Source: Asterionella formosa
Taxonomy: Eukaryota
Length of the DNA: 49,652 bases
Assembly (NCBI GenBank): GCA_002256025.1
Contig: NKIB01013935.1
Coordinates: forward strand, 1-49,652
Direction: 5' to 3'
Shown: piece after piece, positions 1-49,652 of the stretch
Layout: every line of letters starts with the position of its first letter
Position numbering within the stretch: position 1 is the first letter of the stretch
The notes under the pieces: model-generated
Told to the model about the DNA's origin: nothing
Seen by the model: the letters and a program-made list of their open reading frames with translations, nothing else
Databases searched by the model: none
Program-made: the position numbers and the translations under genes

Positions 1-515
1 CCTTTCCTTCTATTTCTATATTGTACTTGCTCGACTTATTGCTGTAGACTATTTGTAGCTGCTCCGAAACGGAGAAGGCCATTGCGGCACATCTCAATTT
101 TGACTCACTACGGCGACATGCAAGGTTAAAATATGCAACAGCTGTTTCTGAACGAAATAACGGATTCAATTCCTTATTGTCAGCTACTCAGCATCCTTTC
201 CTTCTTTTTCTATATTGTACTTGCTAGAGTTATCGCTGTAGACTATTTGTAGCTGCTCCGAAACGGAGAAGGCCATTGCGGCACATCTCAATTTTGACTC
301 ACTACGGCGACATCCAAGGTTGAAATATGCAACAGCTGTTTCTTAACGAAATAACGGATTCAATTCCTTATTGTGAGCTACTCAGCATCCTTTCCTTCTT
401 TTTCTATATTGTACTTGCTCGACTTATTGCTGCAGACTATTTGTAGCTGCTCCGAAACGGAGAAGGCCATTGCGGCGCATCTCAATTTTGACTCACTAGC
501 TACGGCGACATGCAA
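1..515. repeat. Tandem repeat, 194-bp unit, about 2.6 copies (runs off the window start)
   Basis: Units start CCTTTCCTTCT at 1, 195 and 389 and are nearly identical. Confidence 0.95.
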
Positions 516-1056
516 TGCTAAACGATGCTCAACGAGGACCAACAGTGCTTTATTTCCAATCTGGCAGGCTATTGTAATCTCTACAATCAACAATGACTTA
601 ATTATGTGTCTACAACATCAACTACTACTACTACGTGTGCTGAATTCTACAGTGTGAATCTTCCTCTTGCATGTGTTTTTCTTTGCCAGTTCAGATCAAA
701 GTGATATGTCGGAGCGGAAAAAATAATAAGTGTATCGGAATTGGCGACTCTTTCGTTCATTATATGGTGAAAGCAGCATAATATTGCGGCAGAGCAGCAT
801 AATTTCGCTTTTAAACTGTTGCGATGGCTAGTTGGTCAACATATATTGTCACGAACACACATAATTATTGGTGTGATCACATAATTATTCGATAAGTGAA
901 ATAAATTTTTGTTTAACCCGAATAAATTAGGGAAAAAGTAGCATAATATTTCAAAAAAGTAACATAATATTTTAGAAAAGTAACATAATATTTTAAAAAA
1001 GTAGCATAAATACGTCACTTTACACATAAATTCGAAAAAGTGCCGTAAACGGCGTC
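1..1056 (+). mobile_element. Non-coding dispersed repeat, copy 1 (possible non-autonomous Helitron/Helentron-like element)
   Basis: Inverted homolog at 20033-20956. Contains 194-bp tandem units, a (CTA)n run, four 21-bp units at 933-1010 and a terminal hairpin GCCGT-AA-ACGGC. Repeat status is seen directly; the class is inference. Confidence 0.6.
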
Positions 1057-1328
1057 TTAGAAGTATTTTGGCAATTCCCACCCTAGCTATCGTCTTGCTT
1101 TTCGATGAGAACTATGGGTGTCTAAGTAATTTTTGGAATCTCTAAGTAATTTTTTTAATTTAGGGGCAATATGGGACACATTGGATTTTTCGGCAGTCCA
1201 ATTTTAGGTTTTGAGCAGGGGACCATCGAGCAACGTAATTAGTAGAATTTTGATGGGAAAAAGTTTAGACACATCAAAAATACATGGACCACCGAATATA
1301 CCGGTACCGGTATATGCATGAAAAATAG

Positions 1329-1856
1329 TCACACAAGAATGATTGTACCAAGCATCGAAAATTCGACACGATGTTGTGAAGCAACCAAAGTATGAAACGG
1401 AAATCGAAAGGTAAGAAGTGAAAATGACAAGCAGAGAGTATTCTCGTTAATCGTGCATTTTGTCCACTGACCTGACAAGGCAATCACATTTGCCATATTA
1501 CTTGACTCGTACGTAGACACTAACTTGTCCCACGCTTCCTTCGCATTTCCATTGGGGAACTCTTCACTTCTGGCACCATTTACGTATCCAAATGGTCCAC
1601 TCTGACATGCCATAATCAAACTTGCATAGGCAACCGTATTATTTCGTTTCGCACGCTTCTCATCGTTGTCACTCAGAACAATCTTCACTCCAGCTGAATC
1701 TCTCTCACCTGGTGATACTTCATCTCCATTTAGGATTCCTTCAAAACCTTTGTAGCAGGCATAGGCCACAAACTTCGCTTTCCAAACATGCCACTTGGCA
1801 TCGGTACCATCAAATGTTGGCAACCGCACTCCTGAAGATTCATCGTCAATTCCCAT
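1329..1856 (-). pseudogene. Ty1/Copia gag N-terminal fragment, truncated
   Basis: ORF with LPTFDGTDAKWHVWKAKFVAYA...GNAKEAWDKLVSTYE, typical of a Copia gag (UBN2-like) N-terminus. Similarity is lost near 1445. Confidence 0.85.
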
Positions 1857-1892
1857 CTTGAGTACCCTTTAAAACCTATCCGCTTTAAAGCG

Positions 1893-2048
1893 TGTTGAAA
1901 TGGTTGGTACTCCTTCCCGCGGGCTGGGTCTCTCTTCATGTAGACTCTTACGTGATTGTAGTACTACCTAGTACCACTTACTTTCTCTCTTGTCTCTGCT
2001 TCTAGCCTTCCTGCTAGATAGACTAATTGACCTTCCTGTCAATTAACA
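1893..2048 (-). mobile_element. Candidate 5' LTR (156 bp) of the Copia element
   Basis: Minus strand begins TGTTAATTG and ends TTTCAACA (TG...CA termini), 36 nt upstream of the gag ATG. No second LTR in the window to confirm. Confidence 0.7.
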
Positions 2049-3542
2049 CACTGTTTCTTCGGTTGATAATCTAAAACTCAAATTAAAATATAAGCTAAAC
2101 TAAATGTTTCCTTTCCATGCATCTTTGCTTCCTGCAAAGTTGTTCTAAGACTCTCTTCGAGTTTCCACTTAACATTTCCATAGAAATCTTCAATCTTTGA
2201 TCTCGTTAGGCAGCTGATTGACGTGGCAATGCAATATTCGACTCGTTCGATTACAATCGAGTCCACAATCCTTATGACTCGGGCTAATATTCTTGACAGC
2301 GGGTACCAGGTACCAGGTATTATCCGGCAAGAGGAGGAGCAGGATGCATCGAAAAATTTACTGGCTGATGTGGGCGTTTGTGGCTTTGTAACTTTAGGAG
2401 GAGAAGGTTTGAGTAGGATGACAGGGAGCAATGGAGTGATATTTTGTTGTTGCTGGCAAGATATTATGCCCACATTGTTTGCGACTTTAAGACTTTGCAA
2501 TCTTCATGCGAGTTTCGAATTAAGTGGCTTTGCTAGCGTTGGGAAGCAAGAAACGGAAACAAATAATTTCAGAGCGTGTATATTATACCTTGTGAAAAAC
2601 AATAACAATCAACTGGCAATATACTTCACCTCATTGGACAAGGGTTCGACTAGTGGATGGTGATTTGTTGGCATTGTCAGGAAGTGGAGGAGTAGTAACA
2701 TGACAGGTGCCTTCATCAACGCTCTGAAGAGAAAGAGATACTATGTATTATAATTAGCATGCTTAACCATGGCGGGAAGTCAAACATGACAACAACCATC
2801 AACAAGCACATACCTGTCCTCTCTTCCTTGTTGAAAACGAGTTCATGCAGAACACTGGTTCCATCATGTTCCGGCTGCTTTGCTGAGTTCGCGATAGCTC
2901 ATTGAGATTGACAACTTTTCGTTGTCATTGCATATGATTATATAGAAGTAACAAAAGTAATATTGTGATTAGAAAGCAATGAAACAATACTATTGTAGAG
3001 CAGCGGAAAAAAGCCAACACATGAGCACTAAAACTTGCTGCCAAGATCTGATTTGAGATAGTGTAGGACACGTAGAAAACATCCTACAAAATTATAGTTA
3101 AAATTTAACGGCTGATCATATCTGACGAAAATGCCAGTTCAATGACAAGATGGAAGCCTAACTTTGACCTGCCATAACGTTTTGAGTTTTGATACTCAAT
3201 GACTGATTGAGGTCGCTTTTGAACAATCATTAATTTATTTATCACTTCATATCAAATCTAGAGAAGGAGTTGACCGGAAAGGCTATTGGAAATCAACAGA
3301 AAGGGGAACCGAAATTTTGGCGCCACTGTGACGAAGCAAGCATGATGCGACCACATGAATCCCATAAGAAGTCGAATTATCCAACAACCAGCCAGATCCA
3401 TTTGATAAGAGTCGATGCTTGATACGTCAATGAACAGAGTTGTTATACCTCGGAGCATGCTGGAAGATAGCAGGGATGTAAATAGTGAAATTGTTGTCAA
3501 CACTTAACAGAAAACCATGATTTCGTGCCTTCACTTAGCTCA

Positions 3543-3890
3543 TCCTACTCCCTTCCAATTTCGGCAGTCGATTTTCCTTAAGTAAACGGCAGTCCATAGG
3601 GGGCAATAGATGTCAGTAATCCATTTCCCTTAAATAAACGGCAGTCCATTTGGGTAGGCAAATCTAGGGGATTTTGAAAATATTGAAGGTAGTTTGGCAG
3701 TCCAAAAACGGAGCATATGAAATATACAAAATATGTTTTATATGATGGGCAATTTCAGGATTGAGTAATCAAAAAACTGTACATATGAAATATACAACAT
3801 ATGTTTTATATGAAGGGCAATTGGCTAGTTTGCATCCAACATACAAACTATTTTAAATAGGTTTTCAACGTTGACAGAAAGGGCAATGTA
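3543..3890. repeat. Array of short repeats (GGCAGTCCA, GGGCAAT) with a duplicated block of about 40 bp
   Basis: CATATGAAATATACAA.ATATGTTTTATATGA.GGGCAATT at 3714 and 3782; CCTTAARTAAACGGCAGTCCAT occurs twice. Confidence 0.7.
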
Positions 3891-6800
3891 GTGGCGAAAA
3901 GCGCGCCGATAGTTAGTTTGTGAATTGCCTAGTTAAGACCCTACTCGGGAGGAGTCTGCCTGCCTACTCGTAATCTTGTGCACTTGGCTTGGGAGGCCCT
4001 CGCAGGTTGACCGAACAAGTGGCGCCATTATTAAAATTTGTATGTTGTAGTAGGAGGCCATTTACACTGGTGTTATACCACACCGGCATAGCTACCAGAT
4101 TTACCAAATCTTTTGTGTTATCCAAGGAGAGAATGCTCTACCGGTACTCTAAATGAGCTATATCCTTAGGACATAGGCTTTCCTTGTCCAGAACTCATTC
4201 CAATTGGGTTGATCTTTCATTGAGTGATGTTCATCAATTCATTAAACAGAAACCTAATAGCTTGCACTGCAAAGAATATTTTAGAGGTTTTTTCTCGATT
4301 TTCTCTTTAATTTACAGAGTGTCACATCAATGGTAATTATTTATGAAAAATGAAAAGAGGAGACATATCACACAAGAGGACGCATTGCTCTGAAAATTTA
4401 ACTGTTGTAAATTAAAAGTTAAATATATATTTAATGTCAGATAAGTTATCTAAAATATCTTGATTATCAAAGTGCAACGACGAAATTATATATCAAATCG
4501 ACAAAATAATTTGTGTTTTAATACACTAATGATGTAATAATTTTTAATTATCAGAGCACACCCTCTATCCTTTCCTTCATTCAGAATAGCTACTACTACT
4601 TCGAGCACAAATTCATTTTGAATAATTCTGTTGGTCAACTTTGTTTCCAAATAAATGATGTACTCCACATCATGATCACAATAAGATTATTTTATTACTA
4701 CTAGCCCCCACCCCCACCAGCACAATTAAAATGATGATCTGTGCTATAACCCCTTTCGAGTGTTCTGGAGCCCAGCGAGATCTCTTTCGGTGTACGCCAT
4801 CTTCCAAGACTTGAATTGTTGGTGGGATTAATACTGGCCATCGGTGACGGAAAAGGAGCACAAAGTACACCAATAAAAACCAGTATCACGAGTTGAGAGA
4901 ATCTAATACAAATATTATATCTCGACAGTTCACTAGCTCGCTCCATCCCAGTAGACCGAAACAAATCGAGTCTAAAGTGATCGCAGATAGAGTGATAATT
5001 CAACACTAATCACAGATATCTTCCCTGTAGACTGCATCGATTGATTGCGAAAATATAATTGACCAGGCTTTCAATATGTGAATTAGTACAGAAAGGACCT
5101 CACGATGGCCTAGAAGCATAATCCATAGTTTGCCCTGTAGATCATGGGGAGAAATAGATGTTTGCGTCAGATAAGGACCCAGTTGAAACATGGATAATGA
5201 AACGTGGGCTGTGTTCGACGATTTTGTTCTTCCAGGTGAGCGGTTGGGGCCATCGGAGCATTGACATCCCTTTCGGGACGAGGACGGCCACAAGAGTCGT
5301 CTCTTTCGGGACACTCGAATTCAGAGCGATAAACCTGGGGTGTAGTAGCAGTATTTTGCCAGTCAGCGTACTCACCTGAGGAGCGCAAGTTATGAAAAAT
5401 ACGTTGTAATCAATCTTGACTATATACCGGTAGTCTCCACATTCCCCCCAAACAACCAGGAATCAAAACTCTTGTCCTGACCAAATTCAACTAAAACTAA
5501 AGGTCGCAGCATGTGGGGGAACGGAATCAAATACAACACAATAGGGTCAATTCAATTCACGAGTATAGGAGCTACAACCGACTCGGTCGTCGTATGATCA
5601 TCGAGAACAGCTCAAGTCTTTGATCGATGCATGCATGCTCTGTAAACGGCTCCGCCTGGATGAGATGTGCTGTACATATATGTATGGCATGTATGAGATA
5701 TTGAATGGATGGTTGTGGTGAGACGTACACAAGGCAAAGCAAACGAGGACATACGTGCAGACGAGCACGCTCCGAAGTAAATGCTAACAATAAGCTTTGC
5801 GTCACATTTAAGTCCTGCAAGGAAGCGGTTGTGATGGTTGAAGGATTAGCCAAGTGGCAAGAAGGGTTTACATATGCAGACCAGGCTCGGATATAGTCAT
5901 CTCATTGTTTTGCAGATTTTACAGAATTGGACAATGGGAAGGCCTCCTATCTGCCAAGGCCGATTTTTTCACAATTATTACATCTACAATGCCGATTATT
6001 ATGATTATTATATTGCAATAATTTTTATAGCGCATTAGTACTAGCCTATTGACAGGATTGTATTCGTTGCGCTCCATGGCCCATAAAGTGGGGCAGTGGA
6101 AAAGGTACTATGGTGGTCACTCCCTCGTGTAGGAGCGAGTTGTGGGAAAAAATTGTGGTAGTAGCTAGCTGAGATCTTGGCTGGGATTGTCGAGAACACT
6201 GGTGGTTCTTGCGGGTCGCAGGCAGGCCTGGATGCTAAGTGTTGTTTGTCGCATATTGGCCGTTGGGTTTGTTGAAAATGTCCTTGGGGGCTCCTCCCTT
6301 CTGCTGGACACAGGACTAAAATGTTTTGCTATTGTTTGTTGTCATGCCTGTAGCCGCCATTTTTGGGACGCTGCTATGAAGAAGTATTCTGCACATTCCA
6401 GGAATCTCTGTTTCTTGTTTCCCCTGGTGGTGGATTGTTGCATTGTGTCTAAATGTGTTGTGTTGAAGATGTGCTTGTCTCTGTTACATAGACTATTTCG
6501 CTTTGTAGTTTATATATCTGATGAATCTTCTCGTTCTGAGCGGATTGCGCTATATCTTCTTCTTTCCGTTGTGTAGTTTGTCGTTCCGAGCCCTCCACGC
6601 TCCCTGGGCGAGTCTCCATAAAAGGGAAATAGCCATTTTAACCTATATTTTGCTTCGGTCACTTATTCCGTTGTTATCTCTTGTCTGCAGACCCAACGCT
6701 TCCCACGACCATTAGATGCTAATCCACTGATCTTGGAATAGCGTCTGTAAATAAAAAATATCATGAAAATATGATCAAGGGTATCGTACGCTAAGTGGCA

Positions 6801-7775
6801 CAGGATTTTTACATATATGATAGTTTTTCGATCAAAAATATGATCAATGTATCATATAATTATGATCATGCAGTAAACTTTTACCGAGCTTGAAGTATGA
6901 TAATACTATCATAGTTATAATACCATTGCATCATAAATTAGTTAAACATCATGGTCATATGATGTGTATACTTTTGTCATGCATCTATCTTAGCATGATC
7001 GTAATTCTCATCGATATCACTGTCTAAAATAGGATGAAATTGATCAAAATTTAGAACTATATTTAAGAATGGTTTTATGTTTCCATATCTTGAGTGGCTA
7101 CAGAATGTTCTACAATGCTCTCATCGCAATGATTGGTGCTTCAGCTTTCACTTTCACTTTCACTTCCACATTCCCCCCAATCCAATTCTGAAGGTTGTCG
7201 TAGTAGTGCTGGTTGCCTTGCCGTTGTTCCCCTGCTTTGTTCCATTTACTCCTGACGGATCTGAGTTTGCATTCACGCATTTTCCTATTACTATTGAATC
7301 CGTTTCGTTGTTCCAATCAGCCTTACTAACAAAGAGAAGCAATTCATTGTTAGCTGTTCATGTTTTGGTTACACAACAACATGCATTTCGCTTCTATCTT
7401 CACTTACCACAAATTGAGTAAGTAACTGATGCATATTTCTGTAAAAGAATGTGTCAGTTGAAGATTGAATGAGAAATTATCGATCAATAAATGGGCTCCA
7501 ACACTGCTGTTTGTAACTTACAAATATTGTTTGTCTACAATTATCCTGAAAGAAGCAACACATATGTGTTAGTTTTTCTAACAGTTGTGGATTGATCCAA
7601 GGATGATAGCACTTACCGATTTCATTTGTCCACTTTGATGGTTGGCCAGCCACCAAATCGAAAAGGAGCTATTGAATCACTGAAAGAAGGAGACGAGTCA
7701 ATCCGTATTTGTAATCCCAACGATTGATCATCCTGTCATTTGCTCTTGACAAACCGTGACATTATGCACAGCTTG

Positions 7776-8085
7776 TTGATTCCGCTCTTCTCCATCAAAT
7801 TCACTCCTTCTTAGCCGCATGGAGTATCATCGTGCTGTATTGTCACTTCAGTTTTTCGAATCATGTGTTGCTTGAGATCCTTCATTGAAGGAAGTGGATG
7901 CATGACAAGGAACATGAAAAGCATTTGCTCTTGATTTCTTACCATCAATTGATTCCGCCCTTCTCTTCTAAGCTGCAAGTATCATTGTGCTGTATTATCA
8001 CTTTCGTTTTCCGCATCATCATGTGTGATGATCCTTCATTTCAGGAGCAAAATGTATGCATGACAAGGAACATGAAAACATGATT
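7776..8085. repeat. Diverged tandem duplication, period about 170 bp
   Basis: TTGATTCCGC...GTATCAT.GTGCTGTATT...ATGCATGACAAGGAACATGAAAA occurs twice. Confidence 0.75.
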
Positions 8086-9149
8086 TCAAATGTTTCAGCC
8101 ATGAATACATATATATAAAGATTTGTAAGAACTTTAAATGTATGTATAGTTGAACATTTGCATATGCATAGTTTTAAACACGCTCATTATATGGCACATC
8201 CTGTGTATACTAATATCAATTTTGATCATACATAATTCAAATATATACAATGCATGATGAGTTCATAGTTTTCCACGACCTGTTGAATTTTTTCAATATT
8301 TTTTTGTGTCAATTCTTGTACCTACAAGTCAGTGGCTGATTTAATTTAGCCCCTTAATAAACAGGAGTCATCACCAATTTTTCAAATGGTCGAAATCATA
8401 CATTTATGTATATAGACATATTGACCAAAATTCATATGGCCTACCGGTAGTGCCACAATAGTGCAGCGGAAAACTGAATATGTTCATGTGTTTAGGATCA
8501 TTTGATCATATTTTTAAGATCAGTTAATCCTGATTCCTGAAAATAAATTTTGATGTTTCTTTTTCGCATCAACAACACCGTTTATCATATGATCAATATG
8601 TTATGATCAAAGCTATAGGATCAATGTGTTATGATCAAAGCTATAGGATAAACAAATCAAAATTTATTAATTAAAGATCATAGTTTAGACCGGAGAAGTT
8701 GCTCATGCTTGCAACCCCTTCCCTCTCCCCCGGTATACAGTACGGAAGTGATAACCCCCAAGCTACCAAATTTTTATGTCTTGTAAGAATTATCGCAGCA
8801 TGCATGCATACATGACTCCTACTGGTATATACAATGCGGAAATGATGACCACCAGAAAACCAATCCTATAGGTCCTGTAGAATTATCGCAACATGGCTGC
8901 ATATCTAATGAGAGGGCGGGAGAAGTCATCCATGCTGCACCTGTATAGTATGAAATATGGAAATGATCAAATATAGTCTACACAAGGAGCAGTGTATCAT
9001 ATATGCCCTGTTATTAAAATTCCTATGAAATCTCTTGATTTGTTCTGTGCTTTTTTGCCACAATTGTTTTCATTGGCTGTTTCACTGGACAGCATTCGAA
9101 TTGATTGTGCTTTGAACGAAGCAATGATCAAAGTCCACCCCATTGCAGA

Positions 9150-10350
9150 ATGGTGAGTCTCACAACGAAGTAGCAGTTAGTTGCTTAAAATGGGCTGTCT
9201 TTTGTGCACCCTCGTTGTGTTTGTACTTGACTTGGCAACTGTCAGCCAAGAGCAGCCATCATGGTATGCCACCATTTATTGTATGTACGAGCTAGTTTCG
9301 AATGCATTCAGCCATGATAACTTTTGCTCCCCCCTCCTGAACACTATCTCACCACCCTTGTCATAGATTTTTCTTTATCCTTTGGCTTCACAGGCCCAGG
9401 CTACTTAATGCCTTCATCTGCAAGTTCAGCCAAGCACGTTGGCGTCAAGAAAACCTCAACCCCGATTTTCATCACATGCTCCACCCATTGACTTCTTCAT
9501 TGATGAAGTCGAGGTAGCTATATTCATGTCAGGTGGCGCAGGCTTGTGTATAGATTGATGATGCCACCGAAAGCATTGCTTCCTTTTCCGGTAGGCACCT
9601 ATTTGTCAACATTGTTTGGGTCAATCCATTCTTGTTCCCGCAAGACCAGAAGCAATTATCCCTTTACTTCTCCCCCCAAGAACCTTCATTTCTCTTTCAC
9701 AATTGTCCTGATGTTTGCAGAGCATTTTTAGTTCCCTTTTGCTTTTTCCACTTTTTTTGATCCCTTTGGCATTCAAGTCAAGAAACAAGCAACTCATTGA
9801 GCTTTCTGTCGGTTTTGGTCAGTGGCACCATACAGCAAGCAACAATCAACAGATCATGGCGGCTCTTCTCCATTTTCTGTAGCAAGTGACATTCAAGAGG
9901 GTATGGGATCATTGGGGAGAAAAATTAGGCTCCTCTGTGTTGTTTGCCCCCTCCTGTTTGTCATTCTACCATTGCTTCCTCTCAATCAATACTAGTACAC
10001 TGAAAACCGTAATTACTAGATGAAATGTGACTTTTTCTTTTTAATATTTTACATTGTTGCACTACTGAAACTTGAATCCATAAATGGGCATTTAACTTGT
10101 GCTTCTTGCATTTTTGCAGTATAGACTGACTGGTGGTCGATAGGCCAAAGTGTCTGGCTTTTTATGAACATCTACAAAGTAGTGCTTTTGTCGAGGTTTG
10201 TGTCTATATCCAACTGGCTGCTGCGATCCATTGAAACATTACAGATACATCAAATAATACGCTCCTGTCTTCAAAGGCAAGGAACTAGTACGATGACAAA
10301 GGAAATCTGATGAGACATGAAAATTACGAAACCAGAATCACTCTGTTACC
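9150..10350 (-). pseudogene. Degenerate IS630/Tc1/mariner-related DDE transposase
   Basis: Broken-frame peptides GYRHKPRQKHYFVDVHKKPDTLAYRP (YxDGHE-like), LVLREQEWIDPNNVDK and VFLTPTCLAELADEGIK..AWACEAKG (TPKxHxELAGEGIEYxW-like), with many stops and frameshifts. Confidence 0.7.
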
Positions 10351-12061
10351 ATAAATAGATAATCTCATGCTTCTTTGTGAATATCGCCTGCTATGCTGCG
10401 TTTCAATTCTAGATGTATTACGTTCTTGTTAGAGAGACGATGTTACAGAGAAGTATATTGTGCTGTTCTATAATGGATGCTATTTAGCTATGATTGAGGT
10501 TGTAACACTGATTGATGCTCTGGTGACAGACCGGAAATATTCGTCTTGTGTGATGAGCCATTTCGTTTTCATTGGATTTCTTTTCAAGCTCTTAACGGAT
10601 TGCATACGAACATACTGTACAATGCAGATGATGATTCATCGAAGACATATGATGACTTGAACAACAAATAAAGATTTTATCACAAATACTCGTTCCTCTC
10701 GACATGACTGCTTTGTTGTTGTTGCTGCAAGAATCAGAGTGCGGACTGGCAAGGATGATGAGCTACATTATCCTACCAAGAAATTTAAATAAAGGAACCT
10801 AAAAGAAACAATACATTTAAAAATCAAATTTCCATAGTCAAAAGGTTTACTATTTAAATTACGAGTTCATTTATCAAAATTATTAGATGATAAAACGAAA
10901 AATTATGATCAGATGATCATAATCCTATGATGCATCATAGGAATATGATGGTTTTTATTTGCAGACGCGTGAGTCTCCTGCTCTGATGATATAGAGCTTT
11001 GGGGTCTAAGCACATCATCATATGTTCGTTGTGTTCTGCCAATCCACAGTACGGGCAGCATGCATTGTTACCTTTGTCGATTAGTTGTCTCCTTTTTCCA
11101 CAGGGAACAAGCCACCCATGGATATATGTTGTGGTAAACGCCCTCGCCTGTGGCATCCTGTTTTTTTAGAAGCCATTTCGATATCTCCCCAGTCTATGCT
11201 CCTCATCATAGGGATCGTTCTACAACGCCGATTATTGGTACAGCCGCCAGAAAAATTACAGAATTGGACCATGGGAAGGCCGCCTCCAAGCTGCCAAGGC
11301 CAATTTTTTTACGATATTTACATCTAGTAGAAATCCACCTCTATTCGACTATCATAGGTAGCTACCTGTAGTCATATAACATCTCCCAGAACTTCAGGGA
11401 TGACCACTCACCAATTAATATTGATGTGATTAAGGAACATCCTGCTGCCACAAAATTCAGGGGTTCTCACCGCCGTTATTGATTGACACACTGAGCCAAT
11501 CTATATCATCCTGACTGCATCTTCACTTTTCCTAAGTTATAAAGGGGATAAAAAGGGCCTAGTAGGCTTTTACCCACAGCATGACAAAGCACAGTATTTT
11601 CCTCCTACATCATCATGGCTGATGTGTTTTCAATAACACTAGCCGAACTCACTGAGTACAGGCACCACATTAGTACTCGCCACAATAAGGCATCACAATA
11701 GCACAGATTCACTCCAGAGTTTCAACAACCAACCGGAGTATCTGGCACACAACATCACACCACTGGCAAGTCTGAAATTAATCTGATTCGCCTCAACAAA
11801 CACACAAAAGAACACAAAAACGAAGGCAAAGAACTCGCCAAAAAACGTGTTCACGGTCGTGCTCCTAGTAGCTTAACCACACAGTTAGTTCCCACACATT
11901 TTAACACTAGCTAGTTCTCATCAGCCACGGCAATACAGCATGGAGAAACCACCTAGAGTTTCGTACCCTACTACCAATAAATAACATAGTACCAGTCAAC
12001 GCTTGTACCTAAGGACAGACCCGCCTTCTTGCTGGCTCGTCGGTCTTGGCAATTTCAACGC

Positions 12062-13900
12062 GTCGCGATACTAGGAGGTAGTAACCGCACCTAGTAAAGA
12101 TCTGACTTGTTTTAGATTGGTAGGTGAAGACATATTAATCAATTCTCGGACCTTTTTAGACCAAGTTTTCAGTCCATTAGGAGTTAGCCAATAGCCTAGT
12201 AACCGATCTGTCTCTTGGACTGCCCGTTCACACTTGGATGGATTAATTGTGAAACCAGCGATTTAAAATAGTATCAAACGAATGTAAGTGATCTTTAAAA
12301 TTCATAGAAAAACAACCCACATCATCAATATACATTTCCACATCATCTTAATCACCAAGAACCTGTTCCATTGGTTTCTTGAGCAATGTCAGCACCCAGA
12401 TGATTGTTTCACCCCCATAGGGAGACGTAAATATTTATTTAAACCAAACAGAGTGGAAATAACACACAAATGTTGACTCTCCACATCTTATGCAAAAGTG
12501 TATTATTGCATAGAAAGATCCAATTTGGTGAAAAATGCATAGTCAGCTCGTGTAGTGAGAATAGTTTGTATTCGAGGTCAAGGATAAATATTGCAATTGA
12601 TGAATTTATTTAATTCACGAAAATCTGATACCCATCGGCCGGACTCTTCCATCCTTTTTGGGAATAATAAACAAAGTAGGAGATGCCCATATAGAAGCAC
12701 AACATTTTTGTATGACGCCAATATCACATAACCGTTGTAATTTGGTTTTGAAAACTTCTAAATGAATTTGGGCGACCGGATACTACGCTCAGTGATGACG
12801 GGAAATAGCATCTGATAATATATGCAAATGTACCTGCTCTTTATGGGGAAAATTTTTTAATTTGCCTTTAAATAATGTTTGATATTTAGACAATATACAT
12901 AGTTTGTAGATGGTTGTGACCGTTGAACTGTTGTCAAATGCACTTGTTCATCCACCACTGCTTTAATATCCACAAATTTTTATTCAGCAGCTTTAATGTC
13001 CAAAGCATATGAGGATTCCACAACAATAGATGCATCAAAATATTATAATACATTGCGTAAACACTCTCGATCATCAAAAAATGTGAGAGGATGCATAGGA
13101 ACAACAATATCCATACAAGACATGGTGTTATTTACAAAAGCAATGCATGGTTAAACCAACTTGACAAAGGAAATCACGTCCTAAAATAGCATCAAATGTA
13201 CATAGGCCTTTGAAAACTTGGCATTTTTGTTGTAAAATACAAGCAGATCGATTAGATTTGGGGAGAATTATATCATGTAAAATAACACTGGCATGAGATG
13301 AATAAGTAACAGGTAGTATCATGGTTTGTATTAATTGGGAAGTCTCGTTAGACAAAGGAATACCTTGAGGCATAACCCATTCATTCATTAAAGATAGGAA
13401 TCCTCCACTATCAAATAGTACCTGTAAAATTTTATGCATAGGGATAGCATCCACCAATCATGGTGCTAATGGAAACATCGGAATTAAATCAATAGATTCT
13501 AATGTGTCTTTAGTTGTGAAACAGGAGGAAACCGAAGTCGGAGCCTGGTAGCTATGATTAGTTTGGAACATCATGTCGATCTATACATTTATATATGTCC
13601 CGCATTACGGCAACAGCGGTATCCATTGTATATTCAACCTGGAAGTAAACATTATTATTTAGGCGATTACAGACGTGATTCATGCTCAACAAGGAGTCAT
13701 TATAAATAGCATCACTATTATCATACATACCTCTGTGATGGTGATCAGCATTCTGCTGTTGTGTAGTACCAGGGACAAAAGCCACTCACTGACAGGCAGG
13801 TGGGTTCATGACCACTGAAATTTCCTGGGCAGATGTATTCTTGTTAGGATTGGCACGTGGCATGGTACCAGGTACCACAACCGGATGGATGATCATTATT
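12062..13900 (-). mobile_element. Degenerate Ty3/Gypsy gag-pol remnant (protease and RT), copy 1
   Basis: Aspartic protease VLFDSGG...AILGRDFL (13128-13457); RT EMYIDDVG (about 12310-12345); [17 protein letters not shown]...QVRSLLGAV. Many stops. Confidence 0.9.
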
Positions 13901-14068
13901 ACCCCATTCATTTAACATACGAGCAAGTGGAACAGAAAGGTCCAGTAATTGCGCCTTCTGCGCGCTTTTTTGGTTTCGGCCCGTCTGCAGGGCATCGAAG
14001 CCACAATGGACCAATGGAGTTGGCTGACTTTCTAGCCAATGGTTTTTTCTTAAGTAAATTCAAATTAT

Positions 14069-14290
14069 AACCTTAATTACAAAAAGGTAATAACTTCTAA
14101 ACCAAGCCAACTTACAGTGAGAAAATTTTTTTTTAGCAATGAGCAAATGCTCGGAGCAATGAGCAAAATTTTCGTGTAGTGAGCAAAAAATTTAGCGATT
14201 GAGCAAAAAAGGTAGGGATAAAGCAAAAACGATGAGGTTAGAGCAAAAGCAAAAAGTAATGGGCAAAAAATAAAACCTCGTAGTTTTAGG
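14069..14290 (+). repeat. Array of (G/A)AGCAA(A/T) motifs, probable transposon subterminal region
   Basis: About ten co-oriented GAGCAA/AGCAA motifs with irregular spacing; a similar array is at 29481-29650. Confidence 0.55.
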
Positions 14291-15596
14291 CTGAAACAAT
14301 TTCGTCTTCATTCGTCGGAATTACCGTGTAGAGCAACAATTAAATTCCGGTAGTAAATTCTATGCAATACCGGTCATTGAGCAATTTTAATTATACCACC
14401 GTTATTTGCTTGAATGAGGGGCCGATGGGAAGTGCGTACATAACCTGCGTTTTCATCAGTGCGTATGCTATATCAAATACCAAGCCATTTTGACGAGTCG
14501 CATTGTATCAAACAAGCGCGAAGTGGCAGATGGTGCAGATGATGCTTCGTTGCATCAGGCACGTCATGCAAGTTCACTGCCCTCATGATTCTGGTCGCAT
14601 AAATACAAACCAGTATACCTGGTACTGCTGAGAATTTGAGTATCGAAAACGTCGTACGTTGCAATCAGAACTTGTTTTGGCTCATAGAATGGTACGATTC
14701 TTTTATCCACATTAATTACTATAGCAGGTTCATTACCCAAACCACACCATATTCAGCTGAAAGACCTTACAAAATCAAAATTTAGTATTGTCCTATCACG
14801 CAATTAGTGAATGAACAACTTTTCATCTCGACGCCGAAAGAACAAAGAAAGCAATACAAACAAACTTGTTTCTACCATTGTGAGGAAGGAATAAAAGGGC
14901 AAGTGGCGTTTCAAGGTGTAAGTGAAACAAGAAATGTTTTGCCTTTCCTTGTTGACTTGAACAGTGCTTGTTACCATTCAATGCTACGACGACTCCTGTC
15001 ATGATAATTGAGTACTGGGTTGAAATATAAAGGACGACGAATGCCATTTATGATTATGCATCGCAGAATCATGGTACAAATGCTGCATTCTTGGCATTGT
15101 TACCGTTGATGCTTTGTTCCAAAATGATTCGTTCCAACATTGGTTGGCAATATTGAGAAGTTTACCATCTTTGTGGATTTTGGAGCCTAAAAGCATCGGT
15201 TTTCGCACAGCCTTTCGGTAAAAATCTTTTGATCGTTGTTTCGTCATTCTCGTCGCCTGCAATGATTTTGCCCCGTTTTGTCGCCATGGTTGGAGCTGCA
15301 TATTGGCACTCTCATCCACCTCAGGTGAAAGTGATGAGAACACTAATGACCACCGATGCGAACTGTACGCACTTATTGATTTGATTTACTATGATGATGG
15401 GCTTGAGCTAGGTTCCCACTAAAAAATTCAGGCGCGTCAGGGGGCTATTGATGTTATGATGCACTCGTTTCGAAATGACGTCGTTGATGTCGTCCCCCAC
15501 CTATTATTCACATTTACTTACATGTCGCTCTTGGTAAATCGCAGCGACAGGCAAGTACATCAATTTAAATTAAATGCGAACATAAAATATTCTCGG

Positions 15597-18455
15597 ATGA
15601 CAGATCAACAGCACCAACAGTCGATGGCCGGAGTAGGATCTGTTTCACAATATCAGAGCGTACCCGTTGGACAAGCCAGTCAACAAGGTCAGATGAACAG
15701 AGACTCCATTATGTCGGCACCTACAGACCTTTCTCCTCATGTAATGAGCATCATGAGGAATCCAGGGGCTTCCATGTTTCAGCCCCAAGTTCTGATGAAT
15801 AACCCAGGAGCCTACTTTGTCGTTCCCGATATGTTTGCTGCTCAAATGCATGCGTCATGCCAGGTTAATGGAGCTCAACAAGTGCAAGCTGGACATTACG
15901 CGACAAGCCTTTCAAATTTGATAGGAAATCAGGTTGTCTCAAACGGATTCACTGGGAACCACCAGGTGCAGCAACAAGTTGCTCATCCTGGCCCTACTTA
16001 CATGCAACAACCGCAGCAGCAAATGCAAGCAAACCTACATGTTCTACAAGCTGCCCCTCAGCAGCAGCAACAACAGCTACCCAAGCTTGCTCCCACCATT
16101 ATGTCAGCACCACAAAACATGGCACCGATAGCTCCCCAATCGGCAAACCTGGGTGCAATACCCGTTTTACCACCATTTTCATCTTCTGCTCTCCAGGTTG
16201 TTTCATCGCAATCGGGATCGAAAACTGGTTCCAACAAGGATGGCGACAAGGCACCCCGTGAAAAGGGAGAGTTAACAAATGCCCAAAAGGCAAAGCAAAA
16301 TCGTGATCGAAATCGAGAGCATGCTCGATCGACGCGCCTTCGGAAAAAAGCTTATGTCATGAAGCTGAAGGAGTTGGTGGAGGGTTTGCACTCGGAACGA
16401 ACTGAGGAGTCAAGAAAACGAAGAGTCGCTGTTCAGCATTTAGCTGAAGTGCAAGGTGTACGACGAGCCGTAGTTAGATCGTTTTTGAGGTTTCACTCGA
16501 GCTACGAAAGTGATTCCAGAAAGTGGTCAACCCTCGTAGAGGATGAATTCTGGTTCAAACAGCCTGTCACTCCTTATAGATCATTTCGTCGTGTCGAGAT
16601 TGAACAGGACTGTCGGATCTCGCGAGGTATAGAAGCAATGATATCTGACGCTGCTAGTATGTCCGTTATGACGGAGTGTATTGGATCAAGGAGCACTCGT
16701 TGGATGCAGATAAAGCGCGAGGAAGTTCGTCATCGAGACCCATTGAGATTGGGATCATCAAATATGCCTCAGAGTATCACAGGCCAGGGCAGCCGGTTGA
16801 ATCATGCGATTTCAAGTCTTTCGTCAAGTTCTGGATCGTCGAATAATTCGGGCGGGGAGGAGGATCGATGCGCAACAAGAAAGCATCAATCACAGCACCA
16901 CTCAACCTCCGGTCTCATGCAGCAAGGACAAGTCGGAGTTGACGGAGTTCCCAATGCAAATAATGTCAGCTCGTCGAGTGGGAGTGGGAGCGATAGCGGA
17001 AAGAACATCAATCCTTCGAATGAATATCATGACTATCATGCTCAACCACTCCCCGATCCAATGTTGGGAGATTCAGAAGAAAGTGGCGCAGCTGATGATT
17101 CTGCGGGAGACTCCAACAATAGCATGAATGGCAATGCAAATGGTGCCAACGGCGGCAAGGTTAGTTCTGATTCATCGTCAGGTGACGAAGATAAGTCAAC
17201 AGAACAAGGTGCTTCAAAACGGAGAAAGTCAGAAGAAGCACAGATCAACAGCAATAATAAACACACAATTTTAGAGCAGGTCCCCATCAATGGCGTTGAG
17301 GCCACTGTTGCTTTCACAGCAGGGGCTGCTGCTGCGCGGGCGATTGGAAGTGGTTTGCCGCTCAATATTGCGAAGTCTGGAGGAATTTCGCACACGGTTC
17401 GCGCTGTTGCTGCTCCCCCAAAACAGAGTGGCAATGTGCGACTGAGCACCGCTCCTGCAATCGTTCTTCCCCCTTTCATGGGGATTGGCAAACGACTCAC
17501 GGTAGCGAACCCGTGTGTGACTGCCATTGTACCTCCGCCTCCATTGGTTTCGCATACTTCTGATGTTCCTTGTGCGGCATCGATACCAAAACATGCTCCC
17601 AAAGTTGCTATGATGGCTCCGACAGCCGTAAGTCTTTCCACGGGCCGTTATTCCTTGTCGGCGTCGGATGGCGGCGTCAGTAACGCATTTGGAAGTGCAT
17701 CTGTTTGTGGAACAGCGACAAACATTGTCCATGATGCGGACTCATCATCGAGCCATTCGTTGAAGCAATCACCACAGATCCGAGCATACTATCATGTCAA
17801 CGAAGACGATATGATTTTGACTGAGGATGTCTTAATGTGTCCATTCATCTTCCGATCCCAAGATGCTGTTTTATGTGGTGCTTTGGCTGAGTGTGTTATG
17901 CCAGGTATGCTCCGTGCACGCTTTTCTAGTCGCAACAAGTTGATGAGTTTGGAAATGGTTTACGACGCCATGGGGTATATGCAGCAGCTTGAGCGAGCCT
18001 CAGGATCAGAGGGCAACGCCCAAATTATACCGGGCAGCCTTGAAATGGCTCTCTCTCCAAACACGAACGAATCACGGGTAATTACCCTTGCAAAGTCCCC
18101 ATTCTTGATTGTCAGTGTCAATGAAGCATGGACCCGAACTACCAAGTACACTCAAATGGAAGTTGAGGGAAAAGAATTCAACATTCTACATGGCGAACAA
18201 ACAAATCATGATGCTGGTATGCGCAAGGGCAAGCCATTTCATAAGTTCGACGAGGTCGCAAAGGGTCGATGTGCTTGCTCTACTAACATTCACTATGACA
18301 AGGAGGGCAAAGAATTCATTGACTTTGTGTGTTCGTATCCTTTGACGAATGCTCATGATGATATTACTCATATTCTTCACATCTCGAAAGAGTTGCCGGC
18401 CCCAACCAGTCCGACCACGGGTTTCCAAGAATTTCGCTCCGAGGGGGGGCAGTAG
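15597..18455 (+). CDS. bZIP transcription factor with Q-rich N-terminus and C-terminal PAS domain (diatom bZIP-PAS type)
   Basis: Single long ORF (open from 15456; likely start ATG 15597, MTDQQH). Basic region NRDRNREHARSTRLRKKAYV plus zipper. C-terminal PAS-like RVITLAKSPFLIVSVNEAWTRTTKYTQMEVEGKEFNILHG. Confidence 0.92.
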   Translation: MTDQQHQQSMAGVGSVSQYQSVPVGQASQQGQMNRDSIMSAPTDLSPHVMSIMRNPGASMFQPQVLMNNPGAYFVVPDMFAAQMHASCQVNGAQQVQAGHYATSLSNLIGNQVVSNGFTGNHQVQQQVAHPGPTYMQQPQQQMQANLHVLQAAPQQQQQQLPKLAPTIMSAPQNMAPIAPQSANLGAIPVLPPFSSSALQVVSSQSGSKTGSNKDGDKAPREKGELTNAQKAKQNRDRNREHARSTRLRKKAYVMKLKELVEGLHSERTEESRKRRVAVQHLAEVQGVRRAVVRSFLRFHSSYESDSRKWSTLVEDEFWFKQPVTPYRSFRRVEIEQDCRISRGIEAMISDAASMSVMTECIGSRSTRWMQIKREEVRHRDPLRLGSSNMPQSITGQGSRLNHAISSLSSSSGSSNNSGGEEDRCATRKHQSQHHSTSGLMQQGQVGVDGVPNANNVSSSSGSGSDSGKNINPSNEYHDYHAQPLPDPMLGDSEESGAADDSAGDSNNSMNGNANGANGGKVSSDSSSGDEDKSTEQGASKRRKSEEAQINSNNKHTILEQVPINGVEATVAFTAGAAAARAIGSGLPLNIAKSGGISHTVRAVAAPPKQSGNVRLSTAPAIVLPPFMGIGKRLTVANPCVTAIVPPPPLVSHTSDVPCAASIPKHAPKVAMMAPTAVSLSTGRYSLSASDGGVSNAFGSASVCGTATNIVHDADSSSSHSLKQSPQIRAYYHVNEDDMILTEDVLMCPFIFRSQDAVLCGALAECVMPGMLRARFSSRNKLMSLEMVYDAMGYMQQLERASGSEGNAQIIPGSLEMALSPNTNESRVITLAKSPFLIVSVNEAWTRTTKYTQMEVEGKEFNILHGEQTNHDAGMRKGKPFHKFDEVAKGRCACSTNIHYDKEGKEFIDFVCSYPLTNAHDDITHILHISKELPAPTSPTTGFQEFRSEGGQ

Positions 18456-20032
18456 GATTTCAGGGTGTGCTTACACTTGTCTAATGCACTTCTTGATGAG
18501 TAGTTAGTGGTATGCAACAGTAATAACTATTATCACCATATAACCTGTTAGTTGTTAGACTACCTGTAATCCATTGAATATATAATACTAAGTATTGCTA
18601 TCAATCCCATGGCTGGGTGCATATACCAGAAATGCAAGGTAGTCTTGTGTAGGCACGCTTTGTCAATGAATTGCTACCCTGGTCATTAGTGGTTTTGCGC
18701 AATATTCCGCTTTCTAAAATAAAGCCAATCACCATGTTGGTCATTCATTCTTGTTTTCCTGTTGTTGCTGCTGCTGCTGTATTCATCATTCTTTTAACTA
18801 GTTACAGTCCCCTTTTTAAGGAGAAGCAGCAGTCCAAACCAAAGTTCCTCATTCTGACTTGCTTAAGTTGCTGGTCAGTACCATCACATCTCTCCATGAC
18901 CATTGGTTACCTGCCCATCAAGCCATTGTGGACACACATGCACCTCTATGTTTCAAGGTTTCAGATGAGATTGCTTTTTGGTTCTCACTATGCTATTGGC
19001 AAGAGCTACTACCACAAAATTGGTTAACCTGCAAATGGAACAACCCAGAATGGTCAAGATTGACATTTCGCTTTTGTCACATTCTTTTTCAGTGATGCAT
19101 GGCTTCATTTTCATCATGGTAATCAAACCTGCTGCCTCAGAAGGCATGCTAACCACTCAGCCACTCCTGCATATATACTGGTATATATATATTCACTGAT
19201 CACCATAACTGTTTGTTCAAAAATGGAAGAAAAACAATTATAACCAACAACTACTAGGTCCATTATTATGAACGACCTACAGGCAGACACTGCCAGCACC
19301 ACAGAATGTTTAACGTCATCCTTCAGCTGATACATGTGAAGGGAACTAATTAGTTTTGCTTGCACTTAGATAACCACTTATAATAAATAGGATAGGATTT
19401 ACGAATTGTCCTGTCCAAAGGTACTTTCAAGAACTGTATCATAAAAGTTGCAATGCTCTCTGGATAGGTGCACTATCCTGATATTTTCCCTTTGCTATGT
19501 TATGTTATTTGGTCTAATAACCTGATAGATATAGTATCCCCTTTCTACATTTTTTCTACAAAAAAGCTCATACTACCTGGTATCTGTTTAGAATTTACAC
19601 TTTTTAGCCAAGTATAAAGGCGAAAATAATAAGGACTAGTCTAGTACGAAAAAGAGTAGGAAGGAATTCACTGTTAGTCAAGCTAGATTGGTTTCAGTGC
19701 TCCCTTTGGGGAATTGTCAGGCAAAGGCGTCATCACCATGGCGAAGCAGCAAATGTTCACAGAGGGTCATAACGATACAACTAAACAACCAAGATTATCG
19801 GCAACACATCCTACTACTACTGCAAAGGCGATGAAACTATGCGAGGCAACAGAAGCGAAACCGAGAAAAATACAAGCAATTAACGCAATCAGCTACAAAT
19901 GCGATGATGTGGAAAGTGCGCTTGCACCAAGAACGGCGGCATTTGAGGGAAAGCTTGCAAAATCAAGAGAAGCAAATGGCTCTGAACTACAAAACACAAC
20001 AACAACAGCTCAGGCACGCACTATGCATCTGA

Positions 20033-20956
20033 CACGCCCTTTATGGCACTTTTTCGAATTTATGTCTAAAGTGACGTATTATGCTACTTTTCTAAAATAT
20101 TATGTTACTTTTTCCGTAAATTATTCATGTTCAACAAAAATTTATTTCACTTATCGAAAAATTATGTGATCACACAAATAATTATGTGTGTTTGTGACAA
20201 TATGCATATGTTGACCAACCAGTCATCACAACAGTATAAAAGCGAAATTATGCTGCTCCAAGGCAATATTATGCTGTTTTTAGTCTACCATATAGTGAAA
20301 GAAAGAGTCGCCAATTCCGATTCACTTATTAGTTTTTCTACTCCGACATATTTCTTTGAACTGAACTGGCAAAGAACAACCCATGCAAGAGGAAGATTCA
20401 CACAGAAGAATTCAGCACACGTAGTAGTATTAGTATTAGTAGTAATAGTAGTAGTAGCAGTAGTAGTAGTAGTAGTAGTAGTAGTAGCAGTAGTAGTACT
20501 AGTAGACACACTATAGCACATTGTTTAGTCATTGTTGATTGTAGAGTTTACCATAACAAACCAGATTAGAAATAAAGCATCGTTGCTTCTTGGTCCTAGT
20601 TGAGCATCGTTGAGCCTTGCATGTTGCCGTAGTAGTGAGTTAGATTGAGATGTGTCGCAATGGCATTCTCCTTTTCGGAGTGGCTACAAATAGTAGTCTA
20701 CAGCAATAACTGTAGCAATTACAATATGAGAAAAGAAGCAAAGGATGAGTAGCAGTCAATGATGATCGATTTCGTAAATTTGTTTAGAAACAGCTATTTT
20801 ATATTTTAACATTCAATGCATGTCGCCGTAGTGACTCGAAATTGAGATGTCCCGCAATGGCCTTCTCCTTTTCGGATCGGCTAGATTACGTCTACATTGA
20901 TAACGGTGGCAAGAACGATTTGATAATAGAAGCAAGGACCGAGGAGCTGACGAATA
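20033..20956 (-). mobile_element. Dispersed repeat, copy 2 (inverted homolog of 1-1056)
   Basis: GGCACTTTTTCGAATTTATGT.TAAAGTGACGTA is the reverse complement of about 1011-1044. Collinear similarity continues through about two diverged 194-bp units. Confidence 0.85.
20421..20504. repeat. (GTA)n microsatellite, imperfect
   Basis: Run of GTA/GCA/TTA triplets; expanded relative to the short (CTA)n run at about 622-634 in copy 1. Confidence 0.95.
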
Positions 20957-22363
20957 TCAACTTCATTGAATTCAACCTCGTCTTCATATCCTGTATTTTT
21001 CGCCCTTTTTTGCACTTTTTCTGCACACCAGTCAACACACTCCAAAAATATTTGATGGATTGGAATTTTGGTTGCTACAGCACTGGTCATGCATCAGTCC
21101 CCAGCAAGCACCGAATGTTGTATACATCGTGATGACCAATTTGATAAATATACATTCGTTCTGAGCATATCGACATTTGACATGAAGGCATGTGTACATC
21201 GGATGCTACATTAGATAGTAATCGGCTTCAAATGGGTTGAGAAATATGGATTGGTATGTTGGTTCCTAGCTGCATCACTGATCATCTGTCCACAACAAGC
21301 AAGCACCGAAAATTGTACACATCCTGATGACCAATTTGATCAATACTGACAAAGCATAGACTGCGCCAAATTCTTCTGAAATACAATGTACACAAAATTA
21401 GTACAAAATGAATGTCAACAAGAAGGAGGACCGTCCATGCCAGGTTTCTTTTACAAAAAGGAGCTGCTGGAATGCAAGGAACAAAATATCACATTCATGG
21501 TAAATTGAAAATTTGTTTTTTTTGGTTATTGTTGTCCTTGCTGTCTTTTTTGCTAACACTGCTGTGTTCTCATTGTCATTGTCGCTGTCCCTGTTGTTTC
21601 TGATGTTATTTCTCTTGTTCTTATTGTTTGAAACAAGGCGCTGTCTGGTGATGCGTTGTGGTTACTGTGGCTGTATCACAGAAAGGATGAATCTGAAAGT
21701 TCGAGAAATATATGGTAAGCAGTTGTTAATATTTTGGGAAATGAAAACAGGTCCTGTGTTACATTGTTGTTGGTTCTTCTTTGTCTTGTTGCTCTGCATC
21801 GTCGTGTTCTTCGTCTTGCGTTCGGAAGCATGTTTGATTGTTGTAGTAGTTCCTCTACTTCCATTTCATTCTCTATCTTGCGTTTGGAATTTTAACAGTG
21901 GTCAGTCATGAACTTACTCTGCGAACCTTGTTCTTTTTCTTCAGACAATCAACCTTTTTTTGGCAGGACAGGGTTGAACCTTGGGAAGAATGAAATGCAT
22001 TTGTGTCAGGCAGGCTATCAATCATTTTTTTTCGCATTGTCGAAAGGATTCCCCTGGTGCAAAGGGGACGAATATATATATGGTAAGCAAATGGTAAGCA
22101 AATGGTAAGAAAGTGCAATGTTTTCTTGCCTTTTGTTGATATTGTTTGCTGCTGTTGTGGATCTCCTCTCGTCCTATTCTCCTTCGTCGTTGTTCAGACA
22201 TGCATTGCTTACTTGTAATGAAGTAGAAGAAGGCCTTGCTTGTGTGCTTGTTACCTGTCAATCATGAACTTACTCTGCGAAGGCTATTCTTTTTTTACAG
22301 ACAATCCGTCAAGCGAGGGTCTTGCTACTGGGAATCAGGGAGCATCAGGGTAAGGAAAGAATA

Positions 22364-23324
22364 CATTTTTTGCATAAAAGTGTCCGAAAATGCATAAACC
22401 GTCAGTCAGGGGAGTTCGTGATCATTTCCGCGATGCGAACTTTTTATTCGCGTAAAGAAAAAGCAGTGTATTGTTGAATGGGTGAAAGTATGTCTATAGT
22501 AAACTTTCAAATGACCTCATCAAGAAGATTCCATAGAACTATGGACCACGACAATTAGTGCTTACATGAAACTCACTAAAAAATGGATGTAGTGGAATTT
22601 GTTGCATCTTGAAATGTTGTACCCTCTCCGAGAATGCTGTCGCTCAAGTTTTCTCATCTATTTCTACAAAAACATAGACAACCTTATCTAGTCAAAGTTA
22701 TCAAGCTAATCACCGCGAAGTCAATACTGTCTCGGGTTTTGGTCATATCTTCAAAACTGAGCAAATGACGAACAGAAACAACTTCCAGCGCCAACTTCAA
22801 CTTTTTGTTGTCAATACTAGTGCAAAAATTTTATTATTGAACGATAATCTCGTCTATATTAGTCTACATACACGTGCGAAATAGGAATTGCTCATTGTCA
22901 ATATTCGTGAAGATATTCAACTCCATAATTTCGTCATGGTCAAGATGGAGTTGCTGTCTCATCAACCCCATACAGTAGTATGTACGCCAAACATATATAC
23001 CCGTAATATGTAACGCTATATACGGAATGTACAAAGTATATACAAGGTCTGTTGCATGTATGATGTGTTCCATGTCGAAACCGTAAGTACATCTGATACA
23101 TTATGCATCCGATTTCTTGACAAAATGTACAGCAGTACAAATATATTTTTATTTTTCGATTTTCAATATACTAAGTAAAAAGAGTCATTGAAAATCTAGT
23201 TAGGAAAAGTTTCTATCATTGATAAAAATTATTATCGATTTGCTATAAATTTAGTCAAAAAAGTAATCCCGAGTTCCCCCGACTAACTCATAATGCATTT
23301 TCGGACACTTTTATGCAAAAAGTG
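22364..23324. mobile_element. Non-autonomous Tc1/mariner-type element (MITE-like), 961 bp
   Basis: 32-bp TIRs CAYTTTTTGCATAAAAGTGTCCGAAAATGCAT (22364-22395 and 23293-23324, one mismatch), TA on both flanks, no convincing ORF. Confidence 0.92.
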
Positions 23325-23849
23325 TAATGGACCTCAGGGTAAGCACAACCAAAACGATGCCTTTGTAACAATTGTTTTTCCATGAAGTCACTCTACAAAT
23401 GTTTTTCACTGATTGCAGACAGTCAATTTGATGAGGGCTGGGTTGGCCATGCATTGGTGAGCGAACATGGTAAGGAGAACACCAACAGAATCGAAATCAT
23501 GGCATCGCAACTTCCGTTTCTCATCAACTCACTCTGCAAACAATGTTACCCTCTTTTTACCGAGAATCCATATGAGCAATGAGAATGGAGGGCAGCTGGT
23601 GCAGTTGCTATGAATTGATCTACCAGTAGTATTAGTTACAGAGATTCCTGCATGTATGAGTAGCCAAGCAAGCGATTACTTACAGCATCCAGCTGCAATA
23701 ATGAACATGCATTGCTTGCTTGTCTAATTATTGGTTTGAGAATCGCGTTCTATAGAAAGTATCAATATAAAAATTATAATGTAGCGATTAATTTGATTGA
23801 CTTAATTTATCATTCTTGCTCCTGATTGACTCAATCCCAACAGTGAGGC

Positions 23850-25830
23850 TTCAACATGACAAAAGCTCCCCTTAACCGCACAGAGGCTTACCCTGCATCC
23901 GTCAACGGTTGTCTCAGTTGCAATCACTTCGTTGACACAATCCCAAGAACCAGTGTCCCTATTACAGTCACTTGCTGGTTACTTCATCCCCAGATTCTTG
24001 CGCATCACTCTCGACTTACTTCTTGTCCCCTTCCTTCCCTAACCCTACCCCCAGCACCACCCTCCAAGAACATTTTGCTCAACTCGCTCCCTGAAGCGGA
24101 AACATTCACTATCCCTCAAATATTCTCGCCCTCATTAATGATATTGTCACCAGTAACTTTCTGATTGCTACTGACGGCTCTGTTTGCTCCCAGCGCGGGT
24201 CCTTCTCATGGATTCTCCATGACCGCGCGCACCAGCGGCAGCCAACTCTATGGTTACAACATGACCACAGGTATGGCCACACTTCTCACCTCTTTCCGCA
24301 CCAAGTGTTGCGGGTATCTGGGAGCACTTTATGCTCTACGCGCCCTCCTTACCTTTGATAAAAAGCAACCTACACATACACCCTCCTCTCACATGGACTG
24401 CATATATAGTAGACAATAAAGCAGGGGGTCATCCTCCGATCAAACTCCCACTCCTTTTCTATTGGGGCTCGCCTTCTCCTTGACTGGGATCTCATTCACA
24501 CAGCCCAGTGTGTTCTACTGATTCTTCCAGTTACACTTGAAGTGGTACATGTGAAGAGCCACCAAGATTCCGGTCCTATCCCATACCCACGCCTCCCTCT
24601 CCCAGCGAAACTAATCATTCAGGCGGATACTCTGACACATACAGCTTACGTTGAACGGCCGCACCCCACAGTTACCCCCACTTCCCCAGAAGTTTTTGTC
24701 ACCCTTTCCCTAAACTCAGTAGCTGTCACCTCCAACCTTCAGGACAAGACACTGCTTCAATACCACACCCCCTCCCTACTTCAGTATTTTCAGGCTACTC
24801 ATGGCTAGTCACGACAAACTGTCCAGACCATCGATTGGCTCTCCTCCTCTCGAGATGTACAGAAGATTTCCTATGGGACCAAACTAGCAATCTTCAAACT
24901 TGTTAATGGCCAATTGACGACATATAAGCAACTACACCGCTGGAGGCCGCAGCAACCAACCACTAGTATCTTTCCTCGTTGCTCCACCTCTTCTCTAGAA
25001 ACACATGATCATGTATTGCAATGCACAACCGCACACGACAAACATGCACTTCACTGGAACCTAGTTCAACACCAGCTCCAACAAACTCTCAAAACACCTC
25101 TCATTATCATCACGGCTCTGGTTTTGGGACTTACCTCTTGGCGTACTTCATGCCCCATTCTCTCGCCATTCCCCATGCCATCCCTAACCGATGCTCTAGC
25201 AGTTTCAGTCTATACTTACCTTCACCCAATAAACCCAGATTGGCCGGAATCAGGTTTTCTGTGGACATCTCTCCCGACCGTGTGCCTTTCCTGGCAGCTC
25301 TACAATTCCCAGAGGTCTCCTTCCAGCCCTTCATCAACTGAGTGTTGGTCCCAACCTAGTATCATCAGGTCCCTCCGCACATACTCAGCAAATCAATGGA
25401 AAGACAGAAATGCCTTTATCCATGATGGTTCCACTCTCCATGCCGCCCGCACATCAAAAGAAGCGCAACGTTCTCATTCCTGCCATAACACTCGCTTACA
25501 GCAAACAGGACTCAGTTCCTTCCGACGAGCAGGGACATGTCTTTGGTCTTCCCCTCTCCCATTGCATTATTCTCCCTCAATCCACACCGGAGGCTTGGCT
25601 CGCCATGTAGAGAGCAGGGCAAACTCGTTTGAAAGGCCAAATAACCCGTTACTACAAACATCAACAGGGCACTATCACCCAATATCAAGTCCAGCGCACC
25701 CAACCTCTCGGACCCACTGATGTTATTTAATTTCACTCTGTATCTGCTGAGGGGCGCTTCTCGCCCAAGTAAGACCCACCAATCTCCACACTAGTCGAGC
25801 TTCATTAACGCATACTCTAAAATTTTGTTA
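23850..25830 (+). mobile_element. Degenerate 3' part of an RNase H-containing LINE (Ambal-like)
   Basis: RNase H motifs IATDGS, SFRTKCCG, DWDLIH, VHVKSHQD and QAD, then TIDW, ETHDHVLQC (decayed CCHC) and QWKDRN. Frameshifted. Confidence 0.85.
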
Positions 25831-26449
25831 TTCCTCTATCTTGGCTTGAACAGGCAAGGGCTCTGCTTCCACAAAATCCGCACAACAGTTAGTCACGTAT
25901 TTGGAACAGCAGTTATTGATCATGAGTAGTAGTAGGTAGCTGTCTGAATCATAGTAGTACTACTAGGGTTGTGGCACGCACATTTAGTAGGCCGGTGGAA
26001 AAATTAGTAGTAGACATACCGAAACCCATTGTAGTCCCTGAGCGTTGATATCGTGCTGTGGGCTTGTAGTGGCAGTGGAATGCGTGGTATTCGGATGGCA
26101 ACCCCATGTTATACCTGTCCGAAGTGTCCGACATGATGACCATCTGCGCACCATGGATCTGCCATTCTAAAACATGATTTAAGGATGTCTGGATTTGCTC
26201 ACACACGTAGCTAGTAGGTGGTTCCATTATCCAGGTACAACATTATTGTCCCGCATTTGGCTTTGGGAATGCAGATAGAATGGTGTTTTCGACCGATAGA
26301 CTAGTGTCTATGGTACACAAAAAGACCATGACCAAAACCACTGACAAAATCAAGCATGGCGACATGCATGCTTGCATAGATGCACAAGATAACTCGACAC
26401 AAAAGTAATGTAGGTTGAACTATTTATATTGGTCATCACTCCCCGGCCA

Positions 26450-27240
26450 CTTTCCTAGCCAGTCACAGATGTCTCATCCTCCGTCTGGTTGGATTCTTCA
26501 TCGTTTTATTGCGCTCCTCCATAATGCTGACCGGTGCGTTGGAAAGGGCAATAGCGTCATTTGCCTTACTACCCTGTGGCTTCTTGGTACCTTTCGTCAT
26601 GGTAGGGATGGCTGCTAGTAAATTGAGGTTGCACTCCTTGGCGGTATACACTGTCCATGAAGCATGGTTGGTGCACCAATGATACTCCTTAGTTTTCACC
26701 GTCTTGGTTTTTCACCTCGTTGTTTTCGGATGGCACAAGTTTTCAGGCCCATTTCTTGGACAGCTTAGCCATGTAAGCACATTCCTTTTTGTCTCTCTTG
26801 TATCCTTCACAGGCTTGTTGGTCTTGAAATATTCCAATTTCGCTATGAGTGCGCCTCCAACTTACAAGCTTCTTTCGCAGATGGTAAATTCAATTTCTTA
26901 GACTCCACGAGCATCTTAAATTTATTTAGGGCCAGGTCCATCAAGGAGTCCACATCAAAATCAACTCGTCCGTCGTGATACTGACCCTGCTGACCAATCA
27001 TGCATGTATTCATGGAAAACTTTGTCCACCATGGCTTTGTACGCCGTAAATAGATTCGTCAAGAAGAGGTCGGAAGACGTTTCCCCACGAGACATAAGCG
27101 CGTCACGTTGCATGCGAGCACGTAGGTTACATTTTTCAATGTTGCAGTCCATGGATAGCATATATTCATCCAAGACTGCCGCTAAGGGTATGGCAAGGGA
27201 AATAATTGCAATTGTTGGGTTTGACTCCCACACTACTTAC
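26450..27240 (-). pseudogene. Degenerate LTR-retrotransposon gag (diatom Copia-type)
   Basis: LDEYMLSMDCNIEKCN...LMSRGETSSDLFLTNLFTAYK and KEYHWCTNHASWTVYTAKEC resemble diatom Copia gag and its Cys/His knuckle (recognised from memory of the family). Confidence 0.7.
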
Positions 27241-29164
27241 CGTTCCGCATGATCTTGCCTAATGTGCAAGAAATAGTGGGTTGCCCCCCCCCCCTACAAG
27301 CAGCTTGTGCCGCCTTCCTAGCCGGTCGGAGTTTCCTCTAACGCTGCGGCTAAGATGATCACCTTTCGCAAAAGGTGGTTGGGTACTCACCTATGCTAAC
27401 AATAACTAGGAAGAAAGCACAGGCGTTGTTGGCAGGCAGCACAATGAAAGACTTGCCTAGAAATAGGGGAGTAAAAATGGGCTATAAAACATACTATCCT
27501 TTTTTAATATGTACTAAAACAAAATTTATTTCACTTATCGAATAATTAGCTAGCTATGCTGTGTGTGGTGTTAGCAACAATATTTTTTTACCAATCTGGT
27601 CTCAACACATTTAAATAGAAAGTCACTAATTTCTATTCAATTTTTTATTTTCACGCTTACACATGTTTCTTTGATATCAAGTTTTAAAAACCCCGATTTG
27701 TCAGTGCTGACCTACATTCTTGACGACTTCACAAATTGCCAGTACAATCAGTAGATTCTCAGTTGGCTCATAAATAGCAATTTTCGTGGAGATTTCCGCT
27801 TTTTTCGTCATGGTCAAGGCTGAAACAACATGATACAGGATGCTCCAACCAATCACAACGACCGCACTCTAGTGGCCCTTGGTTTGTAGATGTAAAAGAA
27901 TCGCATTATCTCAGCTAAAAAGAAATAAACAACTTTAGCGCTTACTAGTAGTAGGGATACCTTGGGTATGGCTGGTACCCCACCACATGTACTATTTTCC
28001 TTATGTATCAATTATTACTGGTGGTTGAAGGATCGTAAATTGGTGATCCTCAGGGTATACATGTACAACACTTCAGACCACGCCAGTATTTTTATGTGTT
28101 CATTTTACTGTGGTCTGGTACATTTTTTCTATTTGTAAATAAGCACAACTGTGTCCGCGCCCATTTTTAATTGATTGAATATTATTTCAGCATCATCATC
28201 TCTCCTTGTGCCCCCACATAATTGAAAAATCATGCCAATAGGAAAAGTGACAATGACAATGATGGCTTCTGTGTGGTAAGCTTGACACAATGGTTCTTCG
28301 TTCTGAGCTTCTTCCTTTCACACCTATACATCCTTTCTAATTTATAGACTCTCATGACTAAACATTCAATGTTCTTGCCTAACTGCTGGTACTTTTAATC
28401 ATTCGCTATTTTCATCATGGTCAATGCTGCTGCGACAACATGATGATGGAGGATTCTCCAGCCGCTTGCAACTAGGCGACTACCAGTGTGTATTGAGTAT
28501 CATAGTTATAGCTACTACAGTATGATTACATACATAGGTTGTAGGTGACTGTGCGTGATGGCAGCGCGCAGCATTGAAATGATGACGTCACAATAAGCAA
28601 AATTGCTATGCATTGAATCCGTTCGACATATTCAAATCATTTAATATATTTATTTAGAATCTACATAGCTACATACTCCGATCGACGACTATGTGTCATG
28701 TATATGACCCGGCGGCTTGCCAAATATTTGAAAGTGCACTCAAGGAGCGGTATGCGTATGTCCAATGATGATCATCTACTGGTACCCGTCGTGAATATAG
28801 CACCGGACTGTCAGTACACCCAAGAAAATGTTACATGTTTATCCAATGTGGCCGGCATGGGTTTGCAAGACCTCGCAAACCAGGTCAATCAAACAGAGGA
28901 ACGTAGTAATTCACGTTCACCAATCATATTATATATGTGGAAGCGGGCACTTACAATGGAATTTTTTGGATAGGAGATTTTAGGACTAAAAATTCCGGCA
29001 CACGACTACCATTCCGATGATGACGTTTCGGCACTTAATAATTCTGATTCCGATATTTTGGCGACTGTAGAAAAGGCCGATTTTGTCGAGTTTTTGGATG
29101 ACGATAGCTATACGTTGGCTGGGTCTGACGGCGATTTAGATACATAGGTAACTTTCAAATAGCA

Positions 29165-29321
29165 TCAGTATATAACTTCTGGTGAGAAACTGCAGAAAGG
29201 AACTTCGGTTTTTTACTATTCCAACAAATAAACAGATTTCCCCCGAGTTTTCGAGCCTTTTTGGCATAGTTAAAAAGCCGAAGTTCCTTTCTGCAGTTTC
29301 TGACCAGATCCTATATACTGA
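29165..29321. repeat. Long inverted repeat (arms about 60 bp, spacer 36 bp)
   Basis: Arms 29165-29224 and 29261-29321 with a perfect 24-bp core AGAAACTGCAGAAAGGAACTTCGG. Confidence 0.92.
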
Positions 29322-29779
29322 CGATATATCGAGTGGACCTACACCCCCGCCCCTACTTTGTCCGAAGACTGTATTTAAGCATATGGAAAGGGTGTCTATT
29401 GGTGAAAGCTCCGTTGAGCGTTATATATATTTGATTTATATTTGGAGAGTATGGTGTTGATTAGTCTGACTCAATTTTTTTTAACCCTACCTCGAGCTAG
29501 GGGTTCAAATGCAGCAACCTTAAGCAAACCTATTTTAAGCAAAACTGTCCTACATTACTAAGTAAAACAAATGAGAAGCAAATGGCAGAATAAGCAAAAC
29601 AGATTGGTGTCAATATTTAGGCTAAATCAGATTAAAGCTAAATATATATAGTAACAACAAGCCGGTCGGGTTGGTTTACTAAACGGATATCAGAAGAGAC
29701 ACAAGTACCGGTATTAATTTTTTGCCGGTACGAAGTCGTACGTGGAACTATATGTAGCAGAATTACCGCAACTTGCTGT

Positions 29780-29840
29780 TACCAGGTACCAGGTACCTGG
29801 TAGCACCTGTGGAGTACCTGGTACCTGGTACCTGGTACCA
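29780..29840. repeat. GTACCWG heptamer tandem cluster
   Basis: TACCAGGTACCAGGTACCTGGTA...TACCTGGTACCTGGTACCTGGTACC. Similar clusters at 30047, 34203, 34428 and 39285. Confidence 0.9.
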
Positions 29841-30270
29841 GTTATTGGCGTTGTAGATTAGTATACTTACTTGCATGCGTTTTAGTTGACCTCTGATTAC
29901 TTCTCTACATACCGGTACTCAAAGGGTTTTGGGTCGCTTCTCGACTGAACAATTTTCTATTTAGTCCAAAAACGGGTCGTTGTACCAGTACTGGTACGTG
30001 GCTTCTCAAGGAGTTTTTGACTCGTACCTGGCACCCCCCCCCCTTGTACCAGGTACCTGGTACCACCGATACCTGTTGCAAGTTGCGGTAATTGTGCTGA
30101 AACTAAACCTTCAGCTATCTTTATCCCACATATTAAATCGAGTCATTCACATATTAAATCGAGAGCAAAATGACCGCAACGACTTGACTGTTACCTGATA
30201 CTGTACCACTGTTTACAATACTGCATGCATTCTTTTTATGATTGTAGAAATACTTCTAGCATAAGAGACC

Positions 30271-31714
30271 ATGTCGAGTCACCATGCTGAAAAGACGGAA
30301 TACGAACTCCACTCACTTTCACTAGCCTTTCAGACCTATCTTAGACATGATAAAAGCGAGAGATCGCACTGGGAAGATGTATGCAATGCTTATCGTCAAT
30401 ATGCAATGTTTGCTTTATGCCAATGGGCCAATCAACGCCATCGAATAGCTGCCTTGCCTGAGTCCCAAAGGAACTTGCTCCCTAAAGGTCTCAAAGACAC
30501 AATCGAGGGAGAAACAAGATTTACCAACTTCAAGGATTCGGCCATTCGGAATCAATTCTGTCTGGATTGCATACTTCGCCATGCAGGTATGCCTCACTCG
30601 CAGCAAATTGAGGAAGCAACGACAGCGATTGTGGCCGATGATCAGATTTCAAAGGTTTCTTCGGTGCTCAAGAGTCTTGCAAGAGATTGGTCACTTGAAG
30701 GAAAGCTAGAACGAGATCTGGCCTATGTTCCGCTTATTAAACAAGTGAAAGCATACGTGCCTCTTCTCAAATCGTGCGACGACCTACCCAAGATATGTGT
30801 GCCAGGTGCAGGTATGTTCCAAGTGATGATCAAGTGTGATATTTTCTTTGCACCGTGCTTTGTTGCTCACAAAGCGATATTTCGTATCATCAGGTGTTGG
30901 TCGTTTGGCTTTTGAATTATTTTCTATGGGATATACCGTCCAAGGGAATGAGTTTTCATTGTTTATGCTGCTTGCGTCTGATTTTGTCCTTAATAGCGAA
31001 ATTTGTAACCCCTCGCGTCCAATGGTAATATCGCCATGGCTGCTTGAGAGCCGCAATGTGCATTCATGTAGAGATCCTGTGCGGTAAGTTTTGATCTGAA
31101 AACACAATCATGTACCCTTTTTGCGCCATGTCGTTGTCTCATTCTGCAACACAACGGCTTATAGGAAAGTTCATTTTCCAGATGTAGACCCAACTGCAAT
31201 TCTTCGCACAAGCCCCGACGAAACTCAACCAGATTTTTCAATGGCAGCTGGTGAATTCAGTTCCATCTATGGACATCCTCGAGAGGCTTCGCAGTGGGAT
31301 GCTGTTGTATGTTGTTTCTTCCTTGATGCAACACCTAACATAGTGGAATGCATTCAAATTATTCATCAAATGCTAAAAGACAATGGGGTACTCATTAATT
31401 TTGGCCCATTACTCTACCATTGGTCGGGCCCCGCAATGAGGCCAGATGACAGGACCAATGCACATTATCAATCACGTTTCTCTAACCTTGACAAGCGATA
31501 CCTAGCAAGTATAGACCTGTCATGGGAAGACGTGAGAGAAATTTTAATGAATGTCGGCTTTGAACTTGTTGTAGAAGAAGTTGGTATTCCTTCCTTATAT
31601 ACTGCTGACCGAAAATCAATGTTGAATATGGCTTACCGCTGCATACATTTTGTGGCTCGCAAGAGGACAAAAATCCAATGTGATGAAAAAGTCACAAGCC
31701 TCGGTGCTGGCTAG
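30271..31714 (+). CDS. CARNMT1: Carnosine N-methyltransferase-like protein (N2227 family), 3 exons, 426 aa
   Basis: Exons 30271-30811, 30894-31083 and 31165-31714 with GT-AG introns join in frame to give SLARDWSLEG, VPGAGVGRLAFE, QGNEFSLFML, AGEF, FFLDAT and NFGPLLYHW. Confidence 0.92.
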
Positions 31715-31862
31715 TGTAGTTGAGGGCCACAGCATCAAATTAGCGTCGTAGCTTTTTGACCGGATATGATGAGGCAGACAATTTTATCCTTAGTAGAAGC
31801 CATGTTAGCATCCAGCACAACAGAAATTTACTCCTTCAGGTAAACCTCTTACAGGGAATTGC

Positions 31863-33698
31863 CTATTCCTTGATCTTGCCTCCTCCAAGGCGGACTACCT
31901 CCTCCCTTGCCTTGTCTTTTTTGCTCTTTTTATGACTTTTAATACCACCATTCATACGATCGTGGTCCAGTCCACGAGTGGAGTGCTGGGTTCCAGGAAC
32001 AGAGATGCGAGAGGCATCTGCTTTCATTTTCCAATCGTCTTCATTGGGTTCAAAGCCTTTCAAGGTCTCTCTGTCTATGGGCTTGGCTAGGTGACGCGCT
32101 TCAATCAATTCAAGGTGGCCCTCGCTCGACGGAGTGACAAAGGTCATTGCCGTACCAGGACTCCCTGCACGACCTGTCCGACCTACTCGGTGAACAAAAT
32201 CAGCAGTAGATCTAGGAAGGTCGTAGTTCACGACCGCGGGAAGGCCTACAACATCCAAACCTCGACTCGCAACATCAGTAGCCAACAAAACTCTGGTGCG
32301 GCCTTTGATAAAAGCGTTTAGTCGACGCGCTCTAGCATTCTGGTCCAACTTTCCGTGCAGTTCTGCGCTTTCAATACCAGCCTTACGAAGTTTGTTAGCC
32401 ACATGCTCTGCTCCATATCGAGTTGCAACGAAGACCAAAACGCGATCCCACTCTGGGTGATCATTCAACAACTTCCGAAGTGCCAGTGTTCTCTGTGTTT
32501 GGTCAAGTCGCACCGAACGAAGCTGAATAGTTGAAGCTGGTCCAACTTGCTGAAGCTGGTGAGCATCGCTTCCACGCTCTAATCTTCTCTGCAGTGAAGC
32601 AGATACTTCTTCGTTTACGAGCCTATCTGAATTCGAACAGGAGATTCGAAGCATATTTTCGCCTTCCTCACCCCCAAGGCGCTTCAGGATGAAGTTGACG
32701 CGTGGTTCGATTTGCTTGGGGAAAGTAGCCGAAAACAGCCAAGTCTTGATAGATTTCGCATTTTCAAGTAAAATGTCGAGGCATTCATCAACTTCGGACT
32801 TGAATGCCTGACCGAGGAGTTTGTCTGCTTCATCAACGACCAAGGTATCAACTCCTTTGAGCAACTCCTTTATCGAATTTCTACCATCATCATCAATTCT
32901 GTCGAGTTCCAGGTCTTGGATTTGAGATAGTGACAATGTGCTATCGCCCTTGCCTTTGCTATCAAGGGCATCCAATAGTCGACGTTCCAATGCCGAATCA
33001 CTAGCATCACCATTGCTATCATCGTCATAGTGTGTTAGAACGTCCACCAGCCGTCCAGGAGTTGCAATCAAGACATCTATAGTCGTTCCAAGGCGATTTG
33101 CGTTCGACAAAGTAACGATTTGTGCGTCCAGTGGTACACCACCGTAAATCACAACAATATTCCATGCCTTCTTGCCACCAACGTTGCGGCTGAGATTTTC
33201 GAAGACGCGGCCAATTTGAACTGCAAGTTCACGAGTAGGGCAAAGGATCAAAGAGGCAATACCTGTACCTTGTCGTGTCGACAGTTTTTGCAGTAAAGGT
33301 AACGCATATGCAGCTGTTTTTCCTGAACCTGTCGGTGCTTCGCACCAGAAAGACTTGCGATTCGAGGTTAAAATCTCTGGAATAGCGAGCTGCTGAATAG
33401 GAGTTGGTTGTTTCCATCCCGGTTGAGCTCGAACGGCTGTGAGAATATCTTTTGACAGTCCAAGTGTTTCAAACGACGATTTTTTTGGGGTTGCTAATGA
33501 CTGTTGCTCGCTGTCGCCCTCGGTAATTCTCCCGATATCATCTTCGTCGCTAAAGGCAACATGCTTCTTCAACCTGAGCTGGGAGCTAAGATTTCTAAAA
33601 TCAGGACAACGATGCGACCGAACAAGTGACATTCCACAAGATTTCTCCACAAAGAAGAAACCTAGAGCCGATAATGCTCCGATGGTTGAAGCCCTCAT
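31863..33698 (-). CDS. DEAD-box ATP-dependent RNA helicase (RhlE-like), possible N-terminal signal/transit peptide
   Basis: Q motif, GSGKT, PTRELA, TPGRL, DEAD, SAT, RGLD and HRVGRTGRAG all present in a 611-aa intronless ORF. Hydrophobic N-terminus. Confidence 0.95.
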   Translation of the reverse strand: MRASTIGALSALGFFFVEKSCGMSLVRSHRCPDFRNLSSQLRLKKHVAFSDEDDIGRITEGDSEQQSLATPKKSSFETLGLSKDILTAVRAQPGWKQPTPIQQLAIPEILTSNRKSFWCEAPTGSGKTAAYALPLLQKLSTRQGTGIASLILCPTRELAVQIGRVFENLSRNVGGKKAWNIVVIYGGVPLDAQIVTLSNANRLGTTIDVLIATPGRLVDVLTHYDDDSNGDASDSALERRLLDALDSKGKGDSTLSLSQIQDLELDRIDDDGRNSIKELLKGVDTLVVDEADKLLGQAFKSEVDECLDILLENAKSIKTWLFSATFPKQIEPRVNFILKRLGGEEGENMLRISCSNSDRLVNEEVSASLQRRLERGSDAHQLQQVGPASTIQLRSVRLDQTQRTLALRKLLNDHPEWDRVLVFVATRYGAEHVANKLRKAGIESAELHGKLDQNARARRLNAFIKGRTRVLLATDVASRGLDVVGLPAVVNYDLPRSTADFVHRVGRTGRAGSPGTAMTFVTPSSEGHLELIEARHLAKPIDRETLKGFEPNEDDWKMKADASRISVPGTQHSTRGLDHDRMNGGIKSHKKSKKDKAREEVVRLGGGKIKE

Positions 33699-34202
33699 GG
33701 TGTTTCGCAGTCAAAAAGGTGGATGCCGATGGTCCCTGTGGGTTTATGTGTAGCGCCTGGCTGATAGTAGAGTTACTATCGGGTAGAAGGGGCCTTTCCT
33801 TCTGAATGATGATGCTTTAGGATTTACTGATAAACTGGGCTCGGGCGTGTGAAGTGACTACCGGTAGTAATGTGCCAGATTCATCCTCGGCTCATGCTTC
33901 GTTGATGGCTGATTTACCAGTATACATATACGGTAGCTCATGGAGTTACGAACTTCTTGTGTGAAATTTTTGATTGGTCTTGAGAGGCCCGAAATAAGAA
34001 TAGGGCAAATTTGAGCTGCATATTTTTGTTATATCGAACTTCTCTCTGGTATGTTCCAGTACGGGGTTACAGGAAATGAAAGAATATGGAAAATAATGGC
34101 AACTACTAACATAATTTAATTTTGAATCATTACTGTGTAATATTTCGAAATACAACACTTCGTATGGATCATTTCTTTCGACTCCCCCGGAGTGGACTAG
34201 TT

Positions 34203-34233
34203 TACCAGGTACCAGGTACCAGGTACCAGGTAC
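34203..34233. repeat. (TACCAGG)4 tandem repeat
   Basis: Read directly from the sequence. Confidence 0.95.
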
Positions 34234-35229
34234 GGGTGCAAGGGTACTGGTACCGTACCAGCAATGCAAGCAAGTTGCGGCCATTCATTGTTCTGTTCCT
34301 GAAACTGACAAAGTGTCGCCGGACAGGTGCTAATTTCATTTTTTATATAGAAAACGTCTTCAATAAATAGCTAGATTCCTTCTGATATGCATAATGATCC
34401 TACTGGCGGGTGAACGTGAATACAGACTACCTGGTACCTGGTACTCACCAGATTGGCCGGTGCCGGCATCGATATGCTGGTACATTTGTATTCTCCAAAG
34501 TCCAGAGTAGCCGGTAGTAGTACTGGTAATTAGTAAAAGCACCTCCACTGTTCAAGTATTACCTTTTTGATAGATACATATCATTCGAACAAAGAAGACT
34601 ATAGATAGAGACATTCGTTTCTCTTTCCATTTCTATATTCTTATTGTGCGTTTACTAATCTAGTTTAGGTTGTTCTGTTTGAACAAACAAACGAACTATT
34701 CTCCAAATGCTGTTTGCATTTCTAGAAACATACAATCATATTTAGACCCACCATGTGTATCTCACACTTACTGATCATAGGTTTTTAACCATGATCATTC
34801 ATTTTCAAACTATCGGTCTTCCGAAGCAGCTTATATTGTCTGGCTCATTTAAGCCGGAGTAACAAGGTTGAACGTGTGGTTGATGAGCACTTGGTACATA
34901 AAAGTTGACTCAATCGAATCATTTGACTCATTTGACTGTGAGTCATAACTATGTAGATGAGCTCACTTTAACACTCCACCACATCGACCAAACACCAAAG
35001 CCAATTGCAGTTGAAAATATCAAAACACGTCACTTGGTTGAGAAGCTTTTTATCAAAAGTCGAAGTTTTCATATTTTTTCCCACCGCATTGACCAAATCC
35101 TAAAATAGTCAAATCTCACGCTCAAACTTTTAGCAAATAGAAATACTAGAGCTATATTATCTTGTATGTGTATCGTTGATATAGTGATTGGTACTACTAT
35201 ATATATACACAAAATGAAACAATGAGCAA

Positions 35230-36437
35230 CGATAGCAACTCATCAGATGATGATTGCCTCTACCATTTCCACAAAATGCATTCTTGTTGTCAACAAGAAT
35301 GAAGTGAGAACGACACAAAGAAAAATCAAAGTAGGGGGGGGGGGAGGTTCCAAGGTTGGCAAGGCTACTAACATGAATCGTTTTTGTGCAAAGTACAAGA
35401 AGCTGTTGAAAAATGACTATTTCGAAGACAACCCGATCCACTCTCCTGCATTTTTAGGAGGCGCTTCCAGATGCGCCGCATCAAAAGTTTACTTCAGCGC
35501 TTCTTCGAATGTTGGCTTATGGAACTTCGGCGGATCAGCTGGACGATCTCACAAGAATGACTGAATCTACCGTACTCCGCAACCTAAAAGTGTTTTGTTA
35601 CTCAATAATCAGCAGGAGGTAGTAGTATGGCACAGAATATTTGCGAGCTCCTCCTACTACAAAGGATGACATGGAAATGATTTTACGTCTCCATGAGGAA
35701 GCAAAGGGTTGGCCAGGACTTCTTGGTTCATTGGACGTGATGCAGTGGGAATGGAAGAATTGTCCCAAGGCACACAGAGGAGCATCTCAAGGAAAATATG
35801 GAGTGGATACTGTTCAGCTTTGGAAGCTGCTGTTGATTGTAGACTTTGGTTCTGGCATGCATGGTTGTTAGGAATGCCAGGTGCTAACAACGATCTCAAT
35901 ATTTTGGATAGTTATCTGTTTCTCCAGGATGTGACAGCTGGATTGACTACTGCTGTCAACTTCACAATCAACAACAAAACACAATCAAAGTTACTATTTG
36001 GTTGATGGCATCTATCCAGATTGGCACATTTTCGTAAAAACAACTTTGGAGCCATAAGGTGCAAAGTGTGCATATTTTGCAATGCTTCAAGAGGCCCAAC
36101 AACGCAAGGACGTAGAGCGAGCATTTGGTGTGCTACAGGCAAGGTGGAGGATCCTGTAACTTCTTTGCAAGCTTTGGTCAATAGGTGATATGAATCATTT
36201 CATCATTGCATGTATCATAGTACTACACAACATGATTATAGAAGATGAGTGGATACACAACAAACAAACGAATATTTTTTTGATAAAATTCAGGATGGCT
36301 TTTTGGTTGACGATGTGAATCGCGACAACGTGCATATTTTTATAGATTTCAAAGCAATTAGAATGAACTACATGAATGAAGGTGAGCACTACCAATTGGA
36401 TTTGATCGAGCACTTGTGGACTCAAAAGGATAAATAA
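35230..36437 (+). pseudogene. PIF/Harbinger DDE transposase, frameshifted
   Basis: GWPGLLGSLDVMQWEWKNCP, GMPGANNDLNILD, LVDGIYPDW, RKDVERAFGVLQARWRIL and LHNMIIEDE. Confidence 0.92.
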
Positions 36438-36544
36438 AATATAGCATTTTGATTTCTAAATTAAATTAATTGACACCTATGTTCTTATAAATCGGAAACA
36501 TTGAAATTATGCTAGAAGAATAATTGATAATCAAATTATTTTAA

Positions 36545-37330
36545 AACTCTACTTGAATCGATTCATCATCAGTAGATGGTGATGGAGAAGTTGAAGCATC
36601 TACTTCAATGGAACTTCTAGACACGTCCTATATATCCTTTTTGGCCTTTTTGGTGCCAGTGTTCCCAATCGCAGCATTTATCTCCTCCATTGCTTCTTGT
36701 GCCTTCATGGCAAACCACTTTTTAGCTTCTTCTGACTCACTATTCATTGGAAAAATCTTGTATAGGAACTCATCACATTGAATTTTCACCTTTCTTTCAT
36801 TCATCATAACATGCTTCTGCTCAATGACAAGCTGAGCATTTGCAACATGCTTTCATTATTGGCGGCTTTGTCCCCATGGGACGCAGTTCATTCTTTAAAT
36901 CAGCAACCTTCAATTTTCGTTGGTCCCGAACATAATCGCAACCACCCTTCCACTTCGGGGCCTCCTTTAAAATACGCCAACACCCATCAAAAATAGACTC
37001 TTTACCCAAACTTTTCCCTTTACTTCCAATTTAAATATCTCCATACTAGCTTCTTCAATGTATTTATCCTCCGTCCATCCTGATTTTGGAACACTCGTCA
37101 CCTACGCAAAGAGGCCCCAGAACTTTGTGACATCTTGATTCATCGTTCCCCATCGAGCCATGCATGCTGTTGATGTCCGCTCCTTGCCATCCGGGATGAT
37201 GCCTACAAAGATCTCAAACAACCGGCCCCTAGCCTTGGTTATTGAGTCTTCACTGGCTGCAACCCAGGACCGAGCGAGCGCCTCGTCCTCTTCCATCTCC
37301 CACGGCGTAACACCTGAGCCCATCCTGATG
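36545..37330 (-). pseudogene. Harbinger-associated Myb/SANT-like (NAM-associated) protein, disrupted
   Basis: WEMEEDEALARSWVAASED...RWGTMNQDVTKF, SGWTEDKY and CWRILKEAPKW. Confidence 0.85.
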
Positions 37331-38059
37331 ATGCTGAGCGATGATGTTGAATAAATTATGCGTATTTCTAGTATGTGTTGACACCGAACTGACGCGCTGA
37401 TGGTTGTATTTGTCTACATGAAGAGCGATAGTACTGAAAATATATTTTATCTATGTGCACACTTATTAAACCATAAACGCTATGTTGCCGGCGCGAGCTA
37501 TGAACTAGACCAATAGAAATGCTTCTTTTGTTTGGCTATTATGGTCGGAGTCTAATTGACCAAATACCTGATATTTGGTAGATAAGAGGGTCAGGTACAT
37601 TACCATCCTTGCACATATTATGTATTTCTAAATGCACAATGGTTTTTTTGGAATTAGTTTTCCTTCAAGCGATGCGAATTTTCTAGTCGCATGAAGACGA
37701 ATAAACAGTGTATTGTTGAGTGTCTATCCTATGTATGTCTATATGAAATTGCATGATGACCTTTCAATATTCCATAGAAATATAAACCACGAAAATTTTT
37801 ATGTATTACCAGTACTTTAAATCCAGAACGAAGGATAGGTGGTTTTTTCACTTTGGCCAGGCAGATTACTATGTGAGAGCTCGACTAACACCAATTGACT
37901 ACTTTAATGTCAACCTACTAGGTGAATGAGTTCCATAAAATGATTAAATAATAAGCTTATGATTCAATAAATACGACTTTTTGTAGCTAGTTAGATACTT
38001 CACTTTGAATTCAAAAAGAGTCAAGTTAGAACTAAAACATGGCAATGTATTCAAGAGTT

Positions 38060-39240
38060 CCTGTTATTCCCTTGATTAAGGATTGCAATGTCTTCAACAT
38101 CCAAACTAAGCAATTTCGGGTTGCTTTGACTGGTGGAAGGTTTGGATACTATTGTTTATTTACAGGATAACAAGACATTGGACACAGCCGGCCTTGCTGT
38201 AGTAATACAGTATATATACAATTGCATAGATGGACAAGATGTTTTACATGCATATCAGGGTTCAATTCCGGTTTCTAGTTTTACATCTAAATATATATAT
38301 TAACATCAATCAATTTGAATCCGATGCAATCAATTTGAATCCGATGTCTATTTTAGCCTCACGATTGGTGGATGCTATTCCCATGTATTAAAAAACTATG
38401 AGCGTTGTTTGATAGTGGTGGACCCCTATCATTAATTCACAAACAGGGGAATGGCTTAGTGGTTAGCACACCCACTGTGGTGGCGGGTTCGATTCCTGCA
38501 TTCTCCACCTGTCTTTTTCATGTAGTCCCTAGGGTTCTGGGGGGTGCGGCTGACGAAAAGACAGGTCCCCGTTGTACTGTGCGGACGAATAAAACAGGTA
38601 CTGATTGTGTCCATCTATTTGGTGGGCCCGAGTGCAATTATTGGATAGCTTTAATGTACTATAAAATTTAATTGACATTTATCATTAATTCACAAACAGG
38701 TCATGCCTCATGGTATTTCACTGTCTAATGAAAATTCTCAATTAGTACATACTATATCAAGTACTCATTCATCTCACGCCAGTGTTGTTTTACATGATCT
38801 GATTCTTCCCGAATTTAATTGAACTGCTGGTATAATACTGCAAAAATGTCAAGTCTTTAATGGTTAATGCATTTTTGATGCCATTTTAGGCTGTCATTTT
38901 CTTCATCAAGTTGGGTTAACTTTTAATTTTATAAATAATACCATTTCTTCAGTATGGATATGATTGTGCCAATGCATGCATCCTCTCACATTTTTTAATG
39001 ATGGAGAACATTTACGTGATGTATTATTGTATTTTGATGCACCTACTACAGAATCATCACATGTCCTGGAAACCAAAGCTGCAGACTATAATTATGTGGA
39101 TGTATCAATGCAGTGCTGGCCAAACAAATTCATATAACAGTGGATCAATGGTTACAATTACAAACCATCTGCCTTGTCTAAATTTCAAATGCTCTTTGAT
39201 GGCAAATCAAAGTTTATCCTCATAAACAGGTCCATTTTGA
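38060..39240 (+). mobile_element. Degenerate Ty3/Gypsy remnant (protease region), copy 2, interrupted by the SINE
   Basis: Collinear with the reverse complement of about 12810-13700: LFDSGGPLSLIHKQ/VMPHGISLSNENSQL versus LFDSGGFLSLMNEWVMPQGIPLSNETSQL. Confidence 0.88.
38446..38679 (+). mobile_element. tRNA-Ala-derived SINE-like retroposon, 234 bp
   Basis: tRNA-like head 38446-38507 with A box TGGCTTAGTGG and B box GGTTCGATTCC. TSD TATCATTAATTCACAAACA(GG) at 38427 and 38680. The insert is absent from the paralogous Gypsy copy. Confidence 0.85.
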
Positions 39241-39324
39241 ATTAATGCCAGATGCTGTTCCCTCTCGTCAACGTGCGTATGAGGTACCTGGTACCAGGTA
39301 CCCCCTCGTATGAGCGTCGAGAAC

Positions 39325-39326
<2 letters not shown>

Positions 39327-39355
<29 letters not shown>
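39327..39355. repeat. (TA)n microsatellite
   Basis: Read directly; about 14 units. Confidence 0.95.
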
Positions 39356-39358
<3 letters not shown>

Positions 39359-39599
39359 TTGTATATAGAACAGGAGTCTTAATCATAGGCAAAGCGGCTA
39401 CAGCCGCATGTCCCGGTACATACCGGTACTACGGGGTAGCAGTAGCTGGTGCACTCCTTCCAGGGAAATGCCCCAAAGCATATCATGTAGCCTACCGGTA
39501 TAATCTCTATTATATACATGTAAAAATCAAGCAGCCAAAAGCAATGCATCCATTGAACATACCGGTAAACTATACAGCATCAGCAAACGGGATGAGACG

Positions 39600-41903
39600 A
39601 TGGCCGAGCCTCATGGGAACGATGGAGAGAGCTTTTTGCCTCAGTCGCCAGCCAGGATAACCGAGCGCAACGTATCTTTGCCAACAGCTAGCGGTAATAT
39701 GCCCATAGCAAGAGTGCGCCAGTGGACCACTAGTAGTTTGCCAACGACTAGCTTCGGTGCCGACCTGACCCAAGCCGCTGACGATGAATCGTTGTTTCAT
39801 GCAAGCTGGACTGGAAAGCAGGACTTTTCGGGAGGACCAGTCTTGTCCATAACTTCAAGAACCACTCCCAATTCTGGGGCTGCTGTAGTCGATGGCGACA
39901 ACGGACGATTTCACGCTCCAGATGATGCAAATGCGGTCACCTCAAGCATTCATCATGAAGCTCGCATTGAAAACTGGCAAGTCGTCTTGAGCCTTTGCAA
40001 TTCTCAACCACATCACGCACAGTATGCAGACCAAAATGGCTGGACTGCGTTACATCATGCCTGCAATCGGCGATGTCCGAGAAGCGATGTAGTCAAAGCC
40101 TTAATTATCGCTTATCCTGGTGCATTGCTAGATTTGGAAGAAAAGGGGATGACTCCTTTACACTACGCCTGTAGATTCAAAGCTCCAGTGAAAGCGGTCA
40201 GACATCTATTGCATTTATTTCCTGAAAAGGGCCATGCTGCTGTTTCCAGGCGAGATCGACAAGGAAGGACACCGCTGTTTTACGCAGTCAGATACGAGGC
40301 ACCACCAGGAGTGGTTGAACTGCTATTGGAAGTAGACCCAGGCGCCGTTTTGAATGAAGATCGAAATGCGGGCAGCCCTTTGGCTGTTATTTGGGATGAT
40401 TGGGCTGAAAAATTTGAAGGGAAAAGGACATTGCAACCCTACCTTCATCCTGACGAAGCAGGGTTGCAAGACTCCACACCAGCAGGGTTGCGTGCCAAGT
40501 TGGAAGCGGACTTGAAACTAAAGAAACGTTGGTCTAATGTTAATATGCTACTTCGTGCTGCGTTTAGATTTCCGATGGAAACGCCTTCCACCAAAAGTAT
40601 CGAGAATCGGCAATGGAGAGTCCTCCATGCCACAGCAGCTATAAAATGTCATCACACACTCTTCCTTTTGGCGAGGGCATTGTACCCTGAACAGGCGATG
40701 GAATTTGATGAGGGAGATTTGAGCGTCAATCATACAATACCACGATCTGCTTTGCATCTCGCGGCATCTTCGCCCGCAAATGGCGACTCTGGAAAGTCTG
40801 TCTTGGCGTCCCTAACGGAACTTAACCCCGAAGCTGCGTTCATGGTAGACGAAGAAGATGGAACTTTACCTTTTCACCTTATTGTTGATAACAAATGGAA
40901 GTCGCATTGGTCAATGGACGGTTTGAGGTCATTGCTTTCAAGCAACCCTCTAGCAGCTAGGGCAGTTGACAAACAGGGAAGAATGCCACTTCACAGAGCA
41001 GCGGCCGCTATCGCGAATCATGCTGGGACGGACTGGTCAGGTGCGACTTCGAGCCTGGATATCCAATCAACTATTTACAATTTGCTTCAAGTATATCGCG
41101 AAGCAGCGAGAGTGCCAGACATTACAGGGTGCTTGCCTCTACACTTGATAGCGTCCCAGGGGAGAATATGGGACGAGGAGGTTGATGCTGTGTATAATGC
41201 ACATGAAGCTGCCACTCGAACAAGGGCAGGACCACAGGCTGATTTTTGTTTACCATTGCATTTGGCGGCCAACAACAAAAGGGCAGAGTTGTCGCTCGTT
41301 GCAAAGTTGGTGGAACTTAACCCCAGAGCTGCTTCTCAAACAGAAGCGAATGGAAAGCTCCCCTTGCATCTTGCATGCGAAATTGGTAATACGTGGGATA
41401 AGGGTATTTCTAATATTTATGATGCTTTCCCTAACGCTGTGCGCGAACGTGAAGCAAACGGAAGAAGTTGGACAGCACTACAAATGGCTTCAGCTTCGCG
41501 CAACGAAACTGGTCCATTAATTGAAAAGCTTGTAGAACTCAATCAGGGAGCTGCGAATCAACAAGATACCAAGAAACGTTTTGCTCTTCATCTCGCTTGT
41601 GTTGCTGGCAAGGGATGGGAAACTGGCCTTCGCACTCTTTTTGAAGCCAATCCCGATGCACTTTTCATTGAGGATGAATGCGGCCTTCTTCCCTTCCACA
41701 TCGCAGCGTTTCGATACTGCAAACCTTCAGAGATAGAAATCGAGAGGGCGAATAACTTGAAAGGACCAGTCTTCAAATCGAGAGTGATTGTTCGCACCAA
41801 CATCGTCGAAATACCAAGTCCGCGATCATGTGAAAACGAAGCTGTCCAGATCGAAATAATGTTCGAGCTCCTCAGGGCTGCCCCCAACGTCCTTTTGATT
41901 TAA
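39600..41903 (+). CDS. Ankyrin-repeat protein, 767 aa
   Basis: Repeated GWTALHHAC, GMTPLHYAC, GRTPLFYAV, GRMPLHRAA, GCLPLHL and GKLPLHLAC motifs in a long intact ORF. Confidence 0.93.
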   Translation: MAEPHGNDGESFLPQSPARITERNVSLPTASGNMPIARVRQWTTSSLPTTSFGADLTQAADDESLFHASWTGKQDFSGGPVLSITSRTTPNSGAAVVDGDNGRFHAPDDANAVTSSIHHEARIENWQVVLSLCNSQPHHAQYADQNGWTALHHACNRRCPRSDVVKALIIAYPGALLDLEEKGMTPLHYACRFKAPVKAVRHLLHLFPEKGHAAVSRRDRQGRTPLFYAVRYEAPPGVVELLLEVDPGAVLNEDRNAGSPLAVIWDDWAEKFEGKRTLQPYLHPDEAGLQDSTPAGLRAKLEADLKLKKRWSNVNMLLRAAFRFPMETPSTKSIENRQWRVLHATAAIKCHHTLFLLARALYPEQAMEFDEGDLSVNHTIPRSALHLAASSPANGDSGKSVLASLTELNPEAAFMVDEEDGTLPFHLIVDNKWKSHWSMDGLRSLLSSNPLAARAVDKQGRMPLHRAAAAIANHAGTDWSGATSSLDIQSTIYNLLQVYREAARVPDITGCLPLHLIASQGRIWDEEVDAVYNAHEAATRTRAGPQADFCLPLHLAANNKRAELSLVAKLVELNPRAASQTEANGKLPLHLACEIGNTWDKGISNIYDAFPNAVREREANGRSWTALQMASASRNETGPLIEKLVELNQGAANQQDTKKRFALHLACVAGKGWETGLRTLFEANPDALFIEDECGLLPFHIAAFRYCKPSEIEIERANNLKGPVFKSRVIVRTNIVEIPSPRSCENEAVQIEIMFELLRAAPNVLLI

Positions 41904-42994
41904 TGAGCGGATTGAATGATGCCAAGTATGAATAGATCCAACAGGTAACATAATCAATGTACCGGTATACCGTTGATCCGGATCCGCTGATACATATTCA
42001 TACACCCGTATAATTATGTTGTACCCATACATAAGAACTGGTATATGATAGAGAGATGTCATTAGTACAACCACGAAGAAGGTCCTTACAATGTAGACGG
42101 TTTGTACTATGAGGAAAGTAAAGTAATAGCTAGTTGGTACAGGTAGCATTTCTCAACGAAAACAAGGTGAAGCAAGCACTCGGAGTGGTTGACTGACTAC
42201 CAGTACCAGGTACCTAGTACAGTGTAGGACGGGATTTGAATTTGACCGCCTGACGCACTTTCGAATTTATTCTGCACGGGCACTACTTTAACATATACTA
42301 GTACAACATAGCATATATATTACATAGACAATATGAATAGCACACATAAATAGTCTACTGAATATGTATGTATAGAAATTTTTGTCAGGACACATCTATA
42401 TGTTTAAGTCGAGCACTGCTTCCTTGTCTTTATGCCAAAACCAAGCATGTGAGGAGTTTTAGGTCGTGGAGGATGCGCCAACGACAGGAAACATTATCGC
42501 ACGCCGGCACCACTGAATGTGCTTGGCAATGCGTCCATGTCTAATTAACTGGTGTAGCTCCGGACCAGAAGTCAACGACCGGTTAACTGATGATTGCGTG
42601 TTTGCTCCCTGATGTTGTGGATAGTTGCGCTTAGTATTACAGCATCTTGATCTCGGATTGTTCCCACTGTTGTCCATTGCTTCTTCAGAAAAGTGGTAGC
42701 AATATCCCAACGCTCTCGACTTTCAATACGCGCTGTGCTTTTTTCAATAAATTCACGGTCGTATCTAATTGCTTTCGTTTCGAGAAGCTCAATCGTCCTT
42801 TCACCGATACAACATTCACTTTAGCAAAACCTGGTCCTCGTCAGGTCCAGCAATATAGACTTGACACGAACGAATTTTCAGACGGGATAACATTTCGTGG
42901 TCTCGACTGGCCTTGCTAGGTTCTCTCAGTGTTACCGGCAGACGCTTTCTTTGGGGATCTCGCTTATTCTTGTGGTGTTTCAGTAAGCACAGAT

Positions 42995-44092
42995 ATGGCA
43001 ACTGTCAATCTTCTTGATTTGGCAGCTTCAGCGCTAATTTCTACCGTTGGAGCATCGGCGCCCATTCGATCATATGCAACTCTAGATAGTTGCGACGCCG
43101 AGAAAAAGAATGCAAAATTGAAGACCGACGGTACAGTCGTGACGGATGCTGATTTTGCCGCACAAGGCATTATCGTGCGAGCTCTTCGCCAGACTCCTGG
43201 GAATTTTCGTATCATTGGAGAAGAAAGTCAAGAAGAAATGGAACGCCATATGAAGGAGGAATCTGCTGGTGAAGCCGAAGATCGAATGCACCTCTTTCGT
43301 TTAGCACAGTTGGAAATGTACAAACGTTTTCAACAGATTGAAATGGCGACTCCACCATTGTCAGCCAACGTCGACGGTATTCCAGATAATGAAGGCCTTC
43401 CTTCGATGGAGGATACATCTGACAAACCGGAATATATTGTTGACGCCTCGAGGGTCAGTGTTTATGTTGACCCTTTAGATGGCACCAAATCATATGCGAA
43501 AGGAGACTATGACTCTGTTACAATTTTGGTTGCAATAATTCTGGACAATGTCCCTTACTTTGGTGTCATTACAAAACCGTTTGGCTATAAGACTTATTCG
43601 ACAATTCTGGAAACACACTGCGTTGCAGTCTATGGTGGAGTTCTTTTGAACGGGGTGTACCTTGCCGGGGGTAAAAAATGTGAAGTCAATGCACTTGGTG
43701 ACGACCTTCCTCGCGCTGTCATCTCCAGCTCAAGGGCAGATGGGGTCGTTCGCGATTTCGTTGATCATTTGGCGGAGCATGAAGTCATTGATGCTCATCC
43801 ACTTCTTGTAAGTGGTGCCGGGGAAAAGTCCCTTCGTCTAGTGCTTGGAAACGAAAAAGAGACTCTTTGGTTCTTTCCTAGAGCGGGAACCTCTCGTTGG
43901 GACATCGCTGCTTCAGATGCACTATTGCGAGCGTTGGGAGGGGCCGTCACAGATAAATACGGGCACGAGCTCGACTACTCTAAATCGCGGGAGGATGCGG
44001 AGAATGTGGATGGTATTATTGCAAGCAATAGCTCCACATTGCATGCTGAATGCATTCGCTTGTTTAAGGAAGGGGACTGGAAAAATCGATAG
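42995..44092 (+). CDS. Inositol monophosphatase-family enzyme, likely 3'(2'),5'-bisphosphate nucleotidase
   Basis: KTDGTVVTDAD, IGEE, VYVDPLDGT and WDIAASDALLRALGGAVTD. First in-frame ATG is at 42995; an upstream exon cannot be excluded. Confidence 0.9.
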   Translation: MATVNLLDLAASALISTVGASAPIRSYATLDSCDAEKKNAKLKTDGTVVTDADFAAQGIIVRALRQTPGNFRIIGEESQEEMERHMKEESAGEAEDRMHLFRLAQLEMYKRFQQIEMATPPLSANVDGIPDNEGLPSMEDTSDKPEYIVDASRVSVYVDPLDGTKSYAKGDYDSVTILVAIILDNVPYFGVITKPFGYKTYSTILETHCVAVYGGVLLNGVYLAGGKKCEVNALGDDLPRAVISSSRADGVVRDFVDHLAEHEVIDAHPLLVSGAGEKSLRLVLGNEKETLWFFPRAGTSRWDIAASDALLRALGGAVTDKYGHELDYSKSREDAENVDGIIASNSSTLHAECIRLFKEGDWKNR

Positions 44093-44442
44093 GTCATGCA
44101 TTTTCTTGAAATTTACTCCGTACTATTATAGCTACTTACGGTATAATAGCTAGTAAGTACCGGTATGTTCGTTCAAAGACAGGGAATAAACCCTGCAGTG
44201 CGTTAGGGTTGGCGGGGCAGCGAACTAGAAGAATTCTTGGTTGATGGTTGGCAGGTTGATGGTTGCATCGATCATCAAACAAAGAGAGCAAGCCAAACCT
44301 CAAATGACAAAGAAAACCAATACTACGCACTTGCATGATACTACCTGGGGCCTCAAAAGAACAGAAGAATATACAAAAGACTATTACCAGATACCAGGAT
44401 TCTGATAGCTACAGTAAAGTGATTTGTGAAAGCTAAACGAAT

Positions 44443-45657
44443 ATGAAAATCGTCGATTTTAATTTTTCTTTTCGTCGCAAGCTCGGCTATCTTGCTTTAT
44501 TTTGCCCAGCAGTAGCAGCCGTCTCGTATTCAGAGATCAAGGTAAGGTCAAAAGAAGCTTCCAAGTTGCTGTAGTCAAGCTCTCTTTTGCCGTTGCCCTC
44601 AATGTCCGTATCCTTAATCTGAAGCATGTCTCTGGGCATCGAATCGAAGATGACTACACCCAACCTCTCCCAATTGACTACCTCCGTCCTGTAGACCTAC
44701 CATATAGCTTTTCCTGGGGAAATGTATCGGGGACTTCCTATTTGACGAAGTCTCTGAATCAACATTTGCCCCAGTGGTGTGGCTCTTGTTTCGCACATGG
44801 TGCTCTTTCCAGTTTGGCTGATCGAATCAAAATTGCTCGGAATGCAAAGGAGGATGATATCAACCTTGCTATACAGTTTATTCTCAACTGTGGAGGCGAC
44901 ATTGCAGGAAGCTGTCATGGTGGATCTCATACCGGTGTATATGAGTTTATCAAGATGACAGGCTTTGTGCCGTTTGACACATGCATGCCCTACCTGGCGT
45001 GCTCATCTGATTCTACTGTTGGGTTTTGTGCACATCTAGATACGAGTTGTTCGGCCATAAATATTTGCCGTACATGTAACACTTTTGTTGAACAATCTGG
45101 ATTTTGCGCTGAAATTGACGTATTTCCCAATGCAACAATTTCAGAATATGGAACAATCAAGATGGATCCAGAGGCTATTATGGCTGAGATCTACGCTAGA
45201 GGGCCGGTTGCAGCTGAAGTAGCAGGGGAACCTCTGCATAATTATACAGGTGGGATCTTTGCAGACGAAATGGCATCGAGAGAGACTACTCATGTGGTAT
45301 CAATCATTGGATGGGGAAATGATAACGGCGGGAAGCATTGGATTGTTCGGAATTCTTGGGTGAGTAACTATCGCCGTCTTCTCGTCTTTCCGCCTTCCCT
45401 TGTCTAACTTTCTGAGTAATCAGGGTGAATATTGGGGAGAACGGGGCTATTGCAAAATCAGGATGGGGAGCAACGTAATTGGAATCGAAAAAGTGGTGGC
45501 TTGGGCAACACCCGGATATTTTACAGATAGAAACTATCCTTGCTTCGAAGATGGTTCAAATTGTGGTCCGGTATGGCTTCAATACAAAGATCCATCAAAG
45601 ACCAGGCTTCCCTATGGTAAATTGCGGGCAATAAGCCTATCTAAGAACTTATTGTAA
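44443..45657 (+). CDS. CTSZ: Cathepsin Z/X-like papain-family (C1A) cysteine peptidase, 3 exons, about 355 aa
   Basis: Exons 44443-44541, 44625-45359 and 45424-45657 (first acceptor AAG, less certain). NQHLPQWCGSC with the cathepsin Z HxP insertion, HVVSIIGWG, and RNSW/GEYWGERG across intron 2. Confidence 0.88.
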
Positions 45658-45692
45658 GGGGTGCATTAAGGGATAATCACATTGTTATATTT

Positions 45693-48488
45693 TCATGATT
45701 GAGGGGAGACTGCTAGCTTGGTTGGACTCGCTGCTTGCTCGCCGAGCAAATGTTGTAAAAGCATGGTTCTTTGCGAAATAGGAAGCTGGTTCCGCACTGA
45801 CATTCGTCTAACAAAAGCGCACGATCGTTCAAGTCCACAACCAAATTCAATCATACTATGGGCTAGTGCCCCCAGTTGAGCAAATACAACAGCATGCACT
45901 TGTGACGCTGCCTCGCATCTCTCCGTGTGAGTGAGGTCGTGCCATTTCAGTTTTCGGGTTTCCGTCCACTCACTTCTATTCGCACTGTCCCCACCTCGTT
46001 CGAAATTTGACATCACACCACTATGAGTTAAAGATTCAGTTACACATTGAAAAAGAGCTTGATCCCAGAATTCTTCATCGGCCCAAATAGGATGTTCAAC
46101 GAGTTTGCTTTTTACGTAGATGCGCTTGTTTCGGGCGGAACGATTTGGTGATTCATTTTCTGTCTTGCTCTCCGACTCGCTATTCTCTTCGTCGACAATA
46201 AAAAAGGATTGTGACAACATCATGCACATCTTGGCATTTGCAACACTTCCGGCTTCGTGATCACAACCATTCAAAATGGAGTAGATAACCCTTGAAACAC
46301 CATCAAACTGCATTTGCCGCTTTAACCGAGCAGCACTTCGTTTCGAATTGATAGCATAGCAAATAGTGGAGCGACGTGATCTGGAACATGGATGTTTTCT
46401 ATCCTCCGCTACTTTGCATAGAAATGAAACGGACTTTTCAAATTCGGCGAAGGCATCATCAGTTCGAATTGTCAAAGTTTCCTCATCAAAGAATAGGTCC
46501 TCGACTGCATCCTCGAGCTCCTCTGGCGTGATATCTCCTTCGTCTTCATCAGTATCATTCCAGTCCAAAGCTGTCATCCTGTTTGGCGATGTGTTTCCCA
46601 TGCTACCGTCCACGTGGCTGCTTAGAACCGCCAAAGCTGATGCTATTCCGCCATCATCATCATCGCCCATCCACGTAGAACCACCACGCTCCTTCTTGTC
46701 GTTGGAGATGTAGACATCAAGATCAGTGCGCACATTCATATTCTCAACAATGTACTCCAGTTCCACAAGGTTCTGAAGTCGTTCTTCAATAGATTCACGT
46801 TCAGTTTTCACCAATGCTTTAAGGCATGCAGCTTGAGCGTTACATGCACTCAAGAGGCAGGTTTCTGCGGCAACTCGAGCAGAACGTCGCGTCGTGTCAA
46901 GGTTACTAAGAACATTGAGAAGGGATCCCGCAGTATCCTCAATAGCTTCATCGGCAGCAAGGGCGGAAGAACGCAACCCCGGAAGGTTGCATTCTTGTTC
47001 AATTTGAGCTCGTGATGCAAAAGAAACGGAAAAGCCTTGCATTTCTGGCGTTGAAGAAGAACTAGGAACTACAGCTGGTTTCATGGGTGATTGCATTGTC
47101 TGATCACGGGGTCCTTTGATTGGAGCTTGGGGTAGATCCAAGGGAGTGAAACTTCCATCTTCCAACGAGTCCGTCACAGCGGCAATCATATCCCAAACTT
47201 CGGCTTGGGTGGCCCCCAAATGAGCTTTAGTTGTGTCGTTAGCATGAGCCTCTTGATCTATCCGAAACTGCTCCATTCTTTGACGTTCTCGTTCTCTTGA
47301 GCGTTGCAACATGCTTTCTTCCATAATTTTAACAACAAGCTCTTCGGCTTCATATACCAGTTGCCATCGGCGCTTGCTCTCCGCTTTGCAATAGGCGAGC
47401 CGACCTTCAATTTCATTCGCACGACGCTGCATTTCTTTCAATGATCGTTCTCGATGATAGCTCCGTTCGGCGGCTTTGTCGGCGGCTCTTCTAATCTCGG
47501 CAAGAGATCCATGACTAGCTGATCTCCAACGGTTGGCATCATTTTCCGACATCATAATATGGTATTGTTCAAAGGCCACGGTGGCTGCGTGAACAGTGCC
47601 GCCCCTATACGATAAGGGGCCGACTCGATCAGGGGTCATCATGAGCGACGGCTCGCGACCAATACTGACTTTGCTGGAATCCCAGCTGGATCCAATTGGC
47701 TCCAGCTCTGAGAGTGAAGAGAGCGCATCTGAAGACGACCATTTTCGACTGGAACCGTTCGTCGTTGAGTTCACTAGCGCTACTGGCACTGGGAGGGGTG
47801 GTGCGATACCGTGATTATCGCTTATATTCCGAAGGTGATCACATGCTTGGGAAGCTCTTGCTGCATGCTCCTTCTTGGACGTAATGAGTGCTTCCATAAA
47901 ACTAGTCATCTCTCGAAGCGACATTTCAGATTGGCGGATTGACAACGAGGTTGCCGCCGCTGACCAGCCTGTGGCGCTGAAGCCATTCAAGGCGTGATCT
48001 CCTTTGCTTTGTAGATCGTACCCCATAATAACGGCACTATTGTAATCATCCGACTCTTGACGATTTGCCAAAAAGTTGGCATACGGCGACTGCGATGGCC
48101 CTCTGTCCACTTGCGCCGTACTCGTTCCGTTTTGCGGCGTCTCCGGTGATTGAGATTCGCGCTCGTCCTCTTGCACAGCAGTTCGTCGCTCCTGCGGTAT
48201 CAACAACAAATCTCCATCCGGGCTCACCAATACGCTACAGTCCTTCATGCCTGTCTCCGAGTCTCTCTTGACAGACGACTGCGCGTAGGAGGAGGAAGCT
48301 GCCAAGGCATCGCAGGCTTCCACGCAAGAGTCAAACGACGATAAATCAGTTAATTTCGCATTGTATCCCAAGGGCGATGTTTCCATAAAGAAGGTGGGAG
48401 ACGGGCCTCGTCGAGAGGAAGTTGATGAGTTACTTCGCGTCTCGTCGCTGCCAACGCGGCGTATGCGCGATTTGATCCGTCCCAGCAT
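45693..48488 (-). CDS. Coiled-coil protein with C-terminal SBF1/SBF2-like domain, about 931 aa
   Basis: Long intact ORF (open from 48755; likely ATG 48488). HPIWADEEFWDQAL...VFAQLGALAHSMIEFG resembles the SBF2 domain. Charged helical centre. Confidence 0.8.
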   Translation of the reverse strand: MLGRIKSRIRRVGSDETRSNSSTSSRRGPSPTFFMETSPLGYNAKLTDLSSFDSCVEACDALAASSSYAQSSVKRDSETGMKDCSVLVSPDGDLLLIPQERRTAVQEDERESQSPETPQNGTSTAQVDRGPSQSPYANFLANRQESDDYNSAVIMGYDLQSKGDHALNGFSATGWSAAATSLSIRQSEMSLREMTSFMEALITSKKEHAARASQACDHLRNISDNHGIAPPLPVPVALVNSTTNGSSRKWSSSDALSSLSELEPIGSSWDSSKVSIGREPSLMMTPDRVGPLSYRGGTVHAATVAFEQYHIMMSENDANRWRSASHGSLAEIRRAADKAAERSYHRERSLKEMQRRANEIEGRLAYCKAESKRRWQLVYEAEELVVKIMEESMLQRSRERERQRMEQFRIDQEAHANDTTKAHLGATQAEVWDMIAAVTDSLEDGSFTPLDLPQAPIKGPRDQTMQSPMKPAVVPSSSSTPEMQGFSVSFASRAQIEQECNLPGLRSSALAADEAIEDTAGSLLNVLSNLDTTRRSARVAAETCLLSACNAQAACLKALVKTERESIEERLQNLVELEYIVENMNVRTDLDVYISNDKKERGGSTWMGDDDDGGIASALAVLSSHVDGSMGNTSPNRMTALDWNDTDEDEGDITPEELEDAVEDLFFDEETLTIRTDDAFAEFEKSVSFLCKVAEDRKHPCSRSRRSTICYAINSKRSAARLKRQMQFDGVSRVIYSILNGCDHEAGSVANAKMCMMLSQSFFIVDEENSESESKTENESPNRSARNKRIYVKSKLVEHPIWADEEFWDQALFQCVTESLTHSGVMSNFERGGDSANRSEWTETRKLKWHDLTHTERCEAASQVHAVVFAQLGALAHSMIEFGCGLERSCAFVRRMSVRNQLPISQRTMLLQHLLGEQAASPTKLAVSPQS

Positions 48489-49335
48489 TGGTTTGCGGTG
48501 GTTGGTTGTCCCTTTTGGCTTTTTGCCTTTCACGAAAGTAAGTTGTGGATATATATACTTCAATTCAACAGACTTCGTCCTTCGGGCACAGGATGCCGTA
48601 GAACGGCGAGTGTTAGTATGCTCCAACAGGAATGCGACCAGCAAGGCAGCAAAGCGAACACTCAAGGAACGGAACAATGCCAAGCACCGAGCATGCAACA
48701 ACTCAGCTTTGTTTTGTCCTTCATGTGCGTCATATGTATGATGCGGTGCGGTCACCGCATCAAATCGTAGTTAGTACCCTGGTATGTAAATATCTAAAAA
48801 GGGTACCGGTACTCATTACTGGTGTACTACAATACGGTATTATATATATATTGCTTACAGGTAATCATTAAGCCTCATATACGGATATAAAGATAACTAT
48901 ATACCGCATCTATATCTAAATGTAAAGATATGTTCCTCCATGGTATAATTTTTATTCGTACACTCTACACACACACAATAAAGATTTTGACATGTCATTT
49001 TCCAAGTGTTTGTCTTGATCCTTGTTCTTCATCCATTATTAACACTGATTATTTTTACAGTCACCAGAAAAAACGCAAGTCAAATATTATCACCCTGATA
49101 AATTATTTGGGTGGCCCAATCACATGGAGCATAATTTAAGGTTGTGGCCCCACAGTCACACATAGCGAGGTCCATTTTCCCCCAAATAAATGTATGATAT
49201 CATACCTCCACCAACACATTGGGAGAATCCTGCATCATGTCGTCTCTGCCTTGACAAAAAACGAATCTATCTATTCTAGGAAACTGAGAACAACGCTTTG
49301 CTATTTGGTACAAACATCAAGAAAAATATAGAAAA

Positions 49336-49652
49336 TACTATCTCAGTTCCATTCCCTACCACGACCGTTTCACTCACTTGTTTCTTGTCTTCCATCATGC
49401 GCACGTCCGTGCAGATGTGAACAGTAGCACCGCTGTCTAACAACCAGCGATTTCTGACGTCACGAGCGAGGTTGACTTCCTCGTTGTAACTAATTTCGAT
49501 GCACGTGTCGACGAACATTCCTTGCTGCTGGGTAGATGTAGTCGTGTTGTTCTCTTCGTTTTTATTATTTTTAGATGCACTGTTACTGGTGCACTCATTT
49601 GCGTAGTGTCCCATGCGTTGGCACTTGAAACACTTGATCGTTTTCCTCTTTT
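49336..49652 (-). mobile_element. Ty1/Copia gag zinc knuckle and protease fragment (runs off the window end; truncated near 49336)
   Basis: KCFKCQRMGHYANEC (CCHC) and WLLDSGATVHIC...VVVGNG. Confidence 0.92.

Follow-up and report, generated by a model that had tools for sequence, protein, structure and literature searches.

A probable high-copy family of tRNA-derived SINEs in a freshwater pennate diatom, recognised from a copy inserted in a decaying Ty3/Gypsy fragment

Genomic context of the insertion

The window, by which we mean the whole 49.6-kb stretch of DNA analysed here, contains eukaryotic genes coding for a DEAD-box helicase, an ankyrin-repeat protein, an inositol monophosphatase, a papain-type protease and a carnosine N-methyltransferase. 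The best named relatives of the DEAD-box helicase come from pennate diatoms, with identities of 53–61%, and an identical protein is found in JGI metagenomes. Several further features were observed in the window: 1) A frame of 1010 aa (15423–18455, +), rich in Gln and Ser, which shows a C-terminal match to PAS_9 (E 2.4e-4, below the cutoff) and Atlas feature matches to PAS clusters; with a putative bZIP stretch recognised by eye, it looks like a diatom regulator of the bZIP-PAS type. 2) Two adjacent ORF pieces at 35626–36002 (+) that match the Pfam family Plant_tran, a PIF/Harbinger-type DDE nuclease (E 1.5e-11 and 2.6e-10), and appear to be a broken DNA-transposon gene. 3) A repeat at the very start of the window (1–1061), which is internally tandem (1–330 versus 195–528, 93%) and recurs in inverted orientation at 20028–20956 with 77–92% identity. 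4) A weak match to a Copia-type gag at 1329–1868 (-), with an E-value of 2.6e-4 that lies below the cutoff.

The feature of principal interest is a short insert that splits a degenerate retrotransposon fragment, an uninterrupted paralog of which is present elsewhere in the window (Table 1). The original prediction described this fragment as a Gypsy protease. The protease ORF of the window itself gave no Pfam match; P0210, a relative with 78% identity, matches the Pfam family RVP with 25.6 bits (cutoff 20.7). Among the six long relatives that were scanned, five contain RVT_1, RT_RNaseH and Integrase_H2C2 in this order, three of these five additionally showing rve at E ≤ 1e-5, and the sixth (1179 aa) has RVT_1 and RT_RNaseH only. 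The RVP match of P0210 and the domain order of the long relatives together support the assignment of the fragment as a retropepsin of the Ty3/Gypsy type, in agreement with the earlier description. In blastn comparisons the paralog (12784–13396) aligned to 39279–38680 with 72% identity over 621 nt, and it retains an open ORF of 109 aa at 13131–13457 (-).

Table 1. Positions of the insert, its parts and the sequences surrounding it in the window
Feature	Position	Strand	Size, basis or remark
Putative SINE copy (tRNA-like head, body and AT-rich 3' end)	38446..38680	+	233–235 bp
Left copy of target-site duplication	38427..38445	+	21-nt direct repeat; single target in paralog
Right copy of target-site duplication	38681..38699	+	21-nt direct repeat
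tRNA-like head	38446..38508	+	Rfam tRNA match and cloverleaf MFE fold
A-box-like Pol III promoter element	38452..38462	+	combined A/B pattern
B-box-like Pol III promoter element, T loop	38486..38496	+	pattern match
Body of the putative SINE	38509..38680	+	about 172 nt
Hairpin directly after the head, with 11-bp perfect arms	38507..38566	+	inverted repeat; MFE and centroid folds
3' body and tail	38567..38680	+	1-nt indel near 38570; end ...gacatt(t)
Degenerate Ty3/Gypsy-type protease-region fragment, interrupted at 38446/38700	38360..39279	+	blastn, flank alignments, domains of relatives
Uninterrupted paralog; empty target at 13377–13396	12784..13457	-	blastn, flank alignments

Boundaries of the insert, target-site duplication and empty site

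A repeat search of the region recovered a perfect direct repeat of 21 nt (38427–38447 and 38680–38700), the two copies of which are spaced by 253 nt. Boundary letters (the t at 38427/38680, and the two g at 38446–38447/38699–38700) may be assigned either to the element or to the target, and hence the target-site duplication (TSD) measures 18–21 bp, against the perfect 19–21 bp that had been proposed. When each flank was aligned separately, the left flank together with the first repeat copy, and likewise the second repeat copy together with the right flank, aligned to the paralog, in which the target is present only once (13377–13396); the right flank further shares 27 of 42 residues with the protein encoded by the paralogous ORF. 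As both flanks of the insert abut on this single target copy, the paralog serves as a true empty-site control for the insertion; the original prediction had pointed to this paralog near 13340–13420. The related claim, that removal of the insert restores the protease frame, was borne out only locally: the frame would indeed be rejoined across the insertion point, but an in-frame stop and a frameshift are present upstream of it, at 38385–38402. With these lesions the interrupted copy would be dead even without the insert.

A perfect tandem duplication of 20 nt is present at 38307–38346, 100 bp upstream of the insert and in the same Gypsy fragment, with a single counterpart in the paralog. Its length equals that of the TSD of the insert, and it could have arisen through replication slippage or through repair of a staggered break without insertion.

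With its 233–235 bp the insert is well within the size of short non-coding SINEs (less than about 600 bp), and a Pfam scan of the ORF that runs through it returned no family. A contig of the algal sequencing run X1 is identical to the window from the left flank to 25 nt into the element; under the 31-nt bridging rule, none of the contigs listed bridges the junctions. Joints skipping 38447–38699, which would correspond to an empty allele, were absent from the 15 of 31 joints considered, a count that is uninformative on polymorphism.

The tRNA-like head and its promoter boxes

The 5' part of the insert was aligned by cmscan to the whole of the Rfam tRNA model (38446–38507, +, model positions 1–71) with 26.2 bits and an E-value of 0.0028, a score that falls below the Rfam gathering score of 29; ARAGORN called no tRNA at the head. 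The MFE fold of 38446–38508 is a cloverleaf: its D stem measures 3 bp, the anticodon arm is replaced by a stub of 4 bp, and the T arm has a 5-bp stem and a 7-nt loop. Its acceptor stem comprises 7 bp (G1-C, G2-C, G3-U, G4-C, A-U, A-U and U-A) followed by an A. The head combines G3 (38448) paired with U70 (38504) and the discriminator A73 (38507) with a short D arm and an intact T arm; its 7-bp acceptor stem with the G3:U pair and the discriminator A had been read from the letters at the outset. The anticodon insert spans 5 positions in the cmscan alignment as opposed to 13 in the Rfam model, so that the arm is roughly 9–11 nt short, close to the deficit of about 11 nt originally estimated. A combined A-box/B-box consensus pattern matched once in the window (38452–38496) and not at all in 100 shuffles; both boxes and the T arm are retained, as had been claimed.

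The pair G3:U70 and the discriminator A73 constitute the classical identity set for alanine recognised by AlaRS. Translated copies of the element, described below, allow these positions to be followed in other members of the family. A Gly codon conserved in all 17 translated copies that reach it has G3 as its middle base, and the Ser codon that begins with U70 is preserved in 57 of 67 copies and replaced by Pro in one. The conservation of both codons indicates that G3:U70 is ancestral to the family, a founder trait, and speaks against a private mutation of the window copy; A73 is taken to be family-wide as well. A tRNA-Ala ancestor of the head is plausible on account of G3:U70 and A73, although the anticodon arm has been deleted.

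Two other stretches of the window bear some likeness to the head. The stretch 19121–19167 (-) is 77% identical to it over 47 nt and includes A-box-like and B-box-like parts, with no Rfam tRNA match at E ≤ 10; it stands as a lead, and could represent the decayed remains of a kindred element or a chance resemblance. A B-box-like motif at 38259–38269 was set aside, as it gave no tRNA match.

The body, the hairpin and the 3' end

The original estimate of about 170 bp for the body agrees with the length found here. The only inverted repeat of the element, formed by 38507–38517 and 38556–38566, is internal and provides the arms of the hairpin that directly follows the head. Within its 5' arm, 7 nt past the head, lies a run of five T (T5, 38514–38518), which is a potential Pol III terminator. 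Of the 67 translated copies, 56 preserve the codons over this run (CLFH), for which reason the T5 run may be a family-wide trait. Pol III is expected to terminate, at least partly, at such a run, that is, ahead of the body.

The 3' end is AT-rich, and inspection of its sequence revealed neither an A-tail nor a simple repeat. Most relatives are separated from the window copy by a 1-nt indel near 38570; in the contigs of the sequencing runs one base is left out at 38570, and downstream of the indel 48 of 67 translated copies use the other frame as against 5 of 67 that use the frame of the window. An 11-nt word is shared by the 3' end (38665–38675) and the host fragment 147 nt downstream (38812–38822), which is probably a matter of chance in AT-rich DNA.

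These features bear on the idea that the insert is a solo LTR or a fragment of a tRNA-bearing miniature LTR retrotransposon of the Helenus/TRIMp3 type, or else a MITE with a tRNA-like segment acquired by chance. The window is rich in debris of LTR elements and DNA transposons, and tRNA-like sequences are described in the LTRs of such elements in the available text of PMC10886601. Nevertheless, the TSD of the insert is 18–21 bp, whereas the same text gives Helenus TSDs of 4–5 bp along with paired LTRs, a PBS and a PPT (PMC10886601). Moreover, terminal inverted repeats are absent from the insert, whose sole inverted repeat is the internal one, and no second LTR-like copy is found in its vicinity; the best match elsewhere in the window is the 47-nt head-like stretch 19 kb away. 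We consider an origin of this kind very improbable.

Copies of the element in sequencing runs

Among the matches listed for the 31-mers of the element, there were 20 runs from 16 studies, mostly freshwater metagenomes. The contigs of four runs were aligned to the region 37400–39900 at a likeness of at least 80%. In the algal run X1, contigs identical to the unique flanks of the window have depths of 712–1101, and single contigs bearing the element have comparable depths of 883 and 770. The depths summed over the three bins of the element were 415,376, 978,347 and 778,960, in comparison to 36,676 in the bin just to the left of them and 3,249 in the second bin to the right (38744–38827). The ratio of the summed depth over the element to the depth of a single-copy contig is about 10^3, summed depth being distinct from copy number. 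The immediate neighbourhood includes other stretches with very high summed depths in X1 (37484–37651, 37988–38071, which with 961,823 is the highest of them, 38240–38323 and 38996–39079), and it is on this account a mosaic of other high-copy repeats.

The similarity of contigs to the window ends sharply at the two termini of the insert, namely at 38446 in 34 contigs of X1, and at 38680 in 63 contigs of X1, 19 of X11 and 2 of X19. Beyond these points the consensus agreement of the loose flanks is 0.42 in both X1 and X11, and 0.73 in X19. A further 78 contigs of X1 and 22 of X11 switch at 38479 to a common alternative 5' sequence, and many contig joints omit 63–131 nt of the central body; these two kinds of variants establish that subfamilies exist. 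The major head variant among the loose ends of the contigs has no match within the window. Near-identical pieces of the unique flanks are found in the two freshwater runs that were aligned, with 0 and 2 differing letters in X3 and 6 in X11; together with the relatives of the helicase, this identifies the host as a pennate diatom of fresh water. A two-motif pattern scan for DNA copies returned one metagenome-contig locus, four genome-contig loci and no viral-contig locus, and blastn identified all five as chance matches.

In the RNA-library runs X11 and X19, the contigs carrying the element have unrelated flanks or are long, one of them being a polyA contig of 9157 nt. Due to these flanks and lengths, the contigs are attributed to embedded or contaminating copies rather than to Pol III transcripts; as the two libraries may contain DNA, they are evidence neither for nor against transcription.

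Translated copies in protein databases

The frame that is open through the window copy yields a 74-aa translation (frame 1), which was used as a query. All 67 candidate clusters were recovered at E ≤ 0.001, mostly from ENA assemblies, with a few from JGI or also present in NCBI. At least 67 clusters of metagenome "hypothetical proteins" (P0121–P0187) are translated copies of the element, and hence spurious gene calls.

These clusters provide a second view of the termini. In 17 of the 67, the protein extends by at least three residues upstream of the first codon of the element, giving 15 distinct flanks with three clusters sharing one of them, and every one of the 17 loses similarity at that codon (38447). 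Immediately before the 5' boundary, all 17 have L, Q, S, W, R, A or E, residues that each possess a codon with G in third position; this agrees with the G at 38446, that is G1 of the tRNA-like unit, as the likely first base of the family. On the 3' side, the usual stop is read through in three of the 67 clusters and in P0196, a cluster member; these retain the final three codons of the element before their sequences diverge, so that translated copies part ways downstream of the codon at 38678–38680.

With fixed ends and many unrelated flanks in both contigs and translated copies, the element is a family of many copies rather than a single retrocopy. The notion that a tRNA or tRNA-like gene was retrocopied once along with its flanking sequence, or that the insert is an assembly artefact, draws on the fact that the 49.6-kb window contains just one full copy. 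It is refuted by the hundreds of contigs in four runs and the 67 protein clusters, which carry the element in differing contexts; the window-identical contig of X1 that passes from the left flank to 25 nt inside the element, a reach below the 31-nt bridging rule, also counts against it, and we regard its probability as negligible. The comparison that had been put forward as decisive between a retrocopy and a SINE family has therefore come out against the former, and the family that was predicted is seen in the contig ends at 38446 and 38680, the depth ratio of about 10^3 in the bins of the element, the 67 clusters and the 15 different 5' flanks.

Class assignment and a model for the origin of the insertion

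Integrases and DDE transposases leave short TSDs. A TSD of 18–21 bp, unaccompanied by terminal inverted repeats or LTRs, makes them a poor fit for the insert. The window copy, the sole one read on both sides, has a perfect TSD of this length together with an empty paralogous site. We conclude that the insert very probably belongs to a tRNA-derived SINE family present in high copy number in the nuclear genome of a freshwater pennate diatom, and that it would have been inserted by target-primed reverse transcription.

The course of events might be envisaged as follows: 1) A master copy, equipped with the internal A and B boxes of its tRNA-like head, would be transcribed, presumably by Pol III. 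2) An autonomous non-LTR retrotransposon, which we infer to have been a LINE, would supply the endonuclease and the reverse transcriptase that convert the resulting RNA into DNA at a staggered break of the chromosome. 3) The stagger of roughly 20 nt would be filled in to give the TSD of 18–21 bp. 4) The window copy would have landed in a fragment of a Ty3/Gypsy protease that was already decaying. A non-LTR reverse transcriptase or endonuclease was not detected in the window ORFs that were scanned, comprising all 15 ORFs of at least 150 aa, the protease ORF at 13128–13457 and 59 of the 134 ORFs of at least 75 aa. This negative result weighs against the proposed course of events, as do the T5 run, the lack of an A-tail or simple repeat, the Rfam score short of its gathering threshold and the negative ARAGORN call. 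A search of 38300–38800 for hammerhead or other ribozymes gave no match at E ≤ 10.

Some of the same observations could be accommodated by another class of non-autonomous retroelement, in which a Penelope-like or other mobiliser combining endonuclease and reverse transcriptase acted on the element, or Pol II read-through supplied the templates, with the head being a relic or a structural module. Consistent with such a history are the T5 run right behind the head, which is possibly conserved, the lack of an A-tail, the RNA-library contigs that carry the element only embedded in longer sequence, and the scanned ORFs of the window, among which no LINE was found. However, both promoter boxes match exactly, and neither the acceptor arm nor the T arm is disrupted; all 15 distinct 5' flanks stop at the first base of the head, as is expected if transcription starts there; and the ribozyme search of 38300–38800 was negative at E ≤ 10. 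On balance we deem this class unlikely, and favor a tRNA-derived SINE.

A bolder synthesis may also be offered, with the caution that its parts, taken jointly, are rather more apt to fail somewhere than to hold throughout. The family might be the first structurally defined SINE family of a diatom, with about a thousand loci and recent activity. It might have kept the AlaRS set (G3:U70 and A73) and the minihelix of acceptor and T arms while its anticodon arm was deleted. The T5 hairpin would then imply expression via read-through of the terminator or via an unusual Pol III/Pol II route, and the TSDs of around 20 bp would point to an undiscovered diatom non-LTR retrotransposon. The 20-nt duplication upstream of the insert could be a scar left by the same endonuclease without insertion.

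Descriptions of diatom repeats usually assign the dominant share to LTR elements. A SINE family would imply that active or recently active non-LTR retrotransposition machinery exists in these organisms. In practical terms, it would supply a concrete repeat model for annotators of diatom genomes, account for dozens of false "hypothetical proteins" in the gene catalogues of metagenomes, and, through the presence or absence of individual insertions, furnish a marker system for typing strains and populations of a lake diatom.

Comparison with known elements

The tRNA-derived SINEs (SINE2 type) of animals, plants and fungi resemble the diatom element in being short and non-coding, with a tRNA-like 5' head bearing A and B boxes and a unique body. 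Like the diatom element, they occur as interspersed copies with fixed ends, and the length of the TSD is that expected from target-primed reverse transcription. Unlike them, the diatom element has no A-rich or simple-repeat tail, carries a T5 run and a strong hairpin behind the head, and has an anticodon arm reduced to a 4-bp stub; its host, a diatom, also sets it apart.

Helenus/TRIMp3 shares with the diatom element the presence of a tRNA-like Pol III promoter module within a short non-autonomous retroelement. Yet, as far as the available text of PMC10886601 describes it, Helenus consists of two LTRs with a PBS and a PPT and is flanked by TSDs of 4–5 bp, none of which are found in the diatom element.

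The nearest host group with described SINEs is represented by Phytophthora infestans with its infSINE families; it is also a stramenopile, though the two hosts are only distantly related. The accessible part of PMC3429519, which cites Whisson et al. 2005, characterizes the infSINEs as SINEs that are non-autonomous and whose Pol III promoter is internal. The same source gives 32 copies for infSINEm, against the order of a thousand that the depth ratios suggest here, the two families being compared by description (PMC3429519).

SINEs were formerly considered absent in unicellular eukaryotes (PMC7466962, PMC5859163, in the text available). Among diatoms, a "putative SINE" category of 13 elements and 1,454 bp in Phaeodactylum tricornutum was called the first in a diatom (PMC5859163), and SINEs figure as an annotation category in Cyclotella cryptica (PMC7466962) and in Pleurosigma pacificum (PMC12803021), as far as the accessible text of these papers goes. 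The remark in the original prediction that SINEs are poorly documented in this group is in keeping with the papers searched, which in their available text provide pipeline categories only (PMC5859163, PMC7466962). A structural description of a diatom SINE was found in none of the literature searched, to the extent that its text was accessible; the family may already be catalogued in Repbase, Dfam, SINEBase or supplementary tables, which lie outside that search. The diatom "putative SINE" annotations thus share host group and nominal class with the element described here, and are, in the available text, pipeline output with no described head, ends or TSD. The present element, in contrast to these annotations as that text presents them, has a defined anatomy, boundaries, an empty site and a high copy number.

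Follow-up and report, generated by a model that had tools for sequence, protein, structure and literature searches.

The borrowing of a LINE 3′ tail by a SINE is a textbook principle. SINEs with LINE-derived 3′ tails are presented as a general principle in two papers (PMC7245038, PMC5786205). In diatoms, SINEs have been recorded among the annotated repeats of Cyclotella cryptica and of Phaeodactylum tricornutum, and the same source describes their roles as poorly understood (PMC7466962). On the side of the LINEs, Ambal is one of 32 non-LTR clades in Repbase (PMC5753468), and 'LINE/Ambal' is reported to be abundant among the repeats of one diatom genome (PMC12803021). A literature search yielded no description of a diatom SINE with a LINE-derived tail; the mechanism is an ordinary one, in a lineage whose SINEs are barely described.

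The DNA analysed here, referred to as the window, comprises 49,652 nucleotides of Asterionella formosa (contig NKIB01013935.1, positions 1 to 49,652). It contains a tRNA-derived SINE and two LINE remnants, here called LINE1 and LINE2 (Table 1). A preliminary description, made from the sequence alone, had paired the tail of the SINE with the 3′ end of LINE1. Host genes are listed across 30265–48770. Outside of these genes, direct repeats are found at 1–317 and 195–515 (94%), an inverted repeat at 175–1061 and 20028–20956 (79–90%), and a copia-type gag-like ORF at 1329–1868 on the minus strand, which matches Retrotran_gag_2 with an E-value of 2.6e-4, below the cut-off.

Table 1. Positions of the SINE, the LINE remnants, the related repeat tail and the genes in the window (TSD, target-site duplication).
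Feature	Position	Strand	Remarks
tRNA-derived SINE copy	38448–38679	+	232 nt, 47% G+C; 3′ end ...GACATT
SINE TSD, left copy TATCATTAATTCACAAACAGG	38427–38447	+	identical to 38680–38700
SINE TSD, right copy	38680–38700	+	identical to 38427–38447
SINE A box TGGCTTAGTGG	38452–38462	+	fits the box consensus
SINE B box GGTTCGATTCC	38486–38496	+	fits the box consensus
SINE tail blocks aligning with the LINE1 3′ end	38623–38678	+	block 1 38623–38637, block 2 38646–38678
Paralogous empty site, single TSD-like copy in the second host LTR-retroelement remnant	13376–13396	-	
LINE1, 5′-truncated non-LTR remnant	6001–11218	-	split by ~4.3 kb (roughly 6643–10937)
LINE1 TSD, 3′ copy	5983–6000	-	17/18 versus 5′ copy
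LINE1 TSD, 5′ copy	11219–11236	-	1 mismatch
LINE1 3′ tail blocks aligning with the SINE tail	6012–6083	-	6083–6067 and 6043–6012
LINE2, 5′-truncated non-LTR remnant (RNase H-like region, zinc finger, C-terminal ORF, 3′ UTR)	23978–25840 (3′ end undefined)	+	
LINE2 3′ UTR motif TTAACGCATACTCTAAAATTT	25805–25825	+	matches SINE 38651–38669
Tail of a third, high-depth repeat	27419–27513	+	homologous to the LINE1 tail only (shuffles, blastn)
Carnosine N-methyltransferase-like gene, two exons	30265–30915, 31100–31714		
DEAD-box helicase	31863–33710	-	
Ankyrin-repeat protein	39504–41903		
Inositol monophosphatase-like protein	42920–44092		
Papain-family protease	44463–45407		

The SINE is a real, multi-copy, short and non-coding element with a tRNA-like head, a TSD and an empty site. 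It resides in a decayed LTR-retroelement, of which the window holds two protease-RT copies (11327–14000 on the minus strand and 38333–39262 on the plus strand, the latter carrying the SINE). The protease-RT region of these remnants was recognized by eye from the motifs FDAILG..., PKKDG... and YIDDV, and Pfam gave no match. The flanks of the SINE (38333–38436 and 38699–39262) match 13489–13387 and 13377–12800 of the other remnant at 74–75%, and both boundaries of the SINE are fixed because this paralogous copy retains the empty site. The first 62 nt align end to end with positions 1–71 of the Rfam tRNA model, with a shortened anticodon arm; the score of 26.2 bits (E 0.0018) falls short of the gathering threshold of 29. 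A search with Rfam at the gathering score reported nothing at the head, and ARAGORN likewise called no tRNA. Within the head, TGGCTTAGTGG and GGTTCGATTCC fit the consensus of the A and B boxes. Head and body fold with a z-score of −2.17. A run of five T would terminate Pol III in many organisms; such a run is situated in the SINE body (38514–38518), where it pairs with AAAAGA in a long hairpin (38510–38566), and its presence argues for caution regarding the predicted Pol III transcription of the SINE. A second tRNA-like head is located at 19167–19121 on the minus strand (77% to SINE positions 1–47), followed 230 nt downstream by a 25-nt box (18936–18912, minus strand) resembling SINE 38605–38627. 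This second element, which has only the head and the 25-nt box in common with the SINE, probably derives from an older or a related SINE.

The abundance of the SINE was assessed with the contigs of 4 out of 24 listed sequencing runs, labelled as algae, freshwater and lake metagenomes, which were aligned to 23900–38900 at 80% likeness. In one run (X1), at least 63 contigs fit the SINE through 38679 and then continue into unlike, AT-rich flanks (agreement 0.42), while 77 further contigs carry a variant tRNA-like head that is joined at 38479. Since the contigs diverge right after 38679, the tail up to this position is part of a family with many insertions. The summed contig depth of X1 in the bin 38429–38900 amounts to 424,868 versus about 730–930 over the single-copy genes (30413–33919); this sum is not equivalent to a copy number, and the bin also contains part of the LTR remnant. 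Similar ratios between the SINE bin and the single-copy genes were obtained with the other three runs. None of the joints skipped the SINE among the 15 listed out of 539. The segments on either side of the single-copy genes, 28409–30412 and 33920–38428, are unclassified high-copy repeats. Their summed depths are extreme, with a maximum of 1.75 million in X1, joints are numerous, and inverted repeats occur (29165–29327, 29776–41). A pattern scan for the SINE in viral contigs gave 0 matches, as did one SINE pattern in contigs of prokaryote genomes. With a second pattern, the prokaryote contigs contained 4 isolated 20-mer matches, which were dismissed as chance, with no SINE around them.

For LINE1, a profile built from relatives of LINE2 and searched across the window provided two matches on the minus strand, one to the zinc-finger region (11165–10938, E 3.4e-9) and one to the C-terminal W..RN motif (6642–6553, E 0.0033). 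The two pieces are collinear yet 4.3 kb apart and, in combination with a TSD identical at 17 of 18 positions, this identifies LINE1 as a 5′-truncated LINE that was later split by foreign DNA. The 3′ end at 6001 is credible. The LINE proposed at 6001–6090 in the preliminary description thus proved to be a LINE end, but one that belongs to an interrupted and 5′-truncated element instead of a contiguous one. The insert of about 4.3 kb (6643–10937) harbors 155-nt near-tandem repeats (7776–8081) and has no Pfam match. A direct repeat of 70 nt flanks LINE1 (5919–5986 and 11256–11326); interpretation as LTRs was rejected, as the order of the repeats fits a tandem duplication in the target instead.

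LINE2 is traceable by tblastn from about 23978 and covers only the last quarter of the protein of its relatives, including an open frame of 303 codons that ends at 25720. Its 3′ end is undefined because a search for a TSD found none. The RNase H-like motifs DGS...HVKSHQD...LNxxAD were seen by eye and in the alignment. Searching 1.84 billion representative sequences with the read-through of 24107–25720 (stops as X) retrieved 326 relatives at E ≤ 1e-3. Among 13 of these relatives analysed with Pfam, Exo_endo_phos was detected at the N-terminus of three long ones (P0035, P0087 and P0108), zf-RVT in four (all below the cut-off), RVT_1 in one (19.4 bits) and RNase_H in one (20.4 bits), the latter two also below the cut-off; five were without any match. 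Identity between the window LINEs and the closest long relatives is about 25%. From these likenesses, LINE1 and LINE2 appear to be remnants of one APE-type non-LTR group with RT, RNase H and a C-terminal zinc finger, LINE1 as a decayed member of this group and LINE2 as a more distant one. Direct comparison of the two by tblastx yielded nothing. When the frames of LINE1, LINE2, the LTR remnants and 26300–27561 were searched with stops masked, Pfam detected neither an RT nor an RNase H nor any other informative domain. Both LINE copies are truncated, contain stops and lack an RT, and no intact LINE with an RT is present within the window. An alignment of five LINE relatives gave nothing against viral contigs and two loci in metagenome contigs (L001 and L002; 50-residue matches at 36%). 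These were discarded as a source of a LINE end, since they represent one identical sequence without a usable LINE end or SINE. A cluster look-up of 10 LINE relatives returned neither informative names nor taxa. Upstream of LINE2, about 200 nt from its truncated 5′ end, a 30-nt stretch (23749–23777, plus strand) resembles the final 30 nt of LINE1 (E 0.021 by blastn) and may be another retroposon tail.

The tail of the SINE and the 3′ end of LINE1 align in two blocks, and the sequences quoted for them in the preliminary description are present at the positions given there; the one correction concerns the SINE body, which spans 38448–38679 with ...GACATT as its end. In block 2, the by-eye estimate of about 24 matches in 33 positions was confirmed by counting and by local alignment: SINE 38646–38678 and LINE1 6043–6012 (minus strand) are identical at 24/33 positions, with one gap of 1 nt. 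The upstream block was likewise recovered, TGGGCC-CGAGTGCAA (38623–38637) aligning with TGGGCCATGGAGCGCAA (6083–6067) with 13 matches in 15 aligned positions and a gap of 2 nt. Moreover, the TSDs reported next to both segments are there, with agreements of 21/21 in the SINE and 17/18 in LINE1, and the related LINE2 motif announced for position 25805 was located in the 3′ UTR, where TTAATG--TACTATAAAATTT of the same SINE segment aligns with TTAACGCATACTCTAAAATTT. The match is short and AT-rich (24/33; 35 nt at about 74%), and the 3′ ends are not co-terminal: beyond the CTATAAAA box, 22 nt follow in LINE1 versus 13 nt in the SINE, and these are poorly alike. With one insertion of each compared, TSD lengths are 21 nt for the SINE and 18 nt for LINE1, and both targets read CC/WATMAT.

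A tail of the same kind terminates a third repeat. The repeat at 26836–27513 (plus strand) reaches summed depths of 159,000–247,000 in X1 versus about 800 over single-copy genes, has no Pfam match, and shares only its last 65–95 nt with the LINE1 3′ tail; Rfam gave nothing on 26700–27600. Its tail aligns with that of LINE1 at a score of 23, which none of 2000 shuffles attained (mean 10.0, s.d. 1.67), and with a blastn E-value of 0.003. Contigs of two further runs (X3 and X7) begin at 27514. The two tails are clearly homologous, and that of LINE1 is a real module that is reused. Like the SINE, the repeat may represent a non-autonomous family that makes use of this LINE tail. An nhmmer profile constructed from these two tails, and therefore without the SINE, places SINE 38634–38678 as the best non-self match, with an E-value of 1 versus 8.5 for the next one. 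Within block 2, the SINE agrees with LINE1 in 18 of the 22 columns where LINE1 and the third repeat are identical and in 2 of the 5 where they differ.

Two readings of the tail likeness compete with common descent, and the first is chance: two AT-rich ends may resemble each other while the partner of the SINE, or a different (e.g. relaxed) mode of recognition, lies outside the window. In dinucleotide shuffles under three scoring schemes (2000 each for the local alignment, 3000 each for a block-chaining score), SINE and LINE1 tails gave p-values of 0.0045–0.007 and 0.004–0.008, respectively, with scoring schemes and tail lengths picked after the data had been seen. When both strands of the window are searched, nothing aligns locally with the SINE tail better than the 3′ end of LINE1, which matches in the same orientation; the LINE1 tail ranked top under two of three scoring schemes. 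Among 3278 genomic 90-nt segments on both strands, only the two covering the LINE1 tail reach a score of 16. However, the next best segments score 15, only one point lower, a plain blastn across the window returns the match at an E-value of 0.4–0.6, and the profile E-value of 1 is no lower, so that neither search is significant at the scale of the window. By the chaining score, 12 of 2456 segments equal or exceed LINE1; these comprise the two of LINE1 itself and five other loci, two of which (27441–27600 and 23721–23840) are LINE1-tail-like themselves. Furthermore, the tails of LINE1 and LINE2 are not significantly alike (p 0.71–0.92), and the comparison is one of single, old LINE copies.

Against chance stands that the top match falls on a 3′ end set independently by the TSD and the profile matches, and that LINE2, too, aligns with this segment of the SINE. 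For the full LINE2 3′ UTR the p-value is 0.007–0.042, with 26 of 2456 genomic segments scoring as high, and for a LINE2 tail ended at 25810 it is 0.18–0.5. Of ten 120-nt segments taken from behind ORFs, those of the LINEs have the two highest scores, 25.25 and 23.25, far above the seven host genes (12.75–18); the copia-like gag ORF scores 23.0. In addition, the SINE tail is the top non-self match of a profile to which the SINE itself did not contribute. Taken together, chance is a serious but rather unlikely explanation. The other reading holds that the box in the tail is kept for a different role in retroposons, such as a signal for 3′-end processing or termination, and was perhaps acquired from a third element like the repeat ending at 27513, so that the LINEs would not be the mobilisers of the SINE. 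Indeed, a TATAAA-like string forms part of the core of the box, an unrelated repeat of high depth carries the same tail module, and the LINE2 region bears no sign of many close copies, its summed depth in X1 (1136–1424, not a copy number) being near the level of single-copy genes. Nevertheless, a Pol III SINE is not known to need such a signal, and where a non-autonomous retroposon has its tail in common with an autonomous one, recognition by the RT is the usual explanation. This second role is therefore regarded as improbable. The preferred reading is that the resemblance reflects homology and that the SINE tail is LINE-derived, to which we assign a probability of about 0.6. Since the tail resemblance is probably homology, the SINE is likely a client of the RNase H-bearing LINE group. 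Of the earlier proposal that this SINE parasitises RNase H-containing LINEs, the reality of the SINE, the type of the LINE group and the 3′-end likeness were borne out; these LINE families, or an intact relative, would be the candidate mobilisers.

Under common descent of the tails, and following the mechanism established for SINE/LINE pairs, the SINE would be transcribed from its internal A and B boxes, and the RT of an intact LINE of the group would recognize the shared tail. The recognition core could be the box AATG-NN-CTATAAAA, positioned 13–24 nt before the 3′ end, possibly together with a 6-bp stem. The LINE endonuclease would then nick an AT-rich target, and target-primed reverse transcription would give rise to TSDs of 18–21 nt. 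Among these elements, tail homology, recognition by the RT and the identity of the LINE partner are what we infer from the comparison. The box, with or without the stem, might thus serve APE/RT/RNase H LINEs as a template handle that was captured independently by at least two non-autonomous families, one being the SINE with its tRNA-like head and the other the high-depth repeat that ends at 27513. This would constitute a first defined SINE/LINE partnership in this algal lineage. This wider proposal is put forward tentatively and has somewhat less than even odds.

The candidate stem is formed in the SINE by AGTGCA and TGTACT (38631–38636 with 38655–38660) and in LINE1 by AGCGCA and TGCGCT (6073–6068 with 6034–6029), 6 bp in each case. 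All three differences between the two stems keep the pairing, and one pair is altered on both sides. Random triple substitutions retain the stem in 2.3–2.7% of cases, but 50 of 220 transition-only triples do so. In the third repeat the stem is broken, with 5/6 pairs. The SINE tail folds at the level of its shuffles (z −0.45), whereas the LINE1 tail folds better (z −2.37, 3/200). RNAalifold found no pairs in the tails as aligned by MAFFT, because that alignment had left the upstream blocks unmatched. Due to the retention by transition-only triples, the incomplete stem of the third repeat, the shuffle-like fold of the SINE tail and the RNAalifold result, the stem is weak evidence for a shared tail.

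A SINE family that comes with precise ends, a TSD, an empty site and a candidate LINE partner would serve repeat annotators as a curated model, and would offer a handle for the dating of insertions and for strain markers. Moreover, the shared 3′ box provides a testable candidate recognition signal of an RNase H-bearing LINE group with unstudied biology.

Comparison with described elements reveals that tRNA-derived SINEs (Repbase SINE2/tRNA) in 'stringent' SINE/LINE pairs are the closest counterparts of the present SINE. Both combine a tRNA-like head that contains A and B boxes with a unique body and a tail other than poly(A) that resembles a LINE 3′ end, and both have a TSD and many dispersed copies. 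In contrast to the stringent pairs, the tail likeness found here is short (about 35–60 nt at about 70–75%) and extends to decayed LINE copies only, the ends of SINE and LINE are not co-terminal, the candidate partners are decayed, and the host is a freshwater alga from a group whose SINEs are barely characterised. The LINE group itself resembles the RNase H-carrying non-LTR elements of the APE type, as the long relatives of LINE2 carry Exo_endo_phos and a weak RVT_1, zf-RVT or RNase_H. Membership in a non-LTR clade is defined by RT phylogeny; with respect to Ambal, the copies in the window are devoid of an RT, and 'Ambal-like' is the label chosen in the preliminary description. Finally, the SINEs of diatoms appear in a passage of PMC7466962 as counts and not as a defined family with a LINE partner.
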